In this document: positions 1 through 64,000 of the stretch, piece after piece | How positions within the stretch are numbered: position 1 is the stretch's first letter | Layout of the letters: the number at the start of each line of letters is the position of its first letter | Assembly (NCBI RefSeq): GCF_964204645.1 | Contig: NC_134033.1 | Location: 8,750,655-8,814,654, forward strand | Source of the DNA: Tubulanus polymorphus | Taxonomy: Eukaryota; Animalia; Nemertea | Direction: 5' to 3' | DNA length: 64,000 bases | Translations under genes and position numbers: made by a program | The notes under the pieces: generated by a model | What the model was told of the DNA's origin: nothing | The model's database searches: none | Seen by the model: only the letters and a program-made list of their open reading frames with translations

Positions 1-3000
1 AGTTTTATAAAGTCAGAAGAAAAAATGGATTATAATATTCAAACACACTCTGAAGAAATAATTTCAAAAACACAAATAAAAGAGAAGTTAGAAAAAATAT
101 TTAATGAATTTAAACGTCATATTGAAGAAAGATATTTTGAGGGTTCTGGCTTAACATTGAATGAAATTATATATTTAGATTTAAATGTTTATAATACAAA
201 AAGAAATAAAACATCAAAAAGTAATAAAATGTTTAAAAATGATTCAAACTTTATAACAGAAAAAGATATGAAAGCATCAAGTTATATCAAATTACCATTT
301 ATAACAAAAGCAGTAATAAATATTCAAAATGAAGATAATAAATGTTTTCTATGGTCAATTATTAGTTGCTTACATCCAACAGAAGAACATGTTTATAGAA
401 TAACAGATTACCAGAAATATGAAACATTATATAAAATTGATCAATATCCAGTAACTATAAAAATGATTCCTAAAATAGAAAAAGTTAATAATTTAAAAAT
501 AAATGTATTCGAATTAATGCAATTACCAAAGACAAAAGGTGAAAATATTAAAGATTATACATTGGAAGCTTTATATTTAACTGAATATTATGATGATGAA
601 AATGCTATAGATTTGTTATATTACAAAAAAGATGAAAATGAACATTATATGTGGTTAAAACAAATTGATTTATTCTTTAGAACAGAAAGTGATTTTAACA
701 GCCATAGAATTTATCTATGTAGAAAATGTTTATCTAAATTTAGAACTGAGAATACATTATTAAAACATAAAGAATTATGTGATAATAAAGATTTTTGTAA
801 ATTAATAATGCCAACAGAAAAAGATTATAAATTGAAATTTACTAATCATAAATTTAAAAATATTGTTCCATTTGTAATATATGGGGATTTTGAATCATTG
901 AATAAAGAATTAACTGATCAAGATAGAAAAGAAATATATAACAAAAAGCAATTATTAAAATCAATGGATAAAGGAAGTGAATTAAATGAAGACATAATAC
1001 AAGACCCACCAATTATAAATACAATTAAAAAAGTTCATCAAAGAGCTGCTGCTTATGGAATTTATATAAAATCAAATTATCCCGAATTATATGAAAGTCA
1101 ATATATTTCTTTTAGAGGTGAAAATGTAGTTAATGATTTTTGTGATAAAATGATTGAATTAGAAAGTGATTTTGCAAAATTATTGAATACAAATAAAGAA
1201 ATAATTATGACAGAAGAAGATGAAATTGATTTTAATTATGCAACTCATTGTTGTTACTGTGAAAAACGTTTTTATTCATTTGATAAAAAAGTAAGAGACC
1301 ATGATCATTTGAATGGAAAGTTTAGAGGCGCTGCACATGAGAATTGTAATTTACAAGCCAAAAAAGTAAATTTTGTCCCCATTATATTTCACAATTTATC
1401 GGGGTATGATACCCATCTATTTATAAAACAGTTATGCTATAAAATAGAAGAAATTAATAATGAAATAGAAATATTAAATTCAAATAGATTAAAAGATAAC
1501 AAAGTATCAACTTATAAATTTAAAATACTAGCTAAAACATCTGAAAATTATATTTCATTCCAATTTGGGTGTTTAAGATTTATAGATTCATATAGATTTC
1601 TAGCAAGTTCATTAGATAATTTAGCAAAAAGTTTAGTTGATAATGATTTTAAAATAACTCAACATTATTATCAAAATGAACAAGATTTTAAATTATTAAG
1701 ATATAAAGGAGCGATTCCATATTCTTTCTATAAAAATCATAATGATTTTAAAATAACAGAATTATTAAAAGATCAATTTTATGATAAATTAAAAGAGGAG
1801 TATGTGAAAGATGAAGTGTTTAATAGAACATTAAATATTTGGAACCATTTTAAGATGAAAAATCATGGTGAATTAGTTGATTTATATTTAAAATCAGATG
1901 TTATGATATTGGCTGACATATTTGAAAAATTTAGAGAAGTTAATTTGAATCATTTTAATGTTGATCCTTGTTATTGCTACTCTAGTCCTGGTTTAACCTG
2001 GCAATGTGGTTTAAAATATACAAATGTAGAATTAGATTTATTAAAAGAACCAGATATGGTTTTATTATTTGAAAAATCAATTAGAGGTGGAATTAGTGGT
2101 GTTATGGGAGATAGGTATTTTAAAGCAAATGATGAATATAAATTATTATATATTGACGCCAATAATTTATATGGTTGGGCAATGATGCAACCTCAACCAT
2201 ATAAAAATTTTATATTAACAGAAGTTGAAAATGATGATAAAACTGATTGGGAAAGCGCAATTATTAGTTTAAAAGACGAAGCACCAATTGGTTATTTCTT
2301 TGTAGTTGATTTAGAATATCCTGAAAATATAAAGTTTAAAACAAGAAACTTACCTTATTGCCCAGAACATTTAACTGTAGATGATAGTTAATTAAGTGAA
2401 TACCAGAAGAAAATAAAACCGAAAGATCATGTTTTTACAGAAAAATTAATACTTACTCAAAATAATAAATACAATTATATTGTTCATTATAGAATGTTAA
2501 AATTTCATCTAAAGCAAGGAATGAAATTAAAGAAAGTACAAAGATATATTGAATTTAATCAATCGAAGTGGTTAGAAAAATATATAGATTTCAATACTCA
2601 ACAGAGAACAATATCAAAAACAGATTTTGAGAAGGATTTTTTTAAATTGATGAACAATAGTTTTTATGGTAAAACTTGTGAGAATATTCGTAATAGAAAT
2701 GATATTGAATTAGTGAATAATTCTGAAAGATTAAGACATTTACAATCAAGCCCCAGACATTTACAAAATAAAAGATTTGAAGATTATTTAACAGCAGTAA
2801 AATTAAAAAGAACATCTATGAAATTTAATAAACCAATATTTATAGGTTCAACTGTTTTAGAAGTTTCAAAGCTATTGATGTATGAATTCTATTACAATGT
2901 TTTACAACCACTTTTTGGAGAAAAACATATAGAAATATTATATTTTGATTCTGTAACAGCTGACACCCCAATATTATTAAAATGTAATAATAAAATATTG

Positions 3001-4469
3001 GTAAGAAGAATTTCAGAAATAATTCCTAATCAAAATAAATCTTATATTTTGTATGGTGAAAAAGAATTAATACAAATAAATGGATTAATGGATGTTTGGA
3101 CAAGAAATGGATGGAAAAAATTAAATAATATTATTAGACATAAAACAAATAAGAAAATCTATAGAGTTAGAACTAAATTAGGATTTGTAGATGTTACAGA
3201 AGATCATAGTTTAATTAAACAAAATGGTGATGAAATAAAACCAACTGATATAAAAATTGGAGATGAATTATTACATAAAAGATTTTACCCAAGAATGAAT
3301 CATATGTCATTTGATGAAATAATTGATAATATTTATAATATAGAACCCGAAACATTAGAAGAAAAAGAATATTTTATCAAAGGATTTTTCATGGGTGATG
3401 GTTCAGCAGGTGTGTATAAATATGTTTGGGGTAATAAATATTGTTGGTATTTATGCAATCAAGACTTAAAATTATTAGAAAGAATTAAGAAATTTTGCGA
3501 AAAAGTTTATTCACATAAAACATTTAGAATCATGGACCATATGAAATCATCCGCGGTTTATAGAATACTTGTAAATAATCCTAAAGATTTTGCTTTAAAA
3601 TATAATGATGAATTCTATATTCATGCAATAGTGAAAAGTAATACTTCGACAAAAGAAAAGATAGTTCCAGATTATGTATTAAATGCAAAAAATAATTTAA
3701 GAAAATGGTTCTTCATTGGATTCTATGCAGCAGATGGTTCAAAAAGTTTCCAAAACCGCAAAACAATATCCTTTGCTCAAAAAGGAAAAGTTGCTATATC
3801 AGGATTAAATATATTATGTAATTCATTAGGTTTTAATATGAATATTGGATTGATTAAATCTAAACCAAATTGCTTTAATCTAAGCCATGTAGAAAATGAG
3901 TTAACTGAAGAAGTTAAAGATTTATTTGAAATATATAACCCAACTGACTATGTTTATGATTTATCAACAGATGATGGAACATTCAATTCTGGGTTCCCAT
4001 TAATCCAAAAAATACTGACAGTTACATACTAAAAATCAAGACAAATGACATAACAAAAGACTTAAAAACATTAAAACATCATTTTGATTTTAGCAATTAT
4101 CCTAAAGATCATGAACTATTTAGCAATGATAATAAAAAGATTCCTGGTAAATTTAAAGATGAATTAGGAGGTGATGAAATGATTGAATTTGTTGGGATAA
4201 GAAGTAAAATGTATAGTTAAAGAACAAAAGATCATGAAGCTAAAAAGTTAAAAGGAATAACAAAACATGTGGTTGATAAACATATAGAATTTCAAGATTA
4301 TATAAAGTGTTTATATAAATCAATTGTAATGAAACACAAAATGAATTGTTTAAGATCAGAAGATCATGAGATGTACATTAATGAAGTTGAAAAAACTAGT
4401 TTAAATCCATTTGATGATAAAAGGTATATTTTAGATGATGGTATAAAAACATTACCTTATGGCCATTAA
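1..4469 (+). pseudogene. polB: Protein-primed family B DNA polymerase (pPolB) with HNH/EndoVII-like insert and an intein; disrupted
   Basis: Motifs: exonuclease YGDFES, FHNLSGYD, IDSYRF; EndoVII-like CxxC...RDHDH...GAAHENCN; polymerase YIDANNLYG, KLMNNSFYGK, YFD[intein]TDS, GKFKDE, SKMYS, KLKG, DDKR. The frame is open from position 1. In-frame TAA at 2389-2391 and 4218-4220; 1-nt frameshift in an A-run at ~4007-4012. Confidence 0.93.
2950..4013 (+). mobile_element. Intein with dodecapeptide (LAGLIDADG) homing endonuclease at the pol-c site of pPolB
   Basis: Block A SVTADTPI directly follows YFD. Block B VDVTEDHSL (~3187-3213). LAGLIDADG-like motifs FIKGFFMGDG (~3373-3402) and FFIGFYAADG (~3709-3738). 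Block F YVYDLST. With one A restored, the C-terminus is ...LIQKN followed by extein TDS (4014-4022). About 355 aa. Confidence 0.93.
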
Positions 4470-5767
4470 AACATAAAATCAATATCATAATACTCGAAAT
4501 CACTATTGGCTTCTTCATTTTCATTTAATTGTTCAGGTTCTTCTTCCATTCCATTTTTCTCATTTAAATAAATTTCTATCTTGTTCCACATTTCATCTCG
4601 CTCTCTTTGTTTCTTTTTGTTTGTTAATTCATCAAATGGAATTATAATATCTAGGTTTAAATAATTTACAATCTTATTTAAAAAGAATTCATAATTTATT
4701 GAATCTGTTATTCTATTTTCCAAATGATACATTAATATTTGTTTAAATATTTTTCTTATATTTTCCATATCTTCTTCTGTTAATTTAGGTTTTTCATAAT
4801 AATCGTTAAATAATAAATATAAATACATTTTCTTTTCTTTTGTGTTAAATGTTGGTGGAATAATTGTTTTTATAATATCTTTTTTAGTTATTTCACCATT
4901 TTTATTTTCTATTATTTTCATTTTTTCAAGCCATTGTATATATTCTGGTGTATGATCTTCTATAGAAAATATTTTAAAAATTTCATCAAGATAATTTAAT
5001 TTTGGATCTATAAGAAAATTTCTAGTTTTTTCTTCATCCCATAAATTCTTTTGCCATCCACAATCAACACAAAATAACACAGTACCTTCTTGTCTTAAGG
5101 TCGCATAACTACATTGTGGACATTTTCGTTTATAATTTATTGGTAATAGATCTTCATTAAGCTCTTGGTATTTTCTTACGTTTTCTTTATGTTTTATTGT
5201 TCTATTATGTAGATTTGAATTACTTGTTGTAATAATCAATTTACAATATTTACAATAATATGTTTTTCTTGTTAATTCATTATATTGTTTTTCTAACTTT
5301 TCAATTGTTTCTTCATTATCTGGTAACGTTTTCTCATATTTTATTTTTTCTAATAAATTATTTTTTCTTTCATTGAATTCAGTTTCAAATTTATTAGAAA
5401 TTTTATCTATATGTGCTTTACGAAATTGATGATTCTCCCAATCTTCTTTATTATCAGGGATGTATTTCATTCGACAAGGCTCGCAGAAATGATTTTTTAT
5501 TTTATCCTTATCATAGAATAAGGAAGGTCTTTTCCAAATAATTTCAGGTTCAACTTCAGCAGAATTATTATCAACATTAGCTGTTGCGCCATTAATTCTA
5601 CACTTCTCTGAATGTTTTTTAACATAATTTCTTGAGAATAATTGATTACATTTTGGGCAGTTTATTTTAGGGGGTTTATAATTTTCATCATGTTTTTTCA
5701 TATGTCGAGCCTTATTACTTTTTCTTAGAAGTTCACCACAAATTTCACATGCTATCTTCTCATCCAT
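4466..5767 (-). CDS. Multi-zinc-finger protein with C-terminal poxvirus/NCLDV VLTF3-like late transcription factor domain
   Basis: N-terminal C2H2-like fingers (CEIC..H..H, CPKC, CEPC, CKYC..H..H), a Zn ribbon CPQC...FCVDCG, and C-terminal INYEFFLNKI..L...IPF...K....DEMWNKI, matching the VLTF3 pattern NY.f.L.K...D.iW.KI as I recall it. Confidence 0.7.
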   Translation of the reverse strand: MDEKIACEICGELLRKSNKARHMKKHDENYKPPKINCPKCNQLFSRNYVKKHSEKCRINGATANVDNNSAEVEPEIIWKRPSLFYDKDKIKNHFCEPCRMKYIPDNKEDWENHQFRKAHIDKISNKFETEFNERKNNLLEKIKYEKTLPDNEETIEKLEKQYNELTRKTYYCKYCKLIITTSNSNLHNRTIKHKENVRKYQELNEDLLPINYKRKCPQCSYATLRQEGTVLFCVDCGWQKNLWDEEKTRNFLIDPKLNYLDEIFKIFSIEDHTPEYIQWLEKMKIIENKNGEITKKDIIKTIIPPTFNTKEKKMYLYLLFNDYYEKPKLTEEDMENIRKIFKQILMYHLENRITDSINYEFFLNKIVNYLNLDIIIPFDELTNKKKQRERDEMWNKIEIYLNEKNGMEEEPEQLNENEEANSDFEYYDIDFMF

Positions 5768-5835
5768 TTATTTAGGAAAAATTTTATTAAAATTAATTTT
5801 TAGTGATGAGCGGTAATTTTTTTATGTCATAAATA

Positions 5836-6594
5836 ATGGTAGAATTAAAAGAATACAGAATATTTGTTGATTCTAGAAAACTTACAAATTATAAATCTCA
5901 TAATTTATTAGTACAATTAGATAGAGAATTTAAGAATTGCGTTGATTTGAAATTAGTAAATATAAGTTTATGTAATTCTTTTTATAATATATCGGATAAA
6001 ACTTTCGAACATAGAGGTTTTGCAATTCATATGAAAAATAAAAATAAATGGTTTTATCTAATGTTAAAACCAGGATTATATAATTTAGAAACATTAGCGC
6101 AAGAAATTAATAAAAGAGCTCGTTTAAAACTTGGAAGTGAATATAAATTTTCAATTAGATTTATAAAAAGTGATAGTTCTGATAAAATTAAAATAAAGTT
6201 AGATGATGAAAGCAAACATGCATTTATGGTAAGGAAACCTTTAGCTAAACTGTTAGGAATTAAACCACAAATTGTTACAGGAAACGTAGATGATAATTCA
6301 AATATAATACCTTTTACACACTTTTATATTTATTGCAATTTAATCGATCCTACAAAAACATTTGAAGCAACTAAAGATACAACATGTAATTCTGGTTTAC
6401 TAAACATTTTACCATTGAAGAATGTTAAACAATTTGGAACGCAAATAAATTATAATTTAACAGAATGTGATTTTAAACCTTGCATTCCTCATTTTAATAA
6501 TTTTAGATTAGAAATAAGAAATCATAATGGATACTTAATTGATTTAAATAACTTTCCTGTGATATATGAATTAGTTATAAGATGTAAAGAGTAA
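5836..6594 (+). CDS. Minor capsid (penton-like, single jelly roll) protein
   Basis: C-terminal pattern YIYCNLI...LLNILP...FKP...FRLEIRNHNGYLIDLNNFPVIYELVIR is typical of Polinton/PLV minor capsid proteins; viral context. Confidence 0.7.
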   Translation: MVELKEYRIFVDSRKLTNYKSHNLLVQLDREFKNCVDLKLVNISLCNSFYNISDKTFEHRGFAIHMKNKNKWFYLMLKPGLYNLETLAQEINKRARLKLGSEYKFSIRFIKSDSSDKIKIKLDDESKHAFMVRKPLAKLLGIKPQIVTGNVDDNSNIIPFTHFYIYCNLIDPTKTFEATKDTTCNSGLLNILPLKNVKQFGTQINYNLTECDFKPCIPHFNNFRLEIRNHNGYLIDLNNFPVIYELVIRCKE

Positions 6595-6610
6595 TTTTTT
6601 CATTATATAA

Positions 6611-6970
6611 ATGAATATAACTGTTGGACCGAGTATATGTTTTGGATTTGATTTTAAACGTGAGAAAGAAATAAAATTTAATATTAATGATGTAATAACA
6701 CATATCAAAAATATTACATTTTCTAATGAAACAACATTTGAGTATGAAACAACAATTGATAAAGAAACTTTAAATGTAGAAAAGATTACTAATTTAATTA
6801 GAGAATCTTTAAGATTTTATGAATTAGATGAAGATTTTATCATCGATGATATTAAAAAAATAATAATTGAAATATATGATAATCATAAAACTAGTAATGA
6901 AATAAATGTTGAATTAATCATAAATAAGTTAACTAAATATTTTGATGATAGTAATTTTTTTGATAAATAA
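6611..6970 (+). CDS. Hypothetical acidic viral protein
   Basis: Intact 119-aa ORF starting at the element-wide TAAATG motif. Confidence 0.6.
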   Translation: MNITVGPSICFGFDFKREKEIKFNINDVITHIKNITFSNETTFEYETTIDKETLNVEKITNLIRESLRFYELDEDFIIDDIKKIIIEIYDNHKTSNEINVELIINKLTKYFDDSNFFDK

Positions 6971-7192
6971 ATGAGTGATAATAAGTGGATAATAACTGGA
7001 TTATATAATGGCGCATTACTATCAGTTGGAACTGTTGGTTATTCAATGGTATTAAAAAAAGTATTCAAAATGGGAAGTGTTAATGTTGATAGATTTGATA
7101 TAAATGATATTTTGAAATTAACATTAGCAGTTACTTTATCTAATTTAACTATTGATTATTTGGAAAAACAAAAATATATTCCTCCCATATAA
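6971..7192 (+). CDS. Small hydrophobic (membrane) viral protein
   Basis: 73 aa, two hydrophobic segments; TAAATG start fused to the preceding stop codon. Confidence 0.65.
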   Translation: MSDNKWIITGLYNGALLSVGTVGYSMVLKKVFKMGSVNVDRFDINDILKLTLAVTLSNLTIDYLEKQKYIPPI

Positions 7193-7216
7193 ATGCATAA
7201 TTTTTTTGTTAAATAA

Positions 7217-7639
7217 ATGGCTTCTGCAATTATAACTATTATAGGATCAGCAATTGTTAACGCTTTAGCATTTACTGGTGGTGGATATTTATTTAAACAT
7301 ATTGATAAAAATGGATCATTAACAGAACAAAAAAGACATAATTTAGCGTTAGAGAAATATAATAAAGATGCAGAAGAATATAGAGAAAAGAGACAAAACT
7401 ATATGGATTACATCAATAAAGAATTATATGATCAGAAGATTTCACACAGAGATTTTCAATCAGTTGATGATGCAATGAGTTTATATAACGCAGTAACCAA
7501 TAAAGAAAAATTACATCTATACAAACCTAAATTATCAGATTATTATACCCCAAGTAAAGAACAACAGAAATATGAAATAATATGGATTTTAGGTGGAACT
7601 GTTATTGTTATATTTGTTGCTTATAAGTTTACTAATTAG
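7217..7639 (+). CDS. Viral membrane protein (hydrophobic N-terminus, coiled coil, C-terminal TM)
   Basis: MASAIITIIGSAIVNALAFTGGG, charged helical middle, IIWILGGTVIVIFVAY; TAAATG start. Confidence 0.7.
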   Translation: MASAIITIIGSAIVNALAFTGGGYLFKHIDKNGSLTEQKRHNLALEKYNKDAEEYREKRQNYMDYINKELYDQKISHRDFQSVDDAMSLYNAVTNKEKLHLYKPKLSDYYTPSKEQQKYEIIWILGGTVIVIFVAYKFTN

Positions 7640-7658
7640 TAATTTTTTTGTTAAATAA

Positions 7659-8093
7659 ATGGAAGATAAAGTTGATAGTATTGATATTATTCCTCATGAT
7701 ATAAATAAAACTAAATTAAAAACATATTTAGAAAAACAAATATTAGAATTTGAAAGTGACTTAAAGATAAAAAAGAAAAAATATTTAAAAAGTAAAATTA
7801 TATATTATCTTATTATTAGTGGTTCGGTTACAATTAGTTCTGTAATAACATTTCTAGCAATATTTAGTCCATTAACACCTTTAGCTATATCAATTGGTGT
7901 ATTAGGATTGAGTTCAAGTGTTTTAACTGGTATAAGTTCAAAATTAAATATAAAAAGTAATAAAGAAAAAATCAAAACTAATATAAAAGAAATTAATAAA
8001 TTAAAGAACACACTAGATTATATAATAAGTTTAAATGGTCATATAACAGTTGAAGAACAAGATAAATTATTAAAAGAATTAATAAATTATTAA
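7659..8093 (+). CDS. Two-TM hairpin membrane protein flanked by coiled coils
   Basis: Hydrophobic stretch IIYYLIISGSVTISSVITFLAIF...LAISIGVLGLSSSVLTGI; TAAATG start. Confidence 0.65.
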   Translation: MEDKVDSIDIIPHDINKTKLKTYLEKQILEFESDLKIKKKKYLKSKIIYYLIISGSVTISSVITFLAIFSPLTPLAISIGVLGLSSSVLTGISSKLNIKSNKEKIKTNIKEINKLKNTLDYIISLNGHITVEEQDKLLKELINY

Positions 8094-8109
8094 TTTTTTA
8101 ATTATATAA

Positions 8110-9444
8110 ATGGCAGATAGTTTTCCAAAAGCTTTCCAATATAATAAATCAATTAAATATAATATTCCGGCAATAGATTTTAAGAAAAATATTACATATA
8201 AAAATATAGTTTTAAATTCATTAACTAATTTAGAAATTTATGTTAATGAATCACAGTTTTTTATTTCTATAATGGAAAATATATTTAATACATATGAAGT
8301 TACTTTTACTCGAGATGAATATCATATATATAAAGTAAAATCTAATATGAAATATTGGCAGAATCAATTAAATTTTGCTGTTTATTGTGCAACAACAGGA
8401 TGTGGAATAAGTTGGAATGATCATTTAAATAACTTAGATAAAAATTTGAAGTATTCTGATTTAAAATTAATTCACACAATATTTAGATTTCACACATATT
8501 TTCAAATCAGAATAATATTAAATGAATTAGAATGTCCTTTACCCGGGTCTAAATATTTTAAAGAATTGGATAATAATATTAATATATCCAAGTTTTATAA
8601 AACATGTAATGAATTTAATATAAATATTAATTCCGATTTCAGAGCGCATGGTAAATTACAAGGTGTTGGTGAACAGTATGAAATAAAAAGAATTGATTAT
8701 ATGCATAGAATTGGAGCTTATCATAATTATAAAATTGATAATAATAATGGTTGGGTTAATTTCATTTTAGAAAATGGTGAAGGTTTTACAAAATCAGGTA
8801 TACAAAGAATAAATCAATCTATTAGAATTTATTTGATATGTATTCTAGGCGCCCAAGTTGAAACAAGATCCCCAATAATTGGAAATGATAACACTTCATT
8901 CGATGCGCAGAAACAGTTTAAAGTTTTATTTGAAGATTCCATACATGATGATAAAAATAGATCGATTCCAGAAAACATTATAAGATATCAAAATTATTTA
9001 GATAAATCTCATGTAAGACTAAATTATTGTATAGGCCCTAATCTATTAATTATTTCTAATGATTTAGTATTGAAGATGGGAAACATAATTGGTTATAATA
9101 ATCTAATTAAAACTGCAACAATAAATAATTCATTTGGGTTAAATGATATAAATAAAAAGATTATTACTGCTCCAAAATCAATGGAAGGTGAACAAAATAA
9201 AAAACACATTCAATCAACAGAAACTAAAACTAAGAATATTAAATTGGTTAATGATTCCAAAATAAAAGATTACAATACATCAGAAAATGTTGCCGTACGG
9301 CACCCACATGGTGATAATAGAACTGATATTATTCAACATGATATAATTAAAACTAATGATGATAATAAATCCCATGAAAATACTAAATTAGCTATAACTT
9401 GTATAGGAATTGTAATCGGAGGAATATTATATTTTAAATTTTAA
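8110..9444 (+). CDS. Uncharacterised viral protein with C-terminal TM anchor
   Basis: Intact 444-aa ORF, WQNQLNFAVYCATTGCG block, C-terminal LAITCIGIVIGGILYF; TAAATG start. Confidence 0.7.
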   Translation: MADSFPKAFQYNKSIKYNIPAIDFKKNITYKNIVLNSLTNLEIYVNESQFFISIMENIFNTYEVTFTRDEYHIYKVKSNMKYWQNQLNFAVYCATTGCGISWNDHLNNLDKNLKYSDLKLIHTIFRFHTYFQIRIILNELECPLPGSKYFKELDNNINISKFYKTCNEFNININSDFRAHGKLQGVGEQYEIKRIDYMHRIGAYHNYKIDNNNGWVNFILENGEGFTKSGIQRINQSIRIYLICILGAQVETRSPIIGNDNTSFDAQKQFKVLFEDSIHDDKNRSIPENIIRYQNYLDKSHVRLNYCIGPNLLIISNDLVLKMGNIIGYNNLIKTATINNSFGLNDINKKIITAPKSMEGEQNKKHIQSTETKTKNIKLVNDSKIKDYNTSENVAVRHPHGDNRTDIIQHDIIKTNDDNKSHENTKLAITCIGIVIGGILYFKF

Positions 9445-9460
9445 TTTTTTTATTATGTAA

Positions 9461-10918
9461 ATGGATGTAGAAGGTGGAGAAGATTATGAAATGGGAGAAA
9501 TGGGAAATGATAATGAAGGATATATTGATGATGATTATAATGATGCAGAAACTAATATTGATAATAATGATGAATCAGCATATAATTCTAATTTAGCAGA
9601 TAGTGGTTCTAAAGGTCAATCAACAGATGAATTTGATAGAAGAACTAGATCGAGAATAAATCCTGAAAATGAAAATCCAGATTTAGTAAAACAAAATTTA
9701 GAATATAATGAATATATTTATAATTTCAAACCTATATTTGAAAAATCTGGATATAATATCAATGCTAGAGGCGCCAGACTTTTAGTACAAGAATTAAAAT
9801 CTTTAGATGGTGAATATTATTAACATTTGAAAGATGATTATTATATTGATATCTCTTATAAAAAACAAAACAAAATATTAGCAGAATCAACTTTGCTTAA
9901 GTTAGACCTATCTAGAATTAAAAGAATAAAAAATAGTAATGAACCAGAAGATGTAACACAAGAAGAAATTATTAAAAATGAAAGAGTATTTAAACAAAGA
10001 ATTAATGAATTATTTGAAACAATCGATAATAATTTAGAACCAGAAACAAGTTCTGAACAGAATATAACTTCCAAAACTAGTAAACTTAAATCAAATAAAG
10101 TTCCAATTGAAAAACTTTTACCGAATGGGTTACTTGATGCAACAGATCAAGAATTAGAAGATTTAGATATATTTTCTGATAAAGCAATTAGAGAAATTAT
10201 TAGTATAAGACTTGCATCTGATAAAATTGCACATGATAAAAGTATAAGAGATTTAAAAATTAGAACTTTAGAAGATGAATTATTAAAATCAAGAAAAGAA
10301 ATAGAACAATTGAAATTAGATAGAGATAATAAAGTTATTGAAGAAATTGAATTTAAAAAAAGAAATGCATATTTAGAAAAAGAAATTGATGATTTAGAAT
10401 ATAACATAGAATTACAAAAAGAAGAAATTAAATCATTATTTAAATCATATGATTATAATATTGATAGATTAAAAGATGTTTTTAAAAGATATCTAATAAA
10501 ACCAGATTCTAGAATATCATTAAAAGATAGAATAAAATTATTATTTAAGTTTGAAGGAATAACAATTCTTTCAATTCTAACAGCTGTAACTATGTTATTT
10601 ACAACAATTGGTTTAGCAATATCAAATGCTTTGAAATCTACTCCTACTCCAAATAAACCGGATAAACCTCCAGGCAATAATTCTATACAAGATAAAGTTA
10701 AAGAAGGTTTAAAGAAATTAGCAAAATATTTATGGGAACTATCAAAGAAATCTGCTGCAGCATTGCCAGGAGTTATTGCCTCAATTGTTGGTTTTGTTTT
10801 AAAATCTGCAGGAAACATTATTAACTTTGCTGCTGAACATATTATTTTATTTTTAATTACAGTTGTAAGTGCTATTATTTTTGGTTTAGTAAACATGATA
10901 TCAAAAAATATCAAGTAA
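9461..10918 (+). pseudogene. Acidic/coiled-coil protein with C-terminal hydrophobic helices, split by one stop
   Basis: ORFs 9461-9823 and 9827-10918 are in the same frame, separated by TAA at 9821-9823; copy 3 reads TGG (YYWHLK) at the equivalent position. Confidence 0.75.
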
Positions 10919-10958
10919 CCATGATGAAAAATAAATAATTAATTTTTTTGTTAAATAA

Positions 10959-12204
10959 ATGAGTGGGAGTTATATAAGTCCTTCTAAGATTTCTAGAATA
11001 TCTAACGCTATTAAAGCAGAAAGATCACATCATATAATTACTCATAACCCTTCAAATATTAATCCCGATGAAACTTTATACGTTAGAATCCCTCGATTAA
11101 CACAAAATACTTTTTACGTTCCAAATAGTATTTATTTATCTGCCGATATAAAAGTATCTGGTAATAATAATAATTATGTCGTTGATAATGTTGGAAGATA
11201 TTTGATTAAAAAGTTAACAATAAAGATTGGTCCAGAAACAGTTTTCTCATTAGATGATTATAATTTATTTATGCATTATAAAGATTTATGGTTAACAAAA
11301 GAAAATAGAAATAATATGATATTTCAAGGCATCCAATCAGAAAACCAAAATAAATTAAGATCAGAAGCTAATAGCGCAATATTAACAAATGATGTAGAAA
11401 TTGATAAAAAGTATATATGGAAGCAAATATAAAATTCCATTAGACTTTGAATTGATAAATAATAATGCGCCTTTATATAAATACGCAATTCAAGAAGATA
11501 TTATATTCGAGATAACATTTGCTCCTGTAAATGAAATTGTATTATCTAGCGTTAATAAAGATATGAGTTATAAATTATCGAATATATGTTTAGAATATGA
11601 TACAGTAACTGATGAAAATATTGCTAGAACAATTCAAACTCAATACAATCAAGGATTTTCATTATTATATGATTATATTGATAAATTTAAAACTGTAACT
11701 ATTAATGCAAATGATGAAATAATAAATGAGAATATTAACTTCCCAAGAAGATCTATTAAAGGTATATTAATATTTTTTACTATTGGAACATATACTAATG
11801 GTGCAATAAATGTTGACAATTATTATAATCCTGAAATAACAAAAGTAGAAATAACTATCGAAGGTATAGCGAATAAAATATTTTGTCAAGGAATGAGAAT
11901 GATAGATCAATGGGTAGAAATTAGAAAACATTTTATGAATGAAAAAATAAAATCATTTGAAAATTGTAACATTAATCAAATTGATTATTATACCGGTAAT
12001 AAATATGCATTATGGTTAGATTTTAGAACAACTGAAGATAATTCATTACATGGTTCTGGAAAAAAACTACAAAATACAAAAGATGGAATACAATTATTCA
12101 TGACAAAGAAAAAGGGAATCAAAAATTTTCAAATGCACATTTATATTATATCTGACGCGCAATTAAATATTATAAATTCACAATTAGATAGTATTCAATA
12201 TTAG
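10959..12204 (+). pseudogene. Major capsid protein (double jelly roll), frameshifted near 11400
   Basis: Two overlapping ORFs (10959-11432, 11401-12204) join to ~415 aa with a beta-strand-rich pattern (NPSNINPDETLYVRIP...IKKLTIKIG...YKIPLDF...ALWLDFR); size and position next to integrase/ATPase fit a Polinton MCP. Confidence 0.75.
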
Positions 12205-12234
12205 AAATATAAAGTTAAAATTAAGGATATATAA

Positions 12235-13362
12235 ATGAGTGGTAAAAAAACTACTAATACTAAAGAACAATATTTAAGAAATTTATATTACAACCCTGAG
12301 AGTTCGGTTGCTTATTCTTCTACTAAAAATATATGGCGTAAAGTAAAACAAGATAAATTAGATAAGATAATCTCACAAAATTTAGTTAAATATAAAGATA
12401 TAAATGAATTTATGTTAGAACAACCAACATATACAACACATAAAAAAATTGTTAGAAAATATAAAACTCGTAAAACTATGGTAAGTTATGTAGATCAACA
12501 GTGGCAAGGAGATTTAATTGATATGAAAAATGTTAAGAAAAATAATGATGATTATTGGTGGTTATTGAATATAATTGATATTTTTAGTCGTTATGTATGG
12601 AGTTTCCCACTTTATAGAAAAGATGCTGCACAAACATCACATGTTTTAAGAAAATTTCTTTCGGATGATAAACTAAAACCAGAAAAAATACAATTTGATG
12701 ATGGAAAAGAGTTTGATAATTCACTTGTTCGTGAACTCTTAGATAATCATAATATTAAATATTTTTCAACAAAATCAGATAAAAAAGCAGCAGTTGTTGA
12801 ACGATTTAATAGAACATTAAGAACAAGAATGTGGAAATATTTTACAGCAAATAATACTTTTAAATGGATTGATGTTTTACCAAAATTGATAGAAGGATAT
12901 AATAATTCTTATCATTCTTCTATTGGAATGAAACCTATTGATGCTAGAAAACCCGAAAATGCTGAAATTGTTTGGAATAATTTATACGAAGCATTTCTTG
13001 TTGATGATTTTGGTGAACCTAAATTTAAAGTTGGTCAAAATGTTAGAATTTCTAAGTATAAAAAGATATTTGATAAAGGATACGATCGAAATTTTACTAG
13101 AGAAATATATAAAATAAAAAAGGTAATAACAACAAAACCATATGTCTATAAATTAGAAGATTTAGATGGTGAAGAAGTTGATGGCTACTTTTATGAAGAA
13201 GAATTAAGTTTAACTACTGAAAATCTAGAACAAGAATATAAAATTGAAAAAGTATTAAAAACAAAAACTGTTAAAAGAAAAAAATATTCTTTAGTAAAAT
13301 GGGTTGGATGGCCAGATAAATTCAATGAATGGATATTATCAAGTAAAATTAAAAATATATAA
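12235..13362 (+). CDS. int: Retroviral-type (rve) DDE integrase with C-terminal chromodomain
   Basis: WQGDL..IDIFSRY, QFDDGKEF, KAAVVERFNRT, YNNSYHSSIGMKP; chromodomain YKIEKVL...VKWVGWPDKFNEWI. Confidence 0.95.
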   Translation: MSGKKTTNTKEQYLRNLYYNPESSVAYSSTKNIWRKVKQDKLDKIISQNLVKYKDINEFMLEQPTYTTHKKIVRKYKTRKTMVSYVDQQWQGDLIDMKNVKKNNDDYWWLLNIIDIFSRYVWSFPLYRKDAAQTSHVLRKFLSDDKLKPEKIQFDDGKEFDNSLVRELLDNHNIKYFSTKSDKKAAVVERFNRTLRTRMWKYFTANNTFKWIDVLPKLIEGYNNSYHSSIGMKPIDARKPENAEIVWNNLYEAFLVDDFGEPKFKVGQNVRISKYKKIFDKGYDRNFTREIYKIKKVITTKPYVYKLEDLDGEEVDGYFYEEELSLTTENLEQEYKIEKVLKTKTVKRKKYSLVKWVGWPDKFNEWILSSKIKNI

Positions 13363-13971
13363 ATGAATAAGGAATTATTCATATTTGAGCCTCATAATAT
13401 GTTAATTTCTGGTGTAACAAATTGTGGAAAAACTTATTTTATATTACATTTATTAGAAACTGTTTATGAAAACTATTTTGATAATATAGTATTATTTTGT
13501 CCAACATATGAATTTAATCAAACTTATGATAAAAATATTACTAGGAATAATAAATTTATTATATTAGATCCTAAAACAGTAAAAGAAAATTTAGATAATT
13601 GTATAAAAATAGCAATTGATATTTATAAAGGATCAAATACATTATTTATCATAGATGATTGTGCTAATATACATGATTCAAAAGTTAGAGAAAGTGAGTT
13701 ATGTTATTTAGCTTTTTCTGGCAGACATTTTGGGATAACAACTTGGGTTTTAAATCAAAAATATAATTCAATTGGTAAAGATTTTAGAGAAAATATTAGA
13801 TTTCTAGTTTTATTCTACAATAAAGATAGAAAATCGATGAAAAATGCACTTAAGGAAAATGATATTATTCCACATGATTTACATAATGAATATATGGATA
13901 AGTTGAAAAATATTAAAAAATCAAAATTACTATTTAGATTACAACACCCATTTAAATATGAATTTATTTAA
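13363..13971 (+). CDS. A32/FtsK-like DNA packaging ATPase
   Basis: Walker A GVTNCGKT, Walker B LFIIDD, GRH..I....Q and R.N motifs. Confidence 0.93.
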   Translation: MNKELFIFEPHNMLISGVTNCGKTYFILHLLETVYENYFDNIVLFCPTYEFNQTYDKNITRNNKFIILDPKTVKENLDNCIKIAIDIYKGSNTLFIIDDCANIHDSKVRESELCYLAFSGRHFGITTWVLNQKYNSIGKDFRENIRFLVLFYNKDRKSMKNALKENDIIPHDLHNEYMDKLKNIKKSKLLFRLQHPFKYEFI

Positions 13972-13974
13972 ATT

Positions 13975-14225
13975 CAATTAGTTTGTTAATCTAGTTGAAT
14001 TCTAGTTATTGGTAGTTGTAACAAAAATCAAATAGATTTAACAATATTTTAACTAGCTTGTTAATCTAGTTTAATTCTAGTTACATTCTAATTGAATTCT
14101 AGTTGTTAGTAGTTGAAACAAAAATCAACTAGATTTAACAAGAAATAAACAAAAACACTAATATTTCAACTAGCTTGTTAATCTAGTTGAATTCTAGTTA
14201 CATTCTAGTTAAATTCTAGTTGCAA
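13975..14225. repeat. Intergenic array of CTAGTT/GAATTC-rich short direct and inverted repeats
   Basis: Repeated AATCTAGTTGAATTCTAGTT / ATTCTAGTT units with inverted AACTAGATTTAAC; shorter versions at ~16547-16735 and ~20685-20745. Confidence 0.85.
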
Positions 14226-14255
14226 CATCACACAATTAATTTTTTTGTTATATAA

Positions 14256-14861
14256 ATGGTAGGTGAAAAGTAAATAAAATCTAAAAATGGTGATGTTCCA
14301 ATTGAAAAAACTTTAGATGATTTAGGAATAACAGAAACAAAATTAATTCCAGATGATGGTGCTTTAAATAATGTTACAACAAATAATAATTATGAATATT
14401 ATCTTTATTGTAAACATCAATTAGAAATATTAATAGCATCTGGAAAATGTAAAAATTTTGTTAGTAAAAATTTAACTTATAATGAATTAGACACAATGAA
14501 ATCAGATGAAATTGTTAGATTATTTAAGATTTATGAAGCCGCGAGAACAGCTAGAATTAATGACGCGATATCAGAAAATGTAGTAAAAGGTTATAGTAAA
14601 TTATGTAGTTATATACTACCAATTGAAGATGAAAATAGATTATATTCTGATTTAAAAAATGATTATTTAGTTATGACTGAATTAAATAAATGGATTGGAT
14701 ATTTATCATTTCAATTAGGTGGATTTATGACATTATTATCAACTGGAGTTATAACATTTTCAAATATTGAAAGTAAAAATATTTCTATAATAAATGAGCG
14801 AGGTGAAAGAAGTGAAGGAATTAATTGTGAAGAAAAAACCGAGAACTCAGAAACAAATTGA
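14256..14861 (+). pseudogene. Hypothetical viral protein with C-terminal hydrophobic segment; early stop
   Basis: TAAATG start at 14256; TAA at 14271-14273 (AAA in copy 2 ORF at 16763); continues in frame into ORF 14496-14861. Confidence 0.7.
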
Positions 14862-15162
14862 ATGGTCTCGACAATTAGGAATTAAATCACAAGAATATAA
14901 AAAAGCTGTAAAAGAAAAAATGAGTAATAAAAATGTTAATAAAAATGGTGAAAATATTGTTATTTCTACTCCTTCTGATAGTAGAATATTTGATAAATAT
15001 TTATATTTTACAGTTGGATTTGTAATTGTATTCATTTTGATTGGGTGTAATTGGTATAAGAAATCAAATAAAATTCATGATATTAGTAATTCTGAACCAA
15101 CTGCTATCAAAAATGAAAGTACTTCTGAAATTCCAAAATTGACAATGAAAAAAATGGATTAA
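14794..15162 (+). CDS. Basic single-TM viral protein
   Basis: TAAATG start, KKKPRTQKQ basic motif, YLYFTVGFVIVFILIGC TM; overlaps the upstream gene by 68 nt. Confidence 0.7.
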   Translation: MSEVKEVKELIVKKKPRTQKQIEWSRQLGIKSQEYKKAVKEKMSNKNVNKNGENIVISTPSDSRIFDKYLYFTVGFVIVFILIGCNWYKKSNKIHDISNSEPTAIKNESTSEIPKLTMKKMD

Positions 15163-15337
15163 TATTTTAGAAAAAAAGCAAAAAAAAATAATTTTTTTTT
15201 AATTAATTGAATATTAATTGAATATTAATTGAATATCTCACTACTTTTGTCTATCTATGAGGAGCAATTAAATTGTCCAGATAAGTCATTTCGGATTCTA
15301 GATATTCATTATTTTTATTAATTTATTTTTTTTAAAT

Positions 15338-15664
15338 TTAATCAACAATTTCTAAATCATGATGACCGTCTTCATTTTTCCCATGATAGATTATTTTAAA
15401 TCCTTCTAAATCTTTTAATTCCTCTGTACTCAATGAAACCCATTTATCAGGTAAAAATACTTTAAATTCTCGCGATGTATTAACATTACAGTATCCTAAA
15501 TTAGCTGATACTTTCTCTCCATATTTAGTTTTTATCTTTTCTAATTTCAATATTTTATGTTCAATTTCTTTTGTAACATCAACTAACTTTTTTATTTCAA
15601 ATTGTTTTTTTGCTGGTTTTATTCTGTTATTTATTGTTGCTAAGAATGCTTTTCTGTCTCCCAT
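15338..15664 (-). CDS. Small terminal protein, possibly OB-fold nucleic-acid binding
   Basis: 108 aa with TKYG.KV...L...KVFLP pattern; ATG lies within the right TIR; degenerate homologue at ~21797-22130. Fold assignment is tentative. Confidence 0.55.
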   Translation of the reverse strand: MGDRKAFLATINNRIKPAKKQFEIKKLVDVTKEIEHKILKLEKIKTKYGEKVSANLGYCNVNTSREFKVFLPDKWVSLSTEELKDLEGFKIIYHGKNEDGHHDLEIVD

Positions 15665-15750
15665 TTATTAGGAAAAAAAAATTACTTGTGGTGATGAGTG
15701 GTGTTTAGTACTCTCGTACTCTGGCCTGAAAACGCCATCTTCCAATTACT
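15658..15750 (-). repeat. Right terminal inverted repeat of Polinton copy 1
   Basis: Reverse complement starts AGTAAT and contains TTTCAGGCCAGAGTACGAGAGTAC and CTCATCACCAC, as does the copy 3 left TIR at 17868. Confidence 0.9.
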
Positions 15751-17768
15751 GGTGAAGAAGTTGATGGGTATTTTTATGAAGAAGAATTAAGTTTAACTAC
15801 TGAAAATCTAGAACAAGAATATAAAATTGAAAAAGTATTAAAAACAAAAACTGTTAATAGAAAAAAATATTCTTTAGTAAAATGGGTTGGACGGCCAGAT
15901 AAATTCAATGAATGGATATTATCAAGTAAAATTAAAAATAGATAAATGAATAAGGAATTATTTATATTTGAGCCTCATAATATGTTAATTTCTGGTGTAA
16001 CAAATTGTGGAAAAGCTTATTTTATATTAAATTTATTAGAAACTATATTTGATAATATAGTATTATTTTGTCCTACATATGAATTTAATCAAACTTATGA
16101 TAGAAATATTACTAGAAATAATAAATTTATTATATTAGATCCTAAAACAGTTAAAGAAAATTTAGATAATTGTATAAAAATAGCAATTGATATTTATAAA
16201 GGATCTGATACATTATTCATCATAGATTATTGTGCAAATTTACATGATTCAAAAGTTAGAGAAAGTGAGTTATGTTATTTAGCTTTCTCTGGGAGACATT
16301 TTGGGATAACAACATGGGTTTTAAATCAAAAATATAATTCAATTGTTAAAGATTTTAGAGAAAACATTAGATTTTTAGTTTTATTCTATAATAAAGATAG
16401 AAAATCGATGAAAAATGCACTTGAGGAAAATGATATTATTCCACATGATTAACATAATGAATATATGGATAAATTGAAAAATAATAAAAGATCAAAATTA
16501 CTATTTCGATTACAACACCCATTTAAATATGAATTTATTTAGATTCAACTAGCTTGTTAGTCTAGTATATTTTTAGTTACATTCTAGTTTAATTCTAGTT
16601 GTTAGTAGTTGAAACAAAAATCAAATAAAATTCAACAAGAAATAAATAAAAACAACAATATTTCAACTTGCTTGTTAATCTAATATATTTTTAGTTACAT
16701 TCTAGTTAAATTCTAGTTGAATTCTAGTTGCAACATCACAACTAATTTTTTTTGTTATATAAATGGGTGGTGAAAAGAAAATAAAATCTAAAAATAGTGA
16801 TGTTCCGATTGGAAAAACTTTGGATGATTTAGGTATAACAGAAACAAAATTAGCGTCAGATGATAATGGTGCTTTAAATGATATTACTACAAATAATAAT
16901 TATCAATATTATCTTTATTGCAAACATCGCTTAGAAATATTAATTGCATCTGGGAAATGTAAAAATTTTATTAGTAAAAATTTAACTTATAATGAATTAG
17001 GTACAATGAAATCAGATGAAATTATTAGATTATTTATGAAACTGCGAGAACAGCTAGAATTAATGATGCGATGTCAGAAAATGCAGTAAAAGGTTATAGT
17101 AAATTATGCAATTATATGCTACCAATTCAAGATGAAAATGAATTATATTCCGATTTAAAAAATGATTACTTAGTTATGACTGAATTAAATAAATGGATTG
17201 GATATTTATCATTTCAATTAGGTGGATTTATGACATTATTATCAACTGGAGTTATAACATTTTCAAATATTGAAAGTAAAAATATTTCTATAATAAATGA
17301 GCTAAGTGCGAGAGGTGAAAGAATTAACTGTGAAGAAAAAACCGAGATCACAGAAACAAACTGACTGGTCTCGGCAATTAGGAATTAGATCACTAGAATA
17401 TAAAAAGCTATAAAAGAAAAAATAAATAATTAAGATGTTAATGAAAATGGTGAAAATGTTGTTATTTCTACTACTTCTAATAATAGAATATTTGATAAAT
17501 ATTTATATTTTACAACTGGTTTGTAATTGTATTCATTTTGATTGGGTGTAGTTGGTATAAGAAATCAGATAAAATTTATGATATTAATAATTCTGAAACT
17601 ACTGCTATTAAAAATGAAAATACTTCTAAAATTCCAAAATTCATAATAAAAAAAATGGATTGATATTTTAGAAAAAACAAAAAAGCAAAAAAAATGATTT
17701 TATTTTTAATTAATTGAATATCTCACTACTTTTGTATATCTACGCGGAGCAATTGAATTGTCCAGATA
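15751..17768 (+). mobile_element. Polinton copy 2 remnant (integrase 3' end, ATPase and two downstream genes, degraded)
   Basis: Colinear with 13168-~15283 of copy 1; ATPase ORF 15946-16452 has mutated Walker motifs and a premature stop; ORFs 16763-17089 and 17071-17364 are frameshifted. Confidence 0.92.
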
Positions 17769-17867
17769 CTTCTCTCCTCAGTGTTGTAATTAAGAAACAA
17801 ATGGTATCAAATATCAAGAGCCCAATGGGTTTTAATGATTTGAATTTAATTTAAGTATTGTACTCAT

Positions 17868-20800
17868 AGTAATGGGGAAATGACGGTTTCAGGCCAGAGT
17901 ACGAGAGTACGACTCATCACCACTTTTATTTTTATTTCCTTATAAATGGGAGAGAGTGAACACCAAACAGAAAAAATGATGTTATTAAAAATCAATATTA
18001 TTGTACATATTGTAAAAAATACATTGATAAATCTAATATTAACATCTGATTATAGATTTTGAGACACCAGAATATTCCAATGAAAGAAAAGAACAATTAG
18101 AAAATATGAAAAAAGATGAAATTAAATGTAATGTTTGTAATAAATTTCTAAGTAAAAGAAATTATGATAGACATCATCTTGAATCACAAAAAAACACAAA
18201 CAGAATTTAAGTAAAAATATTTTAGGAACAGAATATATTGAGGATAAATCTCAATTTTAGAAACATTACATAGTAAAATTGGTCCTGCAGCTATTATATT
18301 TAGATTTTTTAAAGGTGCGACGATAGAAGATTATAGTAGATGTATTGAAATAATGGAAAAAATAATTTGTAACAGATGTTGTAACAGATGTTGAATCTCC
18401 AAAATTTAGTATTTCTGGAAAAGTAAGTTTTATAAAATCAGAAGGAAAAAATGTGTATAATATTCAAACACATTCTGAAGAAATAATTTCAAAAACACAA
18501 ATAAAAGAGAAATTAGAAAAAATATTGAATGAATTTAAACGACATATCGAAGATATTTTGAGGGTTCTGGTTTAATTATAATTATATTTTAAGATCTAAA
18601 TATCTATAATACAAAAAGGAATAAAACATCAATAAGTAATAAAGTGTTTACTAATGTTGGATATTCAAGCGTCATTTTATATTAGATTACCATTTACAAC
18701 AAAGCAGTTATAAATGTTCAAAATAAAAATAATAAATGTTTTCTATGGTCAATGATCAGTTGTTTACACCCTACCGAGGAAAATGTTTGCAGAATAACAG
18801 ATTATTGGAAATATGAAACATTATATAGAATTGATTAATATCCAGTAACTATAAAAATGACACCTAAAATAGAAAAAGTTGATAATTCAAAAATAAATGT
18901 ATTCGAATTAATGAAATTCCAGAGACAAAAGGTGAAAATATTAAAGATTATGCATTAGAAGCTTTATATTTAACAAAACATTATGATGATGAAAATGTGA
19001 TAGATTTATTATACTATAAAAAAGATAAAAATGAACATTATATGTGGTTATAACAAATAGATTTACTTTTCAGAACAGAAAGTAAATGTAGAAAGTAAAT
19101 AGAAAGTAAACAGATTTGAATAGTCATAACAAGATATATTTATGTAGAAAATGTTTATCTAAATTCATTACTAAAACATAAGGAATTATGTGATAATAAA
19201 GAATTTAACTAATTAATAATGCCAACAGAAAAATACTATAAATTGAAATTTACTAATTATAAATTTACTAAATATAGTTCCATTTGTAATTTATGGGATT
19301 TTGAATCGTTGAATAAAGAATTAACTGATCAAGATAGAAAAAAAAATTATATAATAAAAAGCAATTATTAAAATTGATGGATAAAGGAATGAATTAAATG
19401 AAGACATAATTCAAGACCCGACGGAAGCGTCCTGAGGACATATCTATAAAAGAATTTCGAGGTTACTTCCGAGTTTGAGAAAACTAGTTTATTCCGAGTT
19501 GCAAACTCGGAATAAACCTCCAAAAATCACATTTAACTATGAAAACTAGTTTATTCCGAGTTACAAACTCGGAATTGACCTCAAAAATCGTATTTAACTG
19601 AGAAAACTAGTTTATTCCGAGTGGCAAACTCGATTTTAACCTCGATTTTTTTACAGAAATGTCCCCAGGACGCTTCCGTAGAATTGTAATAGGAGGAATA
19701 TCATATTTTAAATTTTAATTTTTTTATTATATAAATGGCAGAAGGTGGTGAAGAAATTGGAATGGATACTTTTGATGAATCTGGTATAACTGATGTACAA
19801 GAACCTGTTTTTAATGAAACAAGTTTAAATAATGATGATAATGAAACAGCATATAATACTAATTTAGCAACACCATATAATAAATTTGATAATAATTGAA
19901 TACTGAAAATTTAGATCCAAAACTAGAAAAAAAAGTATTAGATTTTGAAAAAATGATTGATGATTTTTAACCAATATTACAAAAATCTGGATTTAATATA
20001 ACTGATAAAGGTGCTAGTGCACCAAATTTGATAGATCTAAATGATGATTATTATTGGCATTTGAAAGATGACTATTATTTTAAGATATCTTCTGATAAAA
20101 GTCGTGATAAAATAGTAACAAAATCAACTTTGGTTAGATTAGAACAATCTAGAACTAAAAGAATAAGTAATAATAATGATGATATAACTGATGACAAGAA
20201 ATAAATGAAAATAGAGGAATATTTAATGGAAGGAATGATGAAGATAATTAATGAAAATTTAGAACCAGAAACAATTGGTAACGAAGTTATCAACTCAGAA
20301 ACCAGTACATAACCAAAACAAGAAAATAAAAGTGTGATGGGCCGGGATACGTCATCAATGTTTACATGCTGATAACAGTATTAAAATCGTTGTATACAAG
20401 TTAATTAGGAAGAATTGGAAATTTCAACTAGCATTATGCTAAACAACAACAAGAGTAGAAATGAATGGCCAATTATAATTTTTTGCCTGCAGTTCCCCTG
20501 TTAAGATTTTAGAGAAAACATTAGAGTTTTAGAATTAGTTTATAATAAAGATAGAAAATCAATGAATAATGCACTTGAGGAAAATGATTTACATAATGAA
20601 TATATGGATAAATTAGAAAAAAATAAAAGATCAAAATTATCATTTCGTTTACAACATCCATTTAAATATGAATTGATTTAAACTCAACTAGCTTGTTAAT
20701 CTAGTATATTTTTAGTCACATTCTAGTTAAATTCAATTGTAACAACACAACTATTTTTTTGTCATGTAAGTGGGAGGTGAAAAGAATATATAATCTAAAA

Positions 20801-22208
20801 AAGTGATTTTACAATTGAAAAAACTTTGGATGGTTTAGGAATAACGGAAACAGAATTAACTTCAGATAATGGTGCTTTAAATGATATTACTAAACGTAAT
20901 AATTTTAAATATCATCTTTATTGCAAACATCAATTGGAAATATTAATTGCATCTGGGAAATGTAAGACTTTTTATTGGTAAAAATTTAACTTATATTGTA
21001 TTAGGTATAATGAAATCAGATCAAATTATTAAATCATTTAAGATTTATGAAACTGCAAGAATAGCTAGAATTAATGACGCGATTTCAGAAAATGTACTAA
21101 AAGGTTATTCTAAACTATTAATGATATGCTCCCAATTGAAGATGAAAATAAATTATATTCTGATTTAAACAATCATTTAGTTATGACTGAATTAAATACA
21201 TGGATTGGGTATTTAATATTTCAATTAGGTGGATTTATGACATTGTCATCAACTGGAGAAATAACATCTTCAATATTGAAAGTAAAAATTTTTCTATAAT
21301 AAATGAGCGAAATGGAAGAAGTGAAAGAATTAACCGTGAAGAAAAAACCGAGATCACTGAAACAAATTGAATGGTCTCGGCAATAAGATTTTAAATCAAA
21401 AGAATTTAATAAAGCTTAAAAAGAAAAAATAGATAATGACAATTTTGATAATAAAGATGAAAGTAATGTTATTTCTACTGCATATAAATTATTTAATAAA
21501 TATTTTAATTATTCAACTGGATTTGTAATTGTTGTTAATAATTCTGAAACTACTACTGTTAAAAACGAAAAAATTACTGAAATATCAAAATTCACTATAA
21601 AGATAATGGATTAAAAGTCTAGAAAAAAAGAAAAATAATAATTTTGTTCTATAATATTTCTGTTTATAATTAATTAAATATCGCACTACTTTTGAGAGAT
21701 AAGTCATTTCGGATTCTTGATATTCAATTTAAAAGAAGAGAATACATTTTAATAATTTTATTTTTATTTTCTAATTTTCTATTATTTTTGAAATATTTAT
21801 TCAACAATTTCTAAATCATGATGACCAACTTCATACTTTTTATGATAAATTATTGTGTAACCTTCTAAATCTTTTCATTTATCTTTATTTAATGAAACCC
21901 ATTTATCAGGTGAAAATATTTTAAATTCTCGTGTTATACTAACATTACAATGACTCAAATTTGCTGATATTCTCTCACCATATCTAGTTTTTATGTTTTC
22001 AGGTTTTAATATTCTATGCTCAATTTCTTTTGTTACATCGACTAATTTTTTTATTTCGTATTGTTTTTTTGCTGGTTTTATTTTTTAATTATTGACGCTA
22101 AGAATACTTTTCTGCCCCCCCCCCTCCCATTTATAAGGAAATAAAAATAAAAGTGGTGATGAGTCGTACTCTCGTACTCTGGCAAGATACCGTCATTTAC
22201 CCATTACT
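17868..22208 (+). mobile_element. Polinton copy 3, internally deleted, both TIRs present
   Basis: ~85-bp TIRs at 17868-17952 and 22124-22208 with AGT...ACT ends. Contains degraded pPolB 5' part (17946-19420), part of the coiled-coil gene, ATPase 3' end and terminal genes. Confidence 0.92.
19421..19680. mobile_element. MITE with (T)ACGGAAGCGTCCTG TIRs (IS3EU-like termini) and internal ~60-bp tandem hairpin repeats
   Basis: ACGGAAGCGTCCTGAGGACAT...ATGTCCCCAGGACGCTTCCGTA; three units containing TTCCGAGT..CAAACTCG. Confidence 0.75.
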
Positions 22209-22611
22209 GCTGATTAATTGAAAGACCATGAATCATTTGCAATTTAATTTTCTAAGTATCAATAGATTAACCGAATACATGTACATTTAATTTTGTCAAA
22301 ATATTATTTGTTTGTGCTCCTAAGAAAAAAAACCATTTTCATTCATTCTGAGTTTTGTTACAAGTTCTGTAGTGTTCAGATTATTTGAGAAGAGCCATTA
22401 GGAAAGTTTATGTATTAGCTTTACTTTGTAACACGATACATTTGACATTAAGGCACGTGAGGTACTATGTGACCCAGGTGCGAAAAAACATTCTTATGAG
22501 TTATGTATTTTATCATGTCAACTTATCTTTTTTCACAAACTGTAGCCAAAAATACTGCTGGTCAGTTCAAGAATTAACAATACAACGAGCCCTATCGAAT
22601 TTGACATCGGA

Positions 22612-23070
22612 TGAAGTTTTGGGAAGTGGTCATTTGTGGTAATCAGTGGTGGTCAACTTTGAAGTTGCAATGATGAATCTTTTTTAGCCGAAATCAAATC
22701 TTTCCCATATTCGAGACGTTTGAATTGGTCAGTATGGTCAATTTATAAATTTGCAATGGTGAATCCTTTTTAGTCTGTACACCTAACGCGGTATATCGTT
22801 CACATGTTCGAGAAGTTTGAATTGGTCAGTGGTGGTCAGTGATGGTCAATTTATAAATTTGCAATGGTGAATCCGTTTTAGTCTGACACAAAACGCTGTA
22901 TATCGTTCTCATATTCGAGAAGTTTGAATTGGTCAGTGGTGGACAGTGATGGTCAATTTATAAGTTTGCAATGGTGAATCATTTTAGTCTGACACGAAAC
23001 GCGGCATATCGTTCTCATATACGATAAGTTTTAATTGGTCAGTAATGGTCAGTGACGGTCAATTTATGAA
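22612..23070. repeat. Tandem repeat, ~4 units of ~110-120 bp
   Basis: Recurring GTTTGAATTGGTCAGTGGTGG...GGTCAATTTATAAATTTGCAATGGTGAATC. Confidence 0.85.
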
Positions 23071-23760
23071 CTTAATAAAGAAATTTATGCTTTGAATAGA
23101 ACAGCGACCCATGATTGGCTGACTTGGCCAACTTGTCACACCCCGCGCAATATAAAATGACTTGATACTATGGCTGCTGACTAGCTTTATCTCCCGATAG
23201 CTGTCATCATAAAGCAATTCTGTTGTTTTAGTGGTAATAAAAAGCGATAAAGATATTGATAGATCTCCGAAAAGTGGATGTATTAGGATCGTAGCTATAT
23301 CGGCATGTGTATTCGGATCGCTGTTATATCGGCATGGGCACGAGATACGAACGGAGGCCGTATATTCATCCTCTAGTGTTAGCTGTTAGACGTAAAGGGG
23401 TGATTCTTCAATAATTGAACGATATCCTGTCTCCGGTGTGTTGTGGCCCATAAAATCCGCAAAAATTAATATTTTCAAAATTTTCCTTTAGATCAATGTT
23501 CTAGGTAGTCCAGCAGCCGTGGCAGTTTAGATGGATTTCTCTGTTATTGTTGTTTTCTATGTTGATTATTCATCTATAGGATGTCTGTGATGAAGTCCAA
23601 GTGGGTGTAGGGTCGTCACCCTTGGGCAATTCCAGAAATCCAAGATGGCCGCCGACAGCCATTTTGTAATTTATCAAAAATCAACTTTCTTACCGATTGA
23701 CCTACAAGTAAATGTGATACATCTTTTCTGACTAATTTGATGTTGAGGAATCCATTTCTG

Positions 23761-23868
23761 GGTCCAGTTCCACAGTTCTGAGTTAAGATTTGACCCTGGG
23801 TTAAAACATTGAAAATAAACTAGCTTTAACTCAGATTTAACTCAAACTCACAACTGTGGAACTGGGTC
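23761..23868. mobile_element. Small Harbinger-like MITE inserted in the Academ left terminal repeat
   Basis: CCAGTTCCACAGTT...AACTGTGGAACTGG inverted ends; CTG duplicated on both sides; removal restores ATCCATTTCTGATGTTTATTT as at 24001. Confidence 0.8.
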
Positions 23869-24296
23869 CTGATGTTTATTTTATGATTTGACATAACCGT
23901 GGCAACGGAATCCAAGATGGCCGCCATTTTCACAACTTTGTTGCCGATTGACCTACAAGTCAATGTGCTACATCTTTTCTGACTAATTTGATGTCTAGGA
24001 ATCCATTTCTGATGTTTATTTTGTGATTTGACGCAACCATGGCAATGCATTTAACCTCAAATCAATTTGACAAATTGATGTTTATGTACTATTTACACAT
24101 GTACATGTATTTATTTTACGAATCAAAGAATTTCTTAGTGCAATCATTACAACATAACCTTTAACCCTGACAGAAAATGTATTTAACAGCAAATTAATCT
24201 TAAACTGAGTTTTCTGTACACGTCTATTTATAAAGTATCTAACAACTTTTAAAGTGCTTTCATTACTACCAGCATCGTTTACCCCGTATTCAACAT

Positions 24297-27200
24297 CTAA
24301 TTGATTGAATGACACTGTTTTTCATGTACACATCTATAAAATAATGTACACGCTAATCCAGCACGACTGCAACTACACCTCTGTGTTTTACAAGGCACAT
24401 TGGCCGAACAAGAGCATTTGATTAATTTGAGTAAGTCTTGCGGAGCTAAAGAAGTGCCTTCTGGCACTGATACAGGAATTAGCGATTTTCGTTCCCGAAT
24501 CCATCCAAATTCGGTTGGATCTAATTCAGGAGGGTTTGGTAGGAGCGCATGCCTCCAAACTGTAGCCTGGAAATGTGCGCGTGCAACATTTGCTTTGAAA
24601 GCTTCATTTGTAGGTGGCAAAGAAGCTAACTTTGGGGCTGAAGCCACACTCTGCCCTACTTTGTTTGACCATCCTTTTTGTCTTGCTTCTGTCATCGATT
24701 CACAATTGGACTGTCCATAACATGCTAGAACGAATGGTGTCGAATGGTGAACGAATGCCTGTGCTACTACCTCAGATAAGCTACTAGTACTACCTAACTT
24801 GGACAAGGAGCACAAACCACTTCTGAGTACTTTTAGCATTACACCTTTGCCAATTCCGAAGTACGGTGCAACGGTATCACAACCACTGAGACAATGAGCT
24901 GCCAACAGATCAGGAATAATGGGGCAGTGCTTTTCGATTGTCGCATTTATGTCAATGACTGCCCGTCCATGTATTGGGGAGACCATGAAAACACGGCCAG
25001 ATATGTCACCAGAGAAATGGAAATGCAACAACATCACAAATATATCCGTGTCATCCGCGATAACAATCGATGTAGCAGCATTCACTGTTGATACTTGTTG
25101 CACAATAAGTGTATCTCCTTCCTCCTGAGTTGTAGTCATATCATTCCGCCGAATGACTGTTCCAGATTTAATGTGGACTGGTGTCGGATCACTAGCTGTA
25201 ACTATGAGATTGTTCCCATTGAATTCTCCAGAATGGGTGGCAAGATCTGCGGATATCATGTTGATCAATTGCAATTTGTTGGCTGAGACAGTGAGCATTA
25301 CTTTCTGTGGTGGAAGTTTTGTAGTGGGAATCAATGTGTAAACTCGACTTGCACCTTGTTCTCTGCCATGACGTGTGGACTCCTTGATGCTACCATCTTG
25401 GTATCTGTCAAATACAAGGTATACATCGCTAGTTTTCAGTTTACTGCGGATGTAAGAACGGAACCGATCTAGGAAGTCTTGTACATTTCCATTGGGCCAA
25501 GGTATCACCCATAGTACAGCACAACCATCGAGGAAGGTGGCATCGATCTCACTGTCTGCGATCCTACTTGAAATCTCAACTTTGAGTGAGTTCTTCAAAT
25601 TAGATTTTGTCTTTGGTTCACGCATGTGACCAGATGCTTCGAACATCGACGCTGGGTATGGTGCTAACTCGTGAGCTAAGATACTGTTGATGTCAAGGTC
25701 ACGCGAGTTATACTGCAAGCCCATAGCCCTGGCATAAATCATTTCAGGGTCGTACACCTTCACATCACCGACTTTGATGTGTTTCCGCGAGACTGACATC
25801 GTGATCACAACCCTTGGAATAGTCTCATGAAAGCTACCAGGCCAACTCTTTTCAAAAGACTGCATTTGTGACTTGCCTAGTGAAACTGCATTGTCGACAT
25901 TTAATGTTGGATGACTGACCAACTTCCCTGATTCGATGTTGACTATACCATCTGATGAGTTAGATCGGGCTTTAAAGGGTCTATACATAGCTCCAGCTTT
26001 TCCCGAAGTAACATTCTTTGATCAACATCAGTCTTTATGCTTGACTTCATTTCCTCTTTGTGTTTTGTTTGCACTGGCAGTTCATCATACTCTCTCATCT
26101 GGTTCAACTGGTGAATAATCGCATTGCATGTATGTCAACTGTATGCCCATGTTTTGAGCGTATTCGGCTTGAGTGTGATTCCGATTATTCCATTACGACC
26201 GTGACCATACCGCATAAATGTGGTTTCAATGGCCATATCACTCCAGATACCATTGAACAGTCCATCTTTGTGGTGCATTGTGTGCTGTCCCTTCATGAAA
26301 TACTCCCGTACGTCAGCTGGCATCGACTCCATTGAGCGCAAGTAATAGAGCGCATACCTGGCATAGTGAACATGGTTTGCTGCAAAGAACATGGGTACCA
26401 TCTCCTTAACAACTGCAAGATGGAGCGGCCAATCGGCTTCGCGTTCAGCTCGTATGTATTTCATTATAAGGAAGACTGGCCTAATAAGACAGTCAACCCA
26501 GAGTTTGGACGTTCTGCTCTTTGAAGAAATGTCATCAAGCACACATTGAAGGTCTGTCATGCCTGTAAGTTCCTGTGATTCAAACAATGGTCGCAGCAAC
26601 TCTTCGACTAACAATCTGAATGCTCTAACGTTTTGTGGATACTTTTTTCCTGTTAACATTTTCAATACACCACCAAATGGAACACTCAGAATTTCTACAA
26701 TGCCGGAGTCTGTCATCAGAGTAGTACCAATGCAGCCACAGTAACTCATTAACAGATGCATTCCACCTAATCTCAAATAATAGTTCCTGAACATGGCTGG
26801 ATTCTCCCAGGTGATGTGTACGGCAATGCGATACAGTTGCTGGTCAGCTGTAAATACAACAAACTCTTGGCCGGCATTATGTGATACATCTTTTGCCACA
26901 AGCAATGCTGTCATCATTGTCGCAGGTTCTGCTGGCGGGCTGTCTACAAGCGGAAGGTACACCACTCTTGTTTTTGGTTTCCTTGAATGGCCTTGCTCTC
27001 GACACAATCTGGTGTTGTGACCATTAAACTCGGGGCACGCCTTGCTGCTCAGGATATCTTCGAAAAAGGCAAAATCCGCTTCCTGCGCTCTGTAGCTAAA
27101 AACCTGCTGATGAGTCACTACATCTGGTGAAAGAACTGTTCTGGGAATCTGAGGCATGGGGGGATTCTTTTGCCCGATATAATCGATGAGTTGATCCACT

Positions 27201-28595
27201 TCCTCGACCCCTACAGGCTGTGACATTTCCTCCTTTTTTACCCTTCTCATGGTTCCAGGATTTGTTGTCTCATCACTGGTTGGTTGCATTACTATTGTTG
27301 CAAGGGAATGTGTAGATAGTTTTCCACTTGGTGAACTGATATCAGCATCAAAGTTATCTGATACAACCTGGACTAATCCATGTTTCTCTACTGTCAACAA
27401 CCGATGCCGCTGCAGCTGACTTCTTAAAGCGGAGAACCTCATCGTAACTACACGTGACTCGATAGTCATACATGTGATTAACTATCAATTTAGAGTCTCG
27501 AAGTAATACACCCAGGGCAATCTGAATATCTGTTGCTCTGTTGTTTACTATACTTGTTACAATGCTCCCTTTCAGCAATGCCGGTAAAGTGCATTTTTCT
27601 AGCTTTGGTGAGATTGTAGCTAGAAGACACTGTAATGTCTCGGAAACCTGATCGCCAGCTGTATGCTTATCGATGTGTACGCTATAAGATGATTTCGACC
27701 AATCGAGCTTCTGGCAATCCTTCCTTATCTGATTGGCAAGACTGACAGTATCATATTCAAGATCATCAGCTTCCTTGTCCTTTACCAGTTTTTTCACAAA
27801 CCCAGCATTATTTCTAAATAATAAGATGGATGCATATCCTCGTGAGGATAGTGTAATCAATTCCCCACGAAAGTGTTTGATAAGTTCAACAATCAAGGAT
27901 TTCCGGGATAGCACGTTTCCACCATGATGTTCATATTGTTCAAACAATTCTACTGAATTCCATATGCACGTTTTGTCATTAGATAATTCCGCTATTACAG
28001 ATTTCAGAGCTAGATCTGTGTTCTGAACTTCAGATTTATCACGATTGTTATTATCAAGAAGCCTCATGCCAACAAATGCACTCATACAGTCCTTGTGATA
28101 ACGGGCTTCAGCTGCAATTAGATCACTCACTGCACCTTCCAAGCGAACTCGAACTTCATTTGCCCATCTATCACCACGGGCATTACATTTGTCTAGTAAA
28201 TATTGTTTGTATGTTTGGCGCCCGTGATCGGAATGTGTTAATCGGCATAAATAAGCTGGTCTCCATCTGTCCGGGTGTTTTGAGTCTTTATTTACCACAT
28301 CACATGATTCGCCACAATAAAGACACTGATCTCTGAACTCAAATAGAGCAGTTGATGAGCGCCGTTGTTTCTTAGGTGGTTCATTATCTTTAGTGACATA
28401 AGGTCCAAGATTAGTCTTTGAGGTGTATCTCGAGACACAATTCTCGTGGTAACATACCGGTATTGTGACATCGGGATCATCTGCAAGTTGCGTTTCGAGA
28501 TCAAGATGTAACGTGTCACCATATATCTTGCTTGCACTTATGGAGTGTGTATGCGACCTGGTCCATTGGATCTGGTGATCGGTCCAGCACCACAC
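24297..28595 (-). pseudogene. Academ transposase with XPG/PIN-like nuclease and Cys-rich C-terminus, frameshifted
   Basis: ORFs 27354-28595, 26135-27469 and 24297-25988: DLIAAEARYH..C, DNFD, TADQQLY, LGGMH, HYARY, WSDMAIETT, DDTDIF, SGCDTV..GIGK, CSC..C..CSC..CT. Confidence 0.85.
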
Positions 28596-30121
28596 TTGTA
28601 CATATAGTTGAAAATGCAGTGACCCTCCTTTTTAGCTACAAAACACAAAATGCAGAAGGGTTCTTTAAAATAGAGCTAGGACGTCACAATCCAAATATTG
28701 GAGGGCTACAAATCATCCACTAAACTATCGGATTACATCGACAAAACACACGTAGGTACACACTTTCAAGTAGAACATCAATACCAATCCGAAATATATA
28801 GGCCTAGGTAAAAGGTATTTGGAATTTCGATCAACGTCCTCATACTAACAAAGTGGCTAACGAATATGCATCAAATCTTCACTATCAGTGCATTTAATTA
28901 TAATAATAATAATACTGATATAGTCAGGGACGGATTTATGGAGAGTTGGGGGAGCGCCCCCCCCCCCAAATTTCGAGGTGCCCTAAAAAGAATTTCATAG
29001 AAATATTTTTTTAAAGTAAACTTTTTGTAAAACTAAACCATCTGTATTGGGTGTTTCAAAAATATAGTTGATGTTTTCCGGTGACTCTCCACCAGAAAAG
29101 CCCAGATAGCTTTTAAATTGCATCAAATTTAGTTTGCACCTTAGGTGCGAAGTATGAGAGTGCCCTTATTTACCCAGATGTGCCCTAATTTTTCCTGCTC
29201 CCCTCCTTAAATAGACCCTAGACCCGCCCCTTATAGTTGATGAAATGATAAATAAAGAATAGTTTTCATTATGTACCTACCCATATTTAATGCTGCACTT
29301 TCCCGACAGCAAAAGAGCCTTTTATTGAGAACCTCAAGCAGAGATACAGACTAAATGGAACAAAAACAGCAGTTGAAATTCAAATTCATTAGTGCCATGG
29401 TAACATAACCATTGTTGCCTAGAGCATTTTTTTGTAGGCCTAGGTAACATTTTAACTTTAAAGAAAATATTTTTTGAAAATTATGCATAGGCCTAAGTCC
29501 GATCTGTAGGCCCACTGTTATTCAATGACTTCCATGGCGGCCATCTTGGATTCCGTTGCCATGGTAACGTCAAATCACAAAATAAATATCAGAAATGGAT
29601 TCCTCGACATTAAATTAGTCAGAAAAGATGTATCACATTTACTTGTAGGTCAATCGGTAAGAAAGTTGATTTTTGATAAATTACAAAATGGCTGTCGGCG
29701 GCCATCTTGGATTTCTGGAATTGCCCAAGGGTGACGACCCTACACCCACTTGGACTTCACCACAGACATCCTATAGACGAATAATCAACATAGAAAAAAA
29801 CTATAACAGAGAAATCCACCTAAAGCCAAAATTTGCCTTTTGGCTGCTGGACTAAAGGGATATTCTGTTGTTTATATTTAACAACCACATAAAATATATT
29901 TTTTCATAAGCGGAACAACCCCATTTTCTTTATGTCGCCATGTCGAATGATAAAATTACGTATTACCACAAAAACTGTTGAAGATAGCATATTCTTTCAA
30001 AATTGGGTGTGTTTCAGATATGATTGACAAGGCCTATATAGTGGGACTAATGTCATCAGTGTCACGTTTTGTCATCAGAGTCACGTTTGTCATCAGAGTC
30101 ACGCTGAACCTAGATGTGTAG

Positions 30122-30516
30122 TATGGTGGCTGATAAGGGTCATAGCGTAAACTTCCTGGTATGTAAATGAGGGCGCCAGAACGCCAGAACGCCAAAACGA
30201 AAAAAACAACGAAAAACGTCGAAATTTCTCTAAAAGTTCGTTTTGGTGCGCCAAAACAAAGAATATTCCGTTTTGGCGCCCCCGCCAAAACGAACTTTCA
30301 TTTTGGCGCCCCCACCAAAACAACGAAAAACGTCGAAATTTCTCTAAAAGTTCGTTTTGGCGAGGGCGCCAAAACGGAATTTTCTTTGTTTTTTGGCGCG
30401 CCAAAACGAACTTTCAGAGAAAATTGGACGTTTTTTTTCGTTTTGGCGTTCTGGCGTTCTGGCGCCCTCATTTACATACCAGGAATTTTACGCAATGGCC
30501 CTAATCAGCCACCATA
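30122..30516. mobile_element. Palindromic MITE, IS3EU-like (TATGG...CCATA, 6-bp TSD)
   Basis: Inverted arms ~85 bp; GTGTAG duplicated at 30116-30121 and 30517-30522; internal GGCGCC/CCAAAACG repeats. Confidence 0.85.
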
Positions 30517-30827
30517 GTGTAGGGCTAGTCTCTAAGTATCATAAATAGATACCGGTATTTTCTTATGTTGCAAATAGATAAACTTTGCTATCAATTAAAA
30601 CAAAAAATTATTAAAAAGTATAGAAGTGCGAAAGCAGTAACACTAATGTAATCTCAGATTTTTAATCATATGTAAGATTACATTTGATCTTACACACCCG
30701 AATGTTCGTCGGACAATTCTTTACGTGGCGGCCTGAAGTCTAGAGCCACTACGGTTTTTGGCGGTAATTAAGACAGCCGGTAGGCGGTGAAGTGGTCGAT
30801 TCTTGGAGGATTAGAAAAAAGGGGAAC

Positions 30828-30958
30828 ATGGAATCGAAATCGGACGAATGTCTAGGTAGCAACTGTGAGACGACGTTACCCAAAGAGATGGATGAAGATG
30901 TAGAAAAGTTAGAAAGAGAACATTTCCAGAGAATCGTTAATGCGTTCAGATGTTACAG
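30828..30958 (+). CDS. CARNMT1: Carnosine N-methyltransferase-like (N2227 family), exon 1
   Basis: MESKS...EKLEREHFQRIVNAFRCY, GT donor at 30959; phase matches exon 2. Confidence 0.85.
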
Positions 30959-30989
30959 GTTTCGATCTTAAATCCTATCTTTATCACAG

Positions 30990-32985
30990 GGGCTCATCAG
31001 AGTTGTAGGTAATGTAAAAACGATAATCTGTTAATCCAATGTATATAGTATAGGCCACAGGGGCTCGTATCAGAGTTGTAGGTAATCAATGTAAAAACGA
31101 TAATCTGTTAATCTAATGAATAAAATAACAAGGGCTTCAAATGCGCAGAACACTATATTTTCTAAATGTTGCGGTTGTTTCGTTAATCCATACGATCTTC
31201 CAGCTTTGAAAACGCGAATTTTCCGATTTTACGTCAATTCACGAACTCCATGCGCGATCTAAACATGGCGATTGTCATCTCCCACAATGCTTAGCGCAAT
31301 GCAGAACCGAAATGAATTTTATTTCCAATTTATTTTCTGTGTATATTTACGTGAAATTCAGAATCTATTATAACCTGATCGTGTTTATTCTAGCTTAAAT
31401 AAGATAAAACATTATTTGATTGAATTGTTACGAAATAAAATTCACTGCGGACCTGTTGCTAGTTCAAGTTCAAGGTCGCCATCTTGAGATCGCGTGTCGA
31501 GTGCGTGAATTGACGTAAAATCGGAAAATTCGCGTTTGCAAAGCTGGAAGATCGTATGGATTAACGAAACAACCGCAATATCCAGAAAGTATAGAATGTT
31601 TTGCGCATTTGAAGCTATCGACCATCAAAATCGGTGAAGGATTTCGTGTCGAACTCAACGTTTTAAATTTCGAAATCAGCAAAAACCGGCGTCATAGCAT
31701 TTTCGGTCCAGGCGATTTCGGCCCTAATTTCGCGTTCAAAGACATATAATTCACGAACTATTCATCGGAAATTAACGGGAATAGTTTCGTTAGAAGCAGG
31801 AAGGTATTAGCTTTCATATCATGCCTGGATTATCAAAATCGGATGAAAAATAACGAAAAAGTAAGCGACTGAAGTTGAGTAGTTTGTGAGCGTCGTTAGC
31901 CCCCTTGTTATTTTATATATACTATATACATTGGATTAACAGATTATCGTTTTTACATTACCTACAATTCTGATACGAGCCCCTGTGGTATAGGCCTATA
32001 TAAAATAAAAAGGGGGCTAACGACGCTCACAAACTACTCAACTTCAGTCGCTTACTATTTCGTTAGGCCTATCTCTCATCCGATTTTGATAATCCAGGCA
32101 TGCTATGAGAAAAGCTAAAAAAGCTTCCGGCGCTATTGCACTTTTGTACCCCCCTCCCAAAACTTTTATTTCAGCATATTTATTATCAGGGATGTCTAGG
32201 GATTCAAAATCAGTGACTTTAGACCCAAAAAACCTACTTTTTCTAGGTTAAAATTTTGTTATTTTGGGCCCTAAATCACGTGTAAATTCGCCGATTCGCG
32301 ACGTCAACAACGCCATATTGGATGTCAATCAAAGTTTCTAACCCTCCACTGAAATGTCATGACATAGGCCTAAAAACTTTGCAAAAACCATGTTTTCAAA
32401 CATAACCATCTCTGAAAATGACGCGTATGTTTGCATTATTTTCATACTGAGCTATTGATTTAAAGATGTTCTGATGAAGAAAAGTTATATGCCCAAAAAC
32501 GAAACTTTGTCAATTCAATTAAATTTATTGGCATATGTTTATTCGGATGATTTTAGGTGGTAATTAGTGCGGAAACTTGGCCGACCCGTCAGTTTGAATC
32601 GAGGAAATCGGCCCCAAATTATCAGAAAATATAGAATGTTTTGCGCATTTGAAGCCCTGGATCATCAAAATCGGTGAAGGATTTCGTGTCAAACTCAACG
32701 TTTTCAATTTTGAAATCGGCAAAAACCGGCGTCATAGCATTTTCGGTCCTAATTTCACGTTCAAAGACATATAATTCACAAACTACTCGTTGGAAGTTAG
32801 GCCTAATGGGATAATTTTCGTTAGAAGCAGGAAGCTATTAGCTTTCATAGCATGCCTGGATTATCAAAATCGGATGAGAAATAACGAAATAGTAAGCGAT
32901 TGAAGTTGAGTAGTTTGTGAGCGTCATTAGCCCCCTTGTTTTTTTAATATATACTATAAACATTGGATTAACAGATTATCGTTTT
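30990..32985. repeat. Complex fold-back/duplicated repeat block in intron 1
   Basis: ~31135-31270 is inverted at ~31480-31615; ~31820-31990 is inverted against ~31050-31110 and ~32010-32105; ~31585-31955 is repeated at ~32625-32985. Confidence 0.75.
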
Positions 32986-32986
32986 T

Positions 32987-35694
32987 AGCCCACTTGGGAC
33001 TTTAGTCACAGCGGGCTATTGCATTCACTTTTCGTCCGTCCGTCCCTAGACGGAATCCAGTTATTTTGGGAAGTTTTGAAGACGTTTCAAGGTAATGTCT
33101 TGATATTTGGTTTATACATGTATCTACCCTAGACACGCCTTCAGCCCAAAAACTGGCATTGTCAGATTCAAGATGGCCGACTGGCAGCCATTGTTGTTCA
33201 TCAAAATCAGCACTTTTTAGGACGTTCGTTAGACGAACGTCCTTATGTGACAGGTTTGCCGGTTGATGACGCACTTCCGATTGGGTTGACAGACGTTTAA
33301 GGTTGTTTTAAAGCCAGTTAGTTAGAGATTTCCTCAAATTCCGCATCAGAAATGGTGTCTTCAAGTTGGGATTGAATTTGGTTAAAAATAGTTGGTTAGT
33401 TTTTGCTGTGCCCTCTTGAAAAAATGCTCTTCACGCCGTTTATGTGACATCACACATCACGTGTTGCTTATGACGTAGAGGGTATAGTGATCGACAGAAG
33501 TGCCATTTTTAAAATCGTTGTATCGTGGATGTTAACTTTACAGGACCGTACGAAGTCTCTTTAAAGGTGAGTAGGCATATAGGCCCTATGGTGACTTAAC
33601 TTAATTCCTTGTGAGCGCACAGAGGCCCTGTGAGAATCTAGAGACGTTCGCAGCATTGAAAATTACGCAATGGTCCGCTCGACACGCACACACATGCTGT
33701 CAGTTTGACCCACGTGACTAAATACAGCCGCCATGAATCAGAAGCAATCCACTTCAAATTTTATGAAGTGAAAATCATAATTATTATTTATCCGATATAC
33801 ACCAAAAACCTTCAAGAGAAAGGTATTTGGCGTCGGATTCTGTACCGAAAATCCCGGATTGTTACACTGCATAGTTTTTTTAGTAGGGTTCTTTTAACAT
33901 TTTGCCTATAAGCCATTTGATTGACACGTGGGGCGGGGCTTGCGATCTGCCGATGACGTCAGATGTAAACAATAATATAACCACGTGCATCGCGCACATG
34001 TGTAAACAAACCTGGCAACAAATTAGATTTTTTGGCGCCAAAACTTTTTTGATTTTTTCTTTTGTCCAATGATTTTTCAACTGGAGCCAACTGCTATGCC
34101 ATTAGATTGTACAATCAAGTATTCACGTTTATAGACTCTCTCTGAAATAATTCTTGTCCAGGGGACATGTATTGAAATATCTATTGTCGTTCTTTTTGTT
34201 TTTTTTTATTTTTAGGATATAAAAAGCCTAGAAGAAACATCATCTGGCAGACGCACATTTGACTACAGATTATATCCTGTTATAAAATGTGTTTTTCTTG
34301 TCATTAATACTTCCTGACTACTTTTATTTTATGGTTATCTAAGTGCAAGGCAAACATTGGTGGGGTTCCTTTCGCCCTCCGAATATATAGGACCAAAAGG
34401 GGTATTTTATGCCATTTGGATTTATTTTTGCTTAGAAAATTTATTCAAATACTTTTTGGCGGGCGCATTCAAATTCTGAAGGGTACGACTAGTCCAACCC
34501 CTAAATCCACTTGCATTAAGTCTCAACGTTAAAACCTTCACCGGCCTCCTACTCAATTTTTTGAATAAATGTAAAACTTATGGCAGAATTTATGGTTGAT
34601 TCCTCAATTTTTGAATCCCAAAGAATAATTTTTGAATTACGCAGTAGGTTGACACTTGAATAGCCGGTATTCAAATTTTCCAATCAATGTGGGAGGTGTC
34701 TGGGTCTATATGCGTTTCACAAACGAACGTCCTCTTTTAAAGTTTCTTTCTAGTTACACTTTTTGAGGGAAATTTTGCAGACGCTTTGATCAATTACCTT
34801 GATCTTTCGTGTATATTTGAATCCCCCAAGGGCCCACCACCATAAGAAAATTGGGTCGATCAGACTCAAGATGGCCGTCCTATGACCTTTTTAGTGCCCA
34901 AAAATGTCAATTTTGGCCCAAATTCTGAGTCCTGTAGTTTCCTACTGGTTTGCCATTTCTCATTGCAATTTGTGATGGGTATTCTTTGGAAAGGATTGTT
35001 TTATACCTGAGACAGGTATTTTTGATCAGCCAATTATGACGCAATTGGCGGCCATCTTGGTGTCATCAGTACTCATCCGTAAGTGGGAAAAAGTTTTTCC
35101 ACATTAGGCTATATTGATACCTAAGCGTATTTTGTTACCACAATCAATTGGAAACTTGTAGCTCATAACGTGTTCTATGATTGTGGTGAGTTTCAAGGTC
35201 ATTGATTTTTGTATATGGCCACCAGGGGGCATTGAATAATACAATATCTTAGTATTTTTATATTATATTCGTAACCACAATCAATTGCAAAGTTGTAGCT
35301 CATGACATCATCTATGATTGTGGCAAGTTTTAAGGCCATTAGTTATTCTATATGGTCACCAGGGGGCAAATTACAAAGTTATAGTTCGTGACATGTTCTA
35401 TGATAGTGGTGAGTTTCAAGGTCATTGGGTTTTGAATATGGTCACTAGGGGGCGTTGAATAATAGAATAACTTAGTATTTCCATATTAAATTGGTGACGA
35501 GGCATATTTTGTTATCGCAATCAATTACGATCAATTACAAAATCGTAGCTGCTGACATGTTCTATGATTGTGGTGGGTTGCAACGTCATTGGTTTTTGTA
35601 TATGGTCACCAGGGGGTGTTGAATATTGAAATTGTTAGATTGTTGAGCATTTGAAACCACTTCCCAAGTGGGCATGGTGTCCCTGGACCTCTAG
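32987..35694 (+). mobile_element. Non-autonomous Helentron-associated (HINE/DINE-1-like) element
   Basis: Inserted in T-runs; sub-terminal inverted repeat GCCCACTTGGGA / TCCCAAGTGGGC; (CGTC)n microsatellite near the 5' end; internal tandem repeats at ~35130-35630; 3' end CTAG-TT. Confidence 0.75.
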
Positions 35695-36777
35695 TTTCTT
35701 TCAGCTGTAAATTTTTCTATGCAAAATCATTTCCACACAATCTGATAAGTAATCTAGCAATTATCAACATGATGATAGATTCCATTAAGACACTATAATA
35801 TTCAAATAACAACTATCCAAAAGCTTGCACTAACTTGGTCCACGTCTACAATAAAACCATTCCGATTCCCAGTCCCCGTGTGTAACATTTCATGTAACGA
35901 TGCACGACAACACCGATCTCTTAGCTCTTTAACAAGTAATCAGTTCAAAGTTCAATTAATTCTACTACAGAAATACAAAACCACCAAGCAAGCTTTCAGT
36001 ACAACCATGTCAGCAAGCCCATTTTTAGAATTTCTTCCTTGTTTTATATTGTGAAAAAATATTTTTTGAAAATATAAAATAGTTTCTGCGCCTACCTGTA
36101 CCCTGCGAAATTTTGGATGTAGACCATAAACAAATGTTTATCTTTGGTCTTATTTGACTACAAACTAAGGCTTTAAGAAAGACAAAATACAATATAAACT
36201 TCTAGAACTTTGAAGTCACGAATTAGTAAGATTTTTCAAGCAAAACCCTTACTCCAAACAACCTCTAGCTTTCAAGGTGAACCACACTTTGCCCATGGGC
36301 TATTTATTTTCTTGTTTAATTTTCAATGAAATGAATTTTTGCACACCGGCAGCCTTAGTGACAGATTTTTTACTTTTCACCAGTGTGGTGAGCCACTGGA
36401 TCATTGGTCCTTTATTTAGCGATGTTAGCATAGCCGGTAATAGTCAGTAACCTGTCTGTGGTTTAGTTCCATGATTCAGAATTTTCACAAACTACAGTTA
36501 GGAATGGTACGGTATTTCTGAATAGTGCTGGTATGTTTCCGGTATAAAGACACTTTGCCAAGTGTCAAACACTATATCCTGCCGATTTAAAACTACAGCA
36601 AATGCAACCAATTTACAATGTCGCAGTGCTTAGATAATTTCTGGTGGTTCTTGGACCAAATCTGGTAGATCTATGTGGTGAATGTAGGCCTACAGCTTGT
36701 AAGCTAGTTTGATCAGAACCACTAGCGGACAGCCACTCCTCTTTGTGCATGCACACTACTTTTATTTTCTTTTTCAG

Positions 36778-36976
36778 GGCACATTCACTGAAACGGATTG
36801 CGATTTCGGAAAGAAATTACCATGAGCTGTCGGACATGCACAAAAAACTGATACCAAATTTTCAGGAGCAAATGAACAATTTACGCCATTGTGTTGATCA
36901 TAATTACGAAATCGTTAAACAGATTATTCACAATACCGATCAGATGTTTGAAAATTCTGATCATGGACCAATTAAT
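36778..36976 (+). CDS. CARNMT1: CARNMT1-like exon 2
   Basis: Polypyrimidine/CAG acceptor; HKKLIPNF...LRHCVDHNYEI...MFEN; GTAAGT donor. Confidence 0.88.
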
Positions 36977-38319
36977 GTAAGTACAGCCAACAAGCGGTAG
37001 TCTATGGTGACAATAAACTTTATCGGATGATCGCAGTTGATCGTCATTTGAAGGAAATGCAACTTATTGCTAAATGTCTTTATTATTTTAAAAAGAAAAA
37101 TTGTGGCTCCTATCTATTTTCTTGTTCGCTTCCCATCACCTGAAGTCACTGGAGTTACTCATGTTTTTTCTTTCAGCTATAAATGTTTCTATACACAGAC
37201 CTGCCAACTGTTATGATTTTCCCGTAATCGTTACGGATTGACAGCACAAATTACGGTGTTACGAGTGGGTGTTCAAAAGTACAATTTTAGTCTTTTTTCA
37301 TTATGTTTTACGAAAAACTAGAGCAATGTTACATTTCTTTAAAAATATGTCGCAAAAGAAGTTTAAACATGTTGATTTTATTATCGAAAACTAAAATAGG
37401 AGTCCTTAAGCGCATAGGCCTATATGTGCCAAGCATCCAATCAACATCACACAGACCGCTTGCATACACGTGTCTTCCTGCACGCACTCAATACAGTACA
37501 TCTATCAGCTGGCTGTCACCGGGGCAGCCTACCTATTGATCTATTGTATATACTCTCTTGCATGCCTTATAAAGATACAGCACACACTGCTGTGAAAATA
37601 ACAGCGACTGCTTGCAGGCGTTGAATCATTTTTGGTTTACCTTTGTCAGCGATATGAGGTTGGCATTGAGCCAATTCATGTAAAATCGCGGTACGTTTTT
37701 TATGTGAGCATTTGTTTCATTGGTTCTCGGCTTAAACGACGTATAATCGATGCGATTGAAGACATGGCGAACCTCCGTCGAGGTACATGGTCAACTGAGT
37801 TAAAATTCTACGAAAACTGTTTTTGGCGGGAAAATTCTTAGCTCTCGCGTATAAAATTGCAATGACCTCGATTGAGGGGGGCGTCGTCTCTACGAGCGAA
37901 TGGGATTGGCTGTTTTTGGGATATACGGGGAATTCCGGCGCTTCTAAAATAATTATGGGAAAGCCATTGAATGGCGTACGTTTTATTGGACTAGGTGCCG
38001 TATACGTGCGAATTTTAAATGCTCATTGTTGGTGAGGATGTAATTATTTCACACATCCGCCATAGGTATTTTTTCATTTTAATACCCTGTGATTGTTTTG
38101 ATTGACATTGAAGTGTAAGCAAACATTCACTTACACGAGGCCGCCACCTGTGCGCGCAGAGTGCTACACGACACACACACAAGCTCGTACAGTACACAAC
38201 TCAAGAGGCGTTTTTATTTAAGCAACTCGTCAAACTCGTGTTTAGCAGCCGCGTAACGTCATGTGGTACAAATCGAATCGCCTTAAATAAACGGGTCGGT
38301 GTTCGTCAAAATAGCGTCG

Positions 38320-40160
38320 ATGGATGCGGAAGTTCTGAAAAAAATTGTGTCATGTTTCGTTATAGGAGAATGCATGACTCCATTTAACTCGGATTCTGTG
38401 CCGATACAAAACTTCCTCGGCCATTTAAGTGGTAGTGATGTTTTTGACGAATGTAAGATTATAGAAGAACTTAAATACTTAAAGGATAAGAAAATTCCCC
38501 GGTTTCAAAATGTTATGTCCACTGTTTCATTGTACACGCCGGATGATTTCAAGGCCAGGTTTAGAATAAGCAGAGAAACTTTCGATGTCATCAGGGAACA
38601 CATTATGCCCTTACTTGCTGCTGATAGAGCAAGGAACTCGAAGATTTCATATGATAAGCAGATATTGACTTACATTCACTACTGTAGTACACAGGATCCT
38701 CTACTGAGAATAGCTGATGTGTTTGGAATTTGTGATACATCAGTTTTCAAATATCAGTTTTCAACATAATGGGTAAGCTTAATCATGTTGTTTAAACTCC
38801 CTTTGTTTTGGAACACTTTGATAGGCTATCACACTGACATGATCAATGCAGGGGCGTTATATATTGTGATAAATTGGATTATATAAAATAAAACAATTAT
38901 GAATACTCCTGCAGAAAACATATACCACATTCTTCTTTTTCTATTTCAGCTACAATGAGTGAATTGATCAATCGACATCTTCTAAAAAAGTTCATTAAGT
39001 GGCCGAAGGGTGATAATATACAGACAGTATTCCGTGGATTTGAAGAAATCAACCATTTCCCCAAAGTGATCGGTGCGCTTGACGGAACTCACATTCCTAT
39101 TAATTCCCCAGTGAAAGATCCAGAGGTTTACATTAACAGAAAAAAATTCCACTCCATAAACGTAGCCGCTGTTTGTGATCATCAAATGATGTTCACTTAT
39201 ATATACGTAGGTTGGCCTGGTTCAACACATGATTCTAGAGTCTTTAAGAACTGTAAACTTTTCATTGCTTGTGAAAATCCGGATAAACGGAAAGAACTAT
39301 TTCCCAACAATTGTCACTTGATCGGGGATTCAGCCTATGAGCTGAGTGAAATCCTGCTTACCCCATTTAGAGACAACGGTGCAGTCGAACAAATTGAGAA
39401 AGACTACAATTTCCTCCACAGTTCAACAAGGATGAAAATAGAAAACACATTTGGCCTTCTGAAAGGCCGATTTCATCGTTTGAAGTATGGGACCGTGCAT
39501 AAAGTACGTACGCTTGACTTCCGGGTATTTTTAACCCCCCCTCCCCCTTGTACGCTCATTGTACGTTTTTTTATAACCCCCTTTGCGTGCATACTTTTAG
39601 GGGTAACCCCCCAGTAAAACAGAATTTTCAGGAATAATGGTTTAAAGAAGGCAAAATCCACCCTGATTCAACAGAGTTCCTGCTGACATTGATCAACGAT
39701 CTTCCATGGCGACGAAATGAAAGACTGAAAGTGGGGAATTCCCGAGATCCAAATATAATATATTGAATGCAACAAACCCAGGGAGACCAGTTTCGCAATT
39801 AAGGCAGTGTTTGCTCTCCCCTTGGAAAGTATGTATGTTTTTAGCTGACCCCTCCCCTCCCCTATACGCTTTTGTACGGATTTTAAGAACCCCCCACCCC
39901 CCCCCCCCCCCTACGGACGTAGGTACATTATGCACGGCCCCTATGTTGATATGCATGATATGCCCAGGTTAAATGATTTCATTACTAGTTGTTTTGTTTT
40001 GCATAACATTTGCGTACTATCCAGTGATTCTGTTGACGAGTATTTGCATGAATTAGATGATGAAGCTGTGAACAATGAAATTTTGCCTGGTAGAGAAAAT
40101 AATCTATCTGCTGTAGCTAAACGTAGAGCGATATCTGTTATTTTGTCAGCAATGGTGTAA
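38320..40160 (+). pseudogene. Harbinger (HARBI1-like) DDE transposase, intron-containing, interrupted by a MITE
   Basis: FRISRETF, GALDGTHI, GWPGSTHDSRV, IGDSAY, IENTFGLLKGRF, LHNIC; putative intron ~38773-38949. Confidence 0.92.
39489..39941. mobile_element. MITE inside the Harbinger transposase
   Basis: GGGACCGTGCATAA...TTATGCACGGCCCC TIRs, TAT duplicated; removal restores the frame RLKYVDMHDMPRL. Confidence 0.9.
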
Positions 40161-40975
40161 CAAATTCACAATACATGTACTTAGGCTAAAAAAATGATAC
40201 CTTGTTTCCCTGCTATGCTTAAAAGTTGCCGGCTGCCTAACTTTCCTGTACATAACTTTTTAAATCACGATCAGGCTAACCATAACAGACCCGGCAGCAA
40301 TAGAAATGAAGTGATAAAATTACCCGGCCGCTGTGGAGAAACAAGGTATCATTTTTTCCCTTATGAAGAATTCATTATACATATATTGCCTGTATACTAC
40401 AGGGGCCAAAAATAAAACTTGGTCAAATGTTACATTGGAGACCTCAAATTATTTTATCATAATAAAATGCTCCGAATATCTAACCAAGTTGTTGAAACTG
40501 TCTTACAGGAACAGTCACTTCATTTGGAGCTTTAGTCCCGGCGGGCTATCGTGTTCAGTTTTTCCATCCGTTTGTTCAAACCCCAGACCCCTCTTGGTGC
40601 TTTACTATAAAGCACATTCTTCAAGGAAATTCACCAAGACAAATGAAAAAGACAAAAGAATGCATAAAGGAGAATAAAGATTTATTCGAAAAATAAAATC
40701 AACTAACTCATATTAAATGCTAAGCTTCAGCAATGGCAGAACTGAATAAGCACCAAAGGTAATCCATCAACATTGTACACGGTACGGTGTTCACAGAAAA
40801 CTTATGCATCACAAGAATCTCCCCATTACTTTTTTTCTGTTAAAAAATTGAACAGCTGTTGGACTTCAACAGATAAACATCATTATAAAATGTAACAAAA
40901 AAACTTTTATACAACAAAACTTTCGGCCAGAATACTTAAGTCACAATGGAGCTATTTAGAATTAGAATTTGTCGA

Positions 40976-41548
40976 TCAATCTTTTAAGTAAATAAATTTT
41001 TTTAGTCTCCATTTCTTGCAAAACATCAATTTTTTTTGTTCCATGCCCATTATTTCCTGGTGGTGCTTTTTTATCTCTTCTTGATATTTGTCATTTTCTG
41101 CAGACCTAACTTTATGGAAATCTTCCAATGATCTAAGTAATTTCGACTTCTTAGGTGACTGAAGTTTTCTCTTCTTGGCAATATTATGCGCGGGAATAAA
41201 CTGATCGGCTTCATCAGCAGTACTATCAGTTTGGTCATCACTATACGAGTCTGAGGTATACACTGGCTGGGTATTTGGTTTTGTTCCTAGGAACTCATCG
41301 AGTTGATCATAATATGGGCAGGTTTTGGGGTTACGCCCTGTTTTATTGTTATGATCTCTTATCTGTCTATAGTTTCTCAATAGATTGAAAAATTTATTCT
41401 TAAGCTGGGTCCAATCATAGTCAAATCCGTTTTTCTTCATTTCACTTGAAATTTGTATCCATATCTTCTTTTTCACAGTTTTTTTATCCGCCATTCTTTC
41501 GGCATTCTGTCTGTATTGATCAATCAACATCACAGCTTCATGTGACAT
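40976..41548 (-). CDS. Harbinger Myb/SANT-like DNA-binding protein (last exon; upstream exons likely to ~42770)
   Basis: KKKIW.QIS..M...G......QLKNKF.NL...Y......N.KTG....CPYYDQLD; convergent with the transposase inside the TIRs. Confidence 0.88.
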   Translation of the reverse strand: MSHEAVMLIDQYRQNAERMADKKTVKKKIWIQISSEMKKNGFDYDWTQLKNKFFNLLRNYRQIRDHNNKTGRNPKTCPYYDQLDEFLGTKPNTQPVYTSDSYSDDQTDSTADEADQFIPAHNIAKKRKLQSPKKSKLLRSLEDFHKVRSAENDKYQEEIKKHHQEIMGMEQKKLMFCKKWRLKKFIYLKD

Positions 41549-43261
41549 ATCACCAGCTAAAAATATAAAAGAAATTGTAGTATAAAACTAAATGGAATAC
41601 ACGTGGGAGATATTTTCTTTGTCCAGCTGGAAAAATTGACATCAGTAATTGAAAAAGATAGGATGTCGTAGAGAAATATGTATACCGTAAGAATGATGCC
41701 CTATTTCCTAATCTAACCCGGTACAAACACAGGATGATGATTAAATGTCTGCAGCACAAGTGGTCTTAAGTGGAGAGTGTTTTCATAAAGTGATGGGACC
41801 AAATAAACCTTACTTTTACTACTTTTACTGTTGATGTTGCGACTGCTGGTTCCATTGTCTGCGTTTTCAGCTGTAGTTGGATTTGCTATAGGCCTACCTC
41901 CATTGTCTGCGTTATCAGCTGTTGTTATACCTGAGATACCTAGAAACCAATAAATGTACATATAGAATTCTTCAAAATTTCAAGGAGTTTTAAGTTAACT
42001 TTGTTGTTCGAGCCTACTTGAAGTATTATCAGCAACGCGTTTATTAATCTCCTTGTACGCATTCCGGAGTTTGGTGATTACTCCTTCATCTGAAACCCAA
42101 TTGAAATACATACTGTGAATTGGTACCGGTACATTGTTAAATAGGTTCTTCATATTTAAAGAACATAATAGGCCTAATGAATGTTTGAACTTACACCTAT
42201 GCCTACCTTTATGTAGTACTACAGCATAATATGTCTGACTATCAACAGTGAATGTTGCCATATACCCGTCGTCCATATCACGCGTTAGCTGTTTTACATA
42301 ACTACTGGTACTTGCACTAGCAGAAAAACAAAACAAAAACCTGCACTGATAAGTCTGTAACTTTCAATAAACCTTTCCCAGCACTCGACAGTAAGTTGTA
42401 GTGTGAAGCCCCATACTCTTCTGCAAGTTCTGGCACTGCTGAGTTCTGTTATATGAATAAAGTTAAATCACTTTTGGTTTAATGGCTTTTTCAATGAGGA
42501 CGAAAGCCTTACGCCGTTAGCACCGGGCGCTGGACTGGTTTTAAACACACACAGTGAGTGACAGAAATACACGCGATTGAATTTGAAATTCCACTCAGTC
42601 TGTCCTGTCATTACTCAAAACGTCCATTTCGCCGACAGTGCGTAGCATATAACATATAAGGCATCTGGAATATCACTTGTTCATACCAAACTTCTTGAAT
42701 TCTTTCCCTCAGTGAAGATATTTTGCGATAAGTTGATGATATTTCAAAAATACTTACCGCGAACATGACGATGCCGCTATTTTGAAACGCGAACCAACTC
42801 GCCTGAAGGACGAGTTGGCTGTGTATGGTACTCGCGTTGGATACTCGTCTAAATAAATGCGCCGAGTATGGTACTCGTGTATGACGAGTTGGTTAAATAA
42901 ATGGAAGATTTGACGGTGACGTACGCGAGTTGCTTAAATAAAAACGCCTAAGGTGATGCTGTAACGCATGCGCGTTTGACATGAAAATAGGCTGAATAAT
43001 CGTAGCAGAAGATGAGCGCTGTCTTTTCTGTTTGATAGAATTTGTAATAAATTGTAATTTCTTGTGACCTGAAGATATTAAGCAGCAAACTAAAAGTATA
43101 GGTCGAGGTCTGAAAATTGTAGTCGTAAATTCCAGGATTTAAAACGATCTAATAACCAATTTCTTCTGTACTGGTATTTTAACTTCCGCGGCCAACATTG
43201 GAAGAGGTTTCCAAGACCCAATATTCAGCCACCCTCTGATATGTGACATCATATGAATTTT

Positions 43262-43823
43262 AGGCCATCCCATATTAATGGTCTGTTTGCCATGACCCGA
43301 CTTCAAAGGTTCCGAGTGAAAACTTTTTTCTGGGATTCATTGAAATAAATTTTAATTTTGATAAAAACGGCCTACCGACCCACTGCCTACGTATGAGCTA
43401 CGTATTATATATGTTTGAATTCAAGTGTGCTTCGTTTGAAAACATGCCTTGTCAATGTGGCCTAATTTAAGTTTTCCAGGAAACTGGCAGTGTTCCAATA
43501 AGCTGCCATTAATTCTCATAGTGACTATATCAAAGCTGGTAACGTAAAACCGCGCACATATTCAATGTACTGTTTCATTTTTAACACAGAGATGACGCTC
43601 TGGACGAAGTTATAATTTTAGAATAATTCTCGAAATCTACGCTATTAGACAAATTTCCCGTGCACAACGTAGATGATTTTTGCGATATTGTTTCCATGTA
43701 AAAAGGTGAAAAATTTTTTTTTTGCCCAAAAATTTAGCAAAAAAAATTTTTTCTTTTCTACCGACTCATCCTGAAAAGTTGAGTCGGTGTTACGGCAAAC
43801 AGACAATTATTTTGGGATGGCCT
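43262..43823. mobile_element. MITE with AGGCCATCCCA TIRs
   Basis: AGGCCATCCCA..TAAT.GTCTGTTTGCC / GGCAAACAGAC.ATTA..TGGGATGGCCT. Confidence 0.75.
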
Positions 43824-44798
43824 TATTTGAATATTTTTTCATATTGTGAAACATATTTTTTTTGAAAATATAAAATGATTTCCCTGCCACGCCTACCTGT
43901 ACCCTACAAACTTTTGGACGTGGACCGTAACCAAATGTATATCTTTGGTCTTATTTGACTACAAAATAATTCTTTAAGAAAGATAAAATACAATATAAAC
44001 TTGTGGAACTTTGAAGTCACGAATTAAAAAGATATTTCAGGCAATGCTCTTACTCCAAACAACCTCTAGCTTTCAAGGTAAACCACACTTTGCCCATGGG
44101 CAATTTATTAAGAAGTAACCTGACTAAGTTAATCTATTTGCATATCAATCGATGATTCTGCGTTATTTATTTGGTCAAAATGAAAAATAAATTAGAAAAA
44201 AAATATTTGTTAACGACGACTTCTCACCCCCAACCAGTGGCATCGGTTCTCTACTGTAATCAGTGTGTCTGTACATGGCGGCTACCGGGACCAGGATTGC
44301 AATGATAAATAGATTTCGACATCATTTTATCTGATATAAGTGATGAACCTAATCAAAAACGAACAAAGAGGGGGAAGCCCACCATTTTTAAGATGTTACC
44401 CTGTTGAGTTTCCATATTTTTGTACTGACTTTTGACAAGTTAAGTATTAGTAGTGTTAGGAGTTGACAATGGTATAATCTGCACGTCTCATGCCAGTATT
44501 ACAAACATACAATATCATATTGACAAATGAAATAAAAAACACACAAGTGTAATGCAAAATCAAGTAAAATTTACCGTTTTTTTTTTCAATCCAGTGTCAT
44601 ATTATACATTACACGCTTGTTACTGAAAAACTTCCAATCAATATAAACTGATAGAACTTTGAAGTCACGAATTAAAAAGATTTTTCATAAGCAATGCCCT
44701 TGCCCCAAACAACCTCAGGCTGTCAAGGTAAACCACACTATGCCAATGGGCAATTAATTTTTTATTCACAATGTATTTGATATCTAATTGATTTTTAG

Positions 44799-44962
44799 GG
44801 TTTTCATGGATTACAGATGGCATCGGAGTTTGACATGGACAAAGTGCGAACAACAATTAAACAATTTGTAAGAGATTGGAGTGAAGAGGGTGCCACTGAG
44901 AGAGAGCTTTGTTATAAACCTGTTGTAGAGGACGTGCTTGAAAATTTTCCCCCAGAAAAGTG
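44799..44962 (+). CDS. CARNMT1: CARNMT1-like exon 3
   Basis: [34 protein letters not shown]; AG/GT boundaries in consistent phase (an alternative in-frame acceptor exists at 44817). Confidence 0.92.
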
Positions 44963-45234
44963 GTACGTATGTGGCAGAGCTTTCTGTTTTCTATAAGTGC
45001 ATTGTCTCCATTTTGAAGCATAAACCTGGTGCAATGTATTTAATTTGGTGCGAGGCTTAAAATGCAGCATTGGTCAAGTTTCTTAATGTGAAAACAAGGG
45101 TGCGGTACATAAATCGGTGATGGATTTTGCTATTACACGGCACTGCGGTGTATTGATGTACAGTCAAAGCTCATTATTACACCTGCCCCAGGAGTTTGAA
45201 AACTTTGCCGGTATAACGAATATAACAAAATGAC

Positions 45235-46472
45235 CAGGGCTGCCAACCCTCCCGAATTATTCGGAATCCTCCCGATTTGCGTGAAGAAATTCCGACGATA
45301 CGATCGGGTATACAAAATTCCGATTTTTATTTTCCTTTTTCGGCGATGTCCGATTTTCCACCCGCCAGCGCGTTGTAACACAATATGATGACTTGGTAGA
45401 ACAGAATTGAATAGGTGGGGAATTTATATGCACGCGCGCGGTGGATGAGTGCGTCGCTATATATACTGTGTACGTGGGTCAGGCGATAAACAGCGCTTAC
45501 TAGCGTGCGCGTGCGTGCGTGCGTGCGTGTGTGCGTGTGTGTGCATATGAGAGTAGCTGTGTTATTGATTTTATCTACGCATGGCGCACGATTATTTCGT
45601 AGTAGGAGAGCAGCTTCTTAATTTGTTACAAGGATCAAAATAAAGTTCATTCGTTTTAAAATACGTTGTTTTAAATCATTCTTGTGAAAATATGACATGT
45701 GGCAAAATGTGATTGTTATTGTCAAATTGCTCCGCATCGTTTCGGAGAAGAATCGGTTTACTGCGGTAATTAGCTCGTTTTCGCAGCGCGATGAGCATTC
45801 GAAGATCCGGGTTAGATTTCAACGTGTGGACTCGTTATTTGTGGTTGAAATGTTTCGGTAAGCAATTGCTTTGTTAGTTTGAACCTTAATGTTGTCACTC
45901 TTGTATTAGTTTGATTTAAAAAGATAATTTAAGATGCTTTTGAGCAGTGCATCTCAAAGTAAACTTTTAGTTCGCATATTTGGCAAATGGCAGCACCATC
46001 GAGTTGCATGTAGATTTAGAGACTTTTTACTGTTTGTATCTTTCAGTTCTGTACATGGAGTCTCTCTGGGTCAGTATCGTGGAATTGATGCTGGAAATTG
46101 ATATATTCGCATGACAGCTGTATAGTGTTATGTAATTCGTTTGACAATTTATGCCAGTTTTATGTTCTTATTTTTTAGTCTATTGTATATTTTTGATAAA
46201 CACTGTTGATTTTTATCTTTCATAAAATAATAAAGAAAAAATACATTCTGTAGAATTTGCTGATTTTTTATTTTGCTAATAGATAATTCCATATTTTCAT
46301 ATCCAGCTTTCATATATTGCATGTGAAAGGTATTCCTAATTGAAAGCAAAATATTCCTACTTGGAAAAGTCACAATTTCTTCGGTTTCGGTATATTCCTA
46401 TTGAAACCTTCAATATTCCTAATTAATCTGCCATTCATCCCTAAATGGAATTTTGAAAGGTTGGCAGCCCTG
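45235..46472. mobile_element. Non-autonomous hAT-like element with 6-bp TSD
   Basis: CAGGGCTGCCAACC...GGTTGGCAGCCCTG; AATGAC duplicated on both flanks. Confidence 0.85.
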
Positions 46473-46600
46473 AATGACAATCGCTAGAGTTGACATGCAT
46501 AACCTGACTATTAACCTAATCCAGAAATAGATATCAGTTGATTTTAGTTTCAGAAGGGCAAAGGTCTTAGCTCATCTCATTTAGATAATAGAAAAAAAAA

Positions 46601-46812
46601 CTAGGGGTCCAGGGACACCATGCCCACTTGGGAAGTGGTTTCAAATGGTCAACAATCTAACAATTTCAATATTCAACACCCTCTGGTGACCATATACAAA
46701 AACCAATGACCTTGAAATTTTGAACAATCATAGAACATGTCGGCTACGATTTTCTAATTGATTGTGATAACAAAATATGCCTAGGTACCAATATAATTTG
46801 GAAATACGAAGT
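46601..46812 (-). repeat. 3' fragment of the HINE-like family (inverted)
   Basis: Reverse complement of ~35470-35694. Confidence 0.8.
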
Positions 46813-47373
46813 AAGCAAAACTCGCATGGTAGTTCACCCCGACTTGAAACTCTCCGGTGTCTGGAGACTTGAAAATATGGGGAAATTTCAAAATAACGGC
46901 GTTACGTTTTTCCAAAAATGTTACGTATTTCATATAGATTCAAAATCCAGGAAATTTTTTTCCATAATATTCAATGGATATCATTTATTACACGTTTATG
47001 GCGTCATATTGTTCATTTACTTGCTTTTGCGGTAAATCACGCCAGAATAAATTTTCAACGATCAGCGAAACACTGACTGCTTTGTGACCCGCTATTATGA
47101 AGTTCTGTCAGCTACTGTCATCTATGTTGAATCAAAAATGGCGTCTGGTGAGGATAATTCTGTCATGTCTGATGCCGAGGTTTTCTTCAAATCCATCACC
47201 TCAATCTGAGCCTAGTGACGCACACGATTCTAAACTTGAGACAGAACGTACAGAAGAAGGTCCCACCAAAAAAAACAGTTGATTTTGATAGATGAAATTT
47301 TGATTTTTGTGTTGAGTAAGGGAAACTACTTATTTTTCATGAAAATTACTGAAATCCTATATATATATATATG

Positions 47374-49970
47374 TGTTAAGTCCTGTAATAAAGGTTCACT
47401 TCATATTGGAAAACCAGTCGAGTTATCTCTGCTTTCGAGTCGTTTTTGGGTCGTCAATGTCGACATTTTAGGATTCTGTCTTTCGTCTGGACAGAAGTTG
47501 GTCCCTCGAGCCGAGGGAATCATGGAACAAACGGAAAAATCGAAGTAGTTAAGGAGAGCCCAAAGAGGGCAGGTTACAAAATTATGTGGAAATTGCGAGA
47601 AACATTTGGACCAAAAAAAATGTGCCAAAAGGTATGTCAACCTTAAAGACTCTTAATTCTAAAATTGAATTGTTGGAATCACGCGACAATCGAATTCTAG
47701 AATACTCAGAATTATCAGGAGACAAATACGCTGATTTGGTCGTGGAATCTCGATGATTATATATGCGAAAAGGAAACAAGAGATCGATTTGCTTGAAATG
47801 GACTTCCAGGAATTAGCTTTTCAAGAGAAAAATCGGAGCGATTCGAACCGTGCTCAGAAATCCGCAAGAACTGCAAATCTACCAAAAATTAATATACCGA
47901 TATTCGATGGTAATTTACTCAATTGGCAAACGTTCATAGATTTGTTTAATACCTCCATCCATAATCAGCCATATCTATCAGATGTTGAGAAATTCACGCA
48001 TTTAAAATGTTATTTGTCGGGAGAGGCTAAGTCAGCTAACGAAGGGTTATCTCTAACCACAGCAAACTACGGTATCGCTAGACAGCTCATAGAGGAACGT
48101 TTTGGGCAGCCTCATAAGATTGCAGACGGGCATTTGCAAGTTTTAGCGAATTTGGAAAATCCGACTCCTGAGTTGAAATCGCTTCGTAAATTTCACGATA
48201 ATATCGAAATAAATATTAGAGCTCTGAGTTCTTTAGGCCGTCAGCCTGAAACTTATGGCGCCTTACTCGTACCGGTCATCATTTCGAAATTACCACAGAT
48301 CGTCAAATTGAATATTTCGCGCAACCATGGCAATTGTGAGTGGGTTTTGAATGAATTGCGTGCTGCTATACTTAGTGAAATTCATATTTTAGAATCTTGT
48401 GGAAGTTCGTTTTCTTCGTCGCATGTCGGTAGCGGTAATGAGTTCGTGAAAATAACCGAAGATTTTGTTACGCTTCACACTCGACAGTTCGTGTCCGGTG
48501 GTCATTCGCGCCCTGCAAGAAAGTGCTTGTTTTGCCAATCCGATAGGCATTACGCAACGGATTGTGATACTATCACATCCAGAGATGCTCGTCTTAGCAT
48601 TATCGGAAACTTGCGTTTGTGTTTCAATTGTCTTGGAAAACACAAGGCAAGCGACTGCACTTCGAAGTCGCGGTGTAGAGCCTGCAAAAAGAAGCACCAT
48701 TCTAGTCTTTGTGGTACGACCTTCACACGTCGAAAAGTCAACGTTGTAGTCAACACCGGTCAACATAATGCATGAATTGGGCTCAATTCGGCATGTTTGA
48801 GTTCCGTCAGCGACGCCGTCGTCGCTGAATCGACCGAGAATTCAACCGAGAATTCATATTCTACAACAAATGAGATCTGCACTCGTACGCCTGCTGTCAA
48901 AAGCCTCTATTCGAGAGTCACAACAGAAAACACTACAGTTCTTCTGAAAACTGCTATGTCTTCTATAGATCATAACAGTAATAGATTGTCGCTATTTTTA
49001 TTGTTAGACGATGGTTCACCGCGTACTTTTGTAACGAAAAGTTTGATTGACGAATTAGGTATCAAACCTCGTAGAAAGGAGACCATAAACTTAGCCTGTT
49101 TTGGTGCCACAACTCCTAGCAGTTGCGAGTTAGACTGTGTTTCTTTAGATATTAATTGTAATAACGGTCAACTTTCCATTGAGGCATTGGTAGTTCCAAC
49201 CATTACGCAACCATTATCTATTCCATGCAGGACTATAGCCAATATTCCTGAATTCAAAACGTTACAACAAGCTTGTCCGTTGTATGAAGATAACGTTCAG
49301 ATTGTTAGTGTATCTCTCTTAATTGGATCAGACTACTATTACAATTTTGTTAATTCCAATCTACCAAAGATCAAGTCTAAAAGTGGTCCTATAGCGGTAC
49401 CTACGTCATTAGGTTACATAATTACAGGTCCCATGTATCAAAGAAATTGTATCAGTAATCAAACAACACCAATCTTGCATGTTCTTGCTGAAGCTGATAC
49501 CTTGGACTTAAAATACTATTGGTCGTTGGAAAACATTGGTATTGAGTCTCCTATCGCTGATTCAAAATCATCTTTTTTGGAAAAATATTTTGCGAATTCT
49601 ATTTCCAAGATAGAAGGGATTTATTATGCCAGACTTCCGTAGACTAGAGCACACACCAAATTTACTAGAGAAATATCACGGAATTATGAAATACCAATTG
49701 GAAAGCGAATTCATAGAAAAAGTACCCGAACCATACATGATCAGTGGAAAAGAGCATTATATTCCACATCACGTCGTCTTTAGACAGTCGGCTACGACCC
49801 CAATTCGTATCGTATTTGACTGTAGCTGCCCGCAGTCTAAAGATTTGCTTAGTTTGAACGATTGTCTGGAGTCGGGTCCAGCACTGTTGAACGATGTAAG
49901 TTCTATTCGATGTCTATAGGTTTAAAAGAGTATTATTTGGTGCATCATGCTCCCCTTTTATGCTAAATCA
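47374..49970 (+). mobile_element. BEL/Pao LTR retrotransposon, 5' part, degraded and 3'-truncated
   Basis: Putative LTR end CA at 47493; PBS-like TGGTCCCTCGAGCCG at 47499; gag (LPKINIPIFDGN..W..F, three Cys/His knuckles); protease LLDDGS; RT start YIPHH..RIVFD..SLNDCL..GP. Confidence 0.9.
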
Positions 49971-49973
49971 TCG

Positions 49974-50415
49974 TCTATGATTGTGGTGAGCTTCAAGGAC
50001 ATTAGTTATTCTATATGGTTCCTAGGGGGCATTGAATAGTAGAATAACTTAGTATTTCCTTATTATATTGGTACATAGTCATATTTTGTTACCATGACCA
50101 ATTGCAAAGTTGTAGCTCATAACATGTTCAATGATTGTGGTGAGTTTCAATGTCATTGGGTTTTGCATATGGTCACCAGGGGACGTTGAATAGTAGAATA
50201 ACTTTGTATTTCCATATTGAATTGGTAACGAGGCATATTTTGTTATCACAATCAATTAGAAAATCGTAGCTGCTGACATGTTCTATGATTGTGGTTAGTT
50301 TCAAGGTCATTGGTTTTTGTATATGGTCACCAGGGGGCGTTGAATATTGAAATTGTTAGATTGTTGAGCATTTGAAACCACTTCCCAAGTGGGCATGGTG
50401 TCCCTGGACCCCTAG
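49974..50415 (+). repeat. 3' fragment of the HINE-like family
   Basis: Similar to ~35170-35694; ends CCCTGGACCCCTAG-TT. Confidence 0.8.
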
Positions 50416-51589
50416 TTTTCTATGTATCGATTCTTAAGCAGAATATTGGAAACGTCATCACTTGACGAAGGATCGTTGGCAGTGTAAGAAATGTTTTCTC
50501 TATTGTATAGTTTGAATAGGACTGTTCTAAGATTTAATTGGTGTAAATATGGCGGAGGGTGAGAGGTGGTATAATGAGAGTTATTTACATCCGTATAGAT
50601 ACCAAATGAACTGTCACATGGAAATTCTTGGCAAAAGGTGGATTTAGCGGTATAACAAGCTATGACTGTAATATTAGTAACTAACGATTCACAACGCTGC
50701 GGTGTAGACACATTACAGTGGTATTCCCGTTAATCAACACACTAGGATTGAATTTTTCAAAACTTTTCAAAATAAATTCATCACTATAGGGTATTAATTT
50801 GTCAGCACTGTAAGGGTTATTTAACCATTGCTCTATCTGTGCTAACTTCACTTGGAAATAGTACTTGTGTAGGCCCTATAAGCTACAGATTATTAGAATC
50901 TCAAGAGATTCCATTCATGGGTGTAACTGTCACAAAGAATCTCTAGAAATTCTAGAACTGTTATTAGATCACTTAGGGGGACAAACCTTAATAATTTTAA
51001 AGGGTTCCACCTTTCAATATGGCATGGTTATCTTAGTTACTTTCAAAAGCTATTTTAAGTCTAGTCTTTGTCCATTGTGTCTTTTCCAAAAACAGTTAGA
51101 TGATTTAATAGATTTAGGCGTCATTTTATCTGATATAGGCTAAGTGATGAACCTAATCAATTACGAACCGGCAACAAAGAGAAGGAATCCCACCATTTTG
51201 AAGATGTTACACTGTTAAGCTTTCTTGCATGAATGTTTCGTAGAGCCTCACACTAATTTTTTGTACTGACAAGAGACGAGTTAAGTATTAGTAGTGTTAG
51301 GAGTTGACAATTATAACCTGCACGTCTCATGCCTGTATTACACACGTACAATATCGTATTGACAATTGAAATGTGTATATTGACAATTGACAAGTGTAAC
51401 GCAAATTCAAGTAAAAATAGTTTTTCTGCACAGCCTTTTTCGTATTCTTGATCTTGTCTGGATAATATGTCGACCACGAAAGCATGTATGCTGACGCAGC
51501 CCCATGATGCTATGAAAATGAAGGGAATTTAGAATCCTATTCAACGGTCAATACTGTTTAATAAAAGGAAGGTCCACAAACAGTCAACT

Positions 51590-51970
51590 GGGTTCACTTG
51601 AAACCATGGATGATTGGACCAGATGGTTTTTTGAGTTTGGAAAATTGATTGTTTGGCCTTAAGTCTTTATAGATTTCGAGAAAGCATTTGATAAGGTACT
51701 ACATCAGCGATTACTAAACAAGCAATTAGAAGATGGTAATGGTATCAATGAAATGCTTAAATGGCTTAGCAGTTTTCTACAAAAAAATGTTGGAAATAAG
51801 ATCTAACCAGTGGAGTGACGCAAGGTAGAATCCTAAGTCGCCTCTCTTTACTGTCAAATGATATACTGAATAATCCAAAATGTACAGGACCAAATGTGCA
51901 GACAACCTAAACAAGCTGTGTTCTGTACATGGTCAGAATAATGGAAGATGAGCTTCAACCTGAAAAAGGC
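51590..51970 (+). pseudogene. Highly degraded CR1-type LINE reverse transcriptase fragment
   Basis: DFEKAFDKVLHQRLLNK at ~51672 and TSGV.QG.IL at ~51807. Confidence 0.65.
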
Positions 51971-52312
51971 ATGATATGGATATTCGAAGAAAACTCATTA
52001 TATGCATTCGAGTGACAAAGGTGTTGGTTCGAATGAAGATTACTCCTTACTACAAAAAGACTATTTAGTTCCACGAAAAGATTTTTTCTTTGGAATGAAA
52101 ACATTTCGATCAACAATATACTTGTTCAAACAAAAATCTTATGTTCCGAAATGAAAGTATTGTTCGAATTAAAACAATTCTGTTCGATAGAGCAATATAC
52201 TTCATACGAAATCAATTCCGTTCGATGAAACAAAATATTTTTGGTTCGAACGAAAAACGTTTTGATCTGACAAAAACATTTGTTTAATCGAAAAGAAACA
52301 AAGAAAGGATCT

Positions 52313-52710
52313 TTTGCATCTTGGGCTCTGTAAAGTCATCAGGAATTAATGAAATACAAGTTTTATTAATGATGAAAAACTCAAATGAAAACACTTATAA
52401 AGCTGCCTGCTCAGACGAATGCTAACAGCTTTAAAAAGAAAATCTTCATATTGGCCTTTTTCATCTTGGGCTCTGTAAAGTCATCAGGAATTAATGAAAT
52501 ACAAGTTTCATTAATGATGAAAAAACTCAAATGAAAACACTTATAAAGCTGCCTGCTCAGACGAATGCTAACAGCTTTAAAAAGAAAATCTTCATATAGG
52601 CCTTTTTCATCTTGGGCTCTGTAAAGTCATCAGGAATTAATGAAATACAAGTTTCATTAATGATAAAAAAACTCAAATGAAAACACTTATAAAGCTGACT
52701 GCTCAGACGA
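52313..52710. repeat. Tandem triplication, ~146-bp unit
   Basis: CATCTTGGGCTCTGTAAAGTCATCAGGAATT... occurs three times, nearly identical. Confidence 0.9.
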
Positions 52711-53449
52711 TTAACATCATATTCCTACACTTTATTTAACAGGGGTAGGTCTCTGGTGTATTCGATTCGTAAAATAAATTTGATTTTTCGGATTATGAAG
52801 AAACAAATCTTTTGTACTACGTGACGCATGTACTATGTTGCCAAAATGTTTATTGCAAATTTTGTTTGAAGTTCAATCCATGTGTCCGTAAATAATCACA
52901 GCTGTTAGACTGTGTTTGTTTGAAACATTAAAGCGCATAGTCTCTAGAAGCGAATCAATTGGCTGTATTTTGGGATATACGGGAAGTTCTTGGAATTCCG
53001 GCGCTACTGACGTAATTATGGGAAAGCCACAAAATGGAGGGTGTGAATTCCAAATGCTCAGCTTGTGAGAATATATTTTACATCCGCCTATTATACCCAT
53101 AGTTTGTTTGATTGACCATAGTGTAAGCGAACGTAACACTTCACGCGTACGAGAGTTCTATAACCAATAGAGACTGTTTCACACACCGCGCGCACTGTAG
53201 CCCATACACTATGACATAGTGATACTGTAATTATAAATGCAAGCGCACGTATGAATGTAGTGTTTCAAGTGGCGTTCAAATAAAAAACTTTTTTTAGATA
53301 AGGTAATGGTCGGCTAAACGGTCAGTTGCTTGATTGCTCAACAAAAATCATGTGTTAGTCTCTTAACGTAGCATGAGAGACTATTTCCTTTCATAGAATT
53401 GGTTTGTTTTGGATAGATATGATGTCCATGTATTTAATTATATTTTCAG

Positions 53450-53590
53450 TAATACTGCTGCAGTGAAGGTTCTTGTACCTGGCGCTGGTCTCGGGCGACT
53501 TGCATATGAGATTGCTAGACGAGGTTATTATTGTCAGGGCAATGAATGGAGTTTGTTCATGCTGTTTGCCTCAAATTACGTGCTAAATAG
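53450..53590 (+). CDS. CARNMT1: CARNMT1-like exon 4 (SAM-binding motif); later exons not found in the window
   Basis: [16 protein letters not shown]...[19 protein letters not shown]; TTTTCAG acceptor and GTGAGA donor. Confidence 0.93.
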
Positions 53591-53657
53591 GTGAGATATG
53601 GTTACACAATTTCTAAGATTTAAAATACTGGTCATTGGAAGTGTCCTTTAATCTTAA

Positions 53658-54797
53658 AGGGGTCATGAAGAGGTTTTTGAGATATGGCTAAAAGTATTTT
53701 TTTCATCAATTACACCCTATTTATTGATTTAGTGGTCAAGAAATTAATTTCTTATACTTCAATTAGTGTTAAAATGAGACTTGATCGGCCGCGCTGATTC
53801 CTTCCCAACCCGGAAGTGTGACGTCATTCTGAGAACCCAAACCAAAACAACATGGTGTAGTGTATAGAAACGGGTGATACTAACAGCGATTAAAGTGCAA
53901 AATAGTGACTCAAGTACATCAGATTCCAATCGAACGTCTGATGTTTACGAAGCCAACAGTTGTTATTAATAGACAGTAAAAATTATTCCATTTTATTTGG
54001 ACCTGATGCTTCAGAACGAAGGAATTTGTGACTATAGTACAGCATATTTCTACGTCATGGAGCAGCGAGCATTCATCGTCATTAAGTCATCCCTCTGTAA
54101 TAACAACGCGGAGGGGATGACTGATATAGACATCGCAGATATTTCTGTGGGTAGCGATATTTTTATCCAGTACTGGACCATAAAAGCGTCCTGAAACCGT
54201 AAACTTGTTCGTGAGTCCCAGCCGAGCCTGTGCCATCCCTGCCGTGTAATAGTAATGTGTGCTGCATACAGTCAGTATGTTGTACATACTACAGCGATGT
54301 GGGTCACTAGGGAAAGCCAGTACTATATGCTGTGGAAAGTGCGCATCTCTTACTACGCATTTAATTCGCTAAAATAGCGTCACTTGGCAGAATAAAAGGC
54401 TCTAAGATAATAAAAACATAAGTTTTGTGTATCCAAGTTTATGTGTGCCGTAATATTTGCGAGAATCCTTCTCTGAAGTGTGAAGCTAGTTTACACCATA
54501 GGCCGGGTGTTTTCGCTCTTATGGTCCATCATCTTAGGGCCAAATCTTTTGTTTTTGGCCACTAAAATTTGTCGGTGCCTTTGTGGGAACAGTTCATAGC
54601 TACACACAGCCAAGGCATTTCGAAAGACTGTAAAATTAGCGCGATATTCAATGAAAATGAGCATTGTATAATAACGCTTCTGAGTGTGCTGCAGGCGATG
54701 TGTTCTCAGAATGACGTCATCAACATCACCTCGCAAACGCGAGCGTCCTGTTGCTAGGGCCGTTTGAAATTTTTTTCAAAACCTCTTCATGACCCCT
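53658..54797. mobile_element. Non-autonomous Kolobok-like element
   Basis: TTAA|AGGGGTCATGAAGAGGTTTT...AAAACCTCTTCATGACCCCT|TTAA. Confidence 0.85.
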
Positions 54798-55478
54798 TTA
54801 AGACCATGGGCCTGGTGTAAGATTTTTACTCTTAACAAGAAAGACTCAGCACTTTAAACACTCAGCATTGTGTTCTACCCCAGACTTAAATTTAGAAATG
54901 CTGCTTCTAATCCCCGTGAAATCAATTAAAAGCAAACTTCAGGAAGGGCATTTACCAGCAATTTTGGTGGAGACAGGGAGACCTATAGAAACAGCCTCCT
55001 GAAAAATGTGGCAATTAATTTGGACCCCTTTTTAGCTGCGCCATGACCTAAGGTCCAGTGAAGCTGATGGTCGAGGGGGTCCCTACAAGAGAGTCAGTCT
55101 CTTGGCCATCTGGTATCAACTTTTACTTCTAATCACAACTAGTCCTACAGGCTTTATCGAATTAAGAAACTAAGCATTAATGATTTTCAGGCAAACTAAA
55201 AAAAAAAATAGGGATTGATATTTTGGGTTTGACCCCAGGGGCACCCTAGGGTGGGAATCATATTTATATGGATCACTTATAGTCCTACAGTTTTTATCCG
55301 AACAAAATGAAACTCTCCTACAGTTTTTATCTGTTTATGATAAAACCTTCTAAAATGCTGGCTCTTCGTCACATTACTTTGTAGTGCTTTGGCAGGGAGT
55401 GGTGCGGAACATGATTAATGACATAAATTAGTGCTGCACAGACATATGACTATTTCGATGTGCCAATGTCCAATTTAG

Positions 55479-56530
55479 TTTTTACACAACGCGTTGTGGG
55501 GGCATACCGTATTCACTTTGTCGTCCGTTCCTCTGTCCGCAGTGGTTCCGTGGCCTAGCACCTAAACCCTTTGACAGATTTTCTTCAAATCCAAGAGTTG
55601 TGCTGTATGAGGTTAGAAACTGATTAGATTTTGGGTCCTGTAGGTCCAAGGTCAAGGTCACAGGAAGCCATTTTGTAAATATCATTTACGGGCTCTAACT
55701 CATAAATGGTATAAGATAACTTACTAAAATTCTATGAATTGGTTATCCTTGGGACCGTGGGGACCTGATTACGTACATTTCCTGTAGGTATAATGTCAAG
55801 GTCGCAGGAAGCCATTTTGAGAATTTCATTTCCAGGCTCTAACTCATAAACGGTTTAAGATAACTTTATGAAATTCTATGGATGGGTTATCCTAGAGACT
55901 GTGGGTAACTGATTAGTTTTTGGGTCCTGTTGGTCAAAGTTCAAGGTTACTAGAAGCTGTTATGTATTTTTCATTTCCCGGCTCTATCTCATAGATGGTT
56001 TAAGATAATTTAGTGACATTTTTTGGATGGGTTATCCTAAAGACCGTGAGTAACTGATAACATTTAGGTCCTATAGGTCAAAGGTCAAGGTCACCAGGAG
56101 CTGTTTTGTATTTTAATTTCCGGGCTCTTAATTCATAAACAGTATGAGATGAATTTGTGAAATTTAATGGATGGGTTACCCTAGAGACTGAGTGAGTGAT
56201 TCGATTTTGGGCCCTGTAAGTCAAAGGTCAAGGTCAACAGGAGCTATTTTGTTTTTTAGTGACATTTTTGGATGGGTTATCCTAGGGACCGTGAGTAACT
56301 GATTACATTTTTGGTCTTGTAAGTCAAAGGTCAAGGTCACCAGGAGCTGTTTTGTATTTCAATTTCCGGGCTTTTTATTCATAAACAGTACGAGATAAAT
56401 TTGTAAAAATTTAATGGATGGGTTACCTTAGAGACTGTGAGTGAGTGATTAGATTTCGATGTAGGCCAAAGGTCAAGGTCGTGGGTAGCTGTTTTGTATC
56501 AGTTACTCACGGTCTTCAGCGACATTCTAG
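55479..56530 (+). mobile_element. Second HINE-like element with AAAGGTCAAGGTCA tandem repeats
   Basis: T-run start, GTCC-type microsatellite remnant, multiple repeats with GGATGGGTTATCCTAG and AAGGTCAAGGTCA, CTAG end. Confidence 0.65.
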
Positions 56531-57283
56531 CTTTAATATGATCATCTTAACTTTCAAAATTCAAAGTAGTTGTGTGGGACCTTTATTTTTCTGACATATT
56601 TGGAATTAATGTAAAAGGAAGATAATTGTACTTGATGGTTTTCTATGAATCATGGGGTAGTGGTTTGGAACCCCCATATTGGGTACCATCATATATATCA
56701 AACCATTAGGATGTTTTGATCGGATATTGAAGCTGATAAACATGGATACGAGCCGGCTAAAAGTATAAAATTCCGAGATATTGAAAACTTAAGTTTAGAA
56801 GTAGGCCGCCGTTACAATTTTGAGGAGAGTCCAAATTCATTGTAATCGTGGAGAGTCAGATTTCTATGGAAGACCTGGAAAACTATGGAAGTGCTGTAGA
56901 GACATGCCAGTAGAATTAGCAACTGACTAGCATTTGGCAATGAACAACTGCAATGATCTTCCAGTTCTTCCATAGCTGTCCTAGTAAAAATAATTGAGCA
57001 AGTTCATTGTATAGACTTTGTAATCAATATTGCACACTTTCTACTACAATACATGTGTATAGTCATCAAATTAAGCAATTTCATTGTTTAATCTAAAATT
57101 AACGGAAATAGTATCAAATTGATACAAATTTTCACCAAAATTCGAAGTGAGCATTAGACTCGCTTATATGCTTTATTCGTTATTATATATTTTTTGACTT
57201 TATTTTGTATTTGTGTTTGAGAGCTCATTATAATAACATGTATGTAACAGCAAATTCTGTGAGAAGAGTGGGGCATAGATTAA

Positions 57284-60200
57284 ATGCCTGTTGATTATCT
57301 ACAGCATCGGGCATTTGCTGGACTCTTTTATTATAAGGAATCAATTAAACCTTCGGAAACTGGAATACCACCTGATACACCCTACCATGACAAGTGTAAA
57401 ATATTGAAGTATTTTCTTGCTATTGTAACTTTTTATATTTCTATCAAGTTACTTTGGCTATCTATATTCATCCGCATTTTATTTTGCTATTTTTGTAATT
57501 TGCTTATTTTATTACTTTATCTAATTACTTGGTGGCGTTGTATAACTGCAATTAGTAAACACACAGCAAATTTCAGAACCATAAAATGACCGTGTATAGG
57601 ATTTGTGCTATGGCTAATGGTCCCTGGTTCTATGTACATTTTATTTGTGCTAGTCTGTAAAAATGTTATAATCCTCTTGAGCAATGATGTTGAAATAAAT
57701 CCAGGACCTGACTTAACTCTGAACGTTCTTTATAGGATATAAGAATATATAAGAAGTATAGGCGCTGACCACGGCGCTAGATTTGAATATTTAACTGATT
57801 TTCTAAGTACCCAAAATATAAAAATTGCTGCCATATCTAAAGTGGGAGACGTACCTATCAATGAATATATGATGAAGGATTTTGATATTATACACTATTG
57901 TAAGTTAAATCGTGGTTTGATTGTTTATGTTCATAATTCAGTATCTTGTATGTCAGGACTTTATGAATGGCAATAGTAATGCCATTTGGGTGACAACAGA
58001 CATAAACCATAGTAAATTTCACCTTGGTTTCTATTATAGATCTCCCTCACAGAATTTTGAGGACCGCCTACTTTAAATTGTTACAGGATTCTATTCAAAT
58101 GGCTAAAAACTCAAATGATCTTTCTGAATATTCGGTAATTGTAATGGGTGATTTTAACTAAACATAATTTATGGTGTAAAACTGATGTCACCGATTCATC
58201 TGGTAGGGAACTTAAATCTATTATGGATGATTCAAATATGCTTCAACTTGTTTCTGTACCTACTAGGGTTGTTAAAAATAGTTCTTCTTGTATAGATTTA
58301 ATCTTTTGTGATTCACCAGGACTTGTAAATAGTCACTCTGTGTATGCACTTATTGGTGGAACAGACCACAGTTCGTTGGTACTTAAGCTAAACGATAGTT
58401 GTAAAAAAAACTGTATACAAAATATGCGTATGGCACTACGATGCCTGTGATGAGCCAATACTTGGTGCTTATTTTATAAACACAGACTGGAATTAAATTT
58501 TTAATGAAGATGATACTGACACACAATGGTCAGTAAGTTTACCAGAGCACTGTCTGAAGTTTTTTCTCAGTCTATACCTAACAAATCTGTTAATATCAAA
58601 AGTAATTCTAAGCCATGGTTTAGGGCCAATATCAAGCATGAGATTAAAAGAAGAAATAAATTATACCTTTTTTTTAAATCGGGTAATCCACAAATATCTA
58701 TTCAATTTAAATGGCAAATGAACGGTTTAATCAATGAAGTATTTTAGCAAACCTCAATAAAACCTCAAGGTCAAGCAAGGACTATTGGACTATCATTTAG
58801 AAGCTGATAGGCAATAAATTTGTTTCTAAAATCCCTCCTCTACTGGATGAACGCACTAGTAATCATTGCATTTCAAATATTGATGAAGCAAATCTGTTTC
58901 AAAACCTATTCTCAGATAAATGCCATAATGATCATGTAAATGGTATCGTATTTTCCGGCCAATAAGCCGACTTGGCCAATAAGCCGAGGGCAGTTTTTTA
59001 GCCTAAAATACATGGATTTCATAAAGCTTCGCCCAATAAGCCGAGGCCCTTCATCAGAGATTATAATTCACTGATTTGTCTATTAGTTCGTCTTAATTGA
59101 CGATTTAAGAGGCTGACAGTAGCGCCCGCCGATGTGTGAGAGTGCTGTGTATACTATCATCGCCGAGTGACTGTGCTATATATAGACTCACTGAGCTGAT
59201 TACTATACACACAGCCATACACGCAGTATGCGGCTCACTGCTGATTTGCATATATACTAATGTATGAACTGACACGTGGTAGTACGATGAACTCGCGCGT
59301 TATATAAATGTATACCATTGCCGCTGTGCGGTGATAGAACAATCAAAGTAAAAATAAAATAGTTCAAAATAGATTATAATTGGTAGTAAATAATGACCTC
59401 AAATAAATATCGACCACTTTTCTTGATTTTGACGATCATTGAGAGCATTAGAGTGGCATAGATCAGGAAGTGATTTTTTATGTCAGATCGTATCCGCCCA
59501 ATAAGCCGATCACGATATTTTGGGTAAAAATCTGAGGCTATAAAATCGGCTTATTGGCCGGAAAATACGGTAATTTACCATATTTTCCCAATAGATGTCA
59601 TACTAGTGTACAACTCCAGGAAATAAGTACTGCTTATATTATAAAACGTATGAAGGATTTACCTATTAACAAAGCGTGTGGGTCTGATGTTATCACAAAC
59701 AAAATGTTAAATTTATCTTTACATAATATTTCACCTCTTATTTCAAGGTTATTTAATATTTTAATTAAGAATGAATTCTTTCCTTCCATTTGGAAAAAGG
59801 GGATGATAATCGTCATATACAAAAAAGGGGACACATCAAACCCAAACAACTATCGACCCATTACTTAGTTAAACACGTTATCCAAAATGTTTGAAAGAGT
59901 TATATATGAACCTATTATTCAACATTTACACCTAAATGATTTACTATATGATTAGCAATCTGGCTTTATTCAAGGTCACAGCTCTTCAGATCAACTACTT
60001 GCAATTACTTCTTGTATATTTGAAAACTTCAGAAGCAATAAGCATGTGCTATCCATATATCTTGATATTTCTGCTGCTTTTGATTCGGTACCACATGATC
60101 TTCTCTTACGTAAAACATTATAGCTTCATATTTGAACAATAGAAAGATCCAAGCACGAGTTGATGGAATGACATCAGAATTATCCCCTGATAATTATATA

Positions 60201-61190
60201 AATTGCTCAGTACCGCAAGGTTCGATTTTGGGCCCACTTTTTTTTTGTTATATATCAATGACCTTCCAGACAAACTTGCTGGTACAGCATTTTTATACGC
60301 TGATGATACATCTCTATATACCCATTGATCCAAATAACCCTGATATTGCAAATATGACCCTTCAAAAAATATCAACATGGGCTTTTTTTGGAAATTAGAA
60401 TTTAAAGCAAGATAAAGCTCTGACCGTCTGTTTACAAAAAGAGGCCAAATTATGTTTAATCAGATGTATTTAGGAAATAATCCAATACCAACTGTAAAAA
60501 GTCATAAGCATTTGGGATTTGTACTTGACTCAAACCTGTCTTTTGATTGTCACGTCAACTCCATTTATGAGTAAGTACTTTAATGTATACATCCTCTTAA
60601 ATCTTGGTCATTAAAACTTAAATCTTTGCATTTAAACTTAATCTACAAATCCTTTATCTATCCACATTATGAGTACTGTGATATATTGTACAATAGTGCT
60701 CCAAAAATGTCTTTTGAAAAATTAGAACGTCTACATTATAAAGCAGCACTATTGGTATCGGGTTGTTTACAAGGTTCTAACACCTCAAAGGTTTTAAATA
60801 TACTTAATTGGCAAATGCTTGCCTCAAGACGTAAGGAACGACTTCAGCTATTTATGTATAAAGTAGAAATAGGACATTGTCTATCCTATGTTCAATCAAT
60901 TTTTAGGAATTTTAGAGATAACCTTAGAGAAGAAACAAGACAAACGTAACGTCCATTTCGAATTCCCGCCACTATCTCTTCAGAGATTGCTAATTCTCCT
61001 TATTTTCGGGTAATGAAATCCTGGAATAATACACACTTTAATATTGGAGCTGCCCTAATTTTTCGCAATTCAAATTCATATCAAAAGATACTACACTGCA
61101 AGACCAGTTTATCTGTAATTTCTACTCTGCTGCTTCCAAATTTAAACCGATCAGAAGACATTTACCTGAATAGGATTCGGTTCTTACTTT
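57284..61190 (+). mobile_element. CR1/L2-group non-LTR retrotransposon, degraded, near full ORF2 length
   Basis: DVEINPGP; APE motifs GDFN, IDLIF, TDH; RT motifs KKGD..NPNNYRPI, DISAAFD.VPH, VPQGSILGP, YADD, HKHLG. Confidence 0.9.
58946..59570. mobile_element. Tc1/mariner (pogo/Tigger-like) MITE inserted in the LINE
   Basis: TA|TCGTATTTTCCGGCCAATAAGCCGA...TCGGCTTATTGGCCGGAAAATACGG|TA. Confidence 0.88.
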
Positions 61191-64000
61191 AAGGTCAGCT
61201 CTGCCAGCATAAACACTACGCTCAAAGCTATTTTTAGCACTCTCAAAAGGCAATTTCAGTAGCCTGTAATTTCACTACTAATGGGCGAATTGAACGGATT
61301 AAGCAAAAATGTATTTCGTAATTGGTTTTTCTTTATGGTGGGCAAAGTTGAAAGCCATGGGTTTCATATTTTTTGAGAAATTTACCAAAAAGTTTCAAAT
61401 ATTCGATGTATTTGAGCATGTTTTTTTTATGCAACATCTTTAACCGGCCAAAATTACACACGTGAAAATTCAACGCTTATTTGTGTCGGAAGAACTTTAT
61501 GTCGCCAACATCCGATGCTTTGTTCAGTAGTTAAGGGCGTTCAAAGACGAAACCCCTTGAAATCTTAGTAATATAAAATTTGTGTTGACCCGGTTTTGAC
61601 TTCTATCATGACGTCATAACATTGAATGAAGTGGAACAATAGGTGCACGTGATTTCATAAACAAAATGGTGGCATGATTGAATACGTTGATATTCATCAT
61701 TTCTAGCGCGAATACTGATACTGTGTGATACTGATAAGGTGTATGATATAACGATTTAATGTGTGCGATGTGTTTAATGATTCATCTAGGTTGATATCCC
61801 GTGCGTAAGGTAACGTTGCATCATGATATCTGACGAAAATGTGGTTTCAAAATGCGGAAATCTACTTCCGTGTTCGCCACACGGCTGATTTACTGATAGC
61901 ATCGGATTTTTAGGGATGAGTCTGATATATACACGACTGGAATACTTGTTTTATCATCATTAATTGAAGCATTAGTGAACCGTTTTGGAGCCTGATTATT
62001 AGTATTAGTTTGTTAACTGCGGCACAGTGGAGCGTTCGCGTTGAAAACAGTCGTGTGCAGTCGCGTAGGCAATATTGTCTGAGCGAAGATGTAAGTTAGC
62101 AATCCTATCGTAAAATTATCAAAATTCATGTCAGTGGATAAACTTTGTTTTGTCAGTAACCGGCACTGGCCTCAACTTTGAAGAACTTGGGAGTTTCTGT
62201 CCTGATTGGTGCATATATGAGAATAAAAAACCTACGATGAAACCCAGGCTCTCACCAAGTTTGTACCGTTTCTTAACGGGTCACTCATAGTTTTAGTTAT
62301 ACCTCATTCAAGGGATGTATTAAAATCATGAACATTTGTTCGGACAAAAGGCCCATAATCAATTTTTCGAATATATTCTCGTAAAGTCAGTTATCATCTG
62401 AAGTTCACACTGACAAGAATTGTGTCCTTTGCATATATTTTTTTCTTGTTTCAATGAAATGAATTTTTGCATACCAGTATGCTACGTGACAGATTTTTTA
62501 CTTCCCCACACCAGTTTGGCGCGTGCCACTGGACCATTGGTCCTTTATTAGCATTGGGTGAGGTCTATGACGTCATGCCAATGCTAGTAAAATTGATCGA
62601 AAATAGTAGTACGAAAAAATAGCGCCGACTCTTCTCATTTTCATAACTTCAAATTGTCACTCCGTTCACGTCATGTTCATTAGAAACAGCTGAAAATGAC
62701 CAAAAAAAATGTTTCAATTATTCCCCACAACATAGCGTCGCCAGATTTCTGATTTAATGGTCCAAAAAATTATTCGATCGCATTTTCTCGTTCATTATCT
62801 GGTAGATGAGAGTGGGTTAAACAATCGCGTAGCGATATGTCCGCGTTGACATTGGCAGTAAAGAATGGGGAACAGCCTCTTCTGAATAGAAAAACATAAA
62901 ATTATGTAACTCCGGTTTATAAATATCACAGTGTTTGGATATCACTGTTATTCCAACTATTAGTATCCAATGTATTATTTGGGATTCATTCTCAGCGTCA
63001 GAATACGTATTTCTAGAGCAGTGGAACGGCAGCCTACTCGTGACTGAAACCCATATGTGATCGTGGGGGAAAGCCTTTTCTAAAGTTAAAACCATTTCTA
63101 CGGTAAACGGTAGGCTACCAGCATGATACGATATCACCAATTAAGATAGATCATTTATTCAATTTTACCAGAGTAGTTTATTGGAGGAAAATATCATTGA
63201 TAAGTACGCCGAGAACAACCGTGTTGTATCATCAATCAGTTGACTGACATTGTAAAATTCGATTAAGCTATATTCTAATATAAGTTTTCACTTTAGGACG
63301 CCTTACCCGCCTGCTGCGCACTCATAAGGCGGTAGCACCCTCTTACCCACTCGGTAGAGATTCGCTTTGTAATGCACGCCGGGAAAAAATACCTTTTTTT
63401 ATCTTTTCCATGCATTAAACAACAGTGATTGAATTTACGCGTTGTTTGTCGTAAATTGCAATATTGCGATGGTTATTTGCCGCTGCTGTAGTTTTTTGGA
63501 ATTGAATCGAGCGGTTTCGGTAGCTCAGTGAGATAAGGCGTGATGCTGTTGCATCCACTATCAATGCTGAGTGACAAGTGGGTTTGAGTCCTGCTGGCTG
63601 CGAACAGTGTGCGGGCAACACTTCAAAGGCCGTCCCGTCGTGAGGTTAAATGAACAATCCAATAGGAATAGTCTTGGGAAACCAAGATCCAAACGACGTA
63701 CGTAAAGCCAAACAAACAAAAAGACAAACAAACAATCATCAGCCGGCCTCAGTGACACCAACGCCGGCATCGCTCTCTGCGACGTTTTGCATGCATACAT
63801 GCATCAGAGCTTGGAGCTCTAAGATCAGAGGGTCTTGCAATTGCAATTGCATTCAGAAAAATCGTTCTGTTTTTGTTTTCATTATTCAGTGGGGCCTTAC
63901 AGTTCATGCGTAAAAATGGGTTTTTGTATCCAAATCGTTATTGATATAAATATCTTGGCTGGGACATGATGGAAAACATCAGAATAAACTAGTTTCGTCT

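Follow-up and report, generated by a model that had tools for sequence, protein, structure and literature searches.

Among the described systems that come closest to the insert presented here is the intein of the Mimivirus family B DNA polymerase (PolB). According to the parts of Ogata et al. (2005, PMC549080) cited here, it occupies the same site (between YGD and TDS there, between YFD and TDS here), has the same size (351 aa), carries a LAGLIDADG domain, and has the same Ser1, terminal Asn, and +1 Thr. The archaeal pol-c inteins (Thermococcus, Methanocaldococcus, Nanoarchaeota) also share the motif C site, Ser1, the block order, and a spacing of 19 residues between blocks F and G, but they are longer (about 390 aa), end in His-Asn, and are 24-28% identical to ours over long stretches. 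Virus-borne PolB inteins are found on eukaryotic nuclear scaffolds as well, in the endogenized giant viruses of Klebsormidium, Tetrabaena, and a labyrinthulomycete, and in Anaeramoeba nuclear inteins we likewise find viruses as carriers and spread within the genome. In the portions of Gallot-Lavallee et al. (2023, PMC10710043) that we draw on, the intein-bearing organisms are algae and protists and their polymerases count as viral-like genes derived from integrated giant viruses; the main text mentions neither animals nor Polintons.

Nucleases inside the protein-primed polymerase of Polintons (pPolB) have been described too, as HNH and VSR domains (Jeong et al. 2023, PMC10748475; Krupovic et al. 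2024, PMC11071308, both as excerpted), and one sentence in the excerpts of Krupovic et al. suggests that such inserts "result from intein invasions". No splicing domain is reported for them: in the text of Jeong et al. that was covered, the terms "intein", "HINT", and "LAGLIDADG" are absent. Eukaryotic inteins are placed in fungal, algal, and protist genomes, in plastids, and in giant viruses in the relevant sections of PMC5784728, PMC10710043, and PMC10643990, and in the literature searched, descriptions of intein homing are confined to microbes, algae, and fungi together with their viruses. A text look-up finds no "intein" in PMC10748475, PMC8502044, PMC11296320, or the bioRxiv preprints 10.64898/2026.10.13.758929 and 10.1101/2025.04.19.649669, and PMC12220804, PMC3671162, and PMC5718144 mention inteins only in unrelated contexts. 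A first interpretation of our locus from its letters alone (the sequence-only reading) knew of no intein in a Polinton pPolB. In agreement with it, the main texts of open-access articles and preprints that were searched yield no prior report of an intein in the nuclear genome of an animal or in a protein-primed polymerase.

Here, we analyze a stretch of 64 kb (the window, meaning all of the DNA under study) that begins inside such a polymerase gene. The features of the polymerase and its insert, all on the plus strand, are as follows.

1 to 2949, plus: N-extein of a protein-primed family B DNA polymerase, ending in YFD and open at the 5′ edge of the window (PF03175, E 1.2e-12)
2389 to 2391, plus: stop codon in the frame of the N-extein, a lesion specific to this copy
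2950 to 4013, plus: intein, made of a HINT splicing domain into which an endonuclease with two LAGLIDADG motifs is inserted (profiles, model, read skip)
2950 to 2976, plus: block A with Ser1, SVTADTPIL (sequence reading)
3196 to 3207, plus: block B, TxDH, here TEDH (sequence, 46-row alignment)
3376 to 3402, plus: LAGLIDADG motif 1, IKGFFMGDG, with its acidic residue preserved (modeled helix 136-150)
3712 to 3738, plus: LAGLIDADG motif 2, FIGFYAADG, acidic residue kept (profile; helix 248-266 in the model)
3952 to 3963, plus: block F, VYDL (sequence, alignment)
4000 to 4007, plus: frameshift in block G (frame change, reads)
4008 to 4013, plus: terminal Lys-Asn, in the frame of the C-extein (sequence reading)
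4014 to 4469, plus: C-extein, beginning Thr-Asp-Ser, with an in-frame stop at 4218-4220 (open reading frame)

The polymerase motif is interrupted after its Asp (2947-2949) by 1064 nt, bounded by YFD before the first Ser and by TDS after the final KN, and these bounds are exactly those of a 1064-base skip seen in reads. The sequence-only reading had given the insert as 2950 to 4022. Its start stands and its end does not, as the intein stops at 4013 and 4014-4022 holds the Thr-Asp-Ser of the C-extein, its first three codons, directly after Lys-Asn. The hallmarks it had named are all in the sequence: YFDTDS split after Asp, Ser1, TEDH, two LAGLIDADG motifs, VYDL, Lys-Asn, and +1 Thr. Its proposal that an intein occupies the pol-c site in the pPolB of a Polinton is borne out by Hint and LAGLIDADG profiles and by fold matches. 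TIGR01445 (intein_Nterm) scores 31.1 bits against a cut-off of 24.5, and LAGLIDADG_3 scores 31.9 against 22.5. Pfam Intein_splicing has an E-value of 1.8e-6, yet at 28.3 it stays below its cut-off of 35.8, which the intein of a related Polinton (P0002) passes with 37.7.

An AlphaFold model of the intein, built from a 46-row alignment, reaches a pLDDT of 85.6 (the single-sequence fold only 35). Its best PDB matches are homing-endonuclease inteins, I-DmoI, PI-PfuI, and PI-SceI are among the structures matched by the LAGLIDADG part, and the best viral fold matches are the PolBs of a phycodnavirus, Pandoravirus, Megavirus, and Marseillevirus. Blocks A, B, F, and G of a class 1 type HINT domain are all present by profile, model, and fold search, T83, D85, and H86 of block B are invariant in 46/46 aligned inteins, Ser1, terminal Asn, and +1 Thr are in place, and the two LAGLIDADG helices keep their acidic catalytic residues. 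Inserted after the first Asp of a YGDTDS-type motif, and akin to other inteins that sit there, our intein is a pol-c allele. Close relatives and reads under the same species label have an empty YFDTDS, and intact relatives carry the insert in frame. The insert is, far beyond chance, a true HINT plus LAGLIDADG intein. From Ser1, TxDH, the block-F Asp, the terminal Asn, and the +1 Thr, we predict that intact copies splice by the class 1 route.

The copy in the window is not one of them. Besides the stop at 2389-2391 it has a second in-frame stop in the C-extein, and the frameshift puts Lys-Asn and the +1 Thr in another reading frame than the rest of the insert. With two stops and a frameshift it is unable to make a precursor; it is a pseudogene, a dead relic of its family. 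Reads from the family differ: 263 of the 264 covering the window's first stop have another letter in that codon, and 33 of 93 have a different length at the place of the frameshift. Thus, where the sequence-only reading spoke of a full-length intein, the term is true of the domain content only; both stops and the frameshift at about 4000-4007 had been overlooked.

The rest of the window shows the kind of element that carries the intein and the DNA in which it lies.

4466 to 5767, minus: gene for a zinc-finger protein, convergent with the polymerase (zf-U1 over cut-off)
10959 to 12204, plus: probable gene for the major capsid protein, broken and spread over two frames that overlap (Capsid_N, E 7.6e-4, under its cut-off)
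12235 to 13362, plus: retroviral-type integrase with chromodomain (rve, E 5.4e-11; Chromo, E 2.3e-4)
13363 to 13971, plus: A32-like packaging ATPase (Pox_A32, E 3.3e-13)
15654 to 15750, minus: right terminal inverted repeat of the intein-bearing element, ending in ATTACT (repeat comparison)
15751 to 22208, no strand assigned: decayed related Polinton DNA, a remnant that starts within an integrase gene, followed by an internally deleted element
22209 to 64000, no strand assigned: host-like DNA with remnants of a DNA transposon and of Harbinger-like, Bel/Pao-like, and LINE elements (profiles, composition)

A pPolB, a retroviral-type integrase, a packaging ATPase, and a capsid protein (a weak match) make this a Polinton/Maverick (adintovirus). 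The N-extein has an HNH-like Endonuclease_7 stretch (PF02945, E 3.4e-4, below cut-off) followed by exonuclease and polymerase domains. The left terminal repeat and the left part of the element lie beyond the window, and no Adenain-type protease is recognized among the open reading frames scanned. The internally deleted neighbor has terminal repeats at 17868-17952 and 22124-22208 that are 95% complementary, with 6-bp flanks that differ from each other; all of the decayed Polinton DNA is without intein and without intein site. TAAATG is found at 11 of 19 ORF starts against a background of 7.5%, and it is a post-replicative start element of poxviruses (PMC4542343, in the part cited). In raw counts uncontrolled for strand composition, TTTTTNT is depleted on coding strands (11 vs. 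72). The GC content is 21-26% in the Polinton part and 31-44% in the host-like part. No cellular gene is recognized in 22209-64000, and there are no tRNA or Rfam matches in the 64 kb. An animal host is likely, judging from the relatives of the flanking transposons (4 of 6 taxon-named matches are animals).

The sequence-only reading proposed looking for alleles with and without the intein, and a survey of raw reads and of two other Polinton families finds both. In raw DNA reads under the same species label, 112 junction reads reveal precise intein-less copies beside intein-bearing ones: in run X5, 68 reads (45 starts) skip exactly the intein, and a further 44 join the flanks with other TDS codons. 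Read depth is 208 inside the intein and 308 in four flank bins, a comparison that leaves out the two bins straddling the junctions. Among the 15 members listed of the P0002 cluster (136 members), 7 have the intein, 6 do not, and 2 are short of the site; for the P0006 cluster (121 members), the 15 listed divide into 5, 1, and 9. Intein-plus and intein-minus copies coexist, then, in this species and in both families. A set of 120 extein matches (99 empty, 1 with intein, 20 with no site) gives no frequency, as it is biased by the exclusion of proteins longer than 1379 aa.

How does the intein come to be in some copies and not in others? In the P0002 cluster, all 9 fixed differences between plus and minus copies among 1191 extein columns lie between residues -7 and +44 relative to the site. 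Up to 15 residues from the site, plus and minus copies diverge by 30.2%, against 2.1% in the remainder. Near the site the empty copies differ among themselves by 15.8%, vs. 2.6% elsewhere. This pattern looks like a gene-conversion tract and fits homing between Polinton copies, which the sequence-only reading had anticipated. Four-gamete combinations with intein state occur in 8 of 25 informative columns, and ordinary recombination can be a source of them. Away from the site, intein-plus copies differ from one another by 0.7% and from empty ones by 2.1%, so that a single capture followed by plain transposition fits too. All 7 complete pPolB relatives keep both endonuclease Asp residues, blocks A, B, and F, and the terminal Asn. 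The penultimate residue varies (His in 4, Lys in 2, Ser in 1); it is Lys in 52 of 102 inteins of the RNA-primed-PolB type.

With regard to kinship, the 12 distinct pPolB-type inteins, including the window's, form one clade with support 100 (100/99 in a smaller tree with 9 pPolB intein rows). The inteins of the complete pPolB relatives are 40-62% identical to the window's. On the polymerase tree they are scattered, with at least 6 changes of intein state, and the intein is no isolated case, several Polinton lineages carrying it. As an example, the P0004 intein is 47% identical to the window's, yet its N-extein has no BLAST similarity (best E 0.85). The separate intein and extein trees foreseen by the sequence-only reading are discordant, with the pPolB inteins in a single clade, and AU tests do not decide between a nesting of that clade among giant-virus inteins and a basal position. 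Outside Polintons, identity to the best full-length matches, of the Nucleocytoviricota pol-c type, is 33-43%. RNA-primed PolBs harbor 106 of 120 among the matches listed, and 125 of the 138 new matches of an exhaustive search vs. 1 in a pPolB; because genes of animal Polintons are poorly called, this giant-virus excess is overstated. Many of the closest outside relatives lie on giant-virus contigs, some sit in cellular Pol delta (P0102), and a few in topoisomerase II and in an ADP-ribosylglycohydrolase-type protein. Matches were found at 37 viral, 80 metagenome, and 70 prokaryote loci, and the 40 inspected have almost all YGD/YAD/YSD-type sites. GenBank phages yield 2 weak matches, an IMG/VR search with P0001 no Polinton-type locus, and the ESM Atlas only generic LAGLIDADG/intein clusters.

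Prokaryotic pol-c inteins are more distant than giant-virus-type ones, and the archaeal ones are the outgroup in all trees. The 19-residue F-G spacing is found in 8/8 Polinton inteins scored and in a 23-member PolB clade, and also in 13/13 archaeal inteins scored, so it may be ancestral. An FNxG[FY]PL-type end is common to Polinton inteins and most of that PolB clade. A placement of Polinton inteins inside those of giant viruses was obtained with FastTree, with SH-like support only, and is not retained, as AU tests keep a basal position: Polinton inteins as sister to all giant-virus-type ones have p 0.50 and 0.70 in two trees with archaeal outgroups. Overall p-values are 0.3-0.7, with three placements tied; the test of Polinton plus GFP-type ends in a tie. 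Nor do we retain the nesting of the P0004 intein among class-1 hosts, which is not significant; the test does not reject a clade restricted to the inteins of class-1 hosts (p 0.12), and thus the P0004 intein need not be nested. Transfer of the intein between polymerase families is well supported by these comparisons, as its nearest outside kin are giant-virus-type PolB inteins. Entry into Polintons most likely happened once, from the RNA-primed PolB of a large DNA virus, a direction suggested by where the kin reside. Of the jump from a giant-virus PolB proposed by the sequence-only reading, the kinship is confirmed and the direction is not, given the AU results. Its more specific Mimivirus-type donor is not upheld: the group sharing the C-terminal motif includes an Imitervirales IM_01 genome, and some kin are cellular.

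We think it probable that a pol-c-type LAGLIDADG intein, present in some Polinton copies and absent from others, is spliced out of the pPolB, homes, and arrived horizontally from a giant-virus-type polymerase. Beyond the observed anatomy, position, and polymorphism, intact copies would splice the intein out to yield a working polymerase, as their motifs predict; the element needs this because the insert splits the catalytic aspartate motif. The endonuclease, whose motifs are intact, would then cleave a second Polinton copy, whether integrated or replicating, at its vacant site, and repair would bring in the intein along with some flanking codons, leaving the conversion-like tract. Surviving empty copies would be those with altered codons at the site. 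Finally, the intein would have crossed between polymerase families without detectable extein similarity, the donor being a large DNA virus that shared the cell, and later have moved among Polinton lineages. TAAATG starts may hint at poxvirus-like helpers as a route of co-infection; Green et al. (PMC5784728) list no inteins for poxviruses in the part cited. More tentatively, and with some doubt on our side, the intein could be a still-active homing drive of giant-virus origin that is sweeping through the Polinton families of several aquatic animals; it would convert empty copies, select for resistant codons at the catalytic site, and hop between unrelated polymerase classes.

An intein that still splices but has stopped homing is an unlikely account. 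In it, each Polinton family captured the intein once, by recombination with a diverged donor element, and its intein-plus subfamily then grew by transposition or viral replication, the flank differences being a scar. The low divergence among intein-plus copies away from the site (below both plus-minus and minus-minus) agrees with this, as do the single flank haplotype of all intein-plus copies and the empty allele that persists with unchanged flanks in the P0006 cluster. On the other hand, the endonuclease motifs have stayed intact across all complete relatives despite their divergence, the four-gamete columns place the intein on several backgrounds, and empty copies are six times more variable beside the site, as if cleavable alleles had been removed. 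We consider it quite improbable that the intein is old in Polintons, by ancient entry or origin in pPolB with many losses, and seeded some giant viruses. A tree with Polinton inteins outside the giant-virus type fits equally or slightly better, the F-G spacing is archaeal too, and the intein and extein trees are partly concordant (e.g., the P0002/P0003/P0167 group). Nevertheless, inteins 47% identical in exteins without detectable similarity cannot be vertical, pol-c inteins are common in archaeal and giant-virus RNA-primed PolBs (PMC549080, in the part cited) and rare in pPolBs, and FastTree puts the clade deep among giant-virus-type inteins.

Is the element in an animal germ line at all? That it is instead a free virus, symbiont DNA, or a protist Polinton-like virus joined by assembly error is very unlikely in our view. 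The flank lacks a recognized host gene, short-read depth does not separate integrated from free copies, and five small runs under the same species label contained almost none of the sequence words (a weak point). Against this, the gene cluster stops exactly at the terminal repeat where DNA of different GC content begins, decayed polymerase and capsid genes and nested elements are what chromosomal relics look like, and the flank has animal-type transposons. Moreover, the one species label yields reads that are 85-100% alike in 3 samples belonging to 2 studies, and 12 of 13 taxon-named extein matches are insect Polintons.

The Hedgehog/Hint autoprocessing domains of animals have the HINT fold in common with our intein (PMC5784728, in the section cited). 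They differ from it in being immobile, in lacking an endonuclease, and in not joining two exteins. A Polinton-borne intein would stretch the range of inteins to animals by way of endogenous viruses. The homing cycle and its resistance alleles could, moreover, be studied in an animal in a natural setting, since one genome contains tens of copies of the target, some with the intein, some empty, and some altered at the site. A Polinton-borne intein would also imply homing between polymerases whose divergence exceeds what ordinary homology allows, a process that Ogata et al. (PMC549080, same part) held implausible for the archaea-Mimivirus case. A shared intein is a traceable marker of physical contact between Polintons and large DNA viruses, and bears on whether animal Polintons are virophage-like; if the drive is active, it would be direct genetic evidence of replication compartments shared by animal Polintons and giant viruses. 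Compared with the HNH and VSR inserts, ours is a HINT plus LAGLIDADG unit inside the catalytic motif, present in some sister copies and absent from others. And while Mimivirus and other giant viruses host the pol-c intein in an RNA-primed PolB, here it sits in the protein-primed PolB of a small integrating element, where the Polinton inteins form a clade of their own and the target is present in many copies within one genome.

The polymerase gene of the intein-bearing Polinton is interrupted at the pol-c site, YFD|TDS, by an insert that reads in one frame after YFD through SVTADTP, TEDH, two LAGLIDADG-type motifs, and VYDL. The closing Lys-Asn, with the Thr-Asp-Ser after it, is in a reading frame different from that of the rest of the intein. 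The features are:

1-4469, plus strand: polymerase gene
2941-2949, plus strand: YFD, end of the N-extein
2950-4013, plus strand: intein insert, 1064 nt
2389-2391, plus strand: stop in this polymerase copy
4218-4220, plus strand: stop in this polymerase copy
about 4000-4007, plus strand: frameshift in this copy

The insert exceeds the profile cut-offs for TIGR01445 and LAGLIDADG_3, it matches PI-PkoII in sequence, and its predicted fold (pLDDT 85.6, built on a 46-row alignment) has TliVMA, PhoVMA, PI-PkoII, PI-PfuI, PI-SceI, and I-DmoI as top PDB matches. The intein that a sequence-only reading had claimed in the polymerase motif is therefore real. That reading also took it for a full-length copy; the domains are present, but three breaks, two stops and one frameshift, had been overlooked. 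At the level of sequence, it shows every feature tested for in an intein of class-1 type that carries a LAGLIDADG domain.

We used 4 runs from 3 samples and 2 studies under one species label, which cover the whole stretch. The first stop is absent from 263 of 264 reads, and the length at the frameshift differs from the window's copy in 33 of 93; the family as a whole is thus less damaged than the window's copy. In run X5, which consists of raw DNA reads (1934 Mb read, at 85% likeness), 68 reads from 45 different starts leave out precisely 1064 bases, and 44 further reads join the flanks without the intein, using other TDS codons. Mean depth over the intein (208) is 0.68 of that over four flanking bins (308). 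From junction reads and depth we thus estimate the intein-bearing share of related copies at about one half to two thirds. Intein copies occur once per 9.3 Mb read, and, provided that the copies are integrated, a genome probably holds tens of copies.

Related inteins are found in 120 listed long proteins: 8 pPolBs (inteins 62% down to 41% identical to the window's), 106 RNA-primed PolBs (a label that also takes in cellular Pol delta, such as Chloropicon's), 5 topoisomerases II, and 1 ADP-ribosylglycohydrolase-type protein. The extein search gave a further intein-bearing pPolB, P0167. An exhaustive search over 50% representatives produced 2094 matches, and the best 150 of these added P0419 (a pPolB whose intein is 75% identical) and one fragment; RNA-primed PolB is the host in 125 of the 138 new matches among those best 150. 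Each of the 7 pPolB inteins that are complete has retained blocks A, B, and F, the terminal Asn, and the two aspartates of the endonuclease.

Same-radiation inteins occur at D|S/T sites like the polymerase motif in the topoisomerase II and ADP-ribosylglycohydrolase-type proteins (P0005, with two such inteins, P0090, P0110, P0117, P0119, P0029), a non-allelic spread. Two cellular-type Pol delta catalytic subunits, P0102 (Chloropicon primus) and P0011, carry a pol-c intein that belongs to the giant-virus radiation. On three MAG contigs labelled prokaryote (loci L118, L119, L121; two archaeal, one Acetobacteraceae), the PolB inteins cluster with the giant-virus type and not with archaeal pol-c; these are either true members or mis-binned viral contigs.

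Two pPolB clusters, both on long contigs, are polymorphic for the intein. The cluster of P0002 (136 members) has 7 plus, 6 minus, and 2 uninformative copies among 15 listed, and another of 121 members has 5, 1, and 9 among 15 listed; either cluster may exceed one genome. Across 1191 columns of full-length P0002-cluster exteins, 94-99% identical, 9 residues are fixed among the 7 plus copies and occur in no minus copy, and every one of them falls between -7 and +44 of the site. Plus and minus copies diverge by 30.2% within 15 residues of the site vs. 2.1% elsewhere; among minus copies the difference is 15.8% close to the site vs. 2.6% elsewhere, with DTDA and DCDS replacing DTDS. Of 25 informative columns, 8 combine with intein state in all four ways. 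If a diverged donor's intein were copied in together with flanking codons, and altered targets survived, the fixed differences, the variable empty sites, and the four-combination columns are the pattern that would be expected. Speaking against ongoing homing, the plus copies differ from each other by just 0.7%, which a single capture with later amplification would explain as well. Copying by homing has a precedent in haloarchaeal inteins, for which resistant alleles and co-conversion have been described (PMC10643990).

Horizontal movement between polymerase families is well supported by sequence comparison, because the pPolB inteins form one clade, intein state changes at least 6 times on a 50-row N-extein tree (8 rows too short or without the site being excluded), and the P0004 intein, 47% identical to the window's, sits in an N-extein without BLAST similarity to the window's. 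From its VSR-like motif we take P0004 for a member of the second pPolB class, putatively from a Polinton. The closest outside kin are giant-virus-type PolB inteins. A 23-member clade has the same block F-G spacing as the Polinton inteins and, in most members, the same FNxG[FY]PL-type end; one member is GVMAG-M-3300020169-51, listed under Imitervirales IM_01. Archaeal inteins have this spacing too. The sequence-only reading proposed a giant-virus-to-Polinton transfer. The movement between families holds, and the direction is at best likely: because AU tests do not separate nested, basal, and sister-to-the-23-member-clade positions, we infer direction from abundance and site history, pol-c being an archaeal and giant-virus allele (PMC549080).

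In the element (4466-15664), TAAATG stands at 11 of 19 ORF starts vs. 7.5% of all ATGs, mostly preceded by a T-run (TAATTTTTTT...TAAATG); the other 8 starts belong mostly to fragments or antisense shadows. TAAATG is a poxvirus post-replicative start element (PMC4542343), and these starts hint that the Polinton may depend on a large DNA virus, whose infection is a plausible meeting place for intein and Polinton. Poxviruses are not listed in PMC5784728 among the families that bear inteins.

The polymerase is followed 3′ by a zinc-finger gene and several unassigned ORFs, together with a probable capsid gene that is broken, an integrase of the rve type bearing a chromodomain, and an ATPase of the A32 type. 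The right terminal repeat ends at 15750, directly against the interior of an integrase gene from a related element. A third Polinton, internally deleted to 4.3 kb with both terminal repeats kept (starting AGTAAT), ends at 22208, beyond which GC rises from 21-26% to 31-44%. The flank transposons are of kinds known from animals. One flank ORF has 120 listed relatives, of which 6 carry a taxon (4 marine animals, 2 bacterial MAG labels), and among 120 listed extein matches 12 of the 13 with a taxon come from insects, with identity near 33%. Searches of the window for host genes, tRNAs, and Rfam families gave nothing. With animal-type transposons and animal-named relatives but no host gene, an animal host is therefore only likely.

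Other observations concern the same region. Nested and decayed Polinton relics fill 15751-22208, where a short element at 19421-19679 with 35-nt inverted ends and internal repeats, probably a MITE, interrupts the deleted Polinton's polymerase remnant. Degenerate 100-118-nt repeats (family D2) lie between ATPase and next gene at 13951-14272 and 16544-16769. A large element resembling a transposon (24297-28631, minus strand) has three long ORFs that overlap; they match DUF6589 weakly and have relatives named CXC-domain proteins in hagfish, icefish, pearl oyster, and amphioxus. At 38892-41587 and 47735-49642 lie a gene pair of Harbinger type, made up of a DDE_Tnp_4 transposase and a Myb/SANT gene, and what remains of a Bel/Pao-like gag-protease. 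UniRef files the Polinton-type pPolB P0162 under a Sulfurimonas label; the sequence is probably DNA of the host animal that ended up in a MAG.

According to published surveys, the inteins of eukaryotes occur in fungi, algae, protists, plastids, and giant viruses, and also in endogenised giant-virus polymerases of algae (PMC5784728, PMC10710043). In the open-access main texts searched, no description of a true intein turned up, either for a Polinton or for an animal genome. Polinton polymerases are reported to carry HNH/VSR domains (PMC10748475), which one sentence elsewhere guesses to stem from intein invasions (PMC11071308); the window's Polinton, in contrast, carries a true intein with a LAGLIDADG domain. 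The homing inteins of Polinton polymerases form a real clade, apparently not described before, that is polymorphic in a probable animal genome. Its predicted activity is like that of the Mimivirus and archaeal pol-c inteins; the inteins are of this known type, and what appears to be new is a clade of them with a Polinton polymerase as host.

Follow-up and report, generated by a model that had tools for sequence, protein, structure and literature searches.

Gene content and copies of the element

The window analysed in this study is a stretch of 64,000 nucleotides from the nemertean Tubulanus polymorphus, in which the GC content is 22-25% in bases 1-22000 versus 34-43% beyond. Its AT-rich part contains a Polinton (Polinton/Maverick group, Polintoviricetes), identified by its genes for pPolB, for an rve integrase with a chromodomain and for an A32 ATPase, together with a capsid gene whose match is weak. 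The pPolB region (1..4463, +; PF03175, E = 1.2e-12) was recognised by Pfam and by tblastn with the polymerase of a related element. At polymerase motif C it contains an intein with a LAGLIDADG domain (2948..4011, +; PF14528, E = 4.9e-7; PF14890, E = 1.5e-5, below its cut-off). Tail to tail with pPolB stands a VLTF3 gene (4466..5767, -). Further on lie the major capsid gene, in two ORFs split near 11400 (10959..12204, +; Capsid_N, E = 7.6e-4, below the cut-off), the integrase (12235..13362, +; PF00665, E = 5.4e-11) and the A32-like packaging ATPase (13363..13971, +; PF04665, E = 3.3e-13). Both pPolB and the capsid gene are broken in the window copy. The likely right terminus is a short tandem unit, AGTACTCTCGTACTCT (15707..15722), located through the inverted repeats I3/I5, which we take to be a Polinton terminus by analogy with other Polinton ends. 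A look-alike of the right end near 15722 stands at the end of the related element, and the left end of the present element lies outside the window.

The sequence-only reading of this DNA had stated that the element encodes no RNA polymerase, and indeed no such family was matched by Pfam among 16 ORFs, the left end lying outside the window. The partner factors A1 and G8 were not recognised among the element ORFs scanned, and no protease family was matched among the ORFs scanned with Pfam. PHROGs gave nothing useful for 12 ORFs. In addition, the ORF at 7659-8093 (+) encodes a two-helix membrane protein with a weak SLATT match (E = 0.0038), and genes of this name appear on published maps of Polintons. 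The ORF at 8110-9444 (+) is intact, encodes 444 aa and follows a copy of the start box described below. It has no Pfam or PHROG match, and its Cys/Gly motif was found 0 times in a pattern scan of viral contigs.

In a run of genomic DNA with the same host label (X6), 51,102 reads fell on bases 1-14000, and most of them were 90-99% alike. VLTF3 was covered to a depth of about 235-270, pPolB to 220-600 and some virion genes to as much as about 1100; these are relative depths, taken without a single-copy control. The element belongs to a multicopy family in which VLTF3 is a regular component. Furthermore, 340 reads carry a different sequence (loose ends) at 5835, just before ORF 5836. These loose ends and the deeper coverage of virion genes, up to four times that of VLTF3, suggest that VLTF3 is different or missing in some subfamilies, possibly with another left module.

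Other repeats were seen to the right of the element. Partial duplicates of its right end and an internally deleted copy occupy 15750-22210, the deleted copy being bounded by 85-nt inverted repeats (17868-17952 and 22124-22208). At the border of the AT-rich block and the flank, a unit of about 107 nt occurs in three tandem copies (22779-23091). A separate element at 23526-29824, with 235-nt inverted repeats (97%) and ORFs of 563, 448 and 425 aa, is probably a DNA transposon.

One relative with DNA context was found, L121 (SMVA01192051.1), which carries the same tail-to-tail pair of pPolB and finger-VLTF3 genes. Its pPolB is intact and intein-free. In X6, 68 reads span the joint 2947-4012 that skips the intein. 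The intein had been presented as part of a new combination with VLTF3. This does not hold, because VLTF3 stands beside an intein-free pPolB in L121 and intein-free copies also occur in X6. A functional link between VLTF3 and the intein was rejected, and the intein is incidental. Its polymorphism among the host copies and its absence from L121 are suggestive of homing inside a single Polinton family. A previous study has suggested that the pPolB of Polintons undergoes intein-type invasions (PMC11161782).

A VLTF3 family protein fused to four zinc fingers

The ORF at 4466-5767 (-) is uninterrupted, and the corresponding frame is open in L121 too. Its product of 433 aa includes four zinc fingers, a VLTF3 domain and an acidic tail; nt 4560 corresponds to aa 403. 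The motifs quoted in the sequence-only reading are all present: CPQC-x13-CVDCG begins at aa 216 (nt 5122) and is followed by NYLDEIF, NYEFFLNKI and DEMWNKI. The assignment to the VLTF3 (poxvirus A2) family also stands, since aa 212-405 matched Pfam PF04947 with E = 4.9e-6 and 26.8 bits (cut-off 25). By definition, Pox_VLTF3 is required, with A1, G8 and the viral polymerase, for transcription from TAAAT late promoters. The full-length protein of 433 aa did not match PF04947 at E <= 1, the Pfam families matched being zinc fingers only. The full-length relatives P0002-P0004 also fell below the PF04947 cut-off, and the PF08792 ribbon model was unmatched by the VLTF3 domain. PF04947 was present in 27 of 30 matches in the ESM Atlas (best score 0.91). 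On an entomopox VLTF3 profile the domain scored 29.3 bits, and the maximum among shuffles was 5.6 (198 scored of 200).

A search of 1.84 billion representatives returned four matches at E <= 0.001, namely P0002 (48% identity), P0003 (39%), P0004 and P0005. P0005 is a clear VLTF3 (PF04947, E = 1.3e-24) and is 60-63% identical to named entomopoxvirus VLTF-3 proteins. The word-index protein search gave 0 matches among 4293 candidates for the full protein, and with the 5-row alignment it returned only two of the alignment's own rows. No relatives were found when viral contigs were scanned with either the VLTF3 domain or the capsid ORF, and a candidate from a metagenome scan (L122) was rejected as a spurious prokaryotic match. 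Taken together, the product of ORF 4466-5767 (-) is confirmed as a VLTF3 family protein fused to four zinc fingers.

The fusion itself had also been noted in the sequence-only reading, and our motif scan placed the four fingers N-terminally at aa 7-26, 37-56, 95-119 and 172-193. By motif scan and alignment, fingers 1 and 2 (aa 7-56; 5600..5749, -) are of the C2H2 and C2HC types. Fingers 3 and 4 (5189..5485, -) are of the U1/matrin type according to Pfam and the motif scan, and finger 4 exceeds the Pfam cut-off for the U1 finger (PF06220, E = 1e-6, aa 169-200). U1-type fingers often bind RNA or protein, not DNA. The four fingers are common to P0001, P0002 and P0003; the last two are the nearest relatives of full length, in which the fingers persist at 45% and 34% identity and the ligands of fingers 1 and 2 are conserved. 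In the alignment, P0004 is without the fingers. For the full protein, the best ESM Atlas score was 0.77 and no cluster had the fusion, which is no evidence of absence. In addition, U1-like fingers start pPolB in L121 (2138-6148, -) and in a Polinton fragment, L131 (4984-8745, +), and also form a small ORF in L136 (6573-6794, -). Thus, the fingers of VLTF3 may derive from a module common in Polintons.

The window element and L121 are 45% identical in VLTF3 and 75% in pPolB. Crude dN/dS values were about 0.7 for VLTF3 and about 0.3 for pPolB, both affected by the AT bias. The VLTF3 frame is open in both elements at dS of about 0.6, whereas under simulated neutral change of 0.1 per site the frame was still open in 0 of 1000 runs. 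Thus, the VLTF3 frame is under selection. A dead passenger gene was rejected, because the frame was kept open and the ligands are conserved.

The VLTF3 domain consists of a C4 zinc ribbon of the A2L type, CPQC-x13-CVDC (5057..5122, -), and a helical core (aa ~248-405; 4553..5026, -) that matches PF04947 and, by VIA-align, is predicted to form a single cyclin/TFIIB-like repeat. The four cysteines of the ribbon are invariant in all eight aligned rows, including entomopox VLTF3, and beta strands are predicted in this region. The predicted fold of the domain resembles the VLTF3s of poxviruses and giant viruses and has a weak similarity to one TFIIB/cyclin repeat. The model built from an 8-row alignment reached pLDDT 82.7. 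Against BFVD it gave ten matches at E <= 0.001, with VLTF3 making up most of the named ones and TM up to 0.67; cowpox VLTF3 was best (E = 9.6e-7, TM 0.67), followed by entomopox and giant-virus VLTF3s, a ranking biased by the five entomopox-type rows among the eight. The alignment-free model was poor (pLDDT 58.6) and had no BFVD match at E <= 0.001; cowpox (E = 0.039) and entomopox VLTF3 (E = 0.13) ranked first, weakly. Foldseek against the PDB found no match at E <= 0.001, the best being TFIIB at E = 0.079, and a PDB sequence search gave nothing at E < 0.01. In VIA-align the 16 top rows were all cyclin-fold proteins, including TFIIB, BRF and ORC6, over about 90 residues and one repeat (Z 4.3-5.2). 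However, Z of about 5 falls within the range of common helical arrangements, and the predicted cyclin match is weak when taken alone. It agrees with the published origin of A2L, which has been described as TFIIB-derived (bioRxiv 2022.11.22.517515). The protein thus consists of the four fingers followed by the ribbon, a predicted single cyclin-like repeat and, last, the acidic tail.

The origin of the domain could be a poxvirus or a giant virus. Three Polinton-type domains scored 27-30 bits on the 5-row entomopox profile (shuffles <= 5.6) and 3-17 bits on giant-virus profiles made from 82 domains. However, hhalign was near-equal for an entomopox protein (E = 6.3e-8) and a giant-virus alignment (E = 8.1e-8). 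The VLTF3 tree of 34 rows is unrooted and its long branches meet; its giant-virus rows were 20 random ones plus up to five seeds, and it has no chordopox, asfarvirus, mriyavirus or PLV rows. On these sequence comparisons, we lean towards a pox donor.

A start box at the genes of the element

A box with a T-run and TAA directly before the ATG (TAA/ATG) precedes genes of the element. In its strict form, TAATTTTTT-N2-5-WATAAATG, it occurred eight times in the window and 0 times in 100 shuffles; in bases 1-14000 there were six, against a mean of 0.02 in shuffles of the AT-rich part. The bare TAAATG was not enriched in the same bases (43; shuffle mean 30.8, maximum 43). By pattern scan, six exact boxes (6592..10961, +) lie before virion-module ORFs starting at 6611, 6971, 7217, 7659, 8110 and 10959, and a variant precedes 9461. 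The VLTF3 gene has its own box, AATAAAATTTTT-N2-TAAATAAATG (5765..5797, -), which is near-identical in L121, and the two elements have a conserved sequence ahead of the VLTF3 start. We picked 15 starts by hand, leaving out fragments of broken genes and including one motif-defined start and one duplicate. The ATG comes immediately after TAA in 14 of them, and position -10 is a T in 14 as well; TAA precedes 43 of all 584 ATGs. The integrase and ATPase starts have TAA/ATG without the T-run.

We then defined a bipartite box as TAA/ATG with at least five T at -7 to -13, before ORFs called automatically. It preceded 8 of the 17 ORFs here and both ORFs in L121. In the 67 other pPolB loci it was present before 4 of 391 ORFs, and in the 26 longer ones that were retained before 3 of 303; the controls are a mix of Polintons, PLVs and one virophage-like locus, many of them fragments, and the two positive elements are kin. 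The box was almost absent even from the AT-rich controls L148 (22% GC) and L139 (26% GC). TAA/ATG stood before 7 of 7 ORFs in L131 and 5 of 15 in L186, with no VLTF3 seen in either, and a looser WTAAA box was near 96 of 303 control starts versus 6.8% of all ATGs. No match to PF04947 exceeded the cut-off in 30 records behind control loci, which are mostly fragments, so the absence of VLTF3 there is soft. The strict box was also found at 120 loci in viral contigs, but the 80 listed among the 120 had one match each and none with a VLTF3-profile match, and we treated them as chance.

Two side observations were made on these control loci. L131 (1-9034) is a Polinton fragment in which TAA/ATG mostly comes without the T-run and VLTF3 is not found in its 9 kb; a region that we take, from its motif, to be protease-like is fused ahead of its integrase. 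In addition, 43 Polinton-like contigs with pPolB (L155-L197) come from bacterial or archaeal MAGs and likely reflect binning contamination, because some of them, such as L186, run into eukaryote-like simple repeats.

Vaccinia late promoters are described as having TAAAT(G) across the start codon and, within a T-rich stretch, a T at -10 (PMC11980589, PMC5294985), and the box of the element matches this shape. A shared promoter motif had already been read from the sequence, as a late promoter. The shared box is borne out by the 8 of 17 ORFs, but the label "late", which would imply initiation within TAAAT after DNA replication and at late genes alone, is not, as the box also precedes pPolB in L121 and VLTF3 itself. 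No pox-late-like box of Polintons was described in the accessible parts of the literature that we searched.

Possible mechanisms and comparison with known systems

We propose, with a little less than even confidence, that the VLTF3-finger protein is the element's own TFIIB-like initiation factor, which brings host Pol II to the T-run/TAAATG box. The ribbon would contact the polymerase as in TFIIB, and the fingers would likely supply promoter or nucleic-acid binding, replacing the missing second repeat and the partners A1 and G8. The polymerase would be that of the host, since the element integrates and encodes none. The outcome may be an element-wide on-switch with positive feedback, not a strict late switch. 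This proposal draws on the PF04947 match over the cut-off, the TFIIB-like predicted fold, the kept fingers, the open frame and the enrichment of the box. In addition, the chromodomain integrase points to the nucleus, and a helper virus would presumably bring its own VLTF3. The sequence-only reading had tied VLTF3 to a viral RNA polymerase. This need not be so: according to the available text of PMC11253617, mriyaviruses, which are presumed to be nuclear, retain VLTF2/3 although they have no RNA polymerase subunits. This also favours host Pol II.

However, several results count against host Pol II. The T at -3 of the box and spacers down to 16 nt fit a pox-type polymerase better than textbook Pol II. 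The VIA-align Z is only about 5 and Foldseek gave no significant PDB match. The link between box and VLTF3 rests on two related elements, and TAA/ATG in L131 and L186 occurs where VLTF3 was not seen; the looser WTAAA box also lies near 96 of 303 control starts. Furthermore, VLTF3 diverges much faster than pPolB, and U1-type fingers frequently bind RNA or protein.

The main rival explanation, which seems to us rather unlikely, is that the element is a virophage-like parasite whose VLTF3 works with the polymerase and partners of a poxvirus-like helper at pox-type late promoters. Initiation would occur within TAAAT, and the fingers would bias the complex to the DNA of the element. The vaccinia-like form of the box (PMC11980589, PMC5294985), so regular at the hand-picked starts (14 of 15 for both TAA/ATG and T at -10, vs 43 of 584 ATGs), fits this explanation. 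However, the bare TAAATG is not enriched in this AT-rich element. The higher bit scores on the entomopox profile than on giant-virus profiles, and the cowpox and entomopox VLTF3s that weakly lead for the alignment-free model, point the same way, but hhalign was equal for both groups, the better model is biased by its entomopox rows, and the unrooted tree, with its meeting long branches and missing groups, gives no firm placement. Polinton-like viruses are reported to occur with entomopoxviruses (PMC11296320, in the text available); however, no helper virus was seen, and one would itself supply VLTF3.

It is quite improbable, in our opinion, that the box is unrelated to VLTF3 and is a compact junction, particular to the clade, in which stop codon, U-rich element, AATAAA/TATAAA and start codon are combined for 3' end processing or translation, the VLTF3 protein having some other nucleic-acid role. 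In several spacers the TAA of TAATTTTTT is indeed the upstream stop, AATAAA/TATAAA overlaps the ATG, and TAA/ATG is common in L131 and L186. However, the box is also present without an upstream gene on the same strand, at VLTF3 (head-to-head with ORF 5836) and at pPolB beside the end of L121, and its full bipartite form is nearly missing from the controls, including the AT-rich ones. Very improbable is a decoy, in which a fast-evolving VLTF3 copy jams the late transcription of a co-infecting large DNA virus and other factors read the box: the divergence faster than that of pPolB in a frame kept open and the inhibition of giant viruses by Polinton-like viruses in protists, as described in the accessible literature, would suit it, but working entomopox factors have the same invariant cysteines in the ribbon and residues in the core, and the bipartite box and the VLTF3 gene occur together in the loci sampled.

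Beyond the host Pol II proposal, we also considered a broader picture, which we hold to be unlikely. Here a Polinton lineage would have its own pox-type switch, consisting of a pox-derived A2 factor that stands alone by means of its four fingers and of pox-late-type promoters on nearly all genes. Such an element might be an endogenous virophage of an unknown invertebrate poxvirus-like virus, or might use host Pol II through a single protein. The question touched here is how animal Polintons switch on their particle genes and whether a helper virus is needed. With a single protein and a start box that matches it, Polinton gene activation could be assayed directly. The pair would also be a simple system in which to study VLTF3, a core factor of large DNA viruses for which no solved relative was found in our PDB sequence and fold searches.

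That VLTF3-like genes may already be noted in Polinton-like elements had been anticipated from the sequence, and this part stands, while novelty through the intein does not. In the text available, VLTF3 is reported in stony coral polintoviruses, citing Krupovic and Koonin 2016 (PMC11131425), in figure legends for MELD viruses (PMC8502044), in two Zephyrvirus clusters, VC123/126, of which about 30% have it, and in figure legends for genomes of Aquintoviruses and Maverick-Polinton relatives (bioRxiv 2026.06.19.733378), and an isolated VLTF3 gene was noted in an E. pallida assembly (PMC5294986). The available text of PMC5499653 has no mention of VLTF. Thus, VLTF3 in Polintons is already known, whereas the four-finger fusion and the T-run plus TAA/ATG box were not found in the accessible parts of the literature searched. 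For the fusion, zinc terms were looked up in the available text of PMC11131425 and PMC11161782, with none present. VLTF was unmatched in the supplements of PMC11131425 and PMC8502044, and the figures of these papers and the bioRxiv supplements may bear on the novelty of the fusion.

Compared with poxvirus A2L/VLTF-3 (PF04947, PF08792), the protein shares a C4 ribbon followed by a helical core, 25-26% domain identity to entomopox proteins, the best BFVD matches and a predicted TFIIB-derived fold, and the box resembles the A2L/VLTF-3 target promoter. However, it is longer at the N-terminus by about 210 residues, which contain the four zinc fingers, and comes from an integrated Polinton without recognised RNA polymerase, A1 or G8. 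The reported VLTF3s of Polintons, MELD viruses and PLVs are likewise accessory genes in a pPolB/rve or PLV genome; compared by description only, and as far as the accessible descriptions go, these include no finger fusion, promoter box or mechanism. Mriyaviruses similarly retain VLTF3 although their small genomes lack an RNA polymerase, and they are presumed nuclear, but, by the available text (PMC11253617), they keep VLTF2 too, lack pPolB, have an HUH endonuclease and are placed in Nucleocytoviricota. Finally, Sputnik, mavirus and PgVV/Gezel-14T also have small-element genes behind a box of large-virus type (bioRxiv 2022.07.28.501842, in its accessible part). In those systems a known helper supplies the factors, whereas the element described here, which has no known helper, brings its own.

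Follow-up and report, generated by a model that had tools for sequence, protein, structure and literature searches.

The late promoter of vaccinia virus is described as a T-containing core followed after 5-7 bp by TAAAT(G/A), with no 5' UTR (PMC5294985 and PMC4542343, sections available to us). Among the EMALEs of Cafeteria, only the type bearing the late motif of CroV was reactivated by CroV (PMC10945749, in part), and for vertebrate Mavericks the accessible text of PMC8097293 offers helper dependence or a virophage-like role as a proposal only, without evidence. Promoters go unmentioned in the portions at hand of four works from the Polinton/Maverick literature (PMC8502044, PMC11131425, PMC11161782 and bioRxiv 2026.06.19.733378). 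Maverick expression in animals, and the particles that have gone unseen, form an open question on which the present finding bears. Here we describe an element in Tubulanus polymorphus that points to a late-promoter-like initiator throughout an animal-type Polinton branch, which would be new beside known Polintons.

A defective Polinton in the Tubulanus window

The window, the whole stretch of 64,000 nucleotides that was analysed, holds a defective, integrated Polinton/Maverick of 22-25% GC at positions 1-15750, followed by decayed copies:

1..4467, plus strand: polymerase gene, in pieces (Pfam DNA_pol_B_2, PF03175, E=1e-12, above the cut-off; Endonuclease_7, E=3e-4)
2950..4029, plus strand: intein with LAGLIDADG endonuclease, sited at the polymerase YxD motif
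4466..5767, minus strand: zinc-finger protein of 433 aa; start in TAAATG, preceded by T5
5768..5835, both strands: bidirectional promoter-like gap of 68 nt; T-run, 6 nt and TAAAT on each strand
5836..6594, plus strand: minor capsid protein (penton) by predicted fold; start TAAATAATG
6595..9460, plus strand: five packed ORFs at 6611, 6971, 7217, 7659 and 8110; T-run, 6-7 nt and TAAATG ahead of each
9461..10918, plus strand: conserved gene, interrupted in frame by a stop at 9821-9823; starts in T7-N6-TAAATG
10959..12204, plus strand: double jelly-roll (DJR) major capsid protein, its frame broken near 11400; starts in T7-N6-TAAATG
12235..13362, plus strand: rve integrase with chromodomain (PF00665, E=5e-11); TAAATG without T-run
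13363..13971, plus strand: A32-like packaging ATPase, its start abutting the integrase stop; TAAATG without T-run
14256..15162, plus strand: two conserved small genes, at 14256 and 14794; TAAATG at both
15338..15664, minus strand: terminal gene of 108 aa; T-run/TAAATG within the terminal repeat
15654..15750, minus strand: right terminal inverted repeat, beginning AGTA and ending in an inward-pointing T-run/TAAATG
15751..22208: decayed partial copies, 68-89% identical, one internally deleted with both terminal repeats present

With a polymerase, rve integrase, DJR capsid, penton, A32 ATPase and AG-starting terminal inverted repeats all present, the element is a Polinton/Maverick. The penton was recognised from an AlphaFold model (pLDDT 72) that Foldseek matched to the mavirus minor capsid protein (E=3e-10) and to other pentons. 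For the major capsid gene, the Pfam Capsid_N match is weak and the assignment by fold was made on a relative, P0001, rather than on the window copy; the P0001 capsid is 79% identical to the C-terminal part of the window capsid, and its predicted fold matches DJR capsids. Neither an adenovirus-like cysteine protease, a trait of Polinton/Maverick group 1 (Pfam, 19 ORFs, E 0.01), nor an RNA polymerase was found among the element's ORFs, so transcription by an enzyme of its own was rejected. Viral contigs scanned with the ATPase, a capsid alignment and the integrase gave no relative. We also rejected membership of the virophage family (Lavidaviridae/Virophaviricetes), since virophage capsids rank below NCLDV-type ones in fold searches and Pfam found no maturation protease.

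Only 5 codons of the 14256 frame precede its break, and the 14794 frame overlaps the one upstream of it. Because the polymerase and capsid genes are broken, the window copy could not replicate or package alone. The terminal repeats of the deleted copy (17868-17952 and 22124-22208) are 95% complementary; its flanks do not match as a target-site duplication, and the left end of the main copy lies beyond the window edge, by about 0.55 kb as judged from a decayed copy. Transposons in the DNA around the element suggest an animal host. The decayed copies retain the motif at 15946, 16763, 17946, 19735 and minus 22130. An 8-nt word also recurs near promoters, at 5803, 15691, 17913 and 22156.

The start-site motif and its distribution

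TAAATG stands at 13 of the 14 gene starts in positions 1-15750 of the window, compared with 35 of 405 first ATGs after a stop in frames shorter than 50 aa, the matched null (p=1.5e-12 vs gene starts), and 35 of the 629 other ATGs. All 13 starts so listed by a first-pass annotation (6611, 6971, 7217, 7659, 8110, 9461, 10959, 12235, 13363, 14256, 14794, minus 5767 and 15664) do read TAAATG, and 5836 reads TAAATAATG as it had stated. Seven of these starts (6611, 7217, 7659, 8110, 13363, 14256 and 14794) are independent of motif choice because L003 homologues align from residue 1. The annotation had also placed a T-tract upstream of most starts: a run of at least five T lies within -17..-9 at 10/13 TAAATG starts, all but 12235, 13363 and 14794, vs 1/629 other ATGs. 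The fixed spacing had escaped it: with 6 nt between T-run and TAAAT there are 11 matches, and no other length in the range 2-12 gives more than 6. T5-N6-TAAATG occurs nine times in the element (simulated mean 0.36-0.42, maximum 3-4, in 300 Markov simulations each at orders 1, 3 and 5) and is absent from the flanking DNA (41.7 kb). The enrichment over AT-rich background that had been set as a check therefore holds against both matched ATGs and simulations. Within genes TAAATG is not avoided (21 observed vs 21.9 expected), a point against reading it as a late promoter.

Related elements carry the same initiator. They are metagenome contigs without host flanks. TAAATG occupies 46 of 52 starts in 11 such contigs of 20-44% GC (control ATGs 67/1149), 19 of 22 in seven contigs of 31-44% GC (control 20/513) and 5 of 7 in L006 and L007, at 40-44% GC. 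These clade counts omit the near-duplicates L002, L012, L014, L017 and L022 as well as L019, L024-L039 and L041, which are short, distant or mostly in broken frames, and where 2 starts are TAAATG. In a sister group the count is 0/34, TATA sitting 5-12 nt before ATG instead, and it is 0/9 in the three contigs of this group with 29-31% GC. In the midpoint-rooted capsid tree the motif-bearing rows all fall to the same side of one branch (support 83/95, present in 88% of bootstrap trees), which stays under the tool's strict mark. A nearest-relative search with the dNK of L003 was uninformative.

The low GC of the element, and TAA being an in-frame stop, might suggest that the motif reflects AT-rich composition or the calling of ORFs with the first ATG past a stop as their start. 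The nulls and the comparison across GC, where the motif persists in the richest contigs and is absent from the AT-rich sister contigs, rule this out and leave it a negligible probability.

A device of translation or RNA processing is very improbable. It would take the form of stop-start reinitiation, of an AATAAA overlapping the next start, or of a trans-splice acceptor with a pyrimidine tract, and it could draw on TAA being the upstream stop at 6971 and 13363, on about half of the starts reading AATAAATG and on AATAAA lying near the stop in 21/48 relative genes. The intergenic gaps of about 0-40 nt in the first-pass annotation recur in 9/10 co-directional pairs tested, the exception being 284 nt before 14256, but the gap is zero in just 2/10, and the motif is also present where no upstream gene ends, in head-to-head pairs, in terminal repeats and 284 nt past a stop. 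Stop-start coupling was rejected on these grounds, and a trans-splice acceptor on there being no AG within 10 nt of any of the 13 window starts. Kozak context was likewise rejected: position -3 holds T in 13/13 window and 46/52 relative starts, vs a purine in 28/34 sister-group starts.

Candidate transcription machinery

The layout of the window starts, as read from DNA, equals that of the vaccinia late promoter. A search pattern derived from the window matches five poxvirus records at the A14 late promoter, these being one orthologous region and hence not independent; other starts in the records are TAAATG in 23/30. The T fraction at -16..-10 is 0.70 in the poxvirus records, 0.81 in the window and 0.64 in the relatives. 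Poxvirus head-to-head pairs lie 14 nt apart, and those of the relatives 19, 28, 28 and 30 nt apart with TAAATG on both strands. Two points tell against the likeness: the late region of the poxviruses shows no clear avoidance of T-runs (T5NT O/E 0.66, z -1.8; T6 0.92), and vaccinia late transcription is not known to respond to T5NT. In our elements coding-strand T5NT and T6 are avoided (O/E 0.16-0.37 and 0-0.25), A6 far less so (0.71-0.93).

We suggest, with a probability of about 70%, that the motif is a signal for the post-replicative machinery of a helper giant virus and that the element has a virophage-like lifestyle; the helper is most likely pox-like. One helper-type late motif stands before nearly all genes of an element without its own RNA polymerase, as such a lifestyle would have it. 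The intein speaks for the same reading, with relatives in RNA-primed family-B polymerases in 21/23 matches scanned; their clusters name these intein-bearing polymerases just family B, and their origin is presumably viral. The first-pass annotation had proposed NCLDV-like transcription of a virophage-like satellite: the motif does fit NCLDV-type post-replicative use better than any rival tested, but the element belongs to the Polintons rather than the virophage family. Clade-wide conservation across GC, compact bidirectional pairs, a motif-free sister group and the poxvirus positive control make the sequence case stronger than it was then.

Under helper control, the integrated copy would stay silent until infection, when the helper's post-replicative factors would bind the T-rich core. 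The polymerase would start within TAAAT and slip, adding a 5' poly(A) leader with AUG immediately after it, and all genes, polymerase and integrase included, would switch on together, like mavirus. The same T-run would probably also terminate the upstream transcript, and an intact copy would replicate and be packaged in the helper's factory. Each of these steps is reasoned from the DNA.

The helper may possibly be another NCLDV, iridovirus-like (Pimascovirales) or asfarvirus-like, that initiates at T-run/TAAA and terminates at oligo-T, though we consider this unlikely; its probability is a share of that given for the helper reading, not an addition to it. Two non-pox giant-virus bins have TAAATG at 17/55 starts, G001 at 10/35 with a T-run in the same place (T fraction 0.63) and G002, whose capsid is iridovirus/marseillevirus-like and nearest Singapore grouper iridovirus, at 7/20. 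Given this looser motif in non-pox bins, the motif does not tie the helper to one family. Oligo-T termination is the mode of ASFV (PMC7163114, excerpt), and iridoviruses are proposed as vertebrate Maverick helpers in the accessible part of PMC8097293. The best match of the intein is in a polymerase nearer to Pol delta than to any poxvirus structure listed. Against such a helper, TAAA floats relative to ATG in the bins (of 55 starts, 17 have it at offset 0, 11 at offset 1 and 14 lack it) but is locked in the window (13/14), relatives (46/52) and poxviruses (23/30), and T5-N6-TAAATG is rare there (13 vs 6 control in 419 kb; 5 vs 5 in 244 kb) vs nine in 15.75 kb here.

Alternatively, the element could be autonomous and served by nuclear host RNA polymerase II through a compact element-specific core promoter or as long polycistronic RNAs, its poxvirus likeness being convergence. 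Several starts read TATAAATG, TATA box included, the recurring 8-nt word might be a binding site for a factor of the host or the element, and the element encodes a zinc-finger protein. Coral polintons also express core genes in heat-stress-sampled colonies (PMC11131425, sections available), so some animal polintons are transcribed without a reported helper. We nevertheless regard this as distinctly improbable, since from a TATA box touching ATG transcription would begin 25-30 nt into the gene (PMC5294985, in part), the head-to-head gaps of the relatives are too short for two promoters plus leaders, and the -3 base departs from that of the sister group. Internal AATAAA is found in 12/13 window ORFs checked, up to 9 each, and is not avoided in window coding strands (62 observed vs 54 expected). 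Its O/E is 0.99 and 0.78 in the relatives and 0.59 and 0.49 in the sister group (z -2.3, -1.4), a modest contrast, and it is absent from 8/52 relative genes vs 25/33 sister-group genes, partly a GC effect.

Late promoters of helper type ahead of all genes would account for silence in healthy tissue and suggest that the host has a large DNA virus yet to be discovered. The difference in motif between this branch and its sister group could serve as a simple screen of whole genomes for helper-dependent vs autonomous lineages. More tentatively, animal Polintons may include true provirophage lineages keyed by promoter to different helpers, this branch to an undescribed pox-like invertebrate virus (T-run/TAAATG) and the sister group to asfarvirus-type machinery, with TATA 5-12 nt before ATG as the ASFV late initiator. 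If so, the helper of any animal Maverick could be read from its start-codon context, and animals would gain an inducible anti-giant-virus element.

Comparison with known systems

With Polintons/Mavericks (Polintoviricetes, 'adintoviruses') the element shares pPolB, rve integrase, A32 ATPase, DJR capsid, penton, terminal inverted repeats, a length of about 16 kb and integration; it differs from animal members in its clade-wide late-promoter-like initiator and in having no cysteine protease by Pfam. Mavirus and the EMALEs of Cafeteria are likewise integrating elements with pPolB and rve integrase, with one motif before nearly all genes and lineage-specific motifs (PMC10945749, in part), but they have a protist host, a known helper in CroV, a TCTA motif and a virophage-type capsid, whereas the capsid here is polinton-type. 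The entomopoxvirus-associated PLVs (Barth et al. 2024, PMC11296320), compared by description only, are Polinton-like and tied to animal poxviruses, one lineage being a divergent Maverick-Polinton; the link there is co-occurrence in occlusion bodies, two elements are without known integrase, and promoter, motif, TAAAT and transcription are not mentioned in that paper.

The yeast linear plasmids pGKL1/2 share Polinton derivation, pPolB, a TAAAN initiator and 5' poly(A) leaders made by slippage (PMC6211774; PMC11161782), but lack a capsid and themselves encode an RNA polymerase and a capping enzyme, whereas our element has capsid genes and no RNA polymerase. The poxvirus late promoter shares the T-rich core, the spacing of about 6 nt, TAAAT(G/A) over the start codon and compact bidirectional pairs; in our element the candidate promoter stands ahead of all genes, that of the polymerase among them, and coding sequence avoids T-runs.

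Identity and state of the element

The element is a Polinton/Maverick: Pfam searches over 19 frames detected a protein-primed family-B polymerase (pPolB), a chromodomain-bearing rve integrase and an A32-like ATPase, and gave a weak match to a capsid. P0001, a capsid relative 79% identical to the C-terminal part of the window capsid, has a predicted double jelly-roll fold, and the predicted fold of the ORF at 5836 resembles pentons. GC content is 22–25% in window 1–15750, and DNA of 31–44% GC adjoins the element and its decayed copies, which reach 22208. The polymerase, capsid, 9461 and 14256 genes are interrupted, and thus the element is defective. Judging from an internally deleted copy, the main copy probably extends ~0.55 kb beyond the left edge of the window.

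Features in the window
2950–4029, intein at the YxD motif of the protein-primed polymerase, carrying a LAGLIDADG endonuclease
ending at 15750, terminal inverted repeat, beginning AGTA
17868–22208, internally deleted copy, both terminal repeats retained
24297–28631, host-side transposon, unclassified, with three large ORFs
38287–41587, host-side transposon, Harbinger-like DDE_Tnp_4 with a Myb-like partner
47735–49642, host-side transposon, Bel/Pao-type DUF1759 ORF

Bel/Pao elements are metazoan, and the flanking DUF1759 and DDE_Tnp_4 transposons point to an animal as the likely host. The ATPase gene is followed at 13972–14240 by a non-coding tract of tandem 11-nt repeats in which the palindrome CTAG is abundant, and other short repeats occupy the corresponding place in relatives L001 and L005. 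A 260-nt MITE-like insert with 35-nt inverted ends lies within a decayed copy (19421–19679). The close relative L003 carries a deoxynucleoside kinase gene (PF01712; L003:10340–10981), also with a T-run and TAAATG at its start; the window copy lacks this gene.

Among the 23 intein relatives scanned, 21 lie in RNA-primed family-B polymerases, putatively giant-virus enzymes though not so named in their records, and two in topoisomerase II. Of the best 150 intein matches, 138 aligned from the intein start, most of these after YGD, and none of the 150 matched the flanking pPolB part. P0126, a short relative (74% identical), continues into a polymerase-like tail. Homing endonuclease inserts in polinton pPolBs have been mentioned previously (PMC11161782).

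A clade-wide start motif

The first-pass annotation had claimed that almost every viral gene here starts in TAAATG, usually after a T-tract, and this was borne out when every listed start was checked: 13 of 14 read TAAATG, with 5836 reading TAAATAATG. Seven starts are fixed independently of the motif, as L003 homologues align from residue 1. TAAATG occurs at 35/629 other ATGs in 1–15750 and at 35/405 in the fairer null of short frames, each taken at the first ATG to follow a stop; a T-run precedes 10/14 gene starts vs 1/405 in that null. T predominates at positions −16 to −10, and the spacer between T-run and TAAAT has its maximum at 6 nt (11 matches, against six or fewer for any other length). 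T5-N6-TAAATG occurs nine times vs ~0.4 in Markov simulations, and not at all in 41.7 kb of flank. The enrichment over an AT-matched background that the annotation had set as a check is present against both matched null and simulations. An 8-nt word, GTGATGAG, lies beside the bidirectional gap and in terminal repeats (5803, 15691, 17913, 22156) and is possibly a factor-binding site.

A search with the capsid alignment returned 39 metagenome loci and two in genome assemblies. Clade counts use 11 non-redundant, metagenome-derived contigs without host flanks (capsids 53–84% identical to P0001), leaving aside near-duplicates (L002, L012, L014, L017, L022) and a further 18 that are short, distant or have broken frames (L019, L024–L039, L041). 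TAAATG stands at 46/52 of their starts vs 67/1149 in the matched null, and at 19/22 vs 20/513 in the seven contigs of 31–44% GC; three of the six misses have TAAAT then A slightly upstream, a variant permitted in poxviruses. Gene order varies among these contigs, so the motif has been retained through rearrangement. Head-to-head starts carry TAAATG on both strands across gaps of 19, 28, 28 and 30 nt; wider pairs span 64 and 72 nt in relatives and 68 nt in the window. In the midpoint-rooted capsid tree, the 13 motif-bearing rows all fall to the same side of one branch (83/95; 88% of bootstrap trees). In the sister group of seven contigs (L015, L016, L018, L020, L021, L023 and L040; three of 29–31% GC), TAAATG occurs at 0/34 starts, and TATA lies 5–12 nt before the ATG at 19/34 vs 56/986 other ATGs. 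The motif is real and clade-wide, and base composition and ORF definition are ruled out as its source by the nulls and GC controls. Polinton capsid fragments (L040, L041; P0009) within bacterial assemblies labelled Cohaesibacter, Amphritea and Bartonella are likely contamination.

We consider it very improbable that TAAATG is a device for translation or processing. Stop-start coupling accounts for 2/10 gaps and for no site in head-to-head pairs or terminal repeats; T, rather than the purine of a Kozak-type context, stands at −3; and none of 13 window starts has an AG, as in a trans-splice acceptor, less than 11 nt away.

Candidate transcription machinery

We favour helper-driven late transcription of the element's genes (probability roughly 0.7). 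A pox-like helper is a tentative attribution, at slightly under even odds, and another NCLDV helper is rather unlikely. The vaccinia late promoter has a T-containing core, 5–7 bp, then TAAAT(G/A) over the start (PMC5294985). Through slippage this promoter element templates 5' poly(A), and salmon gill poxvirus retains it (PMC4542343); in intermediate promoters the spacer is 12 bp long (PMC12917281). Searching IMG/VR contigs with a 17-base window pattern gave 77 matching stretches, most of them scattered chance matches. Five multi-gene loci among them, all at the poxvirus A14 gene, have TAAATG at 6–7 of 8 starts, and at 23/30 without the matched gene, although these are one orthologous region rather than five tests. 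The T fraction at −16 to −10 is 0.70 there, 0.81 in the window and 0.64 in relatives, and the poxvirus head-to-head pairs are 14 nt apart. A pox-only reading is challenged by two giant-virus bins that the scan also yielded, G001 (T-run at the corresponding position, T fraction 0.63) and G002 (iridovirus/marseillevirus-like capsid), which together have TAAATG at 17/55 starts. Their TAAA floats relative to the ATG and they seldom show the full motif; pox geometry is thus the best fit, yet not an exclusive one.

Signals inside genes were compared with expected counts from synonymous-codon shuffles. AATAAA is not avoided in window genes (62 vs 53.9 expected) or AT-rich relatives (126 vs 127.4), slightly avoided in mid-GC relatives (19 vs 24.4) and more strongly in the sister group (8 vs 13.6; 3 vs 6.2), a modest contrast that fits RNA evading nuclear 3' processing. 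The sister-group TATA resembles the ASFV late initiator TA(+1)TA, but the group's slight avoidance of AATAAA and its purine at −3 may instead indicate host polymerase II. Coral polintons, perhaps of another lineage, are transcribed (PMC11131425), which keeps host polymerase II in play for this element, if with low probability. Coding strands of the motif clade strongly avoid T5NT (O/E 0.16–0.37) and T6 (O/E 0–0.25), which is not clear in the sister group, bins or poxvirus region; TAAATG inside genes is not avoided. The T-run often directly follows the upstream stop, and may thus act both as terminator of the preceding transcript and as promoter of the following one; ASFV terminates its transcripts at oligo-T (PMC7163114).

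Comparison with known systems

Our literature search, which covered the main texts of openly available papers, brought up no report of the motif in polintons. Polinton-like viruses occur in entomopoxvirus occlusion bodies, as described in a text that offers no analysis of promoters (PMC11296320), a virophage role has only been proposed for vertebrate Mavericks (PMC8097293), and gene flow has been reported from egoviruses, close poxvirus relatives, to trichomonad polintons (bioRxiv 2024.03.23.586382). In the pGKL plasmids the initiator is TAAAN and the polymerase is plasmid-encoded (PMC6211774), whereas no frame of the element checked in the window could encode a multisubunit RNA polymerase. 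Virophages and their helpers have late motifs in common, and the only EMALE type reactivated was the one with the CroV motif (PMC10945749; bioRxiv 2025.10.09.676808; PMC6401483). As to family, the virophage-like satellite proposed initially fails, the element being a Polinton; as to mode of life, the element likely works as virophages do.
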